DNA of 64,000 bases from Gammaproteobacteria bacterium. Its GTDB lineage: Bacteria; Pseudomonadota; Gammaproteobacteria; Eutrophobiales; Eutrophobiaceae. The notes beneath the pieces were generated by a model that saw only the letters and a program-made list of their open reading frames with translations, did not search any database and had not been told where the DNA came from. A program made the translations under genes and the position numbers. Shown here piece by piece: positions 1 through 64,000 of the stretch. Position 1 is the first letter of the stretch, and each line of letters begins with the position of its first letter. The stretch spans positions 2,588,104 to 2,652,103 of the forward strand of contig OZ244846.1 of NCBI GenBank assembly GCA_965220815.1, read 5' to 3'.

Positions 1-1551
1 TTTGCGTCCATTCCCAAGGCGGAGTACCTGCCGGAAGGAGAGGAGCCGAAGCTGTTTGTCCAGATGTTCGCTCCGCCCGGTTACAATATCGATGAGATGC
101 ACACCATCTACAAGGACCTGGAAGATTACCTGGTGCCGTATGTCGGCCAGAACCCCGGGCAATACGCCAGGGGGGAATCCGAACTTCCCGGCCTGAATTA
201 CGTTGTCGGGTATGCCGCCGCTTCCCGTAACTTCCTTATCCCGGAGGTGACATCCATCGGCCAGGCCAACGACCTGCTGGATATCATCGTGGAAAAGATC
301 AGGGAGATCCCGGGCATACACGCGTTTGCTTCCCGCGGCTCCATTTTCTCCAGCAGCTGGGGCGGTTCCAGGAGCATCAACCTGGAGTTGAGCGGCACCG
401 ACCTGGTGTCCCTGTTCGACGCCGGACTCAAGGCCTTTGTCCAGGCGCAATCCGTGTTTGAGAACCCGCAGATCCGCCCGGAACCCTCAACCCTGGCCCT
501 GGGCCAGCCCCTGGTGGAGGTCCGCCCCGACTGGGAGCGCGCCAGCGAACTGGGCCTGGATGTGGGCGACCTGGGTTACAGTATCTGGGCCTTCTCCGAC
601 GGCGCGTTCGTGGATGAGTTCTTCCTGGGTGACGAAAAGATCGACATCTTCCTGTATTCCACCGGGGGCACCATCCGGCAACCGGAAGACGTAGCCGATA
701 TCATGCTTTACTCACCCCAGGGCGGCATGGTGCCGCTCAGCGCGGTGGCGGAGGTGCGGCAGACCGTGAACACCGAAACCATCCGCCGGGTGGACAGCAA
801 CAGGACCATCACCCTGGGCATCATCCCGCCCCGGGACATCCCGCTGGAGCAGGGTGTGGACATGGTCCGGCGCGGCATTATCGACGAACTTAAGGCGAGC
901 GGTGAAATCGGGGACGACATCAGCATGCGTATCACGGGGGCCAGCGACCTGCTCGCCGCGACCCGCAATGCCCTGAAGGGGAACTTCATCGTGGCGGTAT
1001 TCATCTCGTACCTGTTGCTGGTGGCCATCTTCTCCCACTGGGGCTACCCGCTGCTGGTGATGACCACCGTTCCCGTCGGCATCGGCGGGGGGTTGATCGG
1101 CCTGTGGCTGCTGAACGCCGCAGGAGGCAACCTGTCGTTGCTGGGGTTGTCGAATATCTACCAGCCCTTCGACGTGATCACCATGCTGGGCTTCCTGATT
1201 CTCATCGGCACTGTGGTGAACAACCCGATCCTGATTATCGATCGCACCATGCGCAACATCAGGACCAGGGGGATGGTGTCGGTGGATGCGGTGATGGAGA
1301 GCGTCCGCGCCCGGCTCAGGCCGATCATGATATCCAGCATCACGACCATATTCGGCCTATCGCCCCTGGTGTTCAATCCCGGCGCCGGCACCGAGTTATA
1401 CCGCGGCCTGGGGGCCATCGTGATGTTCGGCCTGCTGTTCTCGACGCTGATCACGCTGACGTTCATGCCGACCCTGCTGTCGCTGGCCCTGCAGTTCAGG
1501 GAACGACTAGGATTATCCGCAAATGATTTATCCGCAGATTACGCAGATTAA
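1..1551 (+). CDS. AcrB/AcrD/AcrF-family RND efflux transporter permease subunit, 5'-truncated by the window edge
   Basis: Frame is open from base 1 (FASIPKAEYLPEGEE...). RND C-terminal motifs GTVVNNPILI, RLRPIMISSITTIFGLSPL and GAGTELYRGLG are present. Close paralog of 4560..7706. Confidence 0.93.
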   Translation, partial: FASIPKAEYLPEGEEPKLFVQMFAPPGYNIDEMHTIYKDLEDYLVPYVGQNPGQYARGESELPGLNYVVGYAAASRNFLIPEVTSIGQANDLLDIIVEKIREIPGIHAFASRGSIFSSSWGGSRSINLELSGTDLVSLFDAGLKAFVQAQSVFENPQIRPEPSTLALGQPLVEVRPDWERASELGLDVGDLGYSIWAFSDGAFVDEFFLGDEKIDIFLYSTGGTIRQPEDVADIMLYSPQGGMVPLSAVAEVRQTVNTETIRRVDSNRTITLGIIPPRDIPLEQGVDMVRRGIIDELKASGEIGDDISMRITGASDLLAATRNALKGNFIVAVFISYLLLVAIFSHWGYPLLVMTTVPVGIGGGLIGLWLLNAAGGNLSLLGLSNIYQPFDVITMLGFLILIGTVVNNPILIIDRTMRNIRTRGMVSVDAVMESVRARLRPIMISSITTIFGLSPLVFNPGAGTELYRGLGAIVMFGLLFSTLITLTFMPTLLSLALQFRERLGLSANDLSADYAD

Positions 1552-1672
1552 CGCAGATGAAATAAAAGTTATTTTGTTATGAAGAAACTACATGGTTTTT
1601 TTAAATCGGAATTTTCTTAATTCATAAATTAAAAAATAATCTGCGTTCATCTGCGTCATCTGCGGATAAATC
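1525..1672. repeat. Long inverted repeat with three (A)CGCAGAT units per arm (family A, copy 1)
   Basis: Left arm GATTTATCCGCAGATTACGCAGATTAACGCAGAT (from 1525). Right arm AATCTGCGTTCATCTGCGTCATCTGCGGATAAATC (1638-1672). AT-rich spacer between them. Confidence 0.85.
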
Positions 1673-1674
1673 TA

Positions 1675-2814
1675 ATGAATAACATACCCTTGGCTTTGTA
1701 TGTCCACCTGCCCTGGTGTGTCAGGAAGTGCCCCTACTGTGATTTCAATTCGCATGAAATAAAGGACGGTTCCTTCCCGGAACGGGAATACGTGGATGCC
1801 GTGGTGCGGGACCTCAAATTCAGCGCCGATCTGTTCCGAGGGAGGAAGCTTGAGTCTGTTTTCCTGGGCGGCGGCACGCCCAGCCTCATGTCGGCGCAAG
1901 GCATCGGCGCGATCCTGGAAGCGGTCGATGACGTATCCGGGCTTTGTGCCGGCACTGAAATTACCTTGGAGGCAAATCCCGGCGCCGCCGACAGCCAACG
2001 CTTTGCCGGTTACAGGGGTCTGGGCGTGAACCGGCTTTCCATCGGCGCGCAAAGTTTCGATGACGCCAGGCTCTCGGCCATCGGCAGGATTCACGACGCC
2101 GGCGAGGCCCGGGCTGCGGTTACGGCGGCCGCCGGGGCGGGGTTTACCGATATCAATATCGATCTGATGTACGGGTTGCCCGGCCAGTCCCCGCAAGAGG
2201 CCCTGTCGGATCTCGCCGCTGCTGTCAGCCTCGATCCGGCGCACATCTCCTGGTACCAGCTCACCATCGAACCCAATACCGTGTTCCACGCAAAACCGCC
2301 GCCGTTGCCCGGCGACGATCTCACCTGGGAGATGCAAACCCGCGGCGCGGACTACCTGGCGGGGCAGGGCTACCGGCAATACGAGGTTTCGGCCTGGTCG
2401 AGGCCGGGTAGTGAATGCCGGCACAACCTGAACTACTGGGAATTCGGCGATTATCTGGGTGTGGGCGCCGGCGCCCACGGCAAGGTCACCAACGGGGCGG
2501 TAACCAGGCAGTCACGCCTGCGCGTGCCGCAGGGTTATATGCGCGCCGCCGGTTCGGATGCGGCCATCGCCGCACAGAGGACGCTGGGCGAGCAGGACCT
2601 CATCCTGGAATTCATGCTGAATGCGCTGCGCCTGAAAAACGGCGCGCCGCTGTCCCGGTTCAGCGCCAGGACCGGCCTGGCGCCGGCGCGCGTGCAGGCG
2701 CAAGTCGACGCCGCCAGGGCGGACGGTCTGCTGGAACGCGAGCCGGGATTGCTCAAGGCAACACAAAAAGGCGCCCGCTACCTGAACGACTTGTTACAAT
2801 ACTTCATGATTTGA
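1675..2814 (+). CDS. hemW: Radical SAM heme chaperone HemW (YggW)
   Basis: LYVHLPWCVRKCPYCDFNS (CxxxCxxC), GGGTPS, YEVSAW and HNLNYWEFGDYLGVGAGAHGK; 379 aa. Confidence 0.93.
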   Translation: MNNIPLALYVHLPWCVRKCPYCDFNSHEIKDGSFPEREYVDAVVRDLKFSADLFRGRKLESVFLGGGTPSLMSAQGIGAILEAVDDVSGLCAGTEITLEANPGAADSQRFAGYRGLGVNRLSIGAQSFDDARLSAIGRIHDAGEARAAVTAAAGAGFTDINIDLMYGLPGQSPQEALSDLAAAVSLDPAHISWYQLTIEPNTVFHAKPPPLPGDDLTWEMQTRGADYLAGQGYRQYEVSAWSRPGSECRHNLNYWEFGDYLGVGAGAHGKVTNGAVTRQSRLRVPQGYMRAAGSDAAIAAQRTLGEQDLILEFMLNALRLKNGAPLSRFSARTGLAPARVQAQVDAARADGLLEREPGLLKATQKGARYLNDLLQYFMI

Positions 2815-2835
2815 GCAATAAAACCCTGTTCGCGA

Positions 2836-3384
2836 ATGGATATCAAAGACCTCGTCACAAGCCGGCGCACCATACACCAGTTCAAGCCCGGCGTCCGTCC
2901 CGATGAAGCCGTAGTGAGCGCGGCCATGGAACAGTCCGTCTGGGCGCCGAACCACCACCTGACGCAACCCTGGCGCTTCTACCTGCTGGGAGAGCAGAGC
3001 AAGGAACGCATCTGCCTGCTGAACGCACAGCTTGTCAATGAGAAACAGGGGGAGCGGGCGGCGGAGATCAAGCTCAGGCGCTGGCGGGAAGTGCCCGGCT
3101 GGCTGGCGCTGACCTGCCTGAAATCGGATGACGCGGTGACCATGCAGGAAAACTACGCTTCCTGTTGCTGCGCCGCGCAGAACCTGATGCTACTGTTGTG
3201 GGATGATGGTATCGGGGTCAAGTGGACCACCGGCGCAGTGACAAGAACCAGCGAGTTCTATCGTATCATCGGAGCGGACCCCGACCGGGAAGAGTTGGTG
3301 GGATTGTTCTGGTACGGCTTCCCGGCTGAAGTCCCGGCGGCGCAGCGCCCGCCCCTGGAGCAGGTTTTGACCCAACTCCCCTGA
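2836..3384 (+). CDS. Nitroreductase family protein (YdjA-like)
   Basis: SRRTIHQF, WAPNHHLTQPWRF and AAQNLML...GIGVKWTTG motifs. Confidence 0.85.
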   Translation: MDIKDLVTSRRTIHQFKPGVRPDEAVVSAAMEQSVWAPNHHLTQPWRFYLLGEQSKERICLLNAQLVNEKQGERAAEIKLRRWREVPGWLALTCLKSDDAVTMQENYASCCCAAQNLMLLLWDDGIGVKWTTGAVTRTSEFYRIIGADPDREELVGLFWYGFPAEVPAAQRPPLEQVLTQLP

Positions 3385-3393
3385 AACGGCGCA

Positions 3394-4557
3394 ATGGGCT
3401 ACCTCACCGAAGAACGGATCATGTTGCGGGACGCGGCGCGGGAGTTTGCCCTGAAGGAAGTGCTGCCCGTGGCGAACAGGCTGGACCCGCAGAAGGGGGA
3501 CATTCCCCCGGAACTGATGGAAAAACTTGCGGAACTGGGCTATTTCGGCATCATGATCCCGGAGAAGTACGGCGGCATGGGCCTGGGGTGCTTCGAATAC
3601 TGCCTGGTCAGCCAGGAACTGTCCCGGGCATGGATGAGCGTGGGCAGCATCATCCGCTCAGGCAACATCCTGATGGGATCCGGCGAACTCAGCGAGGAAC
3701 GCAGGAAAAGATATCTTACCAGGGCGGCCAGGGGCGAGTTTCTCGGCGCGCTCGCCATGTCCGAACCCAATGCCGGATCGGACGCCGGCAATATCTCCAC
3801 CCGGGCGGTAAAAAAGGGCGATCACTGGTCGATCACCGGCAGCAAGTACTGGTGCACCTTCGCCGACGGGGCCGATTACCTTATCGTCCTGGCGCGTACC
3901 GGCCGGGAGGTCGATCCTGAGCGCAGACACCGTGGACTGAGCGCGTTCCTGGTCGAAAAACCCCGCGGCGAACTGCCCCCGGGAGTCAGCGGCAGTCCCA
4001 TCCCGAAGATAGGTTATTACGGCTGGAAGACCTGGGAACTGGCTTTCGACGATGCGCGGATCCCCCTGGACGCAATCATCGGCGCCGAAGGCCGGGGCTT
4101 TTATATCATCTCCAGGGAGCTTGAAACAGGCCGCGCCCATACCGCGGCCCGCGCCATCGGGGTGGCGCAGGGGGCTTATGAAGACGCGCTGGCCTACGCG
4201 CAGGAAAGAGAGCAGTTCAACCGGCCCATAGCCGATTTCCAGGCCATCCGCTTCAAACTGGCAAAAATGAAAATAGAGATAGAGGCGGCGCAGCAACTGA
4301 TGTATCACGTCTGTGACGCCATCGATACCGGCAAACGCTGCGACCAGGAGGCGGCGATGGTGAAATATTATGCCGGCGAGATGGCCGAACGCGTGACCAG
4401 CGAGGCCCTGCAAATCCACGGCGGGGCGGGTTACACCACCCACTTTGCCGCGGAGCGCTACTGGCGGGACGCCCGCCTGACAAAAATCTTTGAAGGCACG
4501 TCGGAAATTCAATTGCGCATCGTTTCCGACCACATCCTGGGAAAGACAGGACAATAA
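3394..4557 (+). CDS. Acyl-CoA dehydrogenase
   Basis: ALAMSEPNAGSDA, ITGSKYW, REQFNRPIADFQAIRFKLA, QIHGGAGY and KIFEGTSEIQ. Confidence 0.93.
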   Translation: MGYLTEERIMLRDAAREFALKEVLPVANRLDPQKGDIPPELMEKLAELGYFGIMIPEKYGGMGLGCFEYCLVSQELSRAWMSVGSIIRSGNILMGSGELSEERRKRYLTRAARGEFLGALAMSEPNAGSDAGNISTRAVKKGDHWSITGSKYWCTFADGADYLIVLARTGREVDPERRHRGLSAFLVEKPRGELPPGVSGSPIPKIGYYGWKTWELAFDDARIPLDAIIGAEGRGFYIISRELETGRAHTAARAIGVAQGAYEDALAYAQEREQFNRPIADFQAIRFKLAKMKIEIEAAQQLMYHVCDAIDTGKRCDQEAAMVKYYAGEMAERVTSEALQIHGGAGYTTHFAAERYWRDARLTKIFEGTSEIQLRIVSDHILGKTGQ

Positions 4558-4559
4558 CC

Positions 4560-7500
4560 ATGTTCAGGTTCGCCATAGAGAAGCCGCTGATCATAGCGGT
4601 GGCGGTGCTGATCATCTGCCTGTTCGGCATCCTCGCCGTTTTTCGCGTGCCCATACAGATGATCCCCGATCTCGACGTCCGGGTGGTGACCGTGATCACC
4701 AAGTGGCCCGGCGCCACGCCCCAGGACGTGGAAAAGGAGATCATCGTCGAACAGGAGGAATACCTGCGCCGGATTCCGGGACTGGACCGCATGATCTCCC
4801 GGGCGGAGACCGGCCTGGGTGAGATCGACCTGGAGTTTCCTTACGGTACCGACGTCAACGAGGTCCTGATACGGGTCAACAACGCCCTGACCCAGGTCCC
4901 CGGGTACCCGGAGAACGTCGATGAACCCCGGCTCGTCGCCAACTCCGCGGAAAATCCGTTCCTGTTCTTCTCTACGCAGCCCCTGCCGGGGAACCCGCAG
5001 GACGTGAACATGACGGAAATGCGCGATTTCCTGGAAGATAACGTGCGCGTACAGCTTGAGCGGGTCCCGGGCGTCTCGGAAGTCACCATGTTTGGCGGGG
5101 CGGAGCGGCAGGTCAAGATATACGTGGACCCCGTGAAGCTGGTGGAACGCCGTATCACACTGTCCGAGGTTCGTAGCGCTATCCGCGCACGCAACCGGGA
5201 CGTATCCGGCGGTGATCTGGACAGCGGCAAGCGCCGGTACCTGATCCGGACGATAGGGCGTTTTGAAACCGCCGAAGACATGGAAAACATGGTGGTTGCC
5301 CGCCGTGGCGGCGCGTTCGTCCGTTTGCGCGACCTGGGGCACGTAGAACTCTCCACGTTCGAAATCGACACCTACTTCTACTCGCACGGGGTACAGACCG
5401 TGAGCCTGGGGGTAAGCCGGCAGATCGGCGCCAACGTGGTGGAAGTCAAGGATCGCGTCCTGGAAAAGGTCGAGGAACTGAACAACGGCCTGTTGCAGGA
5501 GCGGGGCATGCGCATGGAGTACAACTTCGATGACGTTCTGTACATCACCGACTCCGTGAACAACGTACGCAATAACCTGGTCATCGGCGCCCTGCTTGCT
5601 ACCTTCGTGCTGTACCTGTTCCTCAGGGCCCCGTCCGCCACCCTCATCGGCGCGCTGGGCATTCCCGTCTGCACTCTTGCGGCCTTCCTGGGGTTGCTGG
5701 TCAGCGGGCGCACCATCAACGTGATCTCCCTGGCGGGGGTCGCCTTTGCCATCGGTATGACCCTGGACAACAGCATCGTTGTGCTGGAGAACATCTACCG
5801 GCACCGGACAGCCGGCAAGGATCGCCGGCGCGCGGCGCTGGACGGGGTGGCAGAGGTGTGGCCTGCGCTACTGGCATCCACACTGACCACGGTGTTCGTG
5901 TTTATCCCGATCGTTTTCATCAGCCAGGAGGCCGGACAGTTGTATTCCGATATAGCCATCGCCATCTCGGCGTCCATCCTCATGTCCCTGCTGGTTGCGA
6001 CCCTGGTGGTGCCGACCCTGTGCAGCCGGTTTCTCTCGCTGAAGAGCGCTGACCCCGCGGCCGCCGCGGGGTTGTATGCTGCGGGACAACGGATGGGCGG
6101 GATGCTTATCGGATTTGTGCACTGGCTGATGGAGGGAATAACGCGCCGGGCGGGCCTGATAATCCTGGTGGGCTGTATCACCGTGCTCATCTTTGCCTCC
6201 ATCCCCAAGGCGGAGTACCTGCCGGAAGGGGAGGAGCAGAAGATATTCGTCCGTTTGTTTGCCCCGCCGGGCTACAACATCGATGAGATGAACGCAATCC
6301 ACAAGGCCGTCGATGATTTCCTGGTGCCGCATATCGGCGAAGATCCGGACAAGTACGCCAGGGGGAAATCCGATTTCCCCGGCCTGAATTATGTTATCGG
6401 CTACGCAACCTCCTCGCGCAGCGTGCTTATGCCGGAGGCCACGTCCCCGGCCCAGGTTGACGACATGCTCGACATCATCATCGGGAAGATCCGGGAGATC
6501 CCGGGCATACATGCGTTCGCTTCCCGGGGCTCCCTTTTTTCCGGCAACATGGGCGGTTCCAGGAGCATCAACCTGGAGTTGAGCGGCACGGACCTGGTGT
6601 CCCTGTTCGATGCCGGTCTCAAGGCATTCGTCAGTGCCCGGTCGATATTCGAGAACCCGCAGATCCGCGCCCAACCCCCCGGCCTGACCATAGGACAACC
6701 GATGGTTGAGATACTCCCTGACTGGGAACGGGCCGGTGAACTGGGTATTGACGCCGGTGACCTGGGTTATGCCGTCTGGGCCTTCTCCGACGGCGCGTTC
6801 GTGGATGAGTTCTTCCTGGGTGATGAGAAGATCGACATGTTCCTGTACTCCACCCGGGGCACCATCTCGCAACCGGAGGACGTGGCCGACATCATGCTGT
6901 ATTCACCCCGGGGCGGCGCGGTGCCTCTCAGCGCGGTGGCGGAGGTGCGGCAGACCGTGAATACCGAAACCATCCGCCGGGTGGACAGCGAGAGGACCAT
7001 CACCCTGGGCATTGTTCCGCCCCGGGACATCCCGCTGGAGCAGGGTGTGGATATGGTCCGGCGCGGCATTATCGACGAACTTAAGGCGAGCGGTGAAATC
7101 GGGGACGACATCAGCATGCGCATCACCGGGGCCAGCGACCAGCTTGAAGATACCCGGGATGCCCTGAAAGGGAATTTCATTATTGCCGTGTTCATTTCCT
7201 ACCTGTTGCTGGTGGCCATCTTCTCCCACTGGGGCTACCCACTGCTGGTGATGACCACCGTTCCCATCGGCATCGGCGGGGGGCTGTTCGGTCTGTGGCT
7301 GTTGAACGCCATAGGCGGCAACCTGTCGTTGCTGGGACTCGATAACGTACACCAGTCCTTTGACGTGATCACCATGCTCGGTTTCCTGATCCTGATCGGC
7401 ACGGTGGTGAACAGTCCGATCCTGATCATCGACCGCACCATGCGCAACATCAAGACCGGCGGGATGGGGTCGGTTGACGCGGTGCTGGAGAGCACACGGG

Positions 7501-7706
7501 CAAGGCTCAGGCCGATCATGATATCCAGCATCACGACCATATTCGGCCTGTCGCCCCTGGTGTTCAACCCCGGCGCGGGCACCGAGTTGTATCGCGGCCT
7601 GGGGGTTATCGTGATGTTCGGCCTGCTGTTCTCGACGCTGATCACGCTGACCTTTATGCCGACCCTGCTGTCGCTCACACTCCAGGTCAGGGAGCGGCTG
7701 GGATGA
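4560..7706 (+). CDS. AcrB/AcrD/AcrF-family RND efflux transporter permease subunit
   Basis: 1048 aa with WPGATPQDVEKEI, GMTLDNSIVVLENI, ASTLTTVFVFIP and RLRPIM. Confidence 0.95.
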   Translation: MFRFAIEKPLIIAVAVLIICLFGILAVFRVPIQMIPDLDVRVVTVITKWPGATPQDVEKEIIVEQEEYLRRIPGLDRMISRAETGLGEIDLEFPYGTDVNEVLIRVNNALTQVPGYPENVDEPRLVANSAENPFLFFSTQPLPGNPQDVNMTEMRDFLEDNVRVQLERVPGVSEVTMFGGAERQVKIYVDPVKLVERRITLSEVRSAIRARNRDVSGGDLDSGKRRYLIRTIGRFETAEDMENMVVARRGGAFVRLRDLGHVELSTFEIDTYFYSHGVQTVSLGVSRQIGANVVEVKDRVLEKVEELNNGLLQERGMRMEYNFDDVLYITDSVNNVRNNLVIGALLATFVLYLFLRAPSATLIGALGIPVCTLAAFLGLLVSGRTINVISLAGVAFAIGMTLDNSIVVLENIYRHRTAGKDRRRAALDGVAEVWPALLASTLTTVFVFIPIVFISQEAGQLYSDIAIAISASILMSLLVATLVVPTLCSRFLSLKSADPAAAAGLYAAGQRMGGMLIGFVHWLMEGITRRAGLIILVGCITVLIFASIPKAEYLPEGEEQKIFVRLFAPPGYNIDEMNAIHKAVDDFLVPHIGEDPDKYARGKSDFPGLNYVIGYATSSRSVLMPEATSPAQVDDMLDIIIGKIREIPGIHAFASRGSLFSGNMGGSRSINLELSGTDLVSLFDAGLKAFVSARSIFENPQIRAQPPGLTIGQPMVEILPDWERAGELGIDAGDLGYAVWAFSDGAFVDEFFLGDEKIDMFLYSTRGTISQPEDVADIMLYSPRGGAVPLSAVAEVRQTVNTETIRRVDSERTITLGIVPPRDIPLEQGVDMVRRGIIDELKASGEIGDDISMRITGASDQLEDTRDALKGNFIIAVFISYLLLVAIFSHWGYPLLVMTTVPIGIGGGLFGLWLLNAIGGNLSLLGLDNVHQSFDVITMLGFLILIGTVVNSPILIIDRTMRNIKTGGMGSVDAVLESTRARLRPIMISSITTIFGLSPLVFNPGAGTELYRGLGVIVMFGLLFSTLITLTFMPTLLSLTLQVRERLG

Positions 7707-7713
7707 TCCGCGG

Positions 7714-7968
7714 GTGATTTATCCACAGATTACACAGATGAACACAGATTAAAGGGGCCACCTCCGTTCGTCATTCCGGGCTTGACCCGGGATCCAGTCA
7801 ATAAAACCTTCCTTATAAGGAGTTTTGTAATCTACTGGATTCCGGGTCAAGCCCGGAATGACGAACTGTAGTGCGACGTTATCGATGTCGTTATCTATAA
7901 ATCGGCATCTTCGTGCCATAAATCAAAAAACAATCTGTGTTCATCTGTGTAATCTGTGGAAAAATCAC
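7714..7968. repeat. Long inverted repeat, family A copy 2 (ACACAGAT units), enclosing a family B element
   Basis: GTGATTTATCCACAGATTACACAGATGAACACAGATT (7714-7750) pairs with AATCTGTGTTCATCTGTGTAATCTGTGGAAAAATCAC (7932-7968) with 1 mismatch. Confidence 0.88.
7766..7866. repeat. Palindromic element family B (CGTCATTCCGG...ATCCAGT / ACTGGAT...GGAATGACG; dRS3/RPE-like)
   Basis: GTTCGTCATTCCGGGCTTGACCCGGGATCCAGT and its near-perfect inverted copy ACTGGATTCCGGGTCAAGCCCGGAATGACGAAC. Confidence 0.85.
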
Positions 7969-9299
7969 TTACCGCGAGCTTTCGTCAATTCCAGGAACAG
8001 GGTCATGAGGATGATGATGAGAGCGCCGGCGTTCATGCCGTTGCGCAGCAGGCCGCCGGCGAATTCATCGAGATAATCCGGGTATATCAGGCCGTACTGG
8101 CAGCTGATGCCGGTAATGAAGGCAAGACCGACAATCGTCCCCTTGTGCAGGTCCATACCGCCCTCGATGATCATCTTCATGCCTATCATGAACAGCAGCG
8201 CCAGCATGATGAACAGGTAGCCGGCGAACACGGAATCCGGTATCGCCAGGACCACGGCAACGGCTTTGGGCAGGAATGCCAGGATGATAAAGGCGGCCCC
8301 GGTGGCGATGCCGACACTGCGGGCCGCCACCCCGCTGAGCTCGGTCATGGACACGCTGGTCGTTATGGCCGATCCCGGGACTGTGCCCGTCAACCCGGAC
8401 AGCATGTTGCCTACGCCGTCCACGTTCATGGCGCCCTGTACGGCGCTGAAATCTACGGGTCGCTCGTCCCTCCACGACACGCGCTGGATAGCAATGGCGC
8501 TGCTCATGGTGCGGATGCCGGCCACCAGGGCCACCAGCAGGAATGAAGGGAGCAGCGTCCAGAAAGCCGGTCCGAAATCGAGGTCATAGCCCGGCCAGCG
8601 GTTCTCGGGAATATCGATCCAGGCAGCGCCGGCAACGCGGCCCATGTCGTACAGGCCGAATGTTGCGGCGATTATTGAGCCGGTCGCGACGCCGATCACC
8701 GCCGCCCACACGCGCATCCCTGCAGGCGCCTTCAGCGCGATGGCGCAGATGATCAGCGCCGTGGCGAAAAAACTCAGCGCAGAACCGGGTGCGGCGCCGC
8801 CTTCAGCGCCACTGCCGAGGAGCTGGGTAACGACCGGCAGTATCGTCACGGGTATCAGCATGATGATCGTCCCCGAGACGGTGGGTGTCAGGATGCGCCG
8901 GAACAGCGGGAGCTGCCAGGACAGCGCCGGCGGGACCAGGGACGCAATAACGACCAGGGTAGCCATCATGGCCGGACCGCCCTCGCTGAGCGCCATGATG
9001 CACACGGGAACGAATGCCGCAGAAGCGCACATGACGATGACGTGCCCCGCGCCGACACGGCCGAACCGCAGGGCCTGAAGTATCGTGGTTATGCCGCAGA
9101 TCATGACCGCGGTCAGTACGGCCCAGGACAGGTAGGCTTCGGTTTCGCCCGCGGCGCGCACGATGACCGTGGGGATCAGCATCACCGCAGCGATGTTGAG
9201 CCCCGCAAGTTGCAGGCCCAGGCTTATGACAAGTGATATGGGAGGATTTTCATCGGGCTGGTAACGCATGCCCGACTTTGATGCCGGATGGTCAGCCAT
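7965..9299 (-). CDS. NCS2-family (xanthine/uracil-type) permease, SupE-like by position
   Basis: YQPDENPP...LGLQ, GITTILQALRFGRVGAG and DGVGNMLSGLTGTVP; many TM segments; directly downstream of the PKS. Confidence 0.82.
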   Translation of the reverse strand: MADHPASKSGMRYQPDENPPISLVISLGLQLAGLNIAAVMLIPTVIVRAAGETEAYLSWAVLTAVMICGITTILQALRFGRVGAGHVIVMCASAAFVPVCIMALSEGGPAMMATLVVIASLVPPALSWQLPLFRRILTPTVSGTIIMLIPVTILPVVTQLLGSGAEGGAAPGSALSFFATALIICAIALKAPAGMRVWAAVIGVATGSIIAATFGLYDMGRVAGAAWIDIPENRWPGYDLDFGPAFWTLLPSFLLVALVAGIRTMSSAIAIQRVSWRDERPVDFSAVQGAMNVDGVGNMLSGLTGTVPGSAITTSVSMTELSGVAARSVGIATGAAFIILAFLPKAVAVVLAIPDSVFAGYLFIMLALLFMIGMKMIIEGGMDLHKGTIVGLAFITGISCQYGLIYPDYLDEFAGGLLRNGMNAGALIIILMTLFLELTKARGK

Positions 9300-9346
9300 G
9301 TGGTTCCAGCCTGCTAATTATCTTGGGTTGCAAGTCTGTCATGTCA

Positions 9347-9371
9347 GGGGACGGACTTCAATTCCGTCCCC
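9347..9371. repeat. REP-like palindrome family C
   Basis: GGGGACGGACTTCAATTCCGTCCCC; related copies at 31736, 36313, 40106 and 45569. Confidence 0.8.
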
Positions 9372-9392
9372 TATTGTTCGTTGCCTGTCCGG

Positions 9393-12300
9393 TTATTCGA
9401 TCCAGTAACGTCGGCGCTGGAACGGATAGCCTGGCAGCGAGATCCGGCGCCGGTTTTCTCCCGCAAACAGTTCGGCGAAGGCAACCGTCTCGCCGGCTTC
9501 GTAAGCCTGCGCCGCCACGACCACTGGCAAGTCCTGGCCTTGCGCTTCCGGTCCGTCACCGGACGGCCGGAACGCACCCGACGGTTCTACCGGCGTCAGC
9601 GACGCTGTATCCGTTTGCGCAAGCGCCTCCAGCCCTTCCCGCAGTGACGCAGCGTCGTTGAATACGATGCCCTTGCGGTACGCAAAATGGGACCTCCCTA
9701 CGCCCGCGGTCCAGGCCATGTCGGCCAGCAATTCGCTGCTGATACTTCCGTCTGACGGGGTTTCCCCAGTGCCTTCGTCCAGCCATGACAGGTAGCGGAG
9801 CGCCAGATCCCTGAGCGCCTCTCCGGATTTGCCGGAGAGCGGCAGGAGCCGGGCCTGTCCGTCCAGCAGGTTATCTTTTTCCGCAGGCGGGTCCGTATAT
9901 CCTTCTACCACAACATGCGCGTTTGTTCCCGATATTCCGAACGAACTGATTGCCGCCCTGGGAGGTCGTTCGGGATGGCGCGGCCAGTCAACCATGCTCG
10001 AAACAACGCGTACCGGAAGCCGGTCCCATTCCAGGTTCGGGTTCGGGTCCCGGAAGTGCAGTTGCTTGGGTATCACCCCTCGATTCATTGCCAGGACTAC
10101 CTTGATGATACCGGCGATTCCGGCGGCCGTTTCCAGGTGGCCGATGTTCGTTTTTACCGAACCGATCAGTAGCGGATAGGCTTCTTCTCGCCCGTTTCCG
10201 TAAACCGCCGCTGCTGCTTGCACTTCAATCGGGTCGCCCAGCGCAGATCCCGCTCCATGGGCTTCCAGGTAGTCCACTTCTGCCGGTGTAATACCAGCCT
10301 GGGTAAGCGCCGCTTCGATCACTCGTTCCTGCGCAGGGCCGTTCGGCGCTGTGGGACCGGCGCTCGGACCGTTCTGGTTAACCGCCGCTCCACGCAGCAC
10401 AGCCCAGATGCGGTCGCCGTCGGCCTCAGCCTCGGCCAGGCGTTTCAGCACGAGCATCCCGCAACCCTCGCCACGCGCAAAGCCGTCAGCCGAAGCATCG
10501 AAGGTCTTGCAGCGCTGTTCCTTCGACAGCATGCCCAATTCCGCCATTTCGCCTGTTTTCCCGGGCGACAGGACCGTGTTAACCCCACCTGCCAGCGCCA
10601 GGTTCACCTCGCCCTGGCGCAGGGAGGTCAATGCATGGTGCACGGAGACCAGCGAAGATGCGCAGTTGAGTTCCACAGGCACCGCCGGCCCCGTAAGACC
10701 CAGTTTGAATGATACCCCGCCAACCGCCATGCTGTTGGCAGTGCCGACGTAACTGATACTGCTTCCGGCGGCAAGCATCAGGTCCCGGTATTCACTGGAG
10801 GCAACGCCGGCGAACACGCCGGTATTGCTGCCTCTCAGATCGTCCGGGTTAATCCCCGCATCTTCCAGGGCCTGCCAGCTTGCCTCCAGGAGCAGGCGGT
10901 GTTGCGGGTCCGTGGCGCGCGCACTGATCGGCGATATCCCGAAGAAACGCGCATCAAACAGGTCAATCCCCTCGATGAAGCCAGCGCGCCGCAAGGCGCT
11001 GTCGCTTTGGGCAGGGTCTCCGGCAACACCTTCCCAGGAACCGGAATCCTGGCGCCCATCCGTCACGGCATCCGCGCCGGCTTCGAGCAAACGCCAGAAG
11101 GCCGGGAGATCCGCTGCACCCGGGAAGCGGCACGCCATGCCTATGATCGCTATACCGTCATCGCCATTTCGTAGCGACGGCTCCGGTTTCGGTTTGGGCT
11201 GCGTCTCAGGTTGTGTCCTAGGTTGTACTTGGGGGGCAGGCGTACCGATGACTTCAACCAGTTCCTGAGCCAGGTGGCCGGCGAGTGCGGCGATGTCCGG
11301 ATAGTCGAACACCACGGTGTTGGATGCTTTGTATTCCCCGGAAAACGCCCGGTTCAGCCGGTTGCGCAGTTCCACCGCCATCAGCGAGTCCATACCCAGG
11401 TCAAAGAACCCCACTTTGGGTTCAGGCGTACTCTGCAGCCGCAGCACCGCCTGTACTTCCTGTTGCAGGAAGGACGCGAGCAATTCCTCATGTGTCGTTG
11501 CCGGCGCTTCCCGCAGGGAGGCAAGCAGGTCGTCCGGCGAGGTCGCGTCTTTGGCCTTGTCGTCCGAGTCTCTGGACAACAGGTCTTCCAGCAGGGGCGG
11601 ACGGTCGTCCACAGCCTCTTCGTACACCGACCAGTCCATTGACATCACCACGGCGGTCGTGGCGTCCTGGCGCACCAGCCGGTCTAATGCCCTGAGACCC
11701 TGTTGCGGGGTAAACCAGCGGCCACCGAGCGCCGAGCGCTGCCGTTCAATACGGTCTCGCTGTTCAGCCGCTTCACCTATGTCCGACCAGGCTCCCCAGG
11801 CGATGGCCTGTCCCGGCAATCCCAGCGCGCGCCGGTGACCGGCGAGTTGGTCCAGGAAGGCATTGGCCGCGGCGTGGTTCGCCTGTCCCGGATTGCCCAT
11901 CACGCCAACCCTGCTGGAAAACAGGATAAAGAAATCCAGGTCAAGGTGCGCGGTTGCGCGATGCAGTTGCCAACCCCCCATTATTTTCGGCCACAATACT
12001 TCCTCAAATCGCTCCCATGTCTGGTTGGTCAGCGCGCCGTCCGACAGCACTCCAACGCTATGGATCACGCCTCCCAACGGCGGCAGTTCCTGCTCCATGC
12101 GCGCCAGCATATTGTCCACGGCAGCCATGTCTGTCATGTCCGCCAGTTCCACCCAGACCGCCACCCCGCGCTCCCTGATCGCGCGGATTGTTTCCATGGC
12201 GGTGGCATCCGGCTCCCGGCGCCCGTTCAGTACGATAGTTCCGGCGCCATGGTCGGCAAGCCAGCCGGCCACGGCGCACCCGATCCCGCCCAGGCCGCCG

Positions 12301-15300
12301 GTCACCAGGTAGGCCCTGTCCTGCCGCAGCCGGCCCTTGATCAGCGGTGGGGTTGTCACCACGATCTTGCCGAGGTGACGGGCCGAACGCATGAACGACA
12401 GCGCAGCGCCCGCTTCGGCCAGCGGCCAGCGGCTGTGTATGATCGGTTTCAGTTCTCCCGAGGAAAGACGCCCAATCACACTCCTCAGAACCTTTCCTAC
12501 GTGGGCCGGTTCCGTCTTTTTGAGAACATCCAGTTCCAGTATATGGTAGGGCACGTCCGGTCGCAGGGCCGCCATCTCGTCTTCGCTCAGGATGTCCCGC
12601 CTGGCCATCTCCACGAAGCGGCCACCTTGCCTGAGACAGGACAGGCTGGCATCTATAAAGCCTTCCCCCGTCAGGCTGTTCAGCACCACGTCCACACCCT
12701 TGCCGCCCGTCGCCTCCATGATCTCCTGCCCGAACGCGATAGTGCGGCTGTCGAATATGTGCCGGACGCCGAGCGAACGGAGATAGTCCTGTTTCGGTGC
12801 GCTTGCGGTTGCGAAGACTTCCGCTCCTGCAGCCTGCACCAGCTGGATGGCCGCCAGCCCCACGCCGCCCGCACCGGCATGGACCAGGACCCGGTCGCCG
12901 GCCTTAAGCCCGGAGAACTCGAAGGACAACGCGGCCGACACGAATGCGCTCGGTACCGTTGCCAGTTCGGAGACGGAGAATCCCGCCGGCGCGGGTGTTA
13001 CCAGTTCCTCATGCGTAATCATTTGCGGCCCGAACGCGCCGAACCCCAGTCCCACAATATGGTCGCCGGGCGAAACGGTCGATACCTCGGCGCCGGTCTC
13101 AAGGATGTGGCCGCACATCTCCCTGCCCAGCAGCCCTTCCTCGATGAAGCCGAGCGAACGGAACACGTCCCAGAAGTTGAGCCCGGCAGCGTCCACCGCG
13201 ACGCGTACTTCCCTGGGTTCCAGGGGGCGCGCCGGCAACGGCTGTACGCAGGGCCTGTCGAACACGCCGGCCGGGTCCGGCGCCAGCACCCATTCAAGAC
13301 CTTCCGGAAAGGCCAGCCGTTCCCCTGCGTCTTCGGCCCTGACCAGGCGCGCCGTCCGGCGCTGACTCCTGCGGTAGGCGATGTGATTCTCGGTGTCGGG
13401 ATACAGGAGTTCATTGACCAGGTCGGGCGCGGGCGCCATCATGTCGGGGTCCAGGTCAATCATCCTCGGTTGCAGGTGAGCCGCTTCCCGCGCCACCGCC
13501 TTGCCCAGGCCCCACAGGGCCGCACCGGCCGGTTCCCCGCCGATCTCCCGCTCCAGCACCTGCGCGCCACGTGTGAAGAACCACATGCCCTGAGCGGGTG
13601 TTTTATCGGAGTCGGCCACTCCTTGCACCAGTGCGAGCGCACTCGCCACTGCGCGTTGCACATCTGCCGCCATTTCCCCGGTCGTTGCCTGCGGGCCGTG
13701 ACCGTCAAGTCCCATGAGATGTACTACACCATTGAACGGCACATCCGCAGGCAGGCTTTCCACCAGCGCCTGCCACCATGCGCGCCGTTCCGGTTCCACC
13801 TTGGCCGGAGAAATGCCGGGACCAGCCGCTGCCGGCCTGCCGTTGATGGCCTGCGGTTTTTGGGGCGCCTCACTGCCCGCCAGTATGACCTTCTGGTTGC
13901 GCGCCGCCAGGTCGGCTGCGAGTTGCTGTGCCAGTCCACCCTGGTCCGCCGCCAGAATCCACGCGCCGGGGGCTTCTTTTACCTGCGCAGGACCCTGGGC
14001 CACGATCACGCCCTTGTCCGGAATCCTGGTTGTATCGGACTCATCCACGCCCAGCACCACGGCTTCGGTAAAACCCGCGTCACCAAGCGCCCGGCGCCAC
14101 ACCGCCGGGTTCGCCAGGGCGTGATGCGGGCGGTAGTCGTCGGCAAAGCGCCACCAGCCGTCCAGTTGCCCGAAGGTCAGATCCATCCAGCCCAGGCCGC
14201 TGAGGTTCTCCAGAGCCACCAGTTGTCCCGCCGGCGCCAGGAGGTCCAGGCAGTGCCCCAGCGTTTCTTCCAGGTAGCGCGTAGCGTGCAGGACGTTGGA
14301 TGCGATCAGCAGGTCATAGCCGTGGGAGTCGAAGCCCTGGGCGACGGGGTCTTTCTCGATATCCAGCGGACGGTAATCGATGCATCCGCCGCCGTCGCCG
14401 AAGCGGGCCTCCGCTTCCGCGAAGAAGCCTGCGGAGATATCCGTGTAGGTATAATCGAACCATCTTTCCGGCAGTTCCGGCAGGACGGTGTTGGTCGCCG
14501 ATCCGGTGCCTGCCCCGATCTCCAGCACCCGCAGTCGCCGTCCTTCGGGCAACCCGGCTACAAGCGACCGGACTGCATCTCCCAGCAAGCGGTTCGCGGC
14601 GCGCGCCACCGGCGCTTTCAGGTACAGGTCGGCCGCGGTAGGCTCGCCGCTGCTGAACAGGAGGGTCAACGGGTCGGCCTTGCCGCGCAGCACCTCCCCC
14701 AGGGCGCTGCCGGAGCGCCGGAACAGCCCAATCTCGGTCTGGCCGTGCGCATAGCGTCCGGCCATCTGATCGGCAAACTTTTCAGGATCCTCCGGCATGT
14801 GTTCAGGTAACGGATCTCCGGGCCCCAGGAGAACGGTGAAACCGTCGTCCGTCTCCGCCACTACCCCGGATTTGGCAAGCATTTCGAACATGCGGCGGAA
14901 CAGGCGTTTGTGCTCCTCAGTGACGTTCAACCGTTGTTGCAACGCCTCCGGGTCTACGGTCTCACCTGCCTTGCGCTGCCAGCCCAGTTCTTCCAGGGTT
15001 GCCAGCGCGCGCGTGCGCGACCACCGCTCCAGGTCCTGCAACAGGGCATCCCTGCTCTCGGGCGGGACTCCTGCTTCTGTCAGGTAATCAGTGAACAACT
15101 GCGATTCGGCCGCAATGGTTGCCGGACCCGGGAAGAAGTCCGCGGCTTTCATTCCGGGGGGGAGGGCGTGATCGCGCCACACGATTTCGTACAGCAGGTC
15201 CTTCACACCCTCGACTGCCGAGAGCAGCGCAGCCCGTGTTGCGCGCTTTACCGTGTAACCGTTAATACCGCCGATTAGAACCCCGTTTCCATCGTAAATG

Positions 15301-18300
15301 CGCATTTCACTGCTCAGGACCTCCGGCGGCTCACCCGTATCCTCTTCCTGCTCCCGGGAAACCTGGTTCATACGCACGTGACAGAGCGCCCGCTCCGGCA
15401 ATTTTTGCGTAAGCCATAATCGCTCCCAGCCGAAAGGCAGGTAGGTAGTTGTGCTTTGCGTTCCGGTCAGGCCGCGCGCAATGCCGACGACCTGAAAACA
15501 GCCGTCCAGTAATAGTGGATGAATATCCATACCGCTCTTGCCGAGAACTGCCGGGAAAGACACCTCACCCAGCGCCTCGCCCTGCCGTGACCAGGCTCTC
15601 CCAAGGGTGCGGAAAGACGGGCCGAGGTCAACACCGGTGCCTGCCCTGGCGCGGTAATAGCCCGCCACGTCCACCGGACTCAGTCCGGACTTCAGGCTTT
15701 CCGGGTCGATGCGCCCGGCGGCTTCCGGGACCGGCGCATCCGCCGACACGCGTCCCTCTACATGTACCGTCCAACCCTCTTCATTCCCCTTGCTGAATAT
15801 CTGTACGGGACGTGACAGCGCCTGCTCGGAAGCATCGAGCAGTACCTGTAGCTTGCGGCTGTCCTTATACTCATCTTTGCCGGCCTCATTTTCCTGGGCG
15901 CTCTCCTCCGGGAATACCAGCGGGTTGTGCAGTTGCATGTCTTCAACTACTACCGGCCAGTTCCCTTCACAGAGTAGTGCAGAGGCCGCCATTGAGCCGT
16001 ACAGCGCCCCCGGCGCCACCACCCGGTTGAAAACCCGGTGATCGTTCAGCCACTCCGGATCGGAGCGAAACAGTTCTGTCTCGAAGGTGATCTCGCCACG
16101 CGCAGATTCATGACGCCCGCCCAGCAAGGGGTGATCGGCGCTGCCGCGCCGTTGCTTCGTCGTCTCTACCCAGTGGCGCCTGCGTTGAAACGGATAACCG
16201 GGTATTGAAATGCGGCGCCGCGACTCTCCTGCGAAAAGCCCCGCGAATCGAATCGGAAGCCCTGCCTCGTAAGCTGCCGCGGCCGCTTCCGTAAAACTGC
16301 CGCCTGCAGGCGCCGCGCCGTTGCCTGACGGCCTTTGCAGGCTTGACAGCACTGTCGGCGCCGGTGTCTGTGCCGACTCCGGCCAGGCCGAGAGCGCCAT
16401 TGGGGCCAGCACCGCGTGGGGGCCTATCTCCAGCACCAGGTCCACCCCGAGTTCCGCTAATGTCTCGACCCCGCGGGCGAATGCCACCGGCTCCCGGGCA
16501 TGCCGCTTCCAGTATGCCCCGTCCAGCGCCTGGCCTGTCTCCACCACCCGGCCTGTCAGGTTGCTGACCACGGCCAGGGAGGGAGACTTAATTTGCACGC
16601 CGTCCAGGGAGGCTTCCAGTGCGTCCAGCGCCGGCTCGACCAGGGCGCTGTGGAATGCTTTTGCCGTGTTCAGCTTCCGGGCCCGGATCCCCTCCGCTTC
16701 GAGCTGCTTCATGATGGTTTCAACTTCGTCGACCGGCCCGCTGATCACCTGGTGGGTTCCGTTGTCCGCCGAGATGTTCACCCCGCTTCCGGCAGACGCT
16801 GCGTTCGCTGCCCGGACTTCGGCTGCCACCTGCGACGCCGGCGCAAAAACCGCGGCCATGGCACCCTGTTCGGTTGCGGACAGCAGGGCGCCGCGTGCGC
16901 AGGCAAAGCGCATGCCGTCCTCCAGGTTGAATACTCCCGCGGTGTGCGCCGCTGCCAGTTCCCCGACACTGTGTCCCATCACCACCCCGGGCCGTATGCC
17001 CACGCTCGACCAGAGCGCCGTCAGCGCGCATTCCAGCGCGAACAGGGCGGGTTGTTCCCATGCCGTATCACCCAGTTTCCCTTCCGTCCCGGCGCGGCCG
17101 AACATGACGTCCAGCAGGGAGGTTCCTCGTTCATCCCGGAATACCGTCTCACAGTGATCCAGGACTGCCCGCGCCACCGGTTCGTTCTCGTACAGCGCCT
17201 GCCCCATACCGGCCCACTGGCTTCCCTGGCCGGTGTAGACAAACGCGACCTTGTTCACTGAGCGGGACCTGGCCGCCTCACCGGTTTCAGCCAGTTCGCC
17301 GAGTTGTTCCTGCAGAGATCCGGCATCGTGGAAAACAATACCTGTGCGGTATTCGAAATGGCTCCGTCCCGCGCCCGCAGTCCACGCCATGTCCGCCAGC
17401 AGGGGTTCCGGTACGGCGCCGTCCGACGACATCTCCCCGGCCTGTTCACTGAGCCATGACAGGTAGCGCCCGGCAAGTTCCCTGAGCGCATGCTCCGATT
17501 TGCCTGATAACGGAAGGAAACGGATCTTGCGCGGTCCCATTTCCTGCTCCGGTAACGGCAGGTGAGCTACGTCCGAGGGCGGAGAAACCGCTAACATCCG
17601 CGCACGGCCCGCCGCCTGGTATTCCTTGCTTGGCGCCGTATCCGCAGGGACATGCTCCTCCAGCACGATATGTGCGTTGGTCCCGGATATCCCGAAAGAG
17701 TTCACCCCCGCCAGGCGGGGTCTTCCGTTGCGGCGCGGCCACTCCGTTAAATCCGTTGTAACCTGTAACGGCAGGCGCTCCCAGTCGATAGCCGGGTTGG
17801 GATCATGGAAATGCAGGTGTTTAGGAATCACACCCTGCTTGATGGCTAATGCGGCCTTGATCACGCCGGCAACCCCTGCAGCCGATTCCAGGTGGCCGAC
17901 GTTGGTTTTCACAGAGCCGGTCAGCAGCGGATGATCACTTACGCGCCCCTTGCAGTAGACTTCGGCAACAGCATTAATCTCAATCGGATCGCCCACGGTG
18001 GTTCCGGTCCCATGGGCCTCGAGGAAGTCCACGTCCGTTGCCGGGACGCCCGCCTGCGACAGCGCCTCGTCCATGACCTGAACCAGCGCCGGCGTGTTGG
18101 GAACCGTGAGTCCCACGCTGGCCCCGCCGTGGTTCACCGCCGAGCCCCGGATGACCCCCCAGATGCGGTCGCCGTCCGCCTCCGCCTCATTCAGCCGCTT
18201 CAGCACCACCACCCCGCAACCTTCACCCCGTACATAGCCGTTCGCTGACGCATCGAAGGTCTTGCACTGCCCGTCAGGGGACAACATCATCGCATCCGCG

Positions 18301-18956
18301 CGCAGTTCGTAGATGCGGCTGTTCAGCAGGGCCTGCACGCCGCCGGCAAGGGCCAGGTCCGCCTTGCCCTGCTGCAGGTCCGCCACCGCATCGTGGATGG
18401 ACACAAGGGATGAGGCGCAGGCGGCGTCAACCGCTTTCACCGGACCCATCAGGCCCATTACGAAAGCCACCCTGCCTGCCGCTCCGTTCAGGTTGGTGCC
18501 GCTCAGGGCATAGAGACAGGAGGCCGCATCGGCAGGTTTGCCTGACTCCAGGACCAGCATCCGGTATTCGTCGTTGCTGATCCCGGCGTACACGCCGGTG
18601 CGGCTGCCCTCCAGGCTGCCCGGGTCTATCCCCGCGTCCTCGAGCGCCTGCCAGCTCGTTTCCAGCATCATCCGTTGTTGCGGGTCCAGCAGTTGTGACT
18701 CGACCGGAGAAATCCGGAAGAACGTTTCATCGAACTGATCTATGTCGCTGACGAAAGCGCCGAATCGACAGCCTTCGTTCAAATCCGAGCCGTCAGGGAA
18801 AAGTTCTCCGATGCGCCCGACGCCCGATCCCGGAACACCCTCGGTCACAGCATTCTCTCCGGCTTCGAGCAGGCGCCAGAAAGAGGGGATATCCGGCGCG
18901 CCGGGGAAACGGCATGCCATGCCCACTATCGCGATCGGTTGTGCGGTCCCGGTCAA
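9393..18956 (-). CDS. supA: Type I PKS KS-AT-DH-cMT-ER-KR-ACP-KS (SupA-like, probable methyl-branched fatty acid synthase)
   Basis: KS1 DAACASS/HGTGT/KTNVGH; AT GQGSQW/GHSVG/AFHS; DH DHRVFNRVVAPG; MT VLEIGAGTGS; ER HAGAGGVG; KR TGGLGGIG; ACP LGMDSL; KS2 ELNCASS/HGAGS/KTNIGH. Architecture and neighbours match the sponge-symbiont sup operon as recalled; the PKS call is certain, the sup name is less so. Confidence 0.9.
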   Translation of the reverse strand: MTGTAQPIAIVGMACRFPGAPDIPSFWRLLEAGENAVTEGVPGSGVGRIGELFPDGSDLNEGCRFGAFVSDIDQFDETFFRISPVESQLLDPQQRMMLETSWQALEDAGIDPGSLEGSRTGVYAGISNDEYRMLVLESGKPADAASCLYALSGTNLNGAAGRVAFVMGLMGPVKAVDAACASSLVSIHDAVADLQQGKADLALAGGVQALLNSRIYELRADAMMLSPDGQCKTFDASANGYVRGEGCGVVVLKRLNEAEADGDRIWGVIRGSAVNHGGASVGLTVPNTPALVQVMDEALSQAGVPATDVDFLEAHGTGTTVGDPIEINAVAEVYCKGRVSDHPLLTGSVKTNVGHLESAAGVAGVIKAALAIKQGVIPKHLHFHDPNPAIDWERLPLQVTTDLTEWPRRNGRPRLAGVNSFGISGTNAHIVLEEHVPADTAPSKEYQAAGRARMLAVSPPSDVAHLPLPEQEMGPRKIRFLPLSGKSEHALRELAGRYLSWLSEQAGEMSSDGAVPEPLLADMAWTAGAGRSHFEYRTGIVFHDAGSLQEQLGELAETGEAARSRSVNKVAFVYTGQGSQWAGMGQALYENEPVARAVLDHCETVFRDERGTSLLDVMFGRAGTEGKLGDTAWEQPALFALECALTALWSSVGIRPGVVMGHSVGELAAAHTAGVFNLEDGMRFACARGALLSATEQGAMAAVFAPASQVAAEVRAANAASAGSGVNISADNGTHQVISGPVDEVETIMKQLEAEGIRARKLNTAKAFHSALVEPALDALEASLDGVQIKSPSLAVVSNLTGRVVETGQALDGAYWKRHAREPVAFARGVETLAELGVDLVLEIGPHAVLAPMALSAWPESAQTPAPTVLSSLQRPSGNGAAPAGGSFTEAAAAAYEAGLPIRFAGLFAGESRRRISIPGYPFQRRRHWVETTKQRRGSADHPLLGGRHESARGEITFETELFRSDPEWLNDHRVFNRVVAPGALYGSMAASALLCEGNWPVVVEDMQLHNPLVFPEESAQENEAGKDEYKDSRKLQVLLDASEQALSRPVQIFSKGNEEGWTVHVEGRVSADAPVPEAAGRIDPESLKSGLSPVDVAGYYRARAGTGVDLGPSFRTLGRAWSRQGEALGEVSFPAVLGKSGMDIHPLLLDGCFQVVGIARGLTGTQSTTTYLPFGWERLWLTQKLPERALCHVRMNQVSREQEEDTGEPPEVLSSEMRIYDGNGVLIGGINGYTVKRATRAALLSAVEGVKDLLYEIVWRDHALPPGMKAADFFPGPATIAAESQLFTDYLTEAGVPPESRDALLQDLERWSRTRALATLEELGWQRKAGETVDPEALQQRLNVTEEHKRLFRRMFEMLAKSGVVAETDDGFTVLLGPGDPLPEHMPEDPEKFADQMAGRYAHGQTEIGLFRRSGSALGEVLRGKADPLTLLFSSGEPTAADLYLKAPVARAANRLLGDAVRSLVAGLPEGRRLRVLEIGAGTGSATNTVLPELPERWFDYTYTDISAGFFAEAEARFGDGGGCIDYRPLDIEKDPVAQGFDSHGYDLLIASNVLHATRYLEETLGHCLDLLAPAGQLVALENLSGLGWMDLTFGQLDGWWRFADDYRPHHALANPAVWRRALGDAGFTEAVVLGVDESDTTRIPDKGVIVAQGPAQVKEAPGAWILAADQGGLAQQLAADLAARNQKVILAGSEAPQKPQAINGRPAAAGPGISPAKVEPERRAWWQALVESLPADVPFNGVVHLMGLDGHGPQATTGEMAADVQRAVASALALVQGVADSDKTPAQGMWFFTRGAQVLEREIGGEPAGAALWGLGKAVAREAAHLQPRMIDLDPDMMAPAPDLVNELLYPDTENHIAYRRSQRRTARLVRAEDAGERLAFPEGLEWVLAPDPAGVFDRPCVQPLPARPLEPREVRVAVDAAGLNFWDVFRSLGFIEEGLLGREMCGHILETGAEVSTVSPGDHIVGLGFGAFGPQMITHEELVTPAPAGFSVSELATVPSAFVSAALSFEFSGLKAGDRVLVHAGAGGVGLAAIQLVQAAGAEVFATASAPKQDYLRSLGVRHIFDSRTIAFGQEIMEATGGKGVDVVLNSLTGEGFIDASLSCLRQGGRFVEMARRDILSEDEMAALRPDVPYHILELDVLKKTEPAHVGKVLRSVIGRLSSGELKPIIHSRWPLAEAGAALSFMRSARHLGKIVVTTPPLIKGRLRQDRAYLVTGGLGGIGCAVAGWLADHGAGTIVLNGRREPDATAMETIRAIRERGVAVWVELADMTDMAAVDNMLARMEQELPPLGGVIHSVGVLSDGALTNQTWERFEEVLWPKIMGGWQLHRATAHLDLDFFILFSSRVGVMGNPGQANHAAANAFLDQLAGHRRALGLPGQAIAWGAWSDIGEAAEQRDRIERQRSALGGRWFTPQQGLRALDRLVRQDATTAVVMSMDWSVYEEAVDDRPPLLEDLLSRDSDDKAKDATSPDDLLASLREAPATTHEELLASFLQQEVQAVLRLQSTPEPKVGFFDLGMDSLMAVELRNRLNRAFSGEYKASNTVVFDYPDIAALAGHLAQELVEVIGTPAPQVQPRTQPETQPKPKPEPSLRNGDDGIAIIGMACRFPGAADLPAFWRLLEAGADAVTDGRQDSGSWEGVAGDPAQSDSALRRAGFIEGIDLFDARFFGISPISARATDPQHRLLLEASWQALEDAGINPDDLRGSNTGVFAGVASSEYRDLMLAAGSSISYVGTANSMAVGGVSFKLGLTGPAVPVELNCASSLVSVHHALTSLRQGEVNLALAGGVNTVLSPGKTGEMAELGMLSKEQRCKTFDASADGFARGEGCGMLVLKRLAEAEADGDRIWAVLRGAAVNQNGPSAGPTAPNGPAQERVIEAALTQAGITPAEVDYLEAHGAGSALGDPIEVQAAAAVYGNGREEAYPLLIGSVKTNIGHLETAAGIAGIIKVVLAMNRGVIPKQLHFRDPNPNLEWDRLPVRVVSSMVDWPRHPERPPRAAISSFGISGTNAHVVVEGYTDPPAEKDNLLDGQARLLPLSGKSGEALRDLALRYLSWLDEGTGETPSDGSISSELLADMAWTAGVGRSHFAYRKGIVFNDAASLREGLEALAQTDTASLTPVEPSGAFRPSGDGPEAQGQDLPVVVAAQAYEAGETVAFAELFAGENRRRISLPGYPFQRRRYWIE

Positions 18957-18967
18957 GGCGCGCTACC

Positions 18968-19909
18968 TCATAAACTCCCGGCCGGCACATCCTGTTCGAG
19001 GAATTCGCGCATGGTCGCAACGCATTCCTCCGGTTGTTCCAGTTGCATGAAGTGGGTCGTATCGGGCAGAAAATCGTAGTCCACGCTCAGGATGTCGCTC
19101 AGGTCTATGGTGGGCAGGTAGGAGTACGGCAAGGTAGGGTCCGCGCCGATGGCTTTTGTCGGGCAGTGGACATCATCAAAGTCCATCAGTGGAGAGAAAA
19201 CCCTGGTGTAATCAATGATCTGTGCCTCATAATCAGGCGGGCAGCAAAGTTCGTAACCTTCACCGTCAGCAGACTCGCGCAACGTGGTGCTTGCCATCAG
19301 TTCACGCACACCGGGCACTACGTGCCTCAACGCCGGCAGGAACTCAAGCAGTTCGATATACTGTTCTTTACTCTTGAAACGGTTGGAGCGGCGCCGGGTC
19401 ATCGCCGCGGTCTTTTCGGTGGCCTCGTCAAATTTTGCCTGGCTGGCGCCGGGTTTGCACAGAGGCGGATCGAACAGGACCAGCGCAGCGAAAGCGCTGT
19501 CTCCGGCTGATGTGCCGAGTTCCGCGAGTATTGAAGTCGACATAAGCGTTACCAGTGAAGAGACGGAATGAAATACGCCGATTTTCGGTTTCTTTCCGTA
19601 ATGTTCGTCGATTGCCGTGAGGATACGGTTGTGGTCGCGCACGAGAATCGGTACGTTATGGTTGCTGATGGCTCCGACTTTATTCCAGCCGTGGTTTCTC
19701 AAATCATAAATCATGAGGTCGTAATCGTCCATGAGCAACGACCAGAAAGGAAAATAGAGATCGATAGCGAGGCCGTTGCCGTGACTCAGAACGAGGCGCG
19801 GGCCCGCCGGGTTCCCGTAGCGGCGCAGGGTAATGATGGTGTCGCCGTCCGGACGGACTTCACAGACGGAAGCGGGTTCAGGTATCTCCCACAGGTTCTC
19901 TGAAGCCAT
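18968..19909 (-). CDS. Alpha/beta hydrolase, SupD-like by position
   Basis: LVLSHGNG, YDLRNHG, nucleophile elbow GVFHSVS and THFMQLEQP. Confidence 0.85.
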   Translation of the reverse strand: MASENLWEIPEPASVCEVRPDGDTIITLRRYGNPAGPRLVLSHGNGLAIDLYFPFWSLLMDDYDLMIYDLRNHGWNKVGAISNHNVPILVRDHNRILTAIDEHYGKKPKIGVFHSVSSLVTLMSTSILAELGTSAGDSAFAALVLFDPPLCKPGASQAKFDEATEKTAAMTRRRSNRFKSKEQYIELLEFLPALRHVVPGVRELMASTTLRESADGEGYELCCPPDYEAQIIDYTRVFSPLMDFDDVHCPTKAIGADPTLPYSYLPTIDLSDILSVDYDFLPDTTHFMQLEQPEECVATMREFLEQDVPAGSL

Positions 19910-20045
19910 TGTGATTCAGTTTTTTGGCGAGAGTTGCGACCATGCCGCATTACATGGCTGAAATCCCGTAAGGCATACGACGCCGGACAGGCTGAGCCTG
20001 TACCTGTCCGGCATAAGCACCACCGCGTCCGCGCGCGCGGACGAA

Positions 20046-20282
20046 CTAACCGCCGAGATAATCGATCAGCTTCTGTATGGTGTTGACAGTCTCACAATCC
20101 TCGATTGTGAATGAAATATTGAATTCCTTTGAAACCAGTTTCGCGAAAGCGACGATGTCCAGCGAGGAGACGCCCAGTTCGGTGAGTCCGATATTCAGGT
20201 CCTCCGACAGGTTCAGGGGTTGTCCATCCACTTCGAGGTTTTCGCTGACGAGTTGTCTGACGCGTTCTTCGGTTGTAGCCAT
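20046..20282 (-). CDS. Stand-alone acyl carrier protein, SupB-like
   Basis: 78 acidic aa, MATTEERVRQLVSENL...LTELGVSSLDIV (Ser attachment motif); GGAGG RBS before the ATG at 20282. Confidence 0.85.
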   Translation of the reverse strand: MATTEERVRQLVSENLEVDGQPLNLSEDLNIGLTELGVSSLDIVAFAKLVSKEFNISFTIEDCETVNTIQKLIDYLGG

Positions 20283-20431
20283 GACTATATTTCCTCCCAT
20301 AATTACAGTTATTATTGTAAAAGATTTAAAGCTATCCCACTTTTACACTCCCGTCAACAAAATCAGGCATGACGTTCATTCCCTGATATAATTTCTCCCG
20401 AGACTTCCAGCAACCTTCACAGGAGACTAAA

Positions 20432-20914
20432 GTGACAGTACAAGTCGGAGATAAAGCCCCCGCGGGGCGGTTTCACGTAATCAATGCAGACGGGCCGGGC
20501 TCGGTAAGCACCGATGAATTGTTCGGCGGCAAAAAAGTCGTGGTTTTTTCGGTGCCGGGCGCGTTCACCCCGACCTGTTCGAAAGAACACCTGCCGGGAT
20601 TCATCGAGAATGCAGACGCCATCAGGGCAAAGGGTGTGGACACCATCGCCTGCATGGCGGTCAACGACATGTTCGTCATGGACGCCTGGGGCGCGAGCGC
20701 CGGCGCCGGCGACAAGGTGTTGATGCTGGCCGACGGCAACGGCACCTACACCGCGGCGCTTGGGCTGGAGCTTGACGGTTCCGGTTTCGGCCTGGGCACC
20801 CGGGGCCAGCGCTTTGCCATGGTGGTGGACGACGGCACCATTACCCAGCTCCACGTCGAAGCGCCCATGGAGTTCAAGGTCAGTTCCGCAGAGAGCATAC
20901 TGGAAAAACTGTAA
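20432..20914 (+). CDS. Peroxiredoxin (Prx5/type II, redoxin family)
   Basis: VPGAFTPTCSKEHLPG, VNDMFVMDAW and LADGNG; GGAG RBS. Confidence 0.93.
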   Translation: MTVQVGDKAPAGRFHVINADGPGSVSTDELFGGKKVVVFSVPGAFTPTCSKEHLPGFIENADAIRAKGVDTIACMAVNDMFVMDAWGASAGAGDKVLMLADGNGTYTAALGLELDGSGFGLGTRGQRFAMVVDDGTITQLHVEAPMEFKVSSAESILEKL

Positions 20915-21004
20915 CTGGCTGGGGGCAGTTCTCCAGGCTACCGGCCAAGTGGGAATTGGACTTAGCCAGGCCAAGCCCTGTTTCATACACGAGAGCGACA
21001 GGGT

Positions 21005-21106
21005 CTAATCGGTGCGGTCGCGCCGGGCGAGGAACCGGGCCAACCAGAGCATGGCCAGGCCACCCAGTACCGCCGCGAGCGCGGCAACAGCAAGGGCTGT
21101 ATTCAT
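21005..21106 (-). CDS. Putative 33-aa single-TM peptide
   Basis: Read manually: MNTALAVAALAAVLGGLAMLWLARFLARRDRTD; GGAG 7 nt upstream of the ATG; starts 1 nt after the stop of the preceding ORF. Confidence 0.45.
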   Translation of the reverse strand: MNTALAVAALAAVLGGLAMLWLARFLARRDRTD

Positions 21107-21107
21107 G

Positions 21108-21275
21108 TCAATTCTCCAGGCTGGCGGCCCAGATCAAGGCCAAACCGCCCAACGTAATTCCCAGGCTGAGTGGGCCCTGATCGGCGTTAAATACGCCAGT
21201 GACAAGGCCCGTGGCCGTCACGACAACACCGACTTGTCGTAATGCCGCACTGAGGTGGTCAAAATTTGGTTTCAT
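21108..21275 (-). CDS. Putative 55-aa two-TM membrane protein
   Basis: MKPNFDHLSAALRQVGVVVTATGLVTGVF...LGITLGGLALIWAASLEN; two hydrophobic stretches. Confidence 0.5.
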   Translation of the reverse strand: MKPNFDHLSAALRQVGVVVTATGLVTGVFNADQGPLSLGITLGGLALIWAASLEN

Positions 21276-21542
21276 CTTTGCCGAAGTATAGCACAGGGCA
21301 TTCAACAGGTTATCATAAACAGGGCCGAATCCAGGATCTGGCCATGTCGCTACAGCGACCTGGCTAGCATGGAATTGAGATCGGCAGGGGTGAACCCGGT
21401 TTCGTGAAATTTGCGCCCCCCTTCAACAAGTACGTTAAGTGTCCGGGCAGCAAGGTCCTCACGGGGATAATGCTATGTATCTTCTTTCATATAGGCGTTC
21501 ATAGCACAAAATCCCTATATAGGAAAGTTCTGCTATAAATGC

Positions 21543-22829
21543 CTATAACGCGCCCAGGCCCAGTTTCCTGCATTGCCGTTCAACTACCTTTTGTACGCGC
21601 TGCAGCGCGGGATAGTCGCCGTGTTTTTGCTGGAATGTCTTGATCACCGGAACAACCTCCTGGTGGACCCTGTCCGCTAATTCCACAAGGAGTGTCTGCA
21701 GGTACCCGAATTTGATGTCCAGTGACGCCGCCAGTTTTTGCCAATGGACCGTTTGAATGTTCCCCGGTATGTGCTCCTCGCCGATGGCCAGTGCGAGTTT
21801 CGGGTCAATTCGCTCGATGGCCCGTGTACAGACCAGGTCGTAGAAAGGGGCCAGCCGGATAGCGCCGTCTTTATGGTAGAGCAGTGACAGGTTCTTGGCG
21901 TGGCCGTCCGAATTGCCGGCAAGGTAGTTGAAGATCTGCCAGCGTAGCAGTTGCTCGGCATCCAGCGCAGGCTCGGTTGAAGCATTTCTGAGCAACCGGA
22001 AACACTCGCTGAAACTGACACCGCCGCCCGTCTCGTACTTGCGCTCTCTGCCAACTCCCAGTGCCTGACAGAAGTCTTCCTGGTGCAACCGGCGCACCTC
22101 GCCGCCGGTTGTGCTCTCGCGATCGTAACGTTTAATGACCAGGTACTCGTGTGCATGCTCATTAACGTGCAGGTAATGAAACTCGACTGAAGCCGTATGT
22201 AAACCGACCCGCCGCGCCAGGTCCGTCAACACGGCCTCATACGCGGGCACATGCCGATAGTCGGTCATTGCAAATTTGAGGATGTGACTCGATGGGGCCT
22301 CCCCCAGCGGTAAATGGAATTGACTGCCGCGGAGCAGGACCGGACATTTTTCCTGGGCGCCGGCCAGGGAAAGCCGCGGGAATTGGGATGCGGTCATTCC
22401 GCTACGGGGAGCGGCATAGATTTGCCCTTTGCGGAGAACCAGGTCCTGGAACGACTCCACTGTCAAATCCTGATAAACCTCCCCGGCATCCGGCTCGCGA
22501 TCATCCGGCAGAATTGACAGCGCGCCGGCGCATTCTCCCCCGATCGCCCTTAGCAGGTCAAAATCCGAGTCCGGTATTTTCAGGTCACGCATAATACGTT
22601 CCCTTACCCGCCCTTCAGGCAGCAGGTTGGCAAAGAAACGGTGGGCAAGGGCGTCTTCGGGCTGATAAGGGTCGGCGTTCAGCGGCAATGATATGGAAAT
22701 AGCGAAACCATGACTGCCAGACAGCCAATCGTCACAATATTGAAAACCTATCTGGTTTGTTGCGTTGCGCCGGAGGAAACCGACCAGCTGATCTTCATGC
22801 CATAGGTGGAGAGTGTCAGGATCGGTCAT
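21543..22829 (-). CDS. hipA: HipA-family kinase toxin
   Basis: FFANLLPEG, RLSLAGAQEK, RLHQEDFCQALG, GNSDGHAKNLS and RLAPFYDL. Confidence 0.95.
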   Translation of the reverse strand: MTDPDTLHLWHEDQLVGFLRRNATNQIGFQYCDDWLSGSHGFAISISLPLNADPYQPEDALAHRFFANLLPEGRVRERIMRDLKIPDSDFDLLRAIGGECAGALSILPDDREPDAGEVYQDLTVESFQDLVLRKGQIYAAPRSGMTASQFPRLSLAGAQEKCPVLLRGSQFHLPLGEAPSSHILKFAMTDYRHVPAYEAVLTDLARRVGLHTASVEFHYLHVNEHAHEYLVIKRYDRESTTGGEVRRLHQEDFCQALGVGRERKYETGGGVSFSECFRLLRNASTEPALDAEQLLRWQIFNYLAGNSDGHAKNLSLLYHKDGAIRLAPFYDLVCTRAIERIDPKLALAIGEEHIPGNIQTVHWQKLAASLDIKFGYLQTLLVELADRVHQEVVPVIKTFQQKHGDYPALQRVQKVVERQCRKLGLGAL

Positions 22830-23091
22830 CTGGCGTCTTCGATGCCTGGCGCAGGACGCCTCGTGGCGCTATATACACGTCCAGACCCATTGTATTCAGG
22901 GTGCCTAAAACCTTGCCGATTTCTGCCGTGGGTTTGCCGTTTTCAAAGTCGGAAAGAAATCCTATGCTGATGTTGGTTAAACCAGCCACCCTGACCTGTG
23001 TCAAGTGGCGGGATTTTCTATGCCGGCGGGCCGCCTGCCCAAGTTCGGCAGGAGTTCGGACCTGCTGGAGTTCAGGAAATATTTCTGCCAT
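22816..23091 (-). CDS. hipB: HipB-like XRE HTH antitoxin
   Basis: LGQAARRHRK...LTQ...FLSDFENGKPTAEIGKVL; overlaps the hipA start. Confidence 0.88.
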   Translation of the reverse strand: MAEIFPELQQVRTPAELGQAARRHRKSRHLTQVRVAGLTNISIGFLSDFENGKPTAEIGKVLGTLNTMGLDVYIAPRGVLRQASKTPDDRS

Positions 23092-23409
23092 ATCAAACTC
23101 TGTAATTTATACGTACATGCAATTTTTTCACAGATTAATGGAATTTGCAATATATTTTGCACGTACATAATAATTATCGGATAGAGATGATTATCATGAG
23201 AGAATTTCTACGACCGTGCGTATTTTATACCATACAACGCAAGATACGGCCTGGCCCATCAACCACTGAACCAGGTACGCCGGCAAATCCGGGGCGGTTC
23301 AGAATTAAACAAGCAACGGTTTCTTGTTATAATTGTACCAACCGCAGCTTGTAGAAAATCCAGGACAACCCTCTCTCCATAATATATGCAACATTATGAA
23401 ACAATTTGG

Positions 23410-23455
23410 AATGGCTGGGGGCAGAGGATTCGAACCTCTACTGGCGGAGTCAGAG
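23410..23455 (-). repeat. att site: 46-bp direct repeat of the tRNA-Gln 3' part
   Basis: Identical to 31627..31672 (AATGGCTGGGGGCAGAGGATTCGAACCTCTACTGGCGGAGTCAGAG). Confidence 0.95.
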
Positions 23456-23589
23456 GAAACCTTTCTGCGTCGGTAAGTCACTGAAATAGTTAATTGATTA
23501 TAAGATTCGGCAAATTTGTTGTGACTTTAGTTGTGACTTTTTTGTTGTTTTGATACCCATCCCTGCTTCCAGCACATCTCTTCTCAGTA

Positions 23590-23976
23590 ATGAGCAATCC
23601 TGAAACAACAAAAGCTTACAAAGTTATTGAGGCAGGACAACTTGTACAGAAATTTACTGTGCTGATAAATGGAGGCGCTTCGGTTGCAATATTAGCTTTT
23701 ATTGGTAATGTTTGGTCTCCGGGTAATATTGCGCCACTTACAATAATCTTCTTATCTATTGGACTTGCTGCCTTTTCTCTGGGTGTATTATCTGGGGCAA
23801 AATCCGCGCTGGAGAATTACTTGGCAGGTACCTTCAGCCTTGCAGATGTTAAAGATCTTTCCCGCCTTCATGCTGACCGTTCTGTAAGAGCTAGTATTAT
23901 TTCTCTCGCACTATTCTTTTTAGGAATGTGTGCATCAATCATAGCAATCCTTGTTCACTTTTTATCTGGCCCCTAA
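23590..23976 (+). CDS. Hypothetical membrane protein (about 3 TM)
   Basis: 128 aa, LINGGASVAILAFIG followed by further hydrophobic helices; AT-rich. Confidence 0.65.
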   Translation: MSNPETTKAYKVIEAGQLVQKFTVLINGGASVAILAFIGNVWSPGNIAPLTIIFLSIGLAAFSLGVLSGAKSALENYLAGTFSLADVKDLSRLHADRSVRASIISLALFFLGMCASIIAILVHFLSGP

Positions 23977-25369
23977 AATTTGTCTGCCGGCAACGGGAAA
24001 CTAGGGCAGGCTGTTAACCCATCTTTAACATAGGTCTTTACGAACTTGTTGTATATCAGCCAGTTACGAAGATCTGGCCAGCCGAGTGGCACTACATGTG
24101 GACGCCGGGGTCCAGGTCGAAGGGTTCAGACGAGGTTTTTGCGGACACCTCCCGGTGATGAATCAATGCCCAGCGCATCGTAGATTGCCTGCTGCGGCGG
24201 CTCGGCCAGGGTGGCCTTGCGCACGTGCAGGGTGCGCCCGTCATCCCGGCGGAAGGTGGCGGTGATGCGTTGTTGTCCTGCCAGGATGCGGCGCAGGGTG
24301 GTCCAACTGGCGTGTTCGCCAGCCTTACGCAGGCGGGTCCGGATCACCTGCACCAACTGGTAGGCGATGACGGTGATGAACAGGTGCCCTTCGGCGCGTA
24401 GTGGTTTGTGGTGGTAGATGGGACGCAGGCCCAGCTCGGACTTTAACGAGCGGAACACGGCCTCGACGTCGGTGAGCATGAAGTAGGTGCGCCACAGGGT
24501 GTCCTCGTCCCAGTCGGTCCGGTTGCTGCGCAGGCAGTACACGCCCGGGTGGGTGAGCAGGGAGCCGGGCCGGGCGTTGCGGGTGAAGCGCACCGCCCTG
24601 GCGCGTTGGCCGGTCTGGTCGGTCTCGACGGTGATATCGTAGTGCTGGGCGATGCCGTGGCTGTTTTCCTTGATACGTCCGATGCGCTGGTGGACGTGGT
24701 CGATACGTTTGCGGGTGCGCGGTCTGGCCAGTCCCTCGTTAAGTTGCGTGAGGGCGGTCTCGAGGCGTTGGGCGAAGCGCTCGGCGATGCCTTGTTCCTT
24801 GGCGGCGCGGGCTTCGGAGTAGCAGTACAGGCGCACTTCGCCGGCGTCCTCATCGAGCACCCGCTGCAGTTGCACGCCCTGCTTTGAGGCGGTCTCGATG
24901 CGCACCGCGCCCTCGGGGTCGAACTGCCGGGTGCGTTCGCGGCTGACCACCAGGTAGCGGTAGCCCTGCTCGCGCAGCCAGGCCAGGCGGTCCTCGGTGG
25001 CGATGCCGCGGTCCATGACCACCAGGGCGCCGGGCGGCGTATCCAGTGCGGTAAGCATGTCGGCCAGGGTGTGGTGTTCGCGCACGTTGCCGGCGAACAC
25101 CTGCGAGCGGCGCACGAAGCCGTGCGTATTCCGGTTGAAAGTGAACGCGTATTCCGGTTCAAAGTGAACACCGATTCCGGTTGAAAATGAACGCGGATTC
25201 CGGTTCAAAGTGAACACCGATTCCGATTGAACGTGAACACTTTCCGGGCAGTACCGGAATCGGTGTTCACAACCCCGGAATCCGCGTTCACGTTGAACCG
25301 GAATCCCCCGCAACGCATGGGACTTGTAACCCGGTGGTACGTTGTTCCTTTTTTTGGGAGCAACCTGCC

Positions 25370-26923
25370 ATGTCCAACAAGAGAACGACCATGCGTAAAC
25401 TACGCGAGATACTACGGCTCCGGCTGCAAGCCGGCCTGTCCATCCGCGCCATCAGCCGCAGCACCAAGCTGAGTGTCGGCGGGGTACAGAAACTCCTCAG
25501 CCGGGCCGAGGCCCTGGGCCTGACCTGGCCCTTGCCGGTCGAGCTGGACGATGCCCGCCTGGCCGCGCTGTTCTACCCTGGCGCCGATACCGACGCCAGC
25601 CCGCGCCGCGAGGCGCCGGACTGGGCGGCGATCCACGAGGAGTTGAAGCGCCCCCACATGACGCGACAACTGGTCTGGGAGGAATACACCCAGCGCTACC
25701 CGAACCGGTGTTACGGCTACTCCCAGTTCTGCGACCGTTACCGCGACTGGCTGGCCCGGCAACAGCGCACCATGCGCCAGACACACAAGGCCGGCGAGAA
25801 GTGCTTTGTGGACTACGGCGGGGATACCGTGCCCGTCATCGATGCCGGCACCGGCGAGACACAACCGGCACAACTCTTTATCGCGGTGCTCGGCGCATCG
25901 GACTACACCTTCGCCGAAGCCACCTGGACCCAGACCCTCCCCGACTGGCTGGCCAGCCATACCCGGGGCATGACCTACTTCGGCGGCGTCCCCGCCGCCA
26001 TCGTCCCCGATAACCTGCGCAGCGGGGTGAGCCGTGCCTGCCGCTACGATCCCGACATCAACCCCAGCTACCAGCAATGGGCCGAGCACTACCAGACGGC
26101 TATCCTGCCGGCCCGCCCCCATAAACCCCGTGACAAGGCCAAGGCCGAGCAGGGCGTGCTGCTGGCGCAGCGCTGGATCCTGGCCCGCCTGCGGCATCAT
26201 CAGTTCTTCGCCCTCGATGAGTTGAACCGCCATATCGCCACCCTGCTTGACGAGCTTAACCACCGGCCCTTCAAGCGCCGGCCCGGCTCGCGCCACGCGG
26301 CCTTTGAGACCCTTGATAAACCGGCCTTGAAGCCGTTGCCCCCACAGCCTTACGAGTATGTCCACATCAAGCCGGTCACCGTGCACATCGACTACCACGT
26401 GCTCTACCAGCAACACTACTACTCCGTGCCGCACCAGTACGTCGGCGAGCGGGTCGAGTTACAGGCATCTGACAGCTTGATTGAACTCTACTTCCACCAG
26501 CGCCCCATCGCCACCCATGCACGCCGGGACGGGTACGGCTTCACCACCGACCCGGCCCACATGCCCGAACGCCACCGGGCACAGCAGCAATGGTCCCCCG
26601 AGCGCCTTAAGCGCTGGGCTGCCCAACTCGGCCCTGACGTGCACACCTGGGTCCGCCACCAACTCGAACGCCGGGCCCACCCCGAGCAGGCCTACCGCAC
26701 CTGCCTGGGATTGCTGCAACTCAGCAAACGCTATCCCGCCAGCCGCCTCAACGCCGCCTGCCAACGGGCCAACCAGGCCGGGCTCGTGCGCCTCAAACAG
26801 GTCACACACCTGCTGGAGTCAAACCAGGACCGGCTGCCTGATACCCCTGACGCAGACACCCTGACCACCCCCACGCTGCCCCAGGACCACGAGAATGTCC
26901 GCGGGCCGCACCACTTCAACTAA
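25370..26923 (+). CDS. istA: IS21 transposase IstA
   Basis: N-terminal HTH, FVDYGG, IVPDNLRSGV and KPRDKAKAEQGV (DDE). Confidence 0.95.
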   Translation: MSNKRTTMRKLREILRLRLQAGLSIRAISRSTKLSVGGVQKLLSRAEALGLTWPLPVELDDARLAALFYPGADTDASPRREAPDWAAIHEELKRPHMTRQLVWEEYTQRYPNRCYGYSQFCDRYRDWLARQQRTMRQTHKAGEKCFVDYGGDTVPVIDAGTGETQPAQLFIAVLGASDYTFAEATWTQTLPDWLASHTRGMTYFGGVPAAIVPDNLRSGVSRACRYDPDINPSYQQWAEHYQTAILPARPHKPRDKAKAEQGVLLAQRWILARLRHHQFFALDELNRHIATLLDELNHRPFKRRPGSRHAAFETLDKPALKPLPPQPYEYVHIKPVTVHIDYHVLYQQHYYSVPHQYVGERVELQASDSLIELYFHQRPIATHARRDGYGFTTDPAHMPERHRAQQQWSPERLKRWAAQLGPDVHTWVRHQLERRAHPEQAYRTCLGLLQLSKRYPASRLNAACQRANQAGLVRLKQVTHLLESNQDRLPDTPDADTLTTPTLPQDHENVRGPHHFN

Positions 26924-26936
26924 CCGGAGAGACACC

Positions 26937-27686
26937 ATGACATCAACCACACAAACCCTGACACGCCTGCGCGACCTGCGCCTGCCCGGCATGGCAACCG
27001 CCCTGACACAACAAACCGAACAGCCCGCCACCTATGACCCCCTGCCGTTCCTCGACCGCCTCGCCCTCTTAGTCGAGTCCGAGTGCCTGCAACGGGAACA
27101 ACGCAAACAGGACCGCCTCATCCGCCAGGCGCACTTCAAACTGCGCGCCCGCCTCCAGGATATCGATTACGAACACCCCCGCAACCTGCAGCGCACACAA
27201 CTTACCCAACTCGCACAGGGCGAGTGGCTGCAGCGGGCCCACAACCTGCTCATCACCGGCCCCTGCGGCTCAGGCAAAACCTTTATCGCCTGCGCCCTCG
27301 GCCACCAGGCCTGCCGGCTAGGTGTCTCCACCCGTTACTATCGCCTCGCCCGGCTGCTCCTTGCCCTCACCCAGGCCAAGGCCGACGGCAGCTACCACAA
27401 ACTCCTGCACCAACTCGCACGCACCGGACTGCTTATCATCGACGACTGGGGCATGGACACCCTCAATACCGCACAGCGCCATGACCTCATGCACATCATG
27501 GACGACCGCTATCACACCGGCTCCACGCTCATGGCCAGCCAGTTGCCCGTCGACCAGTGGTATGCCACCATCGGCGATAACACCCTTGCCGATGCCATCC
27601 TCGACCGGCTTATCCATAATGCGCACCGACTGACCTTGAAGGGGGAATCCATGCGAAAACAACAGGCGTCTATTGACTCAGCGTGA
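26937..27686 (+). CDS. istB: IS21 helper ATPase IstB
   Basis: GPCGSGKT, LLIIDDWG and ADAILDRLIHNA...GESMR. Confidence 0.95.
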   Translation: MTSTTQTLTRLRDLRLPGMATALTQQTEQPATYDPLPFLDRLALLVESECLQREQRKQDRLIRQAHFKLRARLQDIDYEHPRNLQRTQLTQLAQGEWLQRAHNLLITGPCGSGKTFIACALGHQACRLGVSTRYYRLARLLLALTQAKADGSYHKLLHQLARTGLLIIDDWGMDTLNTAQRHDLMHIMDDRYHTGSTLMASQLPVDQWYATIGDNTLADAILDRLIHNAHRLTLKGESMRKQQASIDSA

Positions 27687-28781
27687 ACACTTGAGGTAAA
27701 AAACACAAACACGCCATGCGTTGCGTTAACAGGTGTTCACAATGAACCGGAATCACTGTTCACGTTCGACCGGAATCGGTGTTCATATTCGCCGGAATAC
27801 GCAAGCCGCTGGCATCGAGCACCAGCCCCAGGGTGAGCAGCGGGCAATCGGTGCGCTTGTCCTTGGCGTGGCCGCGGCGCGCCTTGGGCTGTTGGGCCGC
27901 CTCGCCCTCGAAGTAGGTGTTGCTGAGGTCATAGAGGGTGACGGTGGGCGCCAGCGTGAACAGGTCCATGGCCTGGTCGAACAGGTGCTGCTCGATGGCG
28001 TCCCGGTGCGCCATGAGGGCATCGGAGGCGCGGTACAACTGTATGGGATGCTGAGTCTCAAAGTCCACCCCCAGCAGCTCGCCCAGGGCGCTGCGCTCAC
28101 GCAGCCAGCGCGCCGCGGCGGCCTCCGAGCCGGGTTGCGCCAGACGGGCGACAATCGAGCCGAGCGCCGCCGCGCGCAGGGACGGGCCGATGCCGAGTGC
28201 TTCCAGCCGTGCCCGCAGGCCGAGTTGCTCGATGGCCCACAACGCAACGTGCTCGACCCCCACCGAGCGCGGGCGCACCAGTGCCAGCGAGCCCACGTCT
28301 ACCGCCTGCAGGTCCCGGCCCGGCGGCGTCTCCCGGTGTGCGTCCCGGTCGCGGGCGAGCAACTGTTCGGCGATGTGCCGGGCATGGGTCTCCAGCGCCG
28401 GCGGACCATCGGCGTACAGGGCCATCTGACCGGCGCGCAGCGCGTCGATGCGCTGGCACAGTGCGGGCCAGTCCTGGCGGGCGACGTCGAAGTGGCGACC
28501 GAGATTGAGCAGCGTGCGCTGACGCACTTTCTCGCCGATGCGTTCGGAACGCACCAGGCGGTGGGTGTAGTAGGCCTCGCCGGTGGTGGTGGCGCGGGTT
28601 TTGGTGCGCCGGATGAACATAGGGGAGAGGATACCGGGGGTGGCGGAGCGAGTCAACAAGAAAATAAATATTATGGCACTACACTACTCCCCCCTTACCA
28701 TAAATCAATGGGTTACGACCGAAAACCCGCCAAAATCACCCTGATTCCCCGTCCCGACAGGCGGAAAATGTTAAACTTGGG

Positions 28782-29192
28782 TTAATAGAGTGGGTCAATT
28801 CTGATGGAAGAATTTTAGGCCAATACTGTTATTATGCTGATGGGTCGTGTGTTTATCTCGTCAGTCTAGGCATTTTATGTGAGTCTGGTGCTGAGTACCC
28901 ATCAATACTGAATTCCAACACTGGCGCCGTGGATGTAAGGTTGATTTGTGGCGATAAGTACCAAGGCGAGAATGTATTTTTTATTAAACCATTTGACGAT
29001 GTAGATAATATTGTATTGACGGCCAGTACTATTGGTTTTGCAGTCGCAATGGAGGAGGGTACATTCAAAGTTGTACGTTTTAGTTTATTGGGTTCTACGC
29101 ATGCAATAAAAATGATGCAGTTGGGGGCAGAAATCATAAGAAAGGAAAAATCAGAAAATCAGCAAGATGTTAAATCTGAAGAATATTTATAG
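28782..29192 (+). pseudogene. Probable 5'-truncated hypothetical gene
   Basis: Frame of ORF 28929..29192 stays open back to the IS1634 junction (LIEWVNSDGRILGQYCYYADGSC...) with no start codon there; the left IS flank has an in-frame TAG at 24002. Confidence 0.5.
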
Positions 29193-29361
29193 TTGCTACG
29201 AAATCAAATATTTCTCCTAAGACGAATTTTGATGACCTTCAGGATGTAGCGACTATTTCCTTGTCGTTATTAATCTTTAGCTAAATACCGACGTCCTCAT
29301 CCGAATTATATTTTTTATGCTATTATTGCCAATATCAGGCTATAGCGGAGAAATATATATC

Positions 29362-30180
29362 ATGGTGTCACTAGCAGGGATTGGAAAATCCTATCGAAAC
29401 AAACTCAGTATGGTTTTAGAGCATAATTTTGCCGTAATTACAGTGGTTCGGGTTGCAGAGACATTGAATGTGCACCATCAAGAAGCTGGCAGACTACTAT
29501 CTCGTTGGTGTAAAAATGGCTGGTTGAAAAGACTGACGCGTGGTGCCTACGTACCAGTGCCATTAGAGGCGACTAGCAGTGCTGTAGTTGCAGAGGAACC
29601 TTTACTGATCGCCAATGAGTTGTATGCGCCTGGTTACATCGCGGGTTTTAGCGCGGTCAAACATTGGGACTTCTCTGAACAAATTTTTGAAACAACGACC
29701 TACTTTACGACACGCAAAATTAAAAATAGATATCCTTTCCACGGTGGTGTGAAGTACCAACTAAAAACCATCAAAGCATATAAATTATTCGGATTAAAAC
29801 CACTTTGGTTTAGATCCAAAAAAGTCATGATAAGTGATCCAACAAAAACTCTGGTTGATATTCTGGATGATCCCAAGATCGTGGGTGGGATATCCATCGT
29901 TTGTGATGTACTCGCAGAATACATGGAATCAGCGCATTATGAACCAGATAAATTAATCACATATGCAAGGAAAATGAACAATAAAACTATTTTCAAACGC
30001 TTCGGCTTTTTACTTGAAACCAGATTTTCGCTTGACAAAAAATTATCAGAACAATTACTGACAAACGTCTCTGAAAGTTACTCCTATCTTGATCCCACAA
30101 TCCAGTCACATCATAGCATTGCAAAATGGCGGTTAAAAACATCAGCGTCTTGGAAAGACGAATATGATAGAAAAAAATGA
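29362..30180 (+). CDS. AbiEi-family antitoxin/transcriptional regulator (type IV TA)
   Basis: wHTH with GWLKRLTRGAY, YIAGFSAVKHWDFSEQI and ISDPTKTLVDILD; overlaps the downstream toxin gene; GGAG before the ATG at 29362. Confidence 0.85.
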   Translation: MVSLAGIGKSYRNKLSMVLEHNFAVITVVRVAETLNVHHQEAGRLLSRWCKNGWLKRLTRGAYVPVPLEATSSAVVAEEPLLIANELYAPGYIAGFSAVKHWDFSEQIFETTTYFTTRKIKNRYPFHGGVKYQLKTIKAYKLFGLKPLWFRSKKVMISDPTKTLVDILDDPKIVGGISIVCDVLAEYMESAHYEPDKLITYARKMNNKTIFKRFGFLLETRFSLDKKLSEQLLTNVSESYSYLDPTIQSHHSIAKWRLKTSASWKDEYDRKK

Positions 30181-31411
30181 AGTCCTGAGACTAGCAAACG
30201 CGCTGGGTCTGCGCCCAGACACAGTGGAGAAAGATTATGTCCTAGGTTGGATTTTATATGGGATATACCACCATGAAAGAATATCGTCATGGGTGTTTAA
30301 AGGTGGAACAAGCCTGAAAAAGTGTTTTTTTGAAACCTATCGGTTTTCAGAAGATTTAGATTTTACTGTCACAGATCCAAGCCAATTAACGCAAGAATTT
30401 TTACAATCAGCATTCGATGAAATCACTAAGTTTCTCTATGATGAAGTCGGAATAGTATTTTTTCCGGACAGATTCAATTTCAAGATTATTCCTAAAGATA
30501 ACGGTCAAGTATCTGTACAGGCGAAAATTCATTATAACGGTCCATTGCGAAGAACACTGGGAGTTGCATCAATTAAGTTGGATTTAACTACCGATGAAAT
30601 ATTAGTACTAAGTCCAGTCCGTAAAAGTGTCCATCATCCCTATACTGATAAACCCGATGATGGTATTTACGTAAATTGTTATGCCTTTGAAGAGGTGGTT
30701 GCAGAAAAGATACGCGCTCTCAGCGAACGTGCACGACCGCGTGATCTATATGATGTAGTCCATTTTTTCCGTAACCGTGACATGATTCAAGACTCAATAT
30801 TAGTATATGAAGTGCTACAAAAAAAATGTGACTATAAAGCCATTGAAGTCCCAACATTTCAGCAAATTGTGGCACACGAAAAAATTGACGAGTTAGAAAC
30901 TCAATGGGAAAATATGTTGGCTCATCAATTAGCCCATTTACCGCCGATGCAGGCCTTTTGGGATGACTTGCCACTATTTTTTGAATGGTTAACAAACCGG
31001 TTAGATGTATCGCCAACCACGAGTAATTATGCCAGAGCCGGTGAGACATTATTTCAACCTGGGCGTGTAACTAGTGCCTTCACCGTTGACAGAATTTTGC
31101 AGAATATCCAGTTTGCTTCAGCTAATCGTTTATGTGTCTATGTGCAATATAATAATAAGTATCGCACTATTGAACCCTTATCATTTCGAACGTCTAGTGC
31201 TGGGAGCCGTTTGTTTTATGGCTATGAACGAGAAGCAGGTCACGTCAAGGCTTATACCTTGTCAAAGATACAATCCGTTGATATTACAGAACAGTCGTAT
31301 ATTGAAAGATATCCGGTCGAAATCAGCTCAACCGGTACAATTTCAATGCCGCCAATTAGAAGAGTGATTCAAACTAGTCAACATAGTCGAACAACACGTC
31401 GCTCACTTTAA
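30164..31411 (+). CDS. AbiEii/AbiGii-family nucleotidyltransferase toxin with C-terminal WYL-like domain
   Basis: VEKDYVL, FKGGTSL, RFSEDLDF and EKIRAL...RPRDLYD. C-terminus IQFASANRLCVYVQYNNKYRTIEPLSF...LFYGYE...VKAYTLSKIQSV follows the WYL pattern. Confidence 0.88.
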   Translation: MIEKNEVLRLANALGLRPDTVEKDYVLGWILYGIYHHERISSWVFKGGTSLKKCFFETYRFSEDLDFTVTDPSQLTQEFLQSAFDEITKFLYDEVGIVFFPDRFNFKIIPKDNGQVSVQAKIHYNGPLRRTLGVASIKLDLTTDEILVLSPVRKSVHHPYTDKPDDGIYVNCYAFEEVVAEKIRALSERARPRDLYDVVHFFRNRDMIQDSILVYEVLQKKCDYKAIEVPTFQQIVAHEKIDELETQWENMLAHQLAHLPPMQAFWDDLPLFFEWLTNRLDVSPTTSNYARAGETLFQPGRVTSAFTVDRILQNIQFASANRLCVYVQYNNKYRTIEPLSFRTSSAGSRLFYGYEREAGHVKAYTLSKIQSVDITEQSYIERYPVEISSTGTISMPPIRRVIQTSQHSRTTRRSL

Positions 31412-31628
31412 ACGTGGTTCTACCTCACCTGAACGCGCCGCCGTCAATACCATAAAATGAAAGACCAGTTTTGTCACAAGGCTGGAACTGGATTGATCTA
31501 CCGCTTCCAGGGTCGTGCTGACTTAGTGATAGGGCGGGGCCTTTAAATACTGGCGCGGCTTGCCGTTCATGCGGACTCGCTGCATCCGGGATTTTGCCGC
31601 GCGCCCGTTTCGTGCTATCTTTTTGAAA

Positions 31629-31702
31629 TGGCTGGGGGCAGAGGATTCGAACCTCTACTGGCGGAGTCAGAGTCCGCTGTCCTGCCGTTAGACGAGCCCC
31701 CA
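31629..31702 (-). tRNA. tRNA-Gln (anticodon CTG)
   Basis: TGGGGGC/GCCCCCA acceptor stem, GCGGA-CTCTGAC-TCCGC anticodon arm, GGTTCGAATCC T-loop and encoded CCA; 74 nt. Confidence 0.97.
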
Positions 31703-31735
31703 TCTGTGCTACGTTTCATATTATAACAGGAGAAA

Positions 31736-31759
31736 GGGGACGGACTTAAATCTGTCCCC
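31736..31759. repeat. REP-like palindrome family C
   Basis: GGGGACGGACTTAAATCTGTCCCC between the divergent tRNA and npdG. Confidence 0.75.
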
Positions 31760-31764
31760 AGGAC

Positions 31765-32439
31765 ATGAGCAGGAAAAAAATAGCCATCCTGGGCGGCACA
31801 GGAAATCTGGGATATGGTCTGGCCTGGCGCTGGGCCAGGGCCGGGCATGAGGTGATCATCGGCTCCCGGGTTGCTGAAAAAGCGCAGAACGCGGCGGCTG
31901 AGCTCAACAAAAAGCCCGGCGCCGGATCAATTAAGGGCGCCGACAATCTTTCTGCGACGAGACAGGCGGAAGTTGTGGTGCTGACTGTTCCTTTCGCCGC
32001 TCATGCAGCCACCCTGGAGAGCATCATGCCGGGCCTGTCCGGGCAGGTCCTGATAGATACCACGGTGCCGCTCATGCCGCCGAAAGTAGCCGTAGTCCAG
32101 TTGCCTGAACAGGGTAGCGCCGCGGTCATCACCCGCGAGACAGTAGGCGACCGGGCGCGGGTTGCCGCGGCATACCACAACGTGGCCGCCAACCTGCTCG
32201 AGCGGGACGTCGAGATAGATTGCGACATCCTGGTAACCGGCGACGACCCGGAAACCCGCAAGGAAGTCATGCAACTGGTTGAAGACAGCGATTGCCGCGC
32301 CATCAACGCCGGTAAACTGGCCAACGCCGCGGCTGCCGAGGCATTGACCAGCCTGCTAATCCATATCAACAGGGCCTACAAGACTCCGCATTCCGGCATT
32401 CGTATTACCGGTATCGGTGGGAATTTGGGATCGGGGTAG
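31765..32439 (+). CDS. npdG: NADPH-dependent F420 reductase
   Basis: ILGGTGNLGYGLAWRWA, IIGSR, DTTVPL, GSAA, YHNVAA and EALTSLLIHIN. Confidence 0.9.
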   Translation: MSRKKIAILGGTGNLGYGLAWRWARAGHEVIIGSRVAEKAQNAAAELNKKPGAGSIKGADNLSATRQAEVVVLTVPFAAHAATLESIMPGLSGQVLIDTTVPLMPPKVAVVQLPEQGSAAVITRETVGDRARVAAAYHNVAANLLERDVEIDCDILVTGDDPETRKEVMQLVEDSDCRAINAGKLANAAAAEALTSLLIHINRAYKTPHSGIRITGIGGNLGSG

Positions 32440-32446
32440 GATATTT

Positions 32447-32488
32447 GGGGTCAGAGTAAAAATTCTTCGAATTTCTTACTCTGACCCC
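32447..32488. repeat. REP-like palindrome family D
   Basis: GGGGTCAGAGTAA...TTACTCTGACCCC, second copy at 61050; followed by a family A arm remnant TTCATCTGCGGATAAAT (32493-32509). Confidence 0.8.
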
Positions 32489-32513
32489 GGAATTCATCTG
32501 CGGATAAATTCAT

Positions 32514-33146
32514 ATGTGGGCGATTCTACCCGTAAAGCGGCTGGAGCATTCCAAATTGCGGCTTGCCGGCATGTTGACGCCGGTGCAGCGCCGGCAACTA
32601 AGCCTGTGCATGCTGGAAGATATACTCGGTGCCCTGGACAGCGCCTCCGTGGTCAGCGGCATTACGGTGGTCAGTTGCGATACGGACGTCATCCAGACGG
32701 CACTCGGGCAGGGAACCGGAGTGCTGGACACCGGGGCCGACGCCGGGTATGCCGAGGACGTCCTCAAAGGCGTCGAATATATCAGCGGCAAAGGCGTTGA
32801 CAGGGCGCTCGTCATCCCGGCGGACGTACCGGAGCTCGATCACACGGATTTAACCAGCCTGGACCAGGTTCATACGGAAGGCGTCACCTTGTGCCCTGCC
32901 GCCAACGACGGTGGCACCAACGGCCTGGTATTTACCCCGCCCCTTGTCATAAGCCTGATGTACGGCGAGAACAGCTTTGCTGGATTCTGCAAGGAAGCGG
33001 AAAAACGGCAGGTCCCGGTCAGGGTCGCAAGACCACCAGGCCTGGCCCGTGATATTGACCGTCCCGACGACCTGCTGGCTCTGCAGAACCGGCCCACCGG
33101 CAACGGGACCTGGCGCTATCTCAGATCGCTGACGTTACCTGTCTGA
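32514..33146 (+). CDS. cofC: F420 biosynthesis guanylyltransferase CofC/FbiD
   Basis: ILPVKRLEHSKLRL, IPADVP, DGGTN, YGENSF and DIDRPDDL; adjacent to npdG. Confidence 0.88.
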   Translation: MWAILPVKRLEHSKLRLAGMLTPVQRRQLSLCMLEDILGALDSASVVSGITVVSCDTDVIQTALGQGTGVLDTGADAGYAEDVLKGVEYISGKGVDRALVIPADVPELDHTDLTSLDQVHTEGVTLCPAANDGGTNGLVFTPPLVISLMYGENSFAGFCKEAEKRQVPVRVARPPGLARDIDRPDDLLALQNRPTGNGTWRYLRSLTLPV

Positions 33147-33236
33147 GTTTTACAGCAACCCAACTTATGCCGATTGGCGGCATTGCATTTATTCTCATAA
33201 TATATAATCTAAGTAGAGACCCAACAGGAGAAGCCA

Positions 33237-33974
33237 ATGGCTGTCATCGACCTGACCCTGCCCATCAATCGCCATATGCGGGGCATCCCGGACCTGCGCG
33301 AGTATGAGGAAAATCCCACCCGCTGCGTCGTGTTGTCCTGCATGGGGGAAGTGCAGAAGGCATACCTGGAAAGCCGCGACATCGAACTGGATGAAAACGT
33401 CGAATTTACCCCGCACATGCTGTCCCGGCTGGAGATCCTCACCCATATCGGCACCCATATCGATGCGCCCTGCCATTTCCTCGAATCCGGCGGCTGGACG
33501 GTGGAACAGATCCCCCTGGACCACACCATCGGCAGAGGCGTAGTAGTGCCCTTGACCCACCTGCAGGGACGGGAGCGTATTACCGCCGATGAGCTCATCA
33601 AGACCGGGGTTCAGCTCAACGCCGGCGTCATCCCCGTCCTGTACACCGGCTGGACGGAACGGGCCTGGGGCACAGATGAATTCTGGGGCGAATCCATATT
33701 CCTGGACACCACGGCGGCGGAATACATCGTGGAAAAAGGCTGCAAGGCGGTGGCCCTGGACTGCTTCCCCGAAGCGCCGTTCTGGCTCGGCATCGAGGCG
33801 GACCAGCCGCCCGGACGCAACCACAAGACCCTGCTGGGCAACAAGACCATCATCATCCAGTTGCTCACCAATATCGGCAAGCTCAACGGCAGCGAGTTCA
33901 CCCTGTACGGCATCCCTCTGCCCCTGGACGGCATGGACGGCTCCCCCGCCAGGGTCTTTGCCATTACGGAATGA
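33237..33974 (+). CDS. Cyclase family (kynurenine formamidase-like) metal hydrolase
   Basis: IDLTLPI, HIGTHIDAPCH, LYTGW and DGSPARV. Confidence 0.85.
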   Translation: MAVIDLTLPINRHMRGIPDLREYEENPTRCVVLSCMGEVQKAYLESRDIELDENVEFTPHMLSRLEILTHIGTHIDAPCHFLESGGWTVEQIPLDHTIGRGVVVPLTHLQGRERITADELIKTGVQLNAGVIPVLYTGWTERAWGTDEFWGESIFLDTTAAEYIVEKGCKAVALDCFPEAPFWLGIEADQPPGRNHKTLLGNKTIIIQLLTNIGKLNGSEFTLYGIPLPLDGMDGSPARVFAITE

Positions 33975-34122
33975 TAAAAATATACCATGTCCGCCACACT
34001 CAAAAGGGTTGAGGAACTGTTTTCCGGACTGTCATCCGCCAGGACGGCGGATGACCAAGCGTACAGGGATGTATTCACAGCGTGTCCGGAAAACAGTTCC
34101 CCAACCCGCCCCGGTGTCTCCA

Positions 34123-37100
34123 ATGGCTGAACGATCTTTCGCAAAAGAAGTCCGGATGCTGCGCCTGGGAGAGGGCGGGGAACTGCACGGGGAGGGCATC
34201 CTCGCAGTCACCAAGGCCCTGCTGCAATCCGGTGTCTCCTATATCGGCGGCTACCAGGGTTCACCCATCAGTCATTTAATCGACGTCTTTTCCGATTCCA
34301 GAGAGATCCTGGAAGAACTGGACGTACACTTCGAACAATCCGCCAGCGAGGCCGCGGCGGCCTCCATGCTGGCCGCCTCCATCAATTACCCGCTGCGCGG
34401 CGCGGTGGCCTGGAAATCCACCGTCGGCACCAACGTGGCCTCGGATGCCCTGGCTAACGTCGCTTCCGCCGGGGTCAAGGGCGGCGCGCTCATCATCATC
34501 GGGGAGGACTACGGTGAAGGCGCGTCCATCATGCAGGAACGCTCCCACGCCTTCGCCATGAAATCCCAGATGTGGCTGCTCGACCCCCGGCCCGAACTGA
34601 ACCACATGGCGGACATGGTGGAGAAGGGTTTTGAACTGTCCGAAGCATCGTCCACTCCGGTCATGCTGCAATTACGGGTGCGGGCCTGTCATGTCCACGG
34701 CGTGTTGAATACAAAAGACAACAAACGTCCGGCATTCACCGTGACCGACGCCCTGGACGACCCGGCGCGTGACGTGGAGCGTATCGTCCTGCCCCCGTTC
34801 AATTACCGGCACGAGGTGGAGAAAACCGAACGGCGCTGGCCCGCGGCGCTGAAATTCATAGAGGAAAACAGGCTGAATGACGTGATCGAAGGACGTTTTG
34901 GCGAGATCGGCATTATCGTCCCCGGCGGCCTCTACAACACCCTGAACCGGGCCATGGAGCACGTGGGATGTTCGGACGTGTTCGGCAATAACACCATACC
35001 CATGTATATCCTCAACGTGGCCTATCCCCTGGTGGATGCGGAGGTGGTGCGTTTCTGCCGGGACAAAAAAGCGGTGCTGTTGGTGGAGGAGGGCCAGCCT
35101 GACTACCTGGAACAGAACATCAACACCATCCTCAGACGCCACGACGTGCAGGCCCGGGTGCACGGCAAGGACGTGTTTACCATGGCGGGAGAATACACCT
35201 GCCAGTTGATGGAGCAGGGGCTGCGCGAGTTCCTGGCGCGTTGGAAACCCGACGCCGTCACCGTCCCGCCGTTGGAAAAGGCCAACGGCGCGAACCGGGA
35301 AGAACTGGCGCAACTGGTGCCGCAACGGCCGTCCGGCCTGTGTACCGGATGCCCGGAACGCCCGTTCTTCTCCGCGGTCAAGCTGCTGGAAAAGGAATTC
35401 GGCAAATTGCAGGTGAGCATGGATATCGGCTGCCACTCGTTCGCCACGGTCGCCCCGTTCAATATCGGCAATACCATCACCGGTTACGGCCTGGGACCGT
35501 CCAGCGCCTCGGCCCTGATGGTGCCCCATGAGAAGCGCGCCATGAGCATCATGGGCGATGGCGGCTTCTGGCACAACGGCCTGGCTACCGGCATCGGGAA
35601 CGCGGTGGAAAACGAGCATGACGGCATCATCGTGGTCGTCGATAACGGCTATTCCGCGGCCACGGGCGGTCAGTGGATCCCGTCATCCAAGGCCGATGCG
35701 GAAAGGCGCCAGTACCGGGTGTCCATCGTCGATGCGCTCAAGGGCGCCGGCGTGAGGTGGATCCGGAAAGTCCATACCTATAACATCCAGGAATCCCTGC
35801 ATGCCCTGAGGGAGGCCATGACTACCAGGGACAAGGGTCCGAAACTCATCGTCGCAGAAGGAGAATGCCAGCTTAACCGCCAACGGAGAATCAAACCGCA
35901 GGTAAGGAACCTGCTTAAACAAAAGAAACGTTACGTGCGTGAGCGCTTCGGTATTGATGAAGACACCTGTACCGGCGATCATTCCTGCATCAGGCTGTCC
36001 GGGTGCCCGTCACTCACTATCAAGGATAACCCGGACCCGCTCAGAAAGGACCCCGTGGCGAGTGTCGTCAACAGTTGCGTCGGCTGCGGCGTGTGCGGTG
36101 AGGTGGCCCATGCCGCGGTGCTGTGCCCGTCGTTCTACAAGGCTGATATCGTGTACAACCCCAATATCGCCGACCGGGCGCTGGCGTCCGTGCGTTCATT
36201 CATCATCGGCGGGCTGCAGTCCTGGTCGGACCTGAGCCGGCGCAAACGGACTGTTGGCGCCGGACTTGTCGGGGGCGCCGAAATGTCTATCGGGGACGGA
36301 CCCCCACCTGCAGGGGACGAACTTCAACCCGTCCCCTCCGTCCCGGCAGGCGGGCAGTACGAACCCATCAAAATCGCCATCCTGGCCATGGGCGGGCAGG
36401 GCGGCGGCGTGCTCAGCAACTGGTTGATCCGTGTCGCCGAACGCTCCGGCTACCTGGCGCAGTCCACCTCCGTGCCCGGCGTTGCCCAGCGCACCGGGGC
36501 GACCGTGTATTACCTGGAATTCTTCCCGCGGGATGCCGCCGGGGACGACCCTGCGGTACTGGCCCTGATGCCGGTGCCCGGGCGCGTGGACCTGGTCATA
36601 GCCGGTGAACTCATCGAGGGCGGACGCGCCGTGTTGCGGGGCCTGGTCACGCCGGACCGCACCACCGCGCTGGTGTCAACCCACCGGGACTACGCCATCG
36701 CCGAGAAATCCGCGCCGGGCGACGGGCGCGCCAATACCGGCAGGATCATGGAAGCCGTGACGGAGAATGCAAAACGCTTCATCGGTTTCGACATGGATGC
36801 CCTGGCCGGCAAGACCGGCAGCGTCATCAGTTCCGTACTGCTGGGCGCGGCTGCCGGCAGCGGCGCTTTGCCCTTCAGCCGGGACGCCTTCATCGATGTT
36901 ATCAGGGAAGGCGGCGTGGCCGTGGAGGCCAACCTGAAGGGGTTTGACGCCGGTTATGCCCGCTCACAGGAACGGCAGGAGGAGCAGGAACGGCAGGAGG
37001 CCCCGCGCACGGCTGGAAAGCCGGTGCATAAACACGCACAGGCACTGCTGGACCGGGTCCGGGCGGAGTTCCCGCCGCAGACCCATGAGGTGATTCGGGC

Positions 37101-37842
37101 AGCGGTGGCGAAACTGGCGGATTACCAGGACGTCCGCTACGCGCACCAGTACCTGGACCGGCTGCAACCGGTCCTGGGGGCGGACTCCGCCGACCGGGAC
37201 TACCGGCTGACCGTTGAGACCGCCCGTTACCTGGCCCTGGGGATGGCTTACGAGGACGCCATCCGGGTGGCGGATCTGAAGACCCGTTCCGGCCGTTTTG
37301 CCCGGGTCAGGAAAGAGGTGCAGGCAGAGACCGCCCAGGTCGTCACCTGGCAGGAATTCATGCACCCCAGGGTGCAGGAGATGTGCGACATCATGCCGGC
37401 CTGGAAAGGCGCCCTGCACCTGAAAATCCCGATATTGCGGAGTTTCATCGGCCTGTTCTGCAGGCGCGGCAGGAAGATAAATACCACAAGTCTGTCCGGG
37501 TTCCTGCTGCTCTCCATGCTCGCCGGTCTGCGGGTCACGCGCCGCGGCACCCTGCGTTATAAAACAGAAACCGTTGCCCTGGAGAAGTGGCTGGCAACTG
37601 TACTGTCCTATGCCGCTACCGATTACGATCTGGCTGTGGAAGTCGCGGAATGCCGGCGCCTGGTAAAGGGTTACGGCGAGACCCACGAGAGGGGTACGGC
37701 GAGCTTCAAGCGCATCATGGATGCGTTGGATGCCCTGCGCAAGTGTCCCGGTGCAGCGGCAAAGGTCAGGGAACTGCGCGAAGCGGCGCTTGCTGACGAG
37801 CAGGGCGAAGAGCTGGCAGCGATGCTGAAAAAGGTTGCCTGA
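34123..37842 (+). CDS. Indolepyruvate:ferredoxin oxidoreductase, alpha and beta subunits fused
   Basis: Alpha part GYQGSP, CTGCPER, DIGCH, MGDGG and ferredoxin CVGCGVC; beta part AMGGQGGG, SVPGVAQRTGAT and KGYGETHERG; single frame from MAERSF. Confidence 0.88.
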   Translation: MAERSFAKEVRMLRLGEGGELHGEGILAVTKALLQSGVSYIGGYQGSPISHLIDVFSDSREILEELDVHFEQSASEAAAASMLAASINYPLRGAVAWKSTVGTNVASDALANVASAGVKGGALIIIGEDYGEGASIMQERSHAFAMKSQMWLLDPRPELNHMADMVEKGFELSEASSTPVMLQLRVRACHVHGVLNTKDNKRPAFTVTDALDDPARDVERIVLPPFNYRHEVEKTERRWPAALKFIEENRLNDVIEGRFGEIGIIVPGGLYNTLNRAMEHVGCSDVFGNNTIPMYILNVAYPLVDAEVVRFCRDKKAVLLVEEGQPDYLEQNINTILRRHDVQARVHGKDVFTMAGEYTCQLMEQGLREFLARWKPDAVTVPPLEKANGANREELAQLVPQRPSGLCTGCPERPFFSAVKLLEKEFGKLQVSMDIGCHSFATVAPFNIGNTITGYGLGPSSASALMVPHEKRAMSIMGDGGFWHNGLATGIGNAVENEHDGIIVVVDNGYSAATGGQWIPSSKADAERRQYRVSIVDALKGAGVRWIRKVHTYNIQESLHALREAMTTRDKGPKLIVAEGECQLNRQRRIKPQVRNLLKQKKRYVRERFGIDEDTCTGDHSCIRLSGCPSLTIKDNPDPLRKDPVASVVNSCVGCGVCGEVAHAAVLCPSFYKADIVYNPNIADRALASVRSFIIGGLQSWSDLSRRKRTVGAGLVGGAEMSIGDGPPPAGDELQPVPSVPAGGQYEPIKIAILAMGGQGGGVLSNWLIRVAERSGYLAQSTSVPGVAQRTGATVYYLEFFPRDAAGDDPAVLALMPVPGRVDLVIAGELIEGGRAVLRGLVTPDRTTALVSTHRDYAIAEKSAPGDGRANTGRIMEAVTENAKRFIGFDMDALAGKTGSVISSVLLGAAAGSGALPFSRDAFIDVIREGGVAVEANLKGFDAGYARSQERQEEQERQEAPRTAGKPVHKHAQALLDRVRAEFPPQTHEVIRAAVAKLADYQDVRYAHQYLDRLQPVLGADSADRDYRLTVETARYLALGMAYEDAIRVADLKTRSGRFARVRKEVQAETAQVVTWQEFMHPRVQEMCDIMPAWKGALHLKIPILRSFIGLFCRRGRKINTTSLSGFLLLSMLAGLRVTRRGTLRYKTETVALEKWLATVLSYAATDYDLAVEVAECRRLVKGYGETHERGTASFKRIMDALDALRKCPGAAAKVRELREAALADEQGEELAAMLKKVA

Positions 37843-37853
37843 TATTGCCTGCG

Positions 37854-37948
37854 CGTCATACCGGGCTTGACCCGGCATCCAGTACAATACTGTGTCGGCC
37901 TCCGGGCGACCCTTTATTCACTGGATTCCCGCCTGCGCGGGAATGACG
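37854..37948. repeat. Family B palindromic element (95 bp) overlapping the 3' end of the DUF2784 gene
   Basis: CGTCATACCGGGCTTGACCCGGCATCCAGT...ACTGGATTCCCGCCTGCGCGGGAATGACG; encodes SFPRRRESSE* on the minus strand. Confidence 0.85.
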
Positions 37949-38333
37949 AGGGCGGCGCCAGGCACCAGGCCAGGACCACCAGCGCTGCGAACGCCGTATA
38001 GATCAGCGTAAATACCCAGGCTTCCGCCTGGTAAAAGATCAGCTTGTGCAGCCAGTGCTGGATAAACGAACCGGCATAAGTTGCTTCACCCGCTTTCTCC
38101 CTCAGGTTGTTTTCCCAGATCGTGAGCGGGCAGATAATACCCAGCCAGGCCTGGATGACGACGATGCCAATGGCGCCAAGATGTATGAAACGAAACCACG
38201 GATTCCTGGCCCAGCGCCACTCCCTGACAAAGCCGGCGATAATGAATATCAGGCCGAAAACCACAAAGGCGATAAACAGGGCGTGAATAATCAGCAACCC
38301 GTCGGCGGCAAGCAGTAACCAGGTCGGGGACAA
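37914..38333 (-). CDS. DUF2784-family membrane protein
   Basis: ADGLLIIHALFIAFVVFG, RFIHL, CPLTIWE and SFIQHWLHKLIFY. Confidence 0.8.
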   Translation of the reverse strand: MSPTWLLLAADGLLIIHALFIAFVVFGLIFIIAGFVREWRWARNPWFRFIHLGAIGIVVIQAWLGIICPLTIWENNLREKAGEATYAGSFIQHWLHKLIFYQAEAWVFTLIYTAFAALVVLAWCLAPPSSFPRRRESSE

Positions 38334-38341
38334 GCGTCACC

Positions 38342-39133
38342 TTACCAGCTGTTTCTTATCTCCCGCAGTTTCAGGAAGACCGTTTTTTCGTCTGGTTCGG
38401 CAGGCAGATCGGGAAAATCCTCGCGCAGTTTTTCTATGACTTCCGGGTTTTTCAGGCGGAAGAAGGTGTTGACGGTTTTTTCCATTCCGATGGTGGTGAC
38501 CAGGGCGTCATCCGGGTCCTGGTCGATCAACTCATCCCTTAATGACCGGGCATCGGCATTGCCGGGTTCCCTGCTCAGGGTGAATTGCAGGTTGTTGATG
38601 ATGTAGTCATGGCCGGGATATACCAGGGTATCGTCGGACAGGGCCGCCAACTGGCTGGAAAAAGTCAGGTACAACTCGTTCGGGTGCCCGCCGTTATGGC
38701 AGTTACCCGCCCCCGCGTTGAACAGGGTATCCCCGCAGAACAGGGAAGGTTGATCTGTCCGGGACAACAGGCAGACGTGGCTCATGGTATGACCCGGCGT
38801 ATCCAGCGCTTCCAGTTCCACGGTCCTGCCGACTTTAATGACATCACCCGCGGACAACGGCCTGTCTATCCCGACTATCCTGTCCCTGGCATTTTTGTGA
38901 GCGAGCAACTCCGCGCCCGTCGCGTCTATCATTGCGGCATTGCCGCCCGTGTGGTCGTGATGTTCGTGGGTGTTCAGCACCTGGGTGATTTCCCAGCCCT
39001 GGTCCTGAGCATGGCGCAGGCACTTCTCGTGGTCCAGGGGATCGACGGCCAGCGCTTCGCCGGTGTCAGGGCAGGCAATGAGGTAATTGAAATTACGCCA
39101 GTCGTTACCTGTCCAGATCTGTTCGACAATCAT
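38342..39133 (-). CDS. gloB: Hydroxyacylglutathione hydrolase (glyoxalase II, MBL fold)
   Basis: THEHHDHTGG, TPGHT, GDTLF, PGHDY and EKTVNTFFR. Confidence 0.85.
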   Translation of the reverse strand: MIVEQIWTGNDWRNFNYLIACPDTGEALAVDPLDHEKCLRHAQDQGWEITQVLNTHEHHDHTGGNAAMIDATGAELLAHKNARDRIVGIDRPLSAGDVIKVGRTVELEALDTPGHTMSHVCLLSRTDQPSLFCGDTLFNAGAGNCHNGGHPNELYLTFSSQLAALSDDTLVYPGHDYIINNLQFTLSREPGNADARSLRDELIDQDPDDALVTTIGMEKTVNTFFRLKNPEVIEKLREDFPDLPAEPDEKTVFLKLREIRNSW

Positions 39134-39223
39134 TGATATTATCCGCCGTGAATCACCAGTTATTGCGTCTCTACCAGTTTAACCCATATTGATTACCGGC
39201 ACGCAACTATATATTTTGGGCCA

Positions 39224-39329
39224 GTAAATTACAGGACACCCAATAAAAAGACAGGACACCCATGTAAATTACAGGACACCCAACAAAAAGACAGGACACC
39301 CATATTAACTTTGTGGTTGTCCTGTAATT
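39224..39329. repeat. Tandem ACAGGACACCCA array (4 copies, 20-bp period) plus an inverted copy (family E)
   Basis: Cores at 39231, 39251, 39271 and 39291; the 40-bp unit is duplicated with 1 mismatch; GGTTGTCCTGTAATT at 39315. Confidence 0.85.
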
Positions 39330-39358
39330 AGTATTGTCAATCGATGTTGATTAATCGA

Positions 39359-40618
39359 TTACGCAGGCAGGAATATTGTTGCCGGGGACTCCAGGTAAGA
39401 TTTCAGCGCCTGGATCGCGCAGGCAGCGTCATGGCCGTCAACGACACGGTGGTCGAAAGAGGATGAAACGTTCATCATCAGGCGGGTAGTGACCCCGTTG
39501 TTTTCAAAAACCGGGCGTTTCTGTGTCCGGTTTATGCCGATAATGGCGACTTCCGGGTAGTTGATGATGGGAGTGGAAACGATGCCGCCCAGCGCCCCCA
39601 GACTGGTAATGGTGATAGTGGAACCGCTGAGTTCCTCCCGGTGCGCCCGCCTGGTTCTCGCCCTCTCCGCGACCTGCCGCAGTTCATGGGCGCACTGCCA
39701 CAGGTCCAGGGATTCCACATCGCGGATGACCGGAACCATAAGCCCGTCGGCGGTCTGTACGGCGATACCGATATGCACCGGCTCAAACTGCCTGATGACC
39801 TGGCGCTCATCGTCAAAGTGCGCATTACACTGGGGAAATTCTTTCACAACCTTCACCAGGGCTTGCATGAAGAAAGGCAGGTAGGTGAGTTCGGGTTGGC
39901 TTTCCTGCCGCAGTCGCTCCAGTTCGGTGACATCGACCTCCTCAACATAGCTGAAATGCGGGATGCGGCTGGCGCTCAGGGTCATCTGTTCGGCTATCTT
40001 GCGGCGCAGGCCCACCAGTTTGATTTCATGGGCGCCGGCTGCATCCGGTCTGGTTTCCGGCGCGGTGTGCTTTCCGGCCTGATCCGGGCAGGCATCGGAC
40101 TCACCGGGGACAGAATTTAATTCTGTCCCCTTTTTGATCTTTTCGATATCGGCGCGGTTAATCCGTCCGTTCGGCCCGGTGCCGCGTACCCGGTCAAGGT
40201 CGATCCCCTGTTCCCTGGCCAGGTGGCGGATGGCGGGGGAGGTCTGCGGCCTGGCGCCTTCTTCCCCGTCATGCCGGACTTGTTCCGGCATCCAGTCAGA
40301 TACTGTGTCGCCCTCTGGGCGACTCTCTGTTTCACTGGATTCCCGCATTCGCGGGAATGACGAATGGGGTGTGTCACCCTCGGTGGCGAACACCGCCAGT
40401 TCAGCGCCTACCGCGATAACGTCACCGGGTTCGCCGGCGACGGACACCAGGGTGCCGCTCACAGGCGCCGTGATCTCGATGGTGGCCTTGTCCGTCATCA
40501 TGTCCACCAGGGGTTGATCCGCTTCGACGGCATCACCGACCCCGGCGCGCCAGACGACGATCTCCGACTCCACTGTCCCTTCGCCCAGGTCTGGCAACTT
40601 GAACGAATAATCAGCCAT
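39359..40618 (-). CDS. bkdB: Branched-chain 2-oxoacid dehydrogenase E2 (dihydrolipoamide acyltransferase)
   Basis: FKLPDLGEG, lipoyl motif MTDKA, E3-binding GTGPNGRI and catalytic FDHRVVDG. Confidence 0.92.
   Translation of the reverse strand: MADYSFKLPDLGEGTVESEIVVWRAGVGDAVEADQPLVDMMTDKATIEITAPVSGTLVSVAGEPGDVIAVGAELAVFATEGDTPHSSFPRMRESSETESRPEGDTVSDWMPEQVRHDGEEGARPQTSPAIRHLAREQGIDLDRVRGTGPNGRINRADIEKIKKGTELNSVPGESDACPDQAGKHTAPETRPDAAGAHEIKLVGLRRKIAEQMTLSASRIPHFSYVEEVDVTELERLRQESQPELTYLPFFMQALVKVVKEFPQCNAHFDDERQVIRQFEPVHIGIAVQTADGLMVPVIRDVESLDLWQCAHELRQVAERARTRRAHREELSGSTITITSLGALGGIVSTPIINYPEVAIIGINRTQKRPVFENNGVTTRLMMNVSSSFDHRVVDGHDAACAIQALKSYLESPATIFLPA
40106..40130. repeat. Family C palindrome in frame inside bkdB
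   Basis: GGGGACAGAATTTAATTCTGTCCCC encodes part of KKGTELNSVPG. Confidence 0.8.
40267..40362. repeat. Family B palindromic element (96 bp) in frame inside bkdB
   Basis: Aligns end to end with 37854..37948; encodes SFPRMRESSETESRPEGDTVSDWMPEQVRHD. Confidence 0.88.
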
Positions 40619-40620
40619 GG

Positions 40621-41706
40621 TCAGGCGTCCAGGGTCCGTTGCAGCGCCTGCGCCACCCGCGCCTGGCCCGGAAAATACGCCCATTCCTGCGCGTGCGGGT
40701 AGGGGGTGTCCCAGCCCGTCACGCGTTCGATGGGGGCTTCCAGGTTCCAGAAGCAGTGCTCCTGGACCTGCGCCGAGAGTTCCGCGCCGTAGCCGCAGAA
40801 GCGCGTCGCTTCGTGCGCGATCACACAGCGCCCTGTGCGGCATACGGAAGCACAGAGGGTGTCGATATCCAGCGGCGCCAGGGTGCGAACATCGATGACC
40901 TCGGCATCGATGCCTTCCCGCGCCGCTGCAGCCAGCGCCACGTGCACCATGGTGCCGTAGGCGAGGACGGTCACGTCGTTTCCCGTTCGTAGCGTTTCCG
41001 CCTTTCCCAGCGCCACACGGTAATGGCCGGCCGGGACCTGCCCCTTTTCGTGGTCGTACCAGCTCACAGCCGGCTTGTCGGGATCGCCATCGAACGGGCC
41101 GTTGTACAGGCGTTTCGGTTCGAAGAAGATAACCGGGTCATCATCCTCGATGGCGCTGATGAGCAGGCCCTTTGCATCAAAGGGATTCGACGGCACCACC
41201 GTCTTCAGCCCGCACACGTGGGCGAACAGGGCCTCCGGAGTCTGGGAGTGGGTCTGCCCGCCGCGGATGCCGCCGCCGCAGGGCGTGCGGATCGTCACCG
41301 GCGACCAGAACTGGCCCGCGCTGCGGTAACGCAATCGGGCGAGTTCGCTGGCGATCTGGTCGAAGGCGGGATAGATGTAGTCGGCAAACTGGATCTCCAC
41401 GACGGGGCGCAGGCCGTTTACGCCCATGCCGATGGCGGTCGCCACGATGCCGCCCTCGGCAATGGGCGTATCGAATACGCGATCTTCGCCATGCTTCTGC
41501 TGCAGGCCCTCGGTGCAGCGGAACACGCCGCCGAAGTAGCCGACGTCTTCGCCGAAAATGACCACGTTGGGATCTTTTTCCAGCATCACGTCCATGGCGG
41601 AGTTCAATGCCTCAATCATGGACATTGAGCCTGTTTCCGGGCGTGATCCTTCCGGCGCCGTGCGGCGCTCGCTGTGGTTATCCTGAAGATTAATTACTGC
41701 GTTCAT
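40621..41706 (-). CDS. bkdA2: Branched-chain 2-oxoacid dehydrogenase E1 beta
   Basis: FGEDVGYFGGVFRCT, EIQFADY, GGQTHSQ and FFEPKRLY; start codon uncertain. Confidence 0.92.
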   Translation of the reverse strand: MNAVINLQDNHSERRTAPEGSRPETGSMSMIEALNSAMDVMLEKDPNVVIFGEDVGYFGGVFRCTEGLQQKHGEDRVFDTPIAEGGIVATAIGMGVNGLRPVVEIQFADYIYPAFDQIASELARLRYRSAGQFWSPVTIRTPCGGGIRGGQTHSQTPEALFAHVCGLKTVVPSNPFDAKGLLISAIEDDDPVIFFEPKRLYNGPFDGDPDKPAVSWYDHEKGQVPAGHYRVALGKAETLRTGNDVTVLAYGTMVHVALAAAAREGIDAEVIDVRTLAPLDIDTLCASVCRTGRCVIAHEATRFCGYGAELSAQVQEHCFWNLEAPIERVTGWDTPYPHAQEWAYFPGQARVAQALQRTLDA

Positions 41707-42928
41707 CTCGCCCCTCCAGTTGCCGGCGTTGTTCCAGGAGGTGGGGCGGCATCTCCTTGTAGACATGTTCGAACATGGCGGCATCGGGCGGGCGCGGGCC
41801 TTCATTTAATGTCCCCAGTGATACGGCCTCTTTCCAGGTACTGCTCACTGCCTCCTCCAATTCCTCCCGCAACCGTTCGTGATCCGCCTCGGACCACTCG
41901 TCCAGGGCGATTAAATGTTGTTTCAAACGCTCGATGGGGTCGCCAAGGGGCCAGTGTTCCCATTCATCAGCCGGACGGTATTTTGCCGGATCATCGCTGG
42001 TGGAATGGGGCGCGGCGCGATAGGTATACAGCTCTATCAGCGTAGGGCCGCCCCCTGCACGGGCGCGCTGCGCGGCCCAGCGAGTAGCTGCACAGGTAGC
42101 GAGAAAATCATTCCCGTCCACGCGCAGGCCGGGGATGCCGTAACCGATGCCCCGCGCGGCAAACGGGTTCTGGTCCCCGCCTGCCACATTTTGATGTGTG
42201 GAAATGGCCCATTGGTTGTTCACGACGTTCAGGATAACCGGCGCGCGGTACACGGAACTGAAGGTCAGGGCATAGTGAAAATCCGCCTCGGCGCTGGTGC
42301 CTTCACCGACCCAGGCTACCGCAATATCATTGGTTTTCCTGTATTCAGCCGCCATGGCCCAGCCGACGGCCTGGGAAAACTGGGTACCCAGGTTGCCGGA
42401 AATACTGAAAAACTTATGTACATCTGAACTGTACATAACCGGCATTTGCCGGCCCTGCAACTTGTCGCCGGCGTTGGACAGGCACTGGCACATCATGTCC
42501 AGCAGGGGATAACCGCGCGTGATCAGCAGGGCCTGCTGCCGGTACGTGGGAAATAGCATGTCTCCGTCATCCAGCGCCATGCACTGGGCAACCGATACGC
42601 CTTCTTCACCGGTGCACTTCAGGTAGAAAGACAGCTTGCCCTGGCGCTGCATCCTGAGCATGCGCTCGTCATAAAGGCGCGTCAGCAACATATAACGTAA
42701 CCCGTCCAGCAACATGGTGGCCGGCAGTTTCGGGTCCCAGGGACCGGTTGCCCGGTGGTTGTCATCCAACACGCGAATCATGTTGAAGGGCAGTTCACTG
42801 CATTCATTAGCCGGCGCTAATTCATCAGGGCGGGCAAGTTCACCGGCTTTGGGCAATTTTATCGCGCTGAAATCAGGTTGCTCGCCCGGTCGGTAGGGCG
42901 CTGTCGGGATATGTAGTCTGCTCGCCAT
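41690..42928 (-). CDS. bkdA1: Branched-chain 2-oxoacid dehydrogenase E1 alpha
   Basis: QRQGKLSFY, GRQMPVMYS, ISGNLGTQ, GEG...NNQWAIS and HSTSDDP. Confidence 0.92.
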   Translation of the reverse strand: MASRLHIPTAPYRPGEQPDFSAIKLPKAGELARPDELAPANECSELPFNMIRVLDDNHRATGPWDPKLPATMLLDGLRYMLLTRLYDERMLRMQRQGKLSFYLKCTGEEGVSVAQCMALDDGDMLFPTYRQQALLITRGYPLLDMMCQCLSNAGDKLQGRQMPVMYSSDVHKFFSISGNLGTQFSQAVGWAMAAEYRKTNDIAVAWVGEGTSAEADFHYALTFSSVYRAPVILNVVNNQWAISTHQNVAGGDQNPFAARGIGYGIPGLRVDGNDFLATCAATRWAAQRARAGGGPTLIELYTYRAAPHSTSDDPAKYRPADEWEHWPLGDPIERLKQHLIALDEWSEADHERLREELEEAVSSTWKEAVSLGTLNEGPRPPDAAMFEHVYKEMPPHLLEQRRQLEGRDERSN

Positions 42929-42949
42929 AACTAACGGAGATGGATGATA

Positions 42950-44041
42950 TTAATCAGTGTATTCGTCTTGTATTGGAAATACTGCGCTGTGTTTAACCAA
43001 ACGCTGCTGTGCCATGCGATCGGCAATTTCATTTGTCGGCCGGTTTTCTTCCCTGGCCAAGTGGAAAATCCTGGTCAGCCGCGGCCCAATTTTACTGATT
43101 TGCTTCATTGCATCCTGTTCATTGCCTAGGTGAAGATATTCGTATGCGAGATTGATAACGCCTCCTGCATTTATGACGTAATCGGGAGCATATAAAATTT
43201 GCCTGTCAGCTAACAGTTTGCCGTCGGCTTCAGTTGCGAGTTGATTGTTCGCTGCGCCGGCAATAATCGATGCCTTGATCTTTGGAATAGAATGTTGATT
43301 CAGAATAGCACCCAGTGCACAAGGTGATAACACGTCAACTTCCTGGTAAAGGATATGAGCAGTATCTACCGGCGTTGCGCCAAATTCCACGCATGCAGCA
43401 TTAAGCCTGTCTTTATCGATATCGCTGACGAGTAGTTGAGCGCCTGCTTCGTGCAGGTGGCGGCATAGATGATAACCAACGGACCCTAATCCCTGTACGC
43501 CAATTCGAATTTCTTTGAGATCTGTTCTGTCCGGTTCATCGGTCTGGAAACCGACGGCTGCCAGTATCCCTAAAAAAACTCCAAAGGCGGTTTTGGGAGA
43601 AGGGTCACCGCCGGAATAACCATTCCCCTTCGATAAACCACATACATATCGCGTTTCTGTAGCGATAATTTGCATATCATTGACGTTGACTCCGACGTCC
43701 TGGCCCGTGACATAATCTCCAGCCAACCGTTCAATATATTTTCCCAGTGCACGAAGTAAATTATCGGATTTCGTTTTATTCGGATCGCCGATGATCACTG
43801 TCTTTCCACCACCCAATGGTAGTTCCGCCATGGCGTTTTTATAGCTCATGCCTTGTGACAGGCGCAGCACATCGTTTATTGCATCCGTTTCGTTTTGATA
43901 GGCCCACATTCTGCAACCACCTGCGGCTGGGCCGAGTGTCGTATTGTGCAGGGCAATAATGGCGTTAAGGCCAGTTGGCGCATCCTGGCAAAAAACAAGG
44001 CGTTCGTGGTTATCGAAGTTATCAGATTCAAAAACAGGCAT
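42950..44041 (-). CDS. Leu/Phe/Val dehydrogenase
   Basis: LGPAAGGCR, GMSYKNA, GGGK, QGLGSVG, GAANNQL and PDYVINAGG. Confidence 0.92.
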   Translation of the reverse strand: MPVFESDNFDNHERLVFCQDAPTGLNAIIALHNTTLGPAAGGCRMWAYQNETDAINDVLRLSQGMSYKNAMAELPLGGGKTVIIGDPNKTKSDNLLRALGKYIERLAGDYVTGQDVGVNVNDMQIIATETRYVCGLSKGNGYSGGDPSPKTAFGVFLGILAAVGFQTDEPDRTDLKEIRIGVQGLGSVGYHLCRHLHEAGAQLLVSDIDKDRLNAACVEFGATPVDTAHILYQEVDVLSPCALGAILNQHSIPKIKASIIAGAANNQLATEADGKLLADRQILYAPDYVINAGGVINLAYEYLHLGNEQDAMKQISKIGPRLTRIFHLAREENRPTNEIADRMAQQRLVKHSAVFPIQDEYTD

Positions 44042-44185
44042 GCGTCTTCTCCATTGCCATTGATGAAATGCAATAGTTACGTGAACAAATTGTAGATGAC
44101 AACAAAGGGATTTTTTTTGCTTTTTTCGCTGATTTTCTCGATAATAAGGAAAATCATACTAATTTTATCCATTTATTAAGTAAAA

Positions 44186-44659
44186 ATGACCTTAAAGATT
44201 GATCGATTCGACAAGAAGATTCTGACTATCCTGCAACAGGATGCCGGTTTGACTGTCAGCGAACTGGCAGAAAGGATCGGCCTGTCCACGTCACCCTGCT
44301 GGCGCCGTCTCAAGCGCCTGATGGATGCGGGGGTATTGAAAAAGCGGGTAGCGATACTGGATCATAACCAGTTGGGTCTGGACGTGATCGTGTTTGCGGA
44401 AGTCAAGCTTGAGGCGCACGGCCACGAAGCGTTGCCGAATTTTCAGAAAGCCGTGGAGAAACTGCCGGAAGTGCTTGAATGTTACACGGTGCTGGGAGAG
44501 ATGGATTTCTTGCTAAAAGTGGTGGCAACGGACATCCATGCTTATGAACGTTTTCTCCGTCACCTGCTGTCCCTGCCGGCCGTGCGCGAAGTGAACTCGA
44601 AGATGGTTGTTTCCGAAATCAAGTGCACCAACGAACTGCCGCTTCATTTTTTGACGTGA
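44186..44659 (+). CDS. Lrp/AsnC-family regulator (BkdR-like, divergent from the bkd operon)
   Basis: DRFDKKILTILQQD, GLSTSPCWRRLKRL and PEVLECY...GEMDFLLKV. Confidence 0.92.
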   Translation: MTLKIDRFDKKILTILQQDAGLTVSELAERIGLSTSPCWRRLKRLMDAGVLKKRVAILDHNQLGLDVIVFAEVKLEAHGHEALPNFQKAVEKLPEVLECYTVLGEMDFLLKVVATDIHAYERFLRHLLSLPAVREVNSKMVVSEIKCTNELPLHFLT

Positions 44660-44794
44660 TCATCACTTAAACCGATTGATTATCCAGGTTCACCAGCCGC
44701 TATCGGTGTAAGGGTCATGCGTTTGTACGCTCACGCGCATATATGCTATGCTTCAATCAGTATTAAACCAACGTAGCAGAATATCTGACAGGGA

Positions 44795-45145
44795 ATGATG
44801 AAAGTTTATTTCAGGGACAGAAAGCTAAAAAAAGTTTGTGAAGATGAAAAGACCCGTGTAAGGCGTTTTGGTCCTGTGATGGCCGGGAAAATCAGAATCA
44901 GGTTGGCTGTTTTATCTGCTGCACGCTCTCTCGGTGATTTCTGGCCACCCTTTTCAGGTCCCGAAAGATGTCACGAATTGACAGGAGATATGAAAGGCAA
45001 GTTCTCGATAGATTTGAAACACCCGTACAGACTGATATTCACACCTGTTTCGGGACTGGAATCAGCGCCACAGGATAATGCAAAGCTGCGTTGGCATGCA
45101 GTCACAGCAGTTGAAATTACAGGCATTGAAGATACCCATGGATAA
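44795..45145 (+). CDS. higB: HigB-like (RelE/ParE) toxin
   Basis: FRDRKLKKVC, RCHELTGDMKGKFSIDLKHPYRLIF and IEDTHG. Confidence 0.82.
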   Translation: MMKVYFRDRKLKKVCEDEKTRVRRFGPVMAGKIRIRLAVLSAARSLGDFWPPFSGPERCHELTGDMKGKFSIDLKHPYRLIFTPVSGLESAPQDNAKLRWHAVTAVEITGIEDTHG

Positions 45146-45440
45146 TTACAATCAAACAGCGTATTCACCACACTCAGCATTACATCCTGGCTCTGTGGTA
45201 TCGGATTATCTTGAAGCCAACGGCTGGTCACAACGAGAGTTATCCGTGCGTACGGGAATTACCTTGCAAGTAATCAGAGCAATTTGTAATTGCAAGAGTC
45301 CAATCACTACCGCTACCGCAACCGCGCTTGAGAATGTTTTCCAACGGCCAGCACACTTCTGGCTGGGGCTACAGCAACAGTATAATGATGCTGCCCCGGA
45401 CTGTGGCAGCCGGCAGCAACGAGTTGAAGCAATAAAGTAA
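45138..45440 (+). CDS. higA: HigA-family antitoxin
   Basis: HPGSVVSDYL...SQRELS...ITTATATALE...AHFWLGLQQQY; overlaps the toxin stop. Confidence 0.82.
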   Translation: MDNYNQTAYSPHSALHPGSVVSDYLEANGWSQRELSVRTGITLQVIRAICNCKSPITTATATALENVFQRPAHFWLGLQQQYNDAAPDCGSRQQRVEAIK

Positions 45441-45568
45441 CAAAAGCCAACGCTACAACTACACCACGTCCGCCAGCAGGTAACCCGGTTCGGTCCGTCA
45501 ACCCGTGGCGCCCGGGCACGAACCTGTCCCAGTCCAGATCCAGGCCGTCGATAATGGCTTTGGCGTAA

Positions 45569-45590
45569 GGGACGGACTTAAGTCCGTCCC
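45569..45590. repeat. Family C perfect 22-bp palindrome
   Basis: GGGACGGACTTAAGTCCGTCCC. Confidence 0.8.
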
Positions 45591-45687
45591 CGGGTGTGCG
45601 TTACATTTGGTAGTGTCAAATTTCTTTCGCACATTTTTCTCAGGAGTGGTCCTGATCCTCATTCATGCTGCTGAGTAAGCAGCTTCC

Positions 45688-45779
45688 ATTTCTATCGCTG
45701 AGTACGTTATATTTCTATCGCTATTTACGTTGCAATTCTATCGCTGATTACATTATAATTCTATCGTTGAACATAGACA
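45688..45779 (+). repeat. Four direct repeats with 23-bp period (core TTCTATCG) upstream of the ATPase
   Basis: Units start at 45688, 45711, 45734 and 45757. Confidence 0.85.
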
Positions 45780-45800
45780 TCAAGACGTATTGCCGGTTAA

Positions 45801-47048
45801 ATGACTTATCAATCCCGTATTGCAGACACAGAGTTGGAGCAGCGACTTTCTTCGGCGGGAGGAGTCGTCATCGAAGGGCCCAGAGCCTGTGGAAAAACGG
45901 CCACTGCCAGGCAGAAGGCAGCGAGCGAGGTACTGCTGGATATCGATGAGGTGGCTCGACGGACAATCGCAATCGATGCCGCTTTGGTCCTGGAGGGTGA
46001 AACACCCCGCTTAATTGACGAGTGGCAGGTCGAGCCCTCCATCTGGAACCATATTCGCCGGGCTGTGGATGATCGTGCCCGCTCCGGTCAGTTCATTCTT
46101 ACCGGTTCGGCAATCCCCGCGGATGATATTACCCGGCATACGGGAGCGGGGCGCCTGGCTCGTCTGCGCATGCGTCCGATGTCGCTGTTCGAGACTGGTC
46201 ACGCATCCGGTATGATTTCGGTAGCAGGCCTGCTTGATGGAGTGCCACCTCGAAGTCCAAGAGCCGAATTGTCTGTCAGGAGTGTAGCCGAACTGGTGTC
46301 AGTCGGAGGTTGGCCGGGTCATTTAGGTCGTTCTCTGAAGGATGCGCAACGGGCCAATCGTGATTACCTTACTGAGATCTGTCGAGGTGACATCGAACGA
46401 GTGGATGGAATAAGGCGAGATCCGGACAAGGTGCGCCGTTTTCTGCAGTCCCTTGCCCGCAATGTGGCTACCCAGGTGGCGGTATCAACCATGGCCAAGG
46501 ATGCCGGTGGTGCAGACGGCGCCTTGAGGGCGAACACGGCGCATGAATACCTGGCGGCGCTTGAACGGCTCATGATCGTTGAGGACCAGCCGGCATGGAC
46601 GCCTCATTTGCGTTCAAGGTCGAGCTTGCGGGGCAGGCCCAAGCGACACTTCGTTGACCCTTCCCTGGCGGTAGCGGCACTGCGCGCAAACCCGGATCGT
46701 TTATTGAAAGATCTCAATCTGCTTGGATTGCTTTTTGAATCCATGGTGATTCGCGACCTGCGCATTTACGCCCAGGCTGCCGATGCCGAAGTGCTGCAAT
46801 ACCGTGACAATACAGGTCTGGAAGTGGATGCCGTCATACAGGCCGCTGACGGGCGCTGGGCGGCTTTTGAGATCAAGCTGGGGGAGGCTCGCGTCGATGA
46901 GGGCGTTGCCAACCTGTTGAAGTTTGTCGAGCGCGTGGACTTGGACCGGTGCGGCAAACCGTCGGCGCTCGGTGTGATCGTCTCGGCCGGGTATGGATAT
47001 GTCAAGGATGGTATAGGGGTAATTCCAATCGGAGCCTTGGGTCCATAA
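45801..47048 (+). CDS. AAA_14 ATPase with DUF4143 (wHTH plus PD-(D/E)XK-like) C-terminus
   Basis: GPRACGKT, LIDEWQ, FILTGS, GAGR, GGWP, PKRHFVDPSL, LFESMV and EVDAVI...FEIKLG. Confidence 0.9.
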   Translation: MTYQSRIADTELEQRLSSAGGVVIEGPRACGKTATARQKAASEVLLDIDEVARRTIAIDAALVLEGETPRLIDEWQVEPSIWNHIRRAVDDRARSGQFILTGSAIPADDITRHTGAGRLARLRMRPMSLFETGHASGMISVAGLLDGVPPRSPRAELSVRSVAELVSVGGWPGHLGRSLKDAQRANRDYLTEICRGDIERVDGIRRDPDKVRRFLQSLARNVATQVAVSTMAKDAGGADGALRANTAHEYLAALERLMIVEDQPAWTPHLRSRSSLRGRPKRHFVDPSLAVAALRANPDRLLKDLNLLGLLFESMVIRDLRIYAQAADAEVLQYRDNTGLEVDAVIQAADGRWAAFEIKLGEARVDEGVANLLKFVERVDLDRCGKPSALGVIVSAGYGYVKDGIGVIPIGALGP

Positions 47049-47400
47049 GCGCCAGCCTACTCGATCCCCAGGACCTCGCGGCTGGACGCCGGGTCATCAA
47101 ATTCATCGGGCCACTCCGTACTGTCGTCTTTATTATTCAATATCCCATCAAGATTTTTCAAAGCATGTTCGATTGGCAGAACCGTAATATCGTCTATTGT
47201 ATTGAGCTTCGAAGGTTAAACACATCATCCTGTTCAATGGCAGTCAGCGGATGCATGTGGTAGGTGAGCGCGCGCCCGGCCAATAAATTAACTCCTTTCC
47301 GGCGTAAGATTCTGGCACTGGATCCTGTCATGATAGGGTAAAATGCATTTAAAAAGTGAAAAAAGACCGAATTATTTAAGTTATCATTTGAAGGCTGTCA

Positions 47401-47868
47401 ATGGCTAAAGAACATACTTATTCGGCAACCGTAACATGGACGGGCAATCATGGAGAGGGGACAACCGACTACAAGTCCTATACCCGCTATTACGACATTG
47501 GCTGCGATGGCAAGCCGGTGCTCAAGGGCTCTGCAGATCCGGAATACATGGGCGATGCAACTTACCACAATCCGGAGGACATGCTGCTGGCCGCCCTGTC
47601 CGCCTGCCACATGCTCTGGTACCTGCACCTCTGCGCAGTCAACAAAGTCGTGGTGACGGCCTACGAAGACACTGCGGAAGGAGTAATGCAGACCCATCTG
47701 GACGGGTCTGGCGAATTCACGAGTGTGACGCTGAAACCCCGGATTACAATTACATCCGAAAGCGATTTGGCGCTGGCGGAAAGTCTGCACGAAAAGGCAA
47801 ATGCCATGTGCTTCATCGCTCGGTCCGTCAATTTCCCCATTGAGCACGACGCGGAGATCACGCAATAG
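47401..47868 (+). CDS. OsmC-family protein
   Basis: WTGN, SADP, NPEDMLLAALSACHML and CFIARSVN. Confidence 0.9.
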   Translation: MAKEHTYSATVTWTGNHGEGTTDYKSYTRYYDIGCDGKPVLKGSADPEYMGDATYHNPEDMLLAALSACHMLWYLHLCAVNKVVVTAYEDTAEGVMQTHLDGSGEFTSVTLKPRITITSESDLALAESLHEKANAMCFIARSVNFPIEHDAEITQ

Positions 47869-47932
47869 TGACGCTACGCCAGGTAGTCGTTTACAGGAGA
47901 CTTTCTCCGTAACACCTACCGGATCCGTTCCC

Positions 47933-50668
47933 TCAAATAATCTTCCGCTCGCGCGCTGCGGTGATGGCCTGCAGGCGGTTATGCACCTGGAGTTTTTGGT
48001 AGATATTTTTCAGGTGGAAGCGGATTGTGTTTTCCGAGATGCTGATGTTTCTGGCGATCAGCTTGTTGGACAGGCCCTGGGCCAGGTATTTCAAGACTTC
48101 GTTCTCTCTCTTGCTCAGCAATTCATCGCCGGTATCCGGTTCACCAGCAGCGCTGAAGTAATTGGCTATTATTTCCGCCTGTTGCCTGTACTTGGGCGGG
48201 GGAGTCGCATATTCCGGCGATACCATGTACAGTCGCAGAAGTTCGTGTAATTCGCTGCCGGCATCAATAAATGACCGGACAAAACCGGAACTGGCGGACA
48301 GTCGCAGCGCCTGCTCCAGATGTTTGAATGCCGATGCATAATCGTTTTTCCCCCGATAAGCCATGCTTTTTAATATTTCATACCTCAGGTTCGGTTTCAG
48401 GTGGCCGCTGGATTGTGCATGACGGGAGAAACAGCTGAGTGCAGCCAGGGCTTCTTCGTAGTTTTTTTCCCTGATCTGTAACAGGATAATCGCGTGTACT
48501 GCGGCATGGCGCTCGCGCCAGGCAATATCACTCTGCCCCGGGTTTCTGTAGTTTTCCAACTGTAGCCCCGAGTCTTTGAAGGCGCGCTGTGCCTCCTCGT
48601 CCAGGTTGGCGCGCAGCAACAGGTCCATACGCTGAAATAGCAGCAGGTTGATTAAACGTTCCAGTTTTTGTTTCCCTGCATAGCTCAGGGATCGGGTCAG
48701 GATAGCGTCTGCTGCATCGATACCATGCCTGGCAAATTCGACGTTGCTTGCGCTAGTGTAACCTGCCGCATAGATATCGAACCAGGCTTCCCGTTCTTCC
48801 AGTTGTCTTGCGATGGAAACGGCCGTATTGGACATGCCCCGCAGTTGATTCAATTCGTAATTCAACTCTGCCATCAATACTTTGGCGAACAGCTTCAGGC
48901 TCATATCATCATTAAAATGCCGCCGGCACAGGTTCAGGCCGGTCTGGTAACTACTTCTGGCCTGTTCGCTGTTTCCCTCTGCGAAGGAAATATCCCCCAG
49001 GTGGAAATTAATGTAGGCTTCACCGTAGTACGATCCAAGCAGCCGGTATTCTCTTGTTGCCTCTCCGGCATGGTACCTGGCTTCACGCAGCATCCCTCTC
49101 TGCGCGTAGGCGAAACAGAGCAGGTTATGGTGGTATCCGAGGCTTGCATGATCGTCCCGGTCAATCCGGGAAATGTTCTGCGTGAACCGGGAACAGAACT
49201 GCTCCGACTGCATCTTTCCCTCGTAGCAGGCCAGCAGCGATTCCACCAGCATGATCTCATGGTCGATGCGTTGCCGGTCCGCCGTGGCGAACCCATCCTG
49301 CGTATGATGGTAGCGCTCCAGCATGGCATTGTAGCGTTTGCGCGCCTGGTAAATCTGGCCTTCCCTGATATCCAGGATACAGCGGATGGCCGTAATGCGG
49401 GGTGAGGTGGAAATGGAGTTCTCATCCAGTAAACCCAGCGCGGTTCTCAGACGCGTCAGTCCCTCCCGCAACCAGAGTATGACGCCGCCCAGTTGCTCGA
49501 TAATTTCCACTGCCCGCCGGGGTCTGCCTCCCTGTACCGCATGCCTCACGGAGCGAACGAGATTACCTTTCCCGGCGAACCAGTCGGCCGCACGCAAGTT
49601 CAGGGCTGAAGCACGATCAGGGTTGGCAAACGATAGCTTGTGCTGCAGGTATTCCCGGAACAGGGGATGCAAGCGCCAGGTGTTTCTCACCTGTTCCACA
49701 GGAGAAACCAGGGCGCTCAGCGTATGGCAGGCGTCAAACAGCAATTTGCTGTCATCGGCCTCACGCAGGTAATCCGCCAGTTCACAGGAAATCCCGTCCA
49801 TCAACGAGATATCCATTAAAAAGTTTTGCAGGTTGCTGTCAAGCCCACTGAAAATCTGTTCTGAAAGGTAGGTGGTAATGACACTGGAGGAGGATGTCAT
49901 ATTGGCCAGCACGCGGTCTATGTCCCGGTCGGCCTTTACGGAACTCTTGAGCATCTGTACTGCCACAGGCCAGCCTTCCGTCAGGCGCCGGATGTCCTCT
50001 ATGGTTTCCGCGGGCAGGTAATCCTCGAAGAACAGCCTGAGTTCATGCACCGTAAAATTGAGACTCCTGGCGGGGAGGCGCAACGCCAGGCCTTCCGTTT
50101 CCAGCTTGGCCACCTTCAAGCGGCGGTCGTCCCTGCTTGCAACGGCGACATGCAGGTTGGCCGGCGCGTAGGTCAGCAACGGCTGGATTACTCTGTCGAT
50201 TGTCTCTTCATTGAGGTTTTCAAAGTTATCGAAGATGACCACGGTTTTCTGATCTTCGCTTTCAATCGCGCGCTGAATGATATTCAGGAGCGTGCGAGCT
50301 GAGAGATCGCCGGAGTGAAATTTTTCCGTTATCCCGGCTGCGGAAAAGTCCACACCGCCCTCGTACAGTGAGTAGGCAATATAGGTCAGGAGTTGGAATG
50401 CGTCGTTGTCATCCTGGTCCAGCGACAGCCAGCATGCCTTGACGTTATCCCGTAACAGCTTGTTGCGCCAGTCTGCGTACAGTGTGCTCTTGCCATAGCC
50501 TGCAGGGGCACAGACCAGTGATAAGGTGGCGTCCAGGCAGGCATCGAGCTGTTTAAGCAGGGACGGACGCTGCAACACTTCAACACGCTGCCGGGCAGGG
50601 TGCGCCTTGGAGCGCATCAGCCAGGTTGGGAACAACGGGATAGTTTCAATATCGCGCGACTCCTTCAT
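47933..50668 (-). CDS. MalT-like ATP-dependent LuxR-family regulator
   Basis: APAGYGKST, WLSLD, TEGWP, RLHPLFREYL and C-terminal LSKRENEVL...SNKLIA...TIRFHLKNIYQKL; start codon uncertain. Confidence 0.9.
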   Translation of the reverse strand: MKESRDIETIPLFPTWLMRSKAHPARQRVEVLQRPSLLKQLDACLDATLSLVCAPAGYGKSTLYADWRNKLLRDNVKACWLSLDQDDNDAFQLLTYIAYSLYEGGVDFSAAGITEKFHSGDLSARTLLNIIQRAIESEDQKTVVIFDNFENLNEETIDRVIQPLLTYAPANLHVAVASRDDRRLKVAKLETEGLALRLPARSLNFTVHELRLFFEDYLPAETIEDIRRLTEGWPVAVQMLKSSVKADRDIDRVLANMTSSSSVITTYLSEQIFSGLDSNLQNFLMDISLMDGISCELADYLREADDSKLLFDACHTLSALVSPVEQVRNTWRLHPLFREYLQHKLSFANPDRASALNLRAADWFAGKGNLVRSVRHAVQGGRPRRAVEIIEQLGGVILWLREGLTRLRTALGLLDENSISTSPRITAIRCILDIREGQIYQARKRYNAMLERYHHTQDGFATADRQRIDHEIMLVESLLACYEGKMQSEQFCSRFTQNISRIDRDDHASLGYHHNLLCFAYAQRGMLREARYHAGEATREYRLLGSYYGEAYINFHLGDISFAEGNSEQARSSYQTGLNLCRRHFNDDMSLKLFAKVLMAELNYELNQLRGMSNTAVSIARQLEEREAWFDIYAAGYTSASNVEFARHGIDAADAILTRSLSYAGKQKLERLINLLLFQRMDLLLRANLDEEAQRAFKDSGLQLENYRNPGQSDIAWRERHAAVHAIILLQIREKNYEEALAALSCFSRHAQSSGHLKPNLRYEILKSMAYRGKNDYASAFKHLEQALRLSASSGFVRSFIDAGSELHELLRLYMVSPEYATPPPKYRQQAEIIANYFSAAGEPDTGDELLSKRENEVLKYLAQGLSNKLIARNISISENTIRFHLKNIYQKLQVHNRLQAITAARERKII

Positions 50669-50899
50669 GACTCTTACATTAGGATTGTGGCTTTTACGTG
50701 TCAATACCAGTCGATGATTAACCCCCCGTTCGGGTAGGTGGCCAATTTAACGACCAGAGGGGGTACTACTCAATTTAACCGGGCAACTACACCTTAACTC
50801 GCTGTAATCCCGGAAAAACTCGGTATGAAATAGTGCCAACTGCTATTCAGGAAAAATCATGAAAGCAAGTGTAAAAAAGCGATTTGGAAAAAACTCACC

Positions 50900-52443
50900 A
50901 TGAGAATTGGCGTAGATGTCGGAGGAACCAACACGGATGCCGTATTGATGGATGGCCGTCAAGTAAAAGCCATACATAAAGCGCCTACCAGCAGGAATGT
51001 CAATGATGGAATCGTTGCTGCCATCAGCAACGTGCTCGATATATGCCAGGTTGCTCCGGAGGATGTGCAAACCGTCATGGTAGGCACCACCCATTTTACC
51101 AATGCCTTTGTTGAGCGCAGGCATTTGCAGGAAGTGGGTGTGCTGCGCCTGGCTCTGCCCGCTACCCGTGGTGTGCCGCCCATGGTCGATTGGCCTCACG
51201 ATATTTCCGCCATTATTGGCAAACACCACTACCTGGTAGAAGGCGGCTATGAATTCGACGGGAGGCCGATTTCAGAACTGGATGAGAAAGCGATTGCGTC
51301 CGCGGCAAAAGATATGCGGGCAAAAGGCATACGGGCAGTGGCAATCAGCGGCGTATTTTCGCCCGTGAACAGCGCGATGGAAGAGCGTGCCGGGGAAATC
51401 GTTGCCAATGAACTGCCGGACGCGTCGATTACCTTGTCATCGCATATCGGACGGGTCGGTTTACTGGAGCGGGAAAATGCCGCAATCATGAATGCGAGCC
51501 TGGCCGATTTATCCGCCAGGTTTATTGCTTCATTTCAGCAGGCTTTGGCTCAGCTCAACATATCAGCGCCGTTCTACATCAGCCAGAATGACGGAACGTT
51601 GATGAGCGCCGAATTCGTAGAGAAATACCCGGTGCTGACCTTCGTTTCCGGCCCCACCAACAGTATTCGCGGCGCTGCCTATTTGTCCGGACTCAAACAT
51701 GCTCTGGTTGTCGATATTGGCGGCACTACGACTGATATCGGCATGTTGATCAATGGTTTTCCGCGTGAATCCGCCGCTGCCGTGGATATCGGTGGCGTGC
51801 GTACCAACTTTCGTATGCCGGATATCCTTGCTCTGGGACTGGGTGGGGAAGCCTTGTCAGCCAAAATGGGGAAATCAGGGTCGGCCCCCGGTCAGTAGGT
51901 TATCGCCTGACGGAAGAAGCGCTTATTTTTGATGGAGAACAACTGACGGCAACTGATATAGCGGTTGCCGCCGGTTTTGCTGAAATCGGCAACCGTTCGG
52001 CCGTCGCCAATCTTTCCGAAGCATTTATAGAGGAAACGGCAAACATCATACACAGGATGGTGGAGGAAAGCGTCGACCGCCTGAAAACGAGCGCCGAGCC
52101 ACTGCCGCTTATCCTGGTGGGCGGGGGCTCCATTCTTATCCGAAGATCCATTGCCGGCACGACGGAATGCATAGTCCCTGAACATGCCGAGGTTGCAAAT
52201 GCAATCGGAGCATCCATTGCCCAGGTCGGAGGAGAAACCGACAAAGTCTACTCCTACGAACAGACCACACGTGAAGAAGCGATAAACAGTGCGAAAACGG
52301 AAGCAATCAACCGGGCCATGGCTGCGGGAGCCGATGAAATGACTATTGAAATCACGGACCTTGAGGAAATGTCCCTGGCCTATATGCCTGGCAATGCCGT
52401 GCGGGTGCGCGCAAAAGCCGTAGGAGAGTTACGCGTATGCTGA
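50900..52443 (+). pseudogene. Hydantoinase/oxoprolinase-family protein with a single frameshift (real or sequencing error)
   Basis: GVDVGGTNTDA, GTTHFTN, LERENA, SGPTNS and DIGGTTTD. One extra G at 51845-51848 restores GLGGGS...VGPRSVGYRL...LTATD and joins ORF 52057..52443 (VANAIGA). Confidence 0.85.
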
Positions 52444-53555
52444 ATGTCGCGACAGCAGGTAACGAGAGGGCTTTCGTTACCCTGGAGGATTTGGAGGATC
52501 TGGCCCAGGGCGCCGCATTTCTCGGAACGGGTGGCGGCGGCGACCCTTACATCGGCCGTTTAATGGCCAAACATGCCATCAGGGAATACGGCATGCCGGA
52601 AATTATCGAAGTCGATGAACTGCATGATGATGCCACGGTATTGCCTGCGGCGATGCTGGGCGCGCCCACGGTGCTGGTGGAGAAAGCCGCATCCGGTGAG
52701 GATATTGATCACTCCGTCAACCGGCTTGCGCAGCTTACAGGCAAGCAACCCGATGCGATCATGCCAATCGAAATCGGCGGCATCAATTCCATGATCCCCG
52801 TCGTTGCCGCGGCGCGCCTGGGTCTGCCCCTGGTGAATTGTGATGGAATGGGACGGGCCTTTCCTGAATTGCAGATGGTCACGTTCCATGTCTACGGGGT
52901 GCCTGCCACGCCTGCGGTGATCGTTGATGAACACCTGGAGACCGTTATTGTTGAAACGCATGACGGAAAGCGAGCGGAAGATTTGATTCGCGCTGCCGCT
53001 ATCCGGATGGGCCTCAGCGTCATGATTTCCTGTTATCCCATGACCGGACGCGACGTTAAAAACTATGGGGTAAAGGGAACGTTAACCCTGGCGCTGGACG
53101 TTGGCCGTGCTATCTCAGATGGCAGGAAGCATGGCGACCCGATTGAGGCATTGCTTGCCTGTTTACGCTCTACTGAATACTACAACCACTGCAAAGTGCT
53201 GTTCGATGGAAAGATCACGGACCTGAGAAGGGAAACAAGCAAGGGTTTTTCCATAGGACATTGTGAACTTGATGCGCTGGATGGTAGTGCGCAATGCATG
53301 AATATTTTATTTCAGAACGAAAATCTGGTTGCGTACGTAGATGGAAAAACAGTCGCCGTCGTCCCGGATTTGATTTGTGTCGTGGACCGGCAAACAGGCC
53401 AACCTGTCACGGTTGAGGCTATGAAATATGGTCAGCGGGTCAAGGTCATCGGAACCAGCGCTGCGCCCATCATGAGAAGACCTGAATCCCTGGCTGTGTT
53501 TGGGCCACAGGCGTTTGGCCTGGAGGAAGAATTCATTCCCATTGAAAAATTATAA
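52437..53555 (+). CDS. DUF917-family protein
   Basis: GAAFLGTGGGGDP, GAPTV, EIGGINS, DGMGRAFPELQM, FQNENL and VPDLIC. Confidence 0.88.
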   Translation: MLNVATAGNERAFVTLEDLEDLAQGAAFLGTGGGGDPYIGRLMAKHAIREYGMPEIIEVDELHDDATVLPAAMLGAPTVLVEKAASGEDIDHSVNRLAQLTGKQPDAIMPIEIGGINSMIPVVAAARLGLPLVNCDGMGRAFPELQMVTFHVYGVPATPAVIVDEHLETVIVETHDGKRAEDLIRAAAIRMGLSVMISCYPMTGRDVKNYGVKGTLTLALDVGRAISDGRKHGDPIEALLACLRSTEYYNHCKVLFDGKITDLRRETSKGFSIGHCELDALDGSAQCMNILFQNENLVAYVDGKTVAVVPDLICVVDRQTGQPVTVEAMKYGQRVKVIGTSAAPIMRRPESLAVFGPQAFGLEEEFIPIEKL

Positions 53556-53626
53556 AAGCAAGTGACTGTTCAATGGGGCAGCAATATTTAAAACCGGGAG
53601 TGTGCCAGTGAAAGGGGAGGTATGAA

Positions 53627-55777
53627 ATGAAGACATTAACCGACAAATCAAGAGCAAATGTAATTATTTTGGCAATTTTATTAATCTGGGCGGGCAATCT
53701 CGCGGCACAGGACGCCGGTCTGCAGATCGAGGAGATCATCGTTACCGCACAAAAGCGTGAGCAAAACCTCAATGACGTCAGTGTGGCAGTGACGGTATTC
53801 ACAGGCGATGATATTCGTGGACAGCGGCTGGGCCAACCCATCGATCTCGCTGCCCAGACACCCAACCTGAACATCAATGAGACTTTCGGCAATTCGATAA
53901 CGAACGTCAGTATTCGCGGTCTCGGGTTGAACGACTATGCCGTTAACAACAACCCGGCAGCCGGCATCTACATCGACGAAGTCTACCTGGTCTCACCGGC
54001 AATGCTCGGATTTCAACTGTTTGATCTGGAACGCGTAGAGGTGCTGAAAGGGCCGCAGGGAACCCTGTACGGGCGGAATACCACTGCCGGAGCGGTGAAA
54101 TTCGTCAGCAGGAAACCAACGGAAGACTATGAAGGCTATTTGTCTGCCGACTATGGCAGGTATGACCACTTTGTCCTGGAAGGCGCGCTGGGCGGGCAAA
54201 TAGCAGAAGGGCTGACCGGCCGGGTCGCAGTGCAGACCGCCCAGCGTAATGACGGTTTTCAATTAAACCGGGCAACCGGCGGCAAGGTGGGTGAAATCGA
54301 CCGCACTGCCTGGCGTGGCCTGTTGAACTGGAGACCGTCAGATGCGCTGGATATCCTGCTCAACGTACATGGCGGCGTCGATAAATCCGACACACTGCTG
54401 CTCAAGGTGGACAACCTGTTCACGCCCGAGGACGACGGCATTGCCGACCCCTACAGTTCCGCTGCCGGGAATGATACGGAACTGGATAATGAAAATTACG
54501 GCGTGTCGTTAACCATCAACTGGAATTTGTCCGGTGGTTTAACTGTGACCTCCGTCACCGGCTACGAAGACTACGAGCGCAGCCATGACGAGGACCGGGA
54601 CGGCTCCGCCCTGGTGCACCTGGACGGGTTGTTCCTGAATGAGATTGAACAGGTGTCGCAGGAATTGCGCCTGACTTACACAGGCAAGCGCCTGGTATTG
54701 ATCGGCGGCGTATTCTACGGCCGCGACGAGGTATCAACGCGGGACAACTTCGACACCACAGACCTGCCTTTCCCCTTTACCTTCGTCGGTAATGAATACA
54801 GCCAGGATGCGGATTCCTATGCTGCATTCGGTCATGCCGAATGGCAGTTGCACGAGGACTGGAAGTTTATTGCCGGGCTGCGGTATACGGAAGAGGACAA
54901 GGAATTCAAGGATGCATTTACTTTCGCCGATTTCGGGAGAACGGGGATAGAGGGCCAGGTTTTTCCGTCTGTCAGCAATGATTACGACGTATCAAACCTG
55001 TCAGGCAAGGTGGGCATCGATTATACGGGATTTGAAAACGCCCTGTTGTACGCGAATGTCAGCCGGGGGTTCAAATCAGGCAGTTTCCAGGGGCAACTCA
55101 CATTTAATCCTGCCGACCTTGCAGGGTTCGATAAAGAGATTGTCTGGGCTTATGAAATCGGCGCCAAGACGCAACTGTTGAACAACAGTTTGCAATTCAA
55201 CGTCTCCGCGTTCTTCTATGACTATAAAGGCGTGCAGATTTACGGTCCGATATATCAAAATCCCCTGGTCGGGCCTTTGTTCGGCATTACCAATGCCGGT
55301 GATGCCGAGGTATACGGCGCGGAATTTGATCTGTTATGGAAGGCGGCTGAAGGTCTGGATATACGTCTGGGATTGGGTCTGTTGGATACCGAAATCACGG
55401 ACTCCATTCTCGATCCTTACGTGGCAACCGGCAGCAAACTGCCCAACGCGCCGGAAGTGAATTTTAACGCCCTGGTCAGGTACGAATGGAACCTTACCGG
55501 CAGCCTGCTCGCAGATGTCATGTTTGATACGGCCTATAAAGACGACGTGATCTACGATATCGTGAGACAACCACCGGAAGCGCGTGAAGACGGTTACTGG
55601 ATTTCCAATATTCGCGGTGGCATAAAGTCTGCAAATGGGACATGGGGCGTGTATTTATGGGGCAAGAATATCACCGATGAGGTTTACCGCACCCAGGTCC
55701 TGACCTCAACGGTCGGCTTCGGTGAAAACTACGGCCTGCCCGCCACCTATGGTGTCAGTGTGGACTTGAACTGGTAG
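53627..55777 (+). CDS. TonB-dependent receptor
   Basis: Signal peptide, IEEIIVTAQKRE, IRGLG, ERVEVLKGPQGTLYGRN and terminal aromatic residue (W). Confidence 0.95.
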   Translation: MKTLTDKSRANVIILAILLIWAGNLAAQDAGLQIEEIIVTAQKREQNLNDVSVAVTVFTGDDIRGQRLGQPIDLAAQTPNLNINETFGNSITNVSIRGLGLNDYAVNNNPAAGIYIDEVYLVSPAMLGFQLFDLERVEVLKGPQGTLYGRNTTAGAVKFVSRKPTEDYEGYLSADYGRYDHFVLEGALGGQIAEGLTGRVAVQTAQRNDGFQLNRATGGKVGEIDRTAWRGLLNWRPSDALDILLNVHGGVDKSDTLLLKVDNLFTPEDDGIADPYSSAAGNDTELDNENYGVSLTINWNLSGGLTVTSVTGYEDYERSHDEDRDGSALVHLDGLFLNEIEQVSQELRLTYTGKRLVLIGGVFYGRDEVSTRDNFDTTDLPFPFTFVGNEYSQDADSYAAFGHAEWQLHEDWKFIAGLRYTEEDKEFKDAFTFADFGRTGIEGQVFPSVSNDYDVSNLSGKVGIDYTGFENALLYANVSRGFKSGSFQGQLTFNPADLAGFDKEIVWAYEIGAKTQLLNNSLQFNVSAFFYDYKGVQIYGPIYQNPLVGPLFGITNAGDAEVYGAEFDLLWKAAEGLDIRLGLGLLDTEITDSILDPYVATGSKLPNAPEVNFNALVRYEWNLTGSLLADVMFDTAYKDDVIYDIVRQPPEAREDGYWISNIRGGIKSANGTWGVYLWGKNITDEVYRTQVLTSTVGFGENYGLPATYGVSVDLNW

Positions 55778-55789
55778 GAGCACCTCCCG

Positions 55790-56560
55790 ATGAAAACCAT
55801 TGTCCAATTAATTACACCCATCATAACCAGAGGGATCCGGCAACTTGACGATGTCAGGGAACTGGAACGTCCGGACCTCGAGGTGCGGCATTCCATCCTG
55901 GATAAAGGTCCCGCGTCAATAGAATCCGAATTCGATGAAGCCTTGAGCATTCCGGATACCATTAAAAAGGCCATGGAAGCGGAGCGGGACGGTGCGCACG
56001 CCATCGTCATTGACTGCATGGGGGACCCGGGACTGGACGCCTGCCGCGAGGTCGTCTCCATCCCGGTGCTGGGGCCCTGCCAGACTGCGATGCATACGGC
56101 CAGCCTGCTTGCTCACCGTTTTGGCTTTATCACGGTACTGGGACGCCTGCGTCCCCTGATCGACAACATGGCGTCAAAATACGGGATCAACGCCAATTAT
56201 GTTTCCTTCCAGGCTATCGACATACCCGTCCTGGAAATCAGCCATGACCCCGCGAAACTTAACGAGTCGTTAACGGAAAAAGCCGTACTTTCCGTGCAGC
56301 AGGACGGGGCAGACGCGTTAATCCTTGGTTGTACCGGCTTCCTGGGTTGCGCGGTAGCCATGCGCAGGGGCTTGCTGGACGCGGGACTTGACGTGCCTGT
56401 GATTGATCCAATTCCGTTAGCGGTACATACAGCCGACGCCCTGGTGAAAACCGGCCTCAGTCACAGCAAGCGAACCTTTCCATTACCCGAGATCAAAGGG
56501 CTGGCAGGTTACGACATGCCGGGTTTTCCCGGAACGATGAAACAACGGGAAGTGGCTTAG
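55790..56560 (+). CDS. Asp/Glu/hydantoin racemase family protein
   Basis: GPASIE, IDCMGDPG, LGCTG and VPVIDP (two catalytic Cys). Confidence 0.88.
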   Translation: MKTIVQLITPIITRGIRQLDDVRELERPDLEVRHSILDKGPASIESEFDEALSIPDTIKKAMEAERDGAHAIVIDCMGDPGLDACREVVSIPVLGPCQTAMHTASLLAHRFGFITVLGRLRPLIDNMASKYGINANYVSFQAIDIPVLEISHDPAKLNESLTEKAVLSVQQDGADALILGCTGFLGCAVAMRRGLLDAGLDVPVIDPIPLAVHTADALVKTGLSHSKRTFPLPEIKGLAGYDMPGFPGTMKQREVA

Positions 56561-56619
56561 CCCATCACCGTGTTATTCTAGGTTTAATTTTCGGAATTAG
56601 TTATGATTTAAAACAGACC

Positions 56620-56760
56620 ATGGATTTCCTGACTGCCTTCCCCTACTGGGGAATTATCATTGTCATCATTGTAAATGCCGTGATCGTTTCCCGTATGACG
56701 ATCCGCATCAGCGAACAGCCGGAGGAAGACGGAGACAGAAACGGGGGCGGGGAAAAGTGA
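56620..56760 (+). CDS. Small single-TM protein coupled to the SSS transporter
   Basis: Read manually: MDFLTAFPYWGIIIVIIVNAVIVSRMTIRISEQPEEDGDRNGGGEK; its TGA overlaps the GTG start of the next gene. Confidence 0.6.
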   Translation: MDFLTAFPYWGIIIVIIVNAVIVSRMTIRISEQPEEDGDRNGGGEK

Positions 56761-58292
56761 GCGGATATCTGGCCGAGCACGCCGTTATCCTTGGCTTGAT
56801 GCTCCTGTACCTGGTTTTCTGCCTGGGTGTAGGCTGGTATTTCAGGAACAGGGCAGCGGCGGGAGTCAAGGCCTTTTACGTCGCCAGGCGGGAAATTCCC
56901 GGGTGGGTTGTTTCTCTTGCATTTTTCTCTACCTTCGCCAGCACCAATACCTACATAGGCCAGGCAGGCAAGTCGTTTCAGTATGGGTTGTCCTGGGCCT
57001 GGGTAGGTTTCATCTGGGCAATTTTCTGTGTCATTTCCTGGCTGGTGCTGGGTCCCAGGATGCGCAACCAGACTGCGTTGCTCGGCTCCTATACCATTCC
57101 CGATTATTTTCACCTGCGATATAAATCTTCCCTGTCAAAGTCGATCCGGGTTTTGTCCGCCGTGATCATCCTGTTTGCCACACTCTGGTACATGGTGGGC
57201 ATAACCAAGGGACTGGGTCATGTATTGACCGCGGTACTCGACGTACCTTACGCCTGGGGCACCGCGCTGATGATCATAATCACCGGCGCCTACACCATCT
57301 GGGGCGGCATGTATGGCGTGTTATGGACCGATGCCGTCCAGGGGATCATGATGTTCGCCGTGGCCATCATCCTCGTCATGTTGCCTTTCATCTATGTCGG
57401 GGGTCCGGCCGAACTCATGAGCCGCATTGCAGAAACAACACATCCGGACCGTTTCGGACAACCCATGGGCGACGGACTCGTTAGTTTCGGGCACCTGGTC
57501 TCGTTCTTTTATATCCTCGGTATCGGTCTTGCCGTCGGGATGAAGCAGATTGCAGAACCGCGTTGCCTGATCCGGTTCTATTCCATCGACAACGCCCGCA
57601 GCATGAAATTTGCAATGATATGGACGCCTGTTTTCCTCGGCGTTTCCCTGATTTGCGTGATGGGACTGGGCGCGCTGGTGCACGGCATGGCGACAGAGCA
57701 GGAAGCTGCCTACCTGGTGCGGCACACGGACGAGGTCGTGGGTTTCATGTTGGCAAAGTTTGACGACCCGTGGATAAGCGGTATCTGCGTGGCTGGACTG
57801 TTCGCAGCCGGCATGTCATCGCTGGCGGCAGTCCTGCTTATCGTCGGCACTGCCTTCATCCAGGATATCTGGCACGTCTCAAGACCTATGGAAAAGGGCA
57901 GACTGGTGCCGCGCACCAGGTGGACGATTTTCGGCTACAGTGTATTGCTGTACGTATTCACGCTCTATCCGCCCGCCGGTATTGTCGAACTTACAGCCTT
58001 TTCGGGGGCCGTATTTGCGGCCAGTTTCTTCCCGGCAATCTTCGGCGGCCTCTACCTGCGTTGGGGAACCGATATGGGTGCGCTGGCATCCATGCTGGCC
58101 GGAATGCTGAGTTGCGTGATCTGGCGTTTTGCATTCCGCTTCCGGATCCCCGAACTGCAGGACGTACACGAAGTAATCCCCGCGTTTCTCGTCTCCGTCG
58201 TCGTCTATCTCATCGTCAGCAAAATCACGGCCCGGCGCCGTCCGGACCGGCGCCACCTCGACAGGTTGTTTACGCTACCCGACTCGTCCTGA
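56757..58292 (+). CDS. Sodium:solute symporter (PutP/PanF-like)
   Basis: FYVARR, STFAS, TIPDYFHLRY, GGMYGVLWTDAVQG and AAGMSS; many TM segments. Confidence 0.9.
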   Translation: MSGYLAEHAVILGLMLLYLVFCLGVGWYFRNRAAAGVKAFYVARREIPGWVVSLAFFSTFASTNTYIGQAGKSFQYGLSWAWVGFIWAIFCVISWLVLGPRMRNQTALLGSYTIPDYFHLRYKSSLSKSIRVLSAVIILFATLWYMVGITKGLGHVLTAVLDVPYAWGTALMIIITGAYTIWGGMYGVLWTDAVQGIMMFAVAIILVMLPFIYVGGPAELMSRIAETTHPDRFGQPMGDGLVSFGHLVSFFYILGIGLAVGMKQIAEPRCLIRFYSIDNARSMKFAMIWTPVFLGVSLICVMGLGALVHGMATEQEAAYLVRHTDEVVGFMLAKFDDPWISGICVAGLFAAGMSSLAAVLLIVGTAFIQDIWHVSRPMEKGRLVPRTRWTIFGYSVLLYVFTLYPPAGIVELTAFSGAVFAASFFPAIFGGLYLRWGTDMGALASMLAGMLSCVIWRFAFRFRIPELQDVHEVIPAFLVSVVVYLIVSKITARRRPDRRHLDRLFTLPDSS

Positions 58293-58361
58293 CGAACAGA
58301 CGGACCCTGCATTGTATAACCGGATTCCAGCGCCGGATGGTTGCTGATATAATCCGGCATC

Positions 58362-58994
58362 ATGGAACATCAATTCTGGCATGAGAAGTGGGAAGCGAAT
58401 GACCTTGCATTTCACCGGATGGATTACAACCCCGTACTGGTCGACAACTGGCCGGTACTGGATGTGCCGGCGGGCAGCAGGGTGTTCGTCCCACTGTGCG
58501 GCAAGTCCAGGGACATGGCCTGGCTCATGGAGCAGGGATACCGGGTGCTGGGCGTCGAACTGAGCGAGATCGCCGCCCGGTCATTCCTCGAGGAAAGCGG
58601 CCTGGAAGCGCAGCGCGACTGGGACGGCCCGTTCATCCGCTACCAGACGGAGCAACTGGAGTTTCTGTGCGGCGACTTCTTTTCACTGAAGCCGGAGCGG
58701 TTGTCCGATATCGACGCGGTGTACGACCGCGCTTCGCTCATCGCCATGGAACAGGACCTGCGCGCGCAATATACCACGCACATGAGGGACCTGTTGCGGC
58801 CCGGCCTGCAGGCGTTGCTGATTACCCTGACGTACCGGGACGGCGAGATCAACCCGCCGCCGTTCCGGGTGTTCCGGGACGAAGTCGAGGCCCTGTACGC
58901 CCACTGGTGCGACCTGGAACTGCTGCAGGAGGGCGAAACCGAGGTAAAAGGCATCATGTGTCCCCAGTTCGCCTACCGCCTGCGGGTAAAGTAG
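58362..58994 (+). CDS. tpm: Thiopurine S-methyltransferase
   Basis: RVFVPLCGKS, GVELSEIA, CGDFF, YDRASLIA and PPF. Confidence 0.9.
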   Translation: MEHQFWHEKWEANDLAFHRMDYNPVLVDNWPVLDVPAGSRVFVPLCGKSRDMAWLMEQGYRVLGVELSEIAARSFLEESGLEAQRDWDGPFIRYQTEQLEFLCGDFFSLKPERLSDIDAVYDRASLIAMEQDLRAQYTTHMRDLLRPGLQALLITLTYRDGEINPPPFRVFRDEVEALYAHWCDLELLQEGETEVKGIMCPQFAYRLRVK

Positions 58995-59010
58995 TCCCGG
59001 TGTAAGCATC

Positions 59011-61062
59011 ATGTCCCCGGGACCGGAAACCCGCACCGTCCGCACCATGTGCCCCATGAACTGCCATCCCACGTTTTGCGGGATGCAGGTCACCGTCGCC
59101 GGCGAGCGGTTGGTGGAAATCAGGGGCGACAAGGAGAACCCGGACAGCCGCGGCTTCCTCTGCGTACGCGGGCAGGCCGCCGGCGAGATCATCGGCAACC
59201 CCCGGCGCATCCTGTATCCCATGATGCGCAGTACGCGGGGCAGCGACAACTGGGACGTGGTGAGCTGGGACCAGGCCCTGGACCGTATTGCGGAGGGTTT
59301 CTGCGCCGCGGGCCGGGAAGCCGTCGGCCTGTGGGGCGGGCACGGCATGCTGGCCAACGATTACGGCACCTTCGCCCATACGGAACTGCTTCTCAGGTTC
59401 GGCAACATGTACGGCTGCCAGTGGTGGGACGGCAGCATGATCTGCTGGGGCCTGGGCGGTTTCGGCCTGGGACTGACCGGCCTGCTGGAGGCGAACACCA
59501 AGGAGGACATGGGCAGCTATTCCGACCTGATCATCCTCTGGGGCGCGAACATTGCCAGCCAGCCCAATACCGGGCGCCACATCTCCGCAGCCCGGCGCCG
59601 CGGCGCCAGGCTGGTGGCCATCGATGTACGCGTGAGCGAGTCGTGCCGGCAAGCGGACGAGTATTTCCTGGTGAAACCCGGCACGGACGCGGCGCTGGCC
59701 CTGGCCATGATGCACGTTATCATCGGCGATAACCTGCACGACCGGGATTTCATCAAGGAACACACCACGGGATTTGCCGAACTGAGCGAACACGTGCGGG
59801 ACTTCACGCCCGCCCGGGCCGAGGCGATCACCGGCGTGGACGCGTCGCGCATCGTTGAGCTTGCCCGCGCATACGCAAACACCGAGCGGGCCATGATCGT
59901 CCTGGGCGGCAGTTCCCTGTACAAGGACCAGAACGGTTGGCAGGCCGCCCGGGCGGTGTCCTGCCTGCCCGCGCTCACCGGCAAGTCCGGCAAGCCGGGC
60001 TGCGGCCTGGGGCCGCGCCACGCGGCCTTGTCCCACGGTTTCGGCACCAGCCATATCATGAATTTCGAAGCGCGGCCGCCGGGCGACTACGTCCCCAACC
60101 AGATGCCGGCCATCCTGGAGGCCATAGAGCAGGGCCGCTTGCGCGCCTTCGTGCTGCTGGGCACCAACATGCTGTCGTCCTACGCCGATGCCGCGCGGCT
60201 GGAGGCCGGCCTGGATAAGATGGACCTCATCGTCGGCCACGACCTGTTCATGAACGACATGATGCGGAAGCACGCGGACGTGGTGCTGCCCGCCACGTCA
60301 TGGCTGGAAGACACCGGCGTGAAGAGCACCCATACCCACCTGTACCTGATGGACCAGGCGCTGCCGCCTCCCGGCGAGGCCCGCAGCATGACCGCCCTGC
60401 TCAAGGACTTGGCGGAGCGCATGGAGATCAGTGATTTCTACCCGTGGGAGAGCGAACACGGCCATATCGACGCGGTGCTTGACCATCCGTCCACCGGCCA
60501 TGCCACGGTGGAGTCGTTGCGCGCAAGCGGCGGCATCGGCGAGTTGAACATCTCCCACGTGGCGTACCCGGACCACCGCTATGCGACGCCCTCCGGCAAG
60601 GTGGAGTTCTATTCCGAACGCGCCGCGCAGCACGGCCTGCCGGCCCTGCCGGAGTACCAACCCCGCCCCGGTTCGGATTACCCCCTGGAACTGCGCAACG
60701 GCCGCATGCTGACCCATTTCCACGCCTTCTACGACCATGGCCGGGCGCTGCCGTCCATAGATAAACTGGAGGACGGACCGTCCCTGTGGATATCTCCCGC
60801 GGATGCTTCAGAACGCGGCCTCACCGACGGCATGCCCGTGCGCCTGCACAACGAGCGCGGAGAGTGCGAAGCCCTGGCCCGGGTGACCGATGACGTGCCG
60901 CCGGGAACGGTGTGGATGCACGACGGCTGGCCCGGCGCCAACACGCTCACCTCCGGCTCCCGCTGCGTGCCCGACAGCGCCGTAGACCTGTTTCCCTTCA
61001 GTACCGGACAGGCCGCCTATGATGCCCGGGTGGAAGTGACCGGATACCAGGGGTCAGAGTAA
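59011..61062 (+). CDS. Molybdopterin (bis-MGD) oxidoreductase, DMSO reductase family
   Basis: N-terminal CPMNCHPTFCG...LCVRG (Fe-S), WGAN, PGTDAALA, ADVVLPATSWLE and TPSGKVEF. Confidence 0.9.
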   Translation: MSPGPETRTVRTMCPMNCHPTFCGMQVTVAGERLVEIRGDKENPDSRGFLCVRGQAAGEIIGNPRRILYPMMRSTRGSDNWDVVSWDQALDRIAEGFCAAGREAVGLWGGHGMLANDYGTFAHTELLLRFGNMYGCQWWDGSMICWGLGGFGLGLTGLLEANTKEDMGSYSDLIILWGANIASQPNTGRHISAARRRGARLVAIDVRVSESCRQADEYFLVKPGTDAALALAMMHVIIGDNLHDRDFIKEHTTGFAELSEHVRDFTPARAEAITGVDASRIVELARAYANTERAMIVLGGSSLYKDQNGWQAARAVSCLPALTGKSGKPGCGLGPRHAALSHGFGTSHIMNFEARPPGDYVPNQMPAILEAIEQGRLRAFVLLGTNMLSSYADAARLEAGLDKMDLIVGHDLFMNDMMRKHADVVLPATSWLEDTGVKSTHTHLYLMDQALPPPGEARSMTALLKDLAERMEISDFYPWESEHGHIDAVLDHPSTGHATVESLRASGGIGELNISHVAYPDHRYATPSGKVEFYSERAAQHGLPALPEYQPRPGSDYPLELRNGRMLTHFHAFYDHGRALPSIDKLEDGPSLWISPADASERGLTDGMPVRLHNERGECEALARVTDDVPPGTVWMHDGWPGANTLTSGSRCVPDSAVDLFPFSTGQAAYDARVEVTGYQGSE

Positions 61063-61115
61063 AATCACCACCGATCTTACCGCCACCACAATCTCGGCGA
61101 TTTTACTCTGACCCC
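61050..61115. repeat. Family D palindrome providing the stop codon of the Mo oxidoreductase
   Basis: GGGGTCAGAGTAAAATC...GATTTTACTCTGACCCC; TAA at 61060-61062. Confidence 0.8.
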
Positions 61116-61142
61116 AATTTTTTCCGGATGTCTCTGTCCGGC

Positions 61143-61433
61143 TTATTCGCGCCAGTAATTGTTCGCCGCGGCTATGGTGGCGAATTCGATAGCGATGACC
61201 TCGGCTGCATCAATCAGCATCCCGCCATCTGTGGAGTACTGGGCGCGCACTTCCTTCTTGACCGCGGCGTCGGATTGCATCTCGCCGATCGACTTCCTGG
61301 CCAGCTTGATGGCCAGTTGCCGGCCCTCATAGGGCGTGGCCGTGATCAGGCTGCCGACGTAGTCCTCGCCGGCAACGGCGTATCCGGGAAGCAGTACGGC
61401 CAGCAGCAGTAACACAGGTAGTTTGTTCAACAT
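61143..61433 (-). CDS. Hexameric tyrosine-coordinated heme protein (HTHP)-like, with signal peptide
   Basis: SLITATPYEGRQLAIKLAR...RAQY...EFATIAAANNYW; hydrophobic N-terminus ending AVA; GGAGG RBS. Confidence 0.75.
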   Translation of the reverse strand: MLNKLPVLLLLAVLLPGYAVAGEDYVGSLITATPYEGRQLAIKLARKSIGEMQSDAAVKKEVRAQYSTDGGMLIDAAEVIAIEFATIAAANNYWRE

Positions 61434-61479
61434 CTTATTCCTCCGGTTATATGATAGAAAAGAAAAAATTATAATATTC

Positions 61480-62472
61480 CTACCCGACAAACGGCATCAC
61501 CTTTTCTGCCAGGGTGTCGATGACCGCGTCGGGGTGTTTCGTGGCGATGGGCAGGACGAAGTTATTTATCCCCAGTTGCGTCAATGCCCGAAGGCGGGGG
61601 ATGACCTCGTCGGGGGTGCCTGTTATGGCGACCGCGTCCAGTATGCGATCGGTGATCAGCCCGGCCTGCGCGGCGTCCATGCTGCCGTGCTGCTGGTAGT
61701 CGTATTTCTCCTTCATGACCTGCAGGTCGTTGAGCAGTCCGGCGGGCATGTCCTCGTGGGGAACGGCCTTGTAGATGGTGCCCGCCGCAACCGAGGCGTA
61801 GCCGCGGGCCTCGGCGCGCACCTGCTCGCGGTCTTCGGATACGGCGAAGGCCAGGCGCTGGTACAGTTTGACTTCGGACGGGTCGCGCCCAACCGCGCGG
61901 GCGCCGGTTTCTATGTTCCTGATGGCATAACGCGCCAGTTGCGGGTCGGCGCCGACCTGGAACAGCACGCCGTCGGCGATGCGCCCGGCCAGTTGCAGGG
62001 ACTTCGGGCCGGTGCAGGCGATGACCACCGGCACCTTGCGCGGCGGCCAGCTTACCTTCAGGTCTGTGCCGTCGTGGTTGACCTCTTCGCCTGCCATGAG
62101 GCGCCGCACCGTGTCGATAACCTGTTCCATGCGCCTGAGCCGGGCCGGCCGCTCGCCGATGGTGAACACCGCGCTGTCTCCCACGCCGATGCCCAGCACG
62201 GCGCGGCCGCCGGAGTATTCATCCAGGGTGGCGAAACTGTGCGCCAGCACCGCGGGATGGCGGGTGATGACATTGGTAACGCCGGTCGCCAGTTCCATGT
62301 CGCGAGTGCGTTGCGCAAACAGGGTCAGGGCCATGAAGGCATCGCGGAACACGGACTGGGAGTCTGCAACCCAGACGCCGCGGAAACCCAGGGTCTCGGC
62401 GCGGGCGATCCAGTCGACAAAGTCGGCCAGGGGCCGGTTGGGCAGGATGCCTATGTGGAATGATACGGGCAT
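61480..62472 (-). CDS. LLM-class oxidoreductase (Mer-like, probably F420-dependent)
   Basis: AETLGFRGVWVADSQ, GVTNVITRHP, GGRAVLGIGVGDS and GPKSLQLAGRIADGV. Confidence 0.85.
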   Translation of the reverse strand: MPVSFHIGILPNRPLADFVDWIARAETLGFRGVWVADSQSVFRDAFMALTLFAQRTRDMELATGVTNVITRHPAVLAHSFATLDEYSGGRAVLGIGVGDSAVFTIGERPARLRRMEQVIDTVRRLMAGEEVNHDGTDLKVSWPPRKVPVVIACTGPKSLQLAGRIADGVLFQVGADPQLARYAIRNIETGARAVGRDPSEVKLYQRLAFAVSEDREQVRAEARGYASVAAGTIYKAVPHEDMPAGLLNDLQVMKEKYDYQQHGSMDAAQAGLITDRILDAVAITGTPDEVIPRLRALTQLGINNFVLPIATKHPDAVIDTLAEKVMPFVG

Positions 62473-62509
62473 TGCGCTTTATAAGGTGTCCCTTCGGGAC
62501 TGGTATTTT

Positions 62510-62538
62510 ACTGGATGCCGGGTCAAGCCCGGCATGAC
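62510..62538. repeat. Family B half element
   Basis: ACTGGATGCCGGGTCAAGCCCGGCATGAC. Confidence 0.75.
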
Positions 62539-62547
62539 AAAATTTGC

Positions 62548-64000
62548 TTACCGGGACTCGACGCTGACTCCTTTTTCCGACCCCCCGGCGAAGCGCTCGA
62601 ACATCGACATGGGCGAGTTGTGGGAGTTCTCGATGATGATGTCCTGCCCGTGCAGGGCGTCCTGCAGCGCGGCGCACAGGGAGTGCAGCGGCCCGCCGCC
62701 GCCTTCGCCCATGCCCTTGGCGCCGTGGAAGGTGAACGGTGAGGGCGATTGCCGGTTGGAGCACTTGAGTTCCGGCATGGTGCTGATGGTGATCGGCGCA
62801 TAATCGGTGAACGATCCGGTAATGGCGTTGCCGTCTGCGTCGTAGGAAATGTCTTCCACCAGCGCCGCGCCGATGCCATGGGCCGCGGCGCCGTGCACCT
62901 GGCCCTCGACGATCATGGGATTGATCACCGTGCCGCAGTCATCCACGATGGCATAGTCCAGGATCCGGGTCTGGTAGGTGTCGGGGTCGACCTCGACCAC
63001 GGAGATGTGCAGTTGCAGGGCGTAGGTGAGGGTGAGGTTGCCGATCTTCTTCTCCACGTCCGGCACCTTGAACGGCGGCATGTATACGTGCCGGGCGTTC
63101 AGGGACAGGTCGCGCAGGTCATCCGGCAGGCTGGCGCTGTTCGAATTGATGAAGTTGGCCAGCATCCAGTAGTTGAGCGCCTGATCAGTACCGCGCACAC
63201 AGACCTGCGGGCCCATGTCGCCGACTCCGAAGTCCAGGTCTTTTTCCTCGGCTTCCAGGGCGAAACAGGCGAGTCTCGTCATTTCCGCCTTGAGCTTGAG
63301 CGCGGCGCCGTGGGCCGCGGACAGGCCGGTGACCACGAACTGGCTGGCGTAGGTACCGGATTGGCCGGTATGGCTGTCGTTCAGTGAATCGAACCCCGTC
63401 TTGACGTGCACCAGTTCTGGCGGGATCTCCAGCACGTCGCCCACTACCTGCGCGGCAGTAGTTTCATGGCCCTGGCCCTGGGGGAAGGTGCCCAGGCTCA
63501 CCACCACCGTGCCGTCAAGGTCCAGTTTCACCGTGGCGGCGGTGGAATTGCCCGAGAATGGCGCGTGGGGGTTGACGTACCTGGCCTGGCCCCAGTTGTT
63601 GGTGCCGGAATCCAGGGTCGTGCCTATGCCGATGCCGATCAGCCGGCCTTCCTTGCGGGCTTCCGCCTGCTTCTTCTTCCACCCGTCCCAATCCACCAGT
63701 TCCTTGGCCTTTGCCAGCATGGCGGGGAAGTCGCCGGAATCATAGACGCAGCCGTTCGGCGTCTCGTACGGGAACTCCTCGATATAATTCTTCAGGCGCA
63801 TCTCGTCGGTTGGGATGCCCAGTTCATGGCCGCAGATATCCACCACCCGTTCCATGAACCAGATGTGCGGCAGCCGCGAGTAGCCGCGGTTGGGCGCGGC
63901 CGGACCCTTGTTGGTGGTCACCTGGTTGAAGTCGATGCTGATATTGCGCAACTTGTAGGACGCGGGCAGCACCTGGGACCATATCACCGAGCCCAGGGGT
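62548..64000 (-). CDS. Xanthine dehydrogenase/CoxL-family molybdopterin-binding subunit, 5' part outside the window
   Basis: YDSGDF, QGQGHETT, DDCGTVINPMIVEGQVHG and GAKGMGEGG. Confidence 0.9.
   Translation of the reverse strand, partial: PLGSVIWSQVLPASYKLRNISIDFNQVTTNKGPAAPNRGYSRLPHIWFMERVVDICGHELGIPTDEMRLKNYIEEFPYETPNGCVYDSGDFPAMLAKAKELVDWDGWKKKQAEARKEGRLIGIGIGTTLDSGTNNWGQARYVNPHAPFSGNSTAATVKLDLDGTVVVSLGTFPQGQGHETTAAQVVGDVLEIPPELVHVKTGFDSLNDSHTGQSGTYASQFVVTGLSAAHGAALKLKAEMTRLACFALEAEEKDLDFGVGDMGPQVCVRGTDQALNYWMLANFINSNSASLPDDLRDLSLNARHVYMPPFKVPDVEKKIGNLTLTYALQLHISVVEVDPDTYQTRILDYAIVDDCGTVINPMIVEGQVHGAAAHGIGAALVEDISYDADGNAITGSFTDYAPITISTMPELKCSNRQSPSPFTFHGAKGMGEGGGGPLHSLCAALQDALHGQDIIIENSHNSPMSMFERFAGGSEKGVSVESR

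Follow-up and report, generated by a model that had tools for sequence, protein, structure and literature searches.

What does a WYL domain do at the end of a nucleotidyltransferase (NTase) toxin? The question is raised by a locus in the window, as we call the whole 64,000-nucleotide stretch of DNA analyzed here, in which a two-gene toxin-antitoxin module of the phage defense type is laid out as abiEi followed by abiEii-WYL, both on the plus strand and overlapping by 17 nucleotides (Table 1). The open reading frames run from 29317 to 30180 (287 amino acids) and from 30164 to 31411 (415 amino acids). The start of abiEi is probably at 29362 because the PADLOC AbiEi model starts at residue 21 of the 287-residue form and homologs align from that methionine. 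GC content is 0.385 and 0.383 across 29 to 31 kb, compared with 0.61 and 0.60 in the flanks; together with the profile matches described below and an adjacent tRNA-Gln(CTG) gene, this agrees with the first-pass annotation, which had described an AbiEi/AbiEii pair in AT-rich island DNA next to a tRNA gene.

Table 1. Features of the abiE locus and of the island around it (positions are those of the window)
Feature	Position	Strand	Description and basis
abiEi antitoxin/regulator gene	29362..30180	+	272 aa from Met at 29362; ORF open from 29317
abiEii-WYL toxin gene	30164..31411	+	415 aa, 3'-truncated allele; ORF, PADLOC, AlphaFold
DUF1814/AbiEii nucleotidyltransferase core	30164..30991	+	aa 1-276; Pfam PF08843, motifs, Foldseek
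Variable linker	30992..31090	+	aa 277-309; weak conservation in alignment A2; pLDDT 65 for aa 281-290
Divergent WYL domain	31091..31297	+	aa 310-378; modeled as one helix and a five-stranded Sm-like barrel
Conserved post-WYL segment	31298..31363	+	aa 379-400, Y..YPVEI..G..SMPPIRR; E386 invariant
Truncation junction	31389..31411	+	about codon 409, then six unrelated codons (TTRRSL) and stop
AT-rich abiE cassette common to window and G017	29217..31389	+	blastn, 91.8% nucleotide identity
tRNA-Gln(CTG)	31629..31702	-	ARAGORN; Rfam RF00005, 57 bits
51-nt direct repeat, right copy, attR-like	31622..31672	.	tRNA-Gln 3' 44 nt plus 7 nt
51-nt direct repeat, left copy, attL-like	23405..23455	.	Far end of island
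Decayed tRNA-Gln island, ~8.2 kb	23456..31621	.	128-aa ORF, IS cluster, abiE cassette

The N-terminal part of the toxin carries the complete AbiEii core that had been claimed for it, as is evident from the Pfam PF08843 match at residues 29 to 265 (E = 2.4e-38; 132.9 bits against a cutoff of 22.5) and from the D-L-D motif. PADLOC model PDLC02317 aligns with residues 1 to 395 on its 396 positions (E = 5e-146), and the AlphaFold model of the toxin has a mean pLDDT of 88.5 and a pTM of 0.87. The core motifs (K46-G-G48, R60-F-S62-E-D64-L-D66, L-D140-L, K182, and R193-D194..Y196-D197) correspond to the Pol-beta-type NTase motifs 1, 2, and 2a and the DUF1814 motifs 3 and 4 of TglT/MenT3, having been matched by sequence pattern to the definitions reported for TglT (hG[GS]; R-x-S/T-x-D-x-D; h[DE]h; Lys; Asp) (PMC7205606), and all NTase motif residues are invariant among 34 aligned sequences. 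The invariant S62 corresponds to S78 of TglT within the R-x-S-x-D-x-D motif, making it a candidate phosphoacceptor of the type VII kind. T49 of K-G-G-T was considered for the same role and rejected: the TglT acceptor is reported to fall in motif 2 (PMC7205606), so the equivalent here would be S62. By Foldseek, the core is closest to MenT4, followed by MenT3/TglT, JHP933, and MenT1, with a probability of 1.00 and E values up to 7.8e-7 for the first three, and a phmmer search of PDB sequences with the whole toxin returned MenT4 alone (E = 1.5e-4).

The upstream gene product matches PADLOC PDLC02271 (E = 7.3e-81) and Pfam AbiEi_1 (23.1 bits; cutoff, 22.2), with AbiEi_4 reaching 22.9 bits, under its cutoff of 25. 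As judged from its sequence, it is a winged-helix plus antitoxin-domain protein that is translationally coupled to the toxin. The only operator candidate upstream of abiEi is one 9-nucleotide AT palindrome. Among loci with room for such a gene, 53 of 54 have an AbiEi homolog directly upstream of the long-form toxin, and the AbiEi proteins of the family are ordinary in length and domains. The long-form system is therefore not the "one-component sensor-effector" of the first-pass annotation but a two-component module, and the retention of AbiEi implies that its regulation does not depend on the WYL domain alone. Measured against the copy in a related genome (G017), dN/dS is 0.09 for AbiEi and 0.13 for the toxin (0.10 in the NTase part and 0.17 in the WYL part), the toxin values mixing time before and after the truncation of the window allele; these ratios indicate purifying selection on all three parts.

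The C terminus of the toxin is where profile searches and structure part company. Pfam WYL gave no match to the window protein, whether the whole protein (E ≤ 1) or the C-terminal 142 residues (E ≤ 10) was searched, and NCBIfam returned nothing for the toxin. PF13280 nonetheless matches 21 of 34 homologs aligned over the same columns (best E = 4.3e-10), and a profile of the WYL domain run against PDB sequences retrieved PafBC (E = 0.0011) and PafB/PafC (E = 0.12) and nothing else. In the AlphaFold model, a helix at residues 310 to 320 is followed by five strands at residues 323 to 378, and the domain modeled in isolation has a pLDDT of 87.9. When the fold was compared with known structures, the best matches were solved WYL proteins by both methods used: all Foldseek matches listed through rank 29 are WYL proteins, WYL1 (6oaw) being among the matches at E = 0.1, and VIA-align of residues 293 to 399 placed WYL proteins (PafBC, CapW, DriD, and BrxR) at ranks 1 to 14 with Z scores of 8.5 to 11.8, generic Sm/Hfq/SH3 barrels ranking after them at Z ≤ 7.5. 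The missing Pfam match reflects the limited reach of the profile for so divergent a copy, and homologs and modeled fold together identify residues ~310 to 378 as a genuine WYL domain. The WYL pattern that had been proposed at about 31085 to 31320 is thus located where it was placed, although the Pfam WYL family misses the window protein itself. Overall, we are highly confident in the identification of an AbiE pair whose toxin has a true WYL domain.

The divergence is visible in the signature of the domain, where L-F-Y stands in place of the canonical W-Y-L, and at positions 362, 365, and 368, which are K/T/K in the window WYL domain but the canonical R/R/R in most of the family, so that the ligand affinity of this copy may differ. 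A basic cluster is nevertheless conserved across the aligned family (R334 in 33/34, R342 in 32/34, and K/R362 in 34/34 sequences), and E386, which follows the barrel, is present in 34/34.

The window allele is also truncated at its 3' end. Homology to an intact 459-residue toxin (G017; 92% identical) ends at the junction listed in Table 1, and the window allele is without the basic zinc-finger tail of about 50 residues that this relative keeps. A relative (P0003) continues past the junction with a CxxC...HK...C tail, and no tail motif was found downstream of the window toxin in any frame. Sequence comparison indicates that the ancestral tail was a strongly basic, C2H2-like zinc finger that was lost from the window allele where the cassette was cut. 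By the tail motif, the tail is absent from 25 of 54 extracted ORFs; three of these have it out of frame downstream (L007, L053, and L078), with too little downstream DNA for a judgment at four loci, and L032 has a variant tail that the motif misses. Tail-less forms are thus common in nature, which means that the family can do without the basic tail. The zinc-finger tail is not a novelty, as "+C2H2" already appears in the supplement of Makarova et al. 2014 (PMC4012209).

The island that holds the cassette is bounded by two repeats that are identical at 50 of 51 positions, including an exact run of 46 nucleotides. We call it decayed because a Pfam scan found no integrase domain among the island ORFs scanned. 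Among 15 related genomes, 12 match only from about 31621 to 31629 of the window rightwards, and in another member of the genus (L001/L083) the island is present but the IS cluster at 24017 to 28794 is missing from it. In G017, the cassette is an insert of about 2.7 kb with low GC content that begins 18 nucleotides after tRNA-Leu(GAG).

Taken together, sequence and structural models mark the locus as an AbiE-type toxin-antitoxin or abortive-infection module. By analogy with its CHARACTERISED relatives (MenT1, MenT3, MenT4, and Streptococcus agalactiae AbiEii), the free toxin would add nucleotides to tRNA 3' ends and stop translation, and AbiEi would bind the toxin and keep it inactive by inducing its autophosphorylation, here most likely at S62. 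S. agalactiae AbiEii is reported to be a pyrimidine-specific tRNA NTase that is neutralized via AbiEi-induced autophosphorylation (10.64898/2026.01.19.700257). The WYL domain, with the zinc finger where one is present, would be an accessory module that binds single-stranded nucleic acid without replacing the antitoxin and that gives RNA affinity, target choice, or both to an unusually acidic NTase core. We put this substrate-binding role forward tentatively, with somewhat less than even confidence, and prefer it slightly over an allosteric sensor of single-stranded DNA (ssDNA) or RNA.

Charge and analogy argue for the substrate-binding role. The mean net charge in 34 members is −9.9 for the NTase core and +3.8 for the WYL part, and the linker plus zinc-finger tail carries +12 in the 23 tail-bearing members. 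Among representatives at 50% identity, mean net charge is −7.1 in WYL-bearing cores (n = 42) and −2.6 in short-form cores (n = 26), the former being the more acidic (Mann-Whitney P = 0.0008). This contrast is a correlation among related sequences, with a P value uncorrected for relatedness and with some "short" representatives that are probably contig-end fragments. TePif1, the one enzyme-fused WYL protein studied, offers a supporting analogy, its WYL domain being described as an accessory part that binds ssDNA, the substrate on which the enzyme itself works; WYL1, the helper of Cas13d, is likewise reported to bind single-stranded RNA (ssRNA) with high affinity. Against the substrate-binding role, the solved structures nearest to the domain belong to transcription factors that sense ligands, three of the structures having ssDNA bound, which favors a sensor, and the frequency of tail-less ORFs makes the basic tail dispensable.

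The sensor reading, which is that of the first-pass annotation and of Makarova et al. 2014, holds that ssDNA or ssRNA arising from phage or damage, or a nucleotide signal, is bound by the WYL domain and thereby switches the NTase on, so that the AbiE module itself would sense infection; a possible route is that the ligand blocks AbiEi binding or autophosphorylation. It draws on the fact that the characterized WYL proteins at the top of the fold search are all ligand-gated regulators, with DriD (7tzv/8tp8) and CapW (9c5g) solved with ssDNA. In published accounts, DriD is regulated allosterically by ssDNA (PMC9186387), ssDNA triggers PafBC (PMC11804915), and another WYL factor perceives cyclic di-GMP (PMC11880434). 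The conserved basic cluster would suit such a role, and part of the family lies in a defense or mobile setting: of 14 loci surveyed, 2 are inside type I restriction-modification (R-M) operons. S. agalactiae AbiE, moreover, reportedly protected against 0 of 32 coliphages (10.64898/2026.01.19.700257). However, the regulators at the top of the fold search are dimeric and have additional C-terminal domains not present in the toxin, the near-universal retention of AbiEi does not fit a one-component device, the very basic zinc finger resembles an affinity module rather than a sensor, the WYL domain of TePif1 is described as acting on its enzyme's own substrate, and several surveyed loci have plain housekeeping neighborhoods. 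We regard an allosteric sensor as a real possibility but a somewhat doubtful one. A more specific form of it, in which a ligand from phage replication stops AbiEi-induced autophosphorylation or otherwise opens the active site, seems to us rather unlikely; were it true, this AbiE subfamily would carry its own infection sensor, and the switch would be the first defined AbiE trigger as well as the first demonstrated case of a WYL domain that gates an enzyme itself and not a transcription factor.

Two further readings are less likely. The window copy could be a nonfunctional leftover of a degraded island, in which case its architecture would say nothing of present function there. The toxin gene has after all lost about 50 C-terminal residues, the island has IS21 and other IS insertions and no integrase domain among its scanned ORFs, and a promoter scan found no sigma-70-like promoter on the plus strand upstream of abiEi, promoter-like sites across the region not exceeding chance (6 found versus 8.2 expected). 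Yet both reading frames are intact, the cut spares both the WYL domain and the PIRR segment conserved after it and leaves a toxin of a length like that of natural forms of about 400 residues, another genome of the genus (G002) retains exactly this protein, and the toxin dN/dS is low, albeit over pre- and posttruncation time that the comparison does not separate. Decay to a remnant is improbable on this evidence. It is more improbable still that the WYL domain serves oligomerization or the docking of AbiEi (or of a phosphatase) and does not bind nucleic acid. Dimerization of WYL1 is reported to involve regions adjoining its WYL domain, and the segment around the invariant E386 lacks an explanation, but known WYL domains are described as binding nucleic acids or nucleotides, the basic cluster suits an anionic ligand, and the AbiEi partners are unexceptional in length and domain content.

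The NTase-WYL form occurs in hundreds of genomes across many phyla. Its carriers include at least one strain that is cultured and nonpathogenic, Aromatoleum toluvorans Td21, whose toxin (locus L050) has 475 residues and a zinc finger. Besides the loci in R-M operons, others in the survey adjoin TOTE, TIR, HipA, an integrase, or IS elements, and several have housekeeping surroundings. In a quick NTase-core tree of the 77 complete-core representatives among 151, WYL-bearing and short forms interleave, and well-supported branches force at least 10 changes between them, with the caveat that some short rows are likely fragments, such as P0123 (275 residues, 86% identical).

Nor is the fusion new. 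Supplementary file 6 of Makarova et al. 2014 (PMC4012209) lists an "AbiGII-like nucleotidyltransferase+WYL+C2H2" with five members, from Afipia sp. 1NLS2 (486 residues), ACD_79 (476 residues), Gammaproteobacteria bacterium MOLA455 (407 residues), Nocardioides sp. CF8 (393 residues), and Schlesneria (333 residues), and the main text of that paper already drew the ligand-sensor inference for the WYL fusion. PADLOC PDLC02317 covers the protein end to end, the architecture is widespread, and UniRef already labels one homolog "WYL domain-cont...". The window copy is a further, truncated member of a known architecture and adds little beyond that. The earlier statement that no characterized example was known did hold in the literature searched, in which we found no biochemical data on any member of the subfamily; where defensome papers name both AbiEii and WYL, the passages in question do not discuss the fusion.

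The subfamily, in which the WYL domain is often accompanied by a zinc finger, offers a route to what activates AbiE/MenT-type toxins in vivo if its WYL domain is a sensor or to target selection if the domain binds substrate. The 2026 S. agalactiae work (10.64898/2026.01.19.700257), with its report of no protection against 32 phages, explains how the toxin stays off. An experiment should be easy to set up because the subfamily is widespread, present in a cultured strain, and detected by PADLOC.

Among known systems, the AbiEi/AbiEii (DUF1814-COG5340) pairs of S. agalactiae and Lactococcus share the gene order, the overlapping upstream antitoxin gene, the Pfam families, and the NTase motifs, including Ser/Thr at the phosphoacceptor position, and the same tRNA 3'-end nucleotidylation and AbiEi-induced autophosphorylation would be expected here. 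Characterized AbiEii toxins consist of the NTase core only, whereas in the window toxin an acidic core is followed by a linker and a WYL domain, with a zinc finger as a further ancestral component. The best structural matches to residues ~1 to 290 are MenT1, MenT3 (TglT), and MenT4 of Mycobacterium tuberculosis and JHP933 of Helicobacter pylori (by Foldseek, 6y56 at E = 5.6e-9, then 6j7p and others, 4ok0/4o8s, and 8an4). TglT has the same R-x-S-x-D-x-D motif, but identity of these proteins to the window toxin is 11 to 21%, and none has a WYL domain or zinc finger. The Makarova et al. 2014 (PMC4012209) entry, likened here by its listed description rather than by alignment, has the same three-module architecture; it is a catalog entry without experiments, while the allele in the window is truncated, has no tail, and carries a WYL domain beyond Pfam detection.

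For the WYL domain itself, the best fold matches to residues 293 to 399 are PafBC, DriD, CapW, and BrxR (root mean square deviation, 2.0 to 5.1 Å over 73 to 92 residues), PafBC and PafB/PafC being also the sole sequence-profile matches in the PDB. All four are dimeric transcription factors with helix-turn-helix and WCX-type domains; the window WYL domain is instead fused to an enzyme and is 9 to 15% identical to theirs. The Thermotoga elfii PIF1 helicase and the Cas13d accessory protein WYL1 differ in their partner enzymes (a helicase and an RNase), and WYL1 is a separate protein, but in both a WYL domain accompanies a nucleic-acid enzyme and is reported to bind single-stranded nucleic acid.

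The part of the 415-aa toxin that follows its nucleotidyltransferase core is shown by three independent lines of sequence and model evidence to be a divergent WYL domain. The Pfam WYL model was not detected in the window protein, either in the whole sequence or, at E ≤ 10, in its last 142 residues. When the protein was aligned with 33 homologues from public genomes (43 to 65% identity) and each sequence was scanned against Pfam, AbiEii was matched in all 34 and WYL (PF13280) in 21 of them (best E, 4.3e-10). The more distant homologues carry the textbook motif (...NRLCV.L.Y....R.IEPYSLRRT..GN.LLYA.....RSYR.DRIQG...F.PRY), which in the subclade of the window protein has diverged to LFYGY and KAYTLSKIQ. 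AlphaFold modelled the whole protein with confidence (mean pLDDT 88.5, pTM 0.87), placing a helix at aa 310 to 320 ahead of five strands at aa 323 to 378; in Foldseek, DUF1814 toxins (MenT4, MenT3/TglT, JHP933, and MenT1) took ranks 1 to 13 and 15, and the other matches included PafBC, CapW, BrxR, and DriD, with the core matching CD-NTases, TdT, and similar enzymes more weakly.

Modelled alone, aa 293 to 399 (pLDDT 87.9) matched exclusively WYL proteins to rank 29 in Foldseek and at all of ranks 1 to 14 in VIA-align, led by PafBC (6sj9_B, Z 11.8, rmsd 2.0 Å across 80 residues) and including CapW with ssDNA (9c5g, Z 11.2), DriD (8tp8, 10.8), and BrxR (7qfz, 10.7). Generic Sm/Hfq/SH3 barrels came after these (Z ≤ 7.5), and a sequence profile of the domain, compared with PDB sequences, matched only PafBC (E 0.0011) and PafB/PafC (E 0.12). 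Homologue Pfam matches, whole-protein modelling, and the fold and profile matches of the isolated domain all bear out the WYL assignment of the first-pass annotation, which would have given it up had the C terminus resembled no WYL or SH3-like fold; the fold searches returned WYL proteins.

The fusion is not novel. Its architecture entered a catalogue in 2014, has a PADLOC model, and is found widely among bacteria; the window toxin adds one more member to it, a truncated one. The PADLOC AbiEii model PDLC02317 (396 positions) spans residues 1 to 395 end to end (E 5e-146). By word-indexed protein search, 6890 of 8000 scored candidates matched at E ≤ 0.001; the top 120 of these are 373 to 472 aa long and 58 to 92% identical, and one carries the UniRef name "WYL domain-cont...". 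When representatives at 50% identity were searched exhaustively, 4115 proteins matched at E ≤ 0.001, 337 of them at E ≤ 1e-30; of the 150 matches listed, 63 align through the WYL part (query end at 385 or later in the match table). Among 77 representatives with a complete core, 42 bear WYL, 9 are extended in other ways, and 26 are short. In species-representative genomes, at least 573 of at least 602 candidate stretches encode a relative, and the 80 loci kept are spread over many phyla, among them Pseudomonadota, Calditrichota, Bdellovibrionota, Desulfobacterota, Acidobacteriota, Nitrospirota, Latescibacterota, Gemmatimonadota, Omnitrophota, Atribacterota, Actinomycetes, and Verrucomicrobiota.

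In the text of Makarova et al. 2014 (PMC4012209), WYL domains are said to combine with "AbiGII-like nucleotidyltransferase (DUF1814)", and supplementary file 6 of that paper has a class "AbiGII-like-nucleotidyltransferase+WYL+C2H2" of five proteins; the architecture and the sensor inference are therefore both twelve years old. In literature pairing WYL with AbiEii, AbiE, DUF1814, MenT, or nucleotidyltransferase toxins, we found no experimental study of any AbiEii-WYL member. Papers naming both AbiEii and WYL mention each separately in the passages available, and the word WYL is absent from the 2026 AbiEii preprint (10.64898/2026.01.19.700257).

The anatomy described in the first-pass annotation (an ORF pair, its AbiEi and AbiEii identities, a tRNA neighbour, and a GC dip) is correct, since the ORF, tRNA, GC, PADLOC, and Pfam results agree. 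GC is 0.38 across 29 to 31 kb versus ~0.6 on either side. The first ORF matches AbiEi (PADLOC PDLC02271, E 7.3e-81; Pfam AbiEi_1 barely over threshold), and its translation most probably begins with the Met at 29362, as had been proposed. The second is an AbiEii/DUF1814 nucleotidyltransferase (PF08843 over aa 29 to 265, E 2.4e-38). Elsewhere in the source genome is a second, distant AbiEii-like ORF (G000:C1:1752429-1752971, locus L082; 27% identity over aa 21 to 200, open frame 325 aa).

Features of the abiE cassette and the adjoining insertion sequences, in window coordinates
Feature	Position	Strand	Remarks
Transposase piece	24126-25313	-	DDE_Tnp_1
istA of IS21	25334-26923		
istB of IS21	26895-27686		
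Transposase piece	27760-28659	-	no Pfam match
abiEi ORF	29317-30180	+	287 aa; overlaps next ORF, same direction
abiEii-WYL toxin ORF	30164-31411	+	415 aa
tRNA-Gln(CTG)	31629-31702	opposite to toxin gene	217 nt downstream of toxin ORF

In most family members, WYL is followed by a linker rich in Ser and Arg and by a small motif resembling a zinc finger, C..C-x(10-25)-HK-x(4-10)-C, found in 23 of the 34 aligned sequences and in at least 29 of the 54 extracted ORFs that reach 380 aa. In three more loci (L007, L053, and L078), the motif is encoded out of frame just past the apparent stop, which points to frameshifts, by sequencing error or decay. The window protein has no such tail; its nearest full-length relative, P0003 (459 aa, 92% identical, from genome G017 of the same genus), keeps it. 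Homology between the window and the G017 cassette is limited to 29217-31389 (91.8% identity), stopping in codon 409; the ORF then runs on for six unrelated codons to its stop. The stretch of low GC also finishes there, and the window gene is therefore a 3'-truncated allele, which another genome of the genus, G002, has in identical form. The cut lies 3' of the WYL barrel and of a conserved segment, Y..YPVEI..G..SMPPIRR, so the product resembles natural forms of ~400 aa. Within that segment (aa 379 to 400, nt 31298-31363), Glu E386 is invariant in all 34 sequences. Against the G017 copies, the window toxin has a dN/dS of 0.13 (NTase 0.10, WYL 0.17) and its AbiEi one of 0.09, so both genes have been under constraint, a value that does not date the truncation.

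A 51-nt direct repeat, which takes in the 3'-terminal 44 nt of tRNA-Gln and 7 nt more, occurs at 31622-31672 and 23405-23455, with 50 of its 51 bases the same in both copies. Fifteen related genomes match the tRNA-Gln/oxidoreductase DNA: in 12 the match is confined to the DNA right of ~31621-31629, in two it starts at 31557, and G002 alone matches throughout. From the repeats and these borders, the cassette sits at the tRNA-proximal end of a ~8.2-kb tRNA-Gln island, 23456-31621. This island is decayed; it also holds a 128-aa ORF, a DDE transposase, IS21, and another transposase piece, and no integrase was found among its ORFs. The two transposase pieces flanking IS21 (24126-28659) look like one IS split by IS21 insertion, and the IS cluster (24017-28794) is missing from the otherwise near-identical island of a genome of the same genus (L001/L083). 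Left of the G017-shared part, 28794-29217 is AT rich, common to L001/L083 only, and contains an 87-aa ORF (28929-29192) without a Pfam match. Just outside the left repeat is a hipBA-like pair (21543-23091, minus strand; HipA of 428 aa, HipA_C E 2.5e-52; small upstream ORF at 22816-23091), and a giant ORF of 3187 aa occupies 9393-18956 on the minus strand.

The intact G017 cassette (L090, G017:C55, 6161-9000) occupies ~2.7 kb of inserted low-GC DNA, which starts 18 nt past tpiA-secG-tRNA-Leu(GAG) and has no integrase close by. Closely related cassettes of a single genus thus adjoin two different tRNA genes, and the two-gene cassette therefore moves between such sites as a unit. In a survey of 14 other loci, picked for long flanks on both sides, two cassettes (L034 and L044) lie within type I R-M operons, with hsdR and hsdS upstream and, in L044, also hsdM downstream and a DUF6119 gene upstream. 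Others adjoin TOTE and IS elements (L008), an integrase (L013), a TIR protein (L040), HipA (L006, downstream), an IS3 element (L052), or a transposase (L017); the remaining loci have ordinary housekeeping neighbourhoods. This scattered, partly defence-linked distribution is typical of mobile toxin-antitoxin cassettes.

The first-pass annotation read the fusion as a one-component sensor-effector, an interpretation that the analysis supports in part. An AbiEi gene lies directly upstream of the toxin in 53 of the 54 loci with room for one (the near-identical L001 is counted among them; the exception is L063), so "one-component" is wrong: AbiEi and AbiEii-WYL form a two-component system. As for the WYL domain itself, it could plausibly act as a ligand-gated sensor within the toxin, although we would put this at about one chance in three: every solved relative is a regulator gated by a ligand, several of the structures contain ssDNA, and AbiE systems are still without a known trigger. 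We lean slightly towards a substrate-binding module, a tentative reading that may well prove wrong, on account of precedent, charge, and the retention of AbiEi. In TePif1, the only enzyme-fused WYL known to have been studied, the domain is reported to serve as an accessory module that binds ssDNA, the substrate of the enzyme itself, and WYL1 is reported to bind ssRNA. In the family alignment, mean net charge is -9.9 for the core, +3.8 for WYL, and +12 for the linker and zinc finger, with a conserved basic cluster; core charge is -7.1 in WYL-bearing toxins versus -2.6 in short relatives (p 0.0008, with kinship ignored and some short forms possibly fragments).

Whichever role the domain has, the core mechanism expected of the window pair is that of its characterised relatives. 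MenT toxins and S. agalactiae AbiEii are reported to add nucleotides to tRNA 3' ends, with AbiEi binding leading to toxin autophosphorylation and so turning the toxin off (preprint 10.64898/2026.01.19.700257). By analogy, the window toxin would add nucleotides to tRNA 3' ends and would be silenced by AbiEi-induced autophosphorylation, with S62 as the acceptor. All NTase motifs are present and invariant across the 34 sequences: K46-G-G48, R60-F-S62-E-D64-L-D66, D140, K182, and R193-D194..D197. They correspond to the motifs defined on TglT/MenT3, for which the phosphorylated residue is given as S78 within R76-x-S78-x-D80-x-D82 (PMC7205606).
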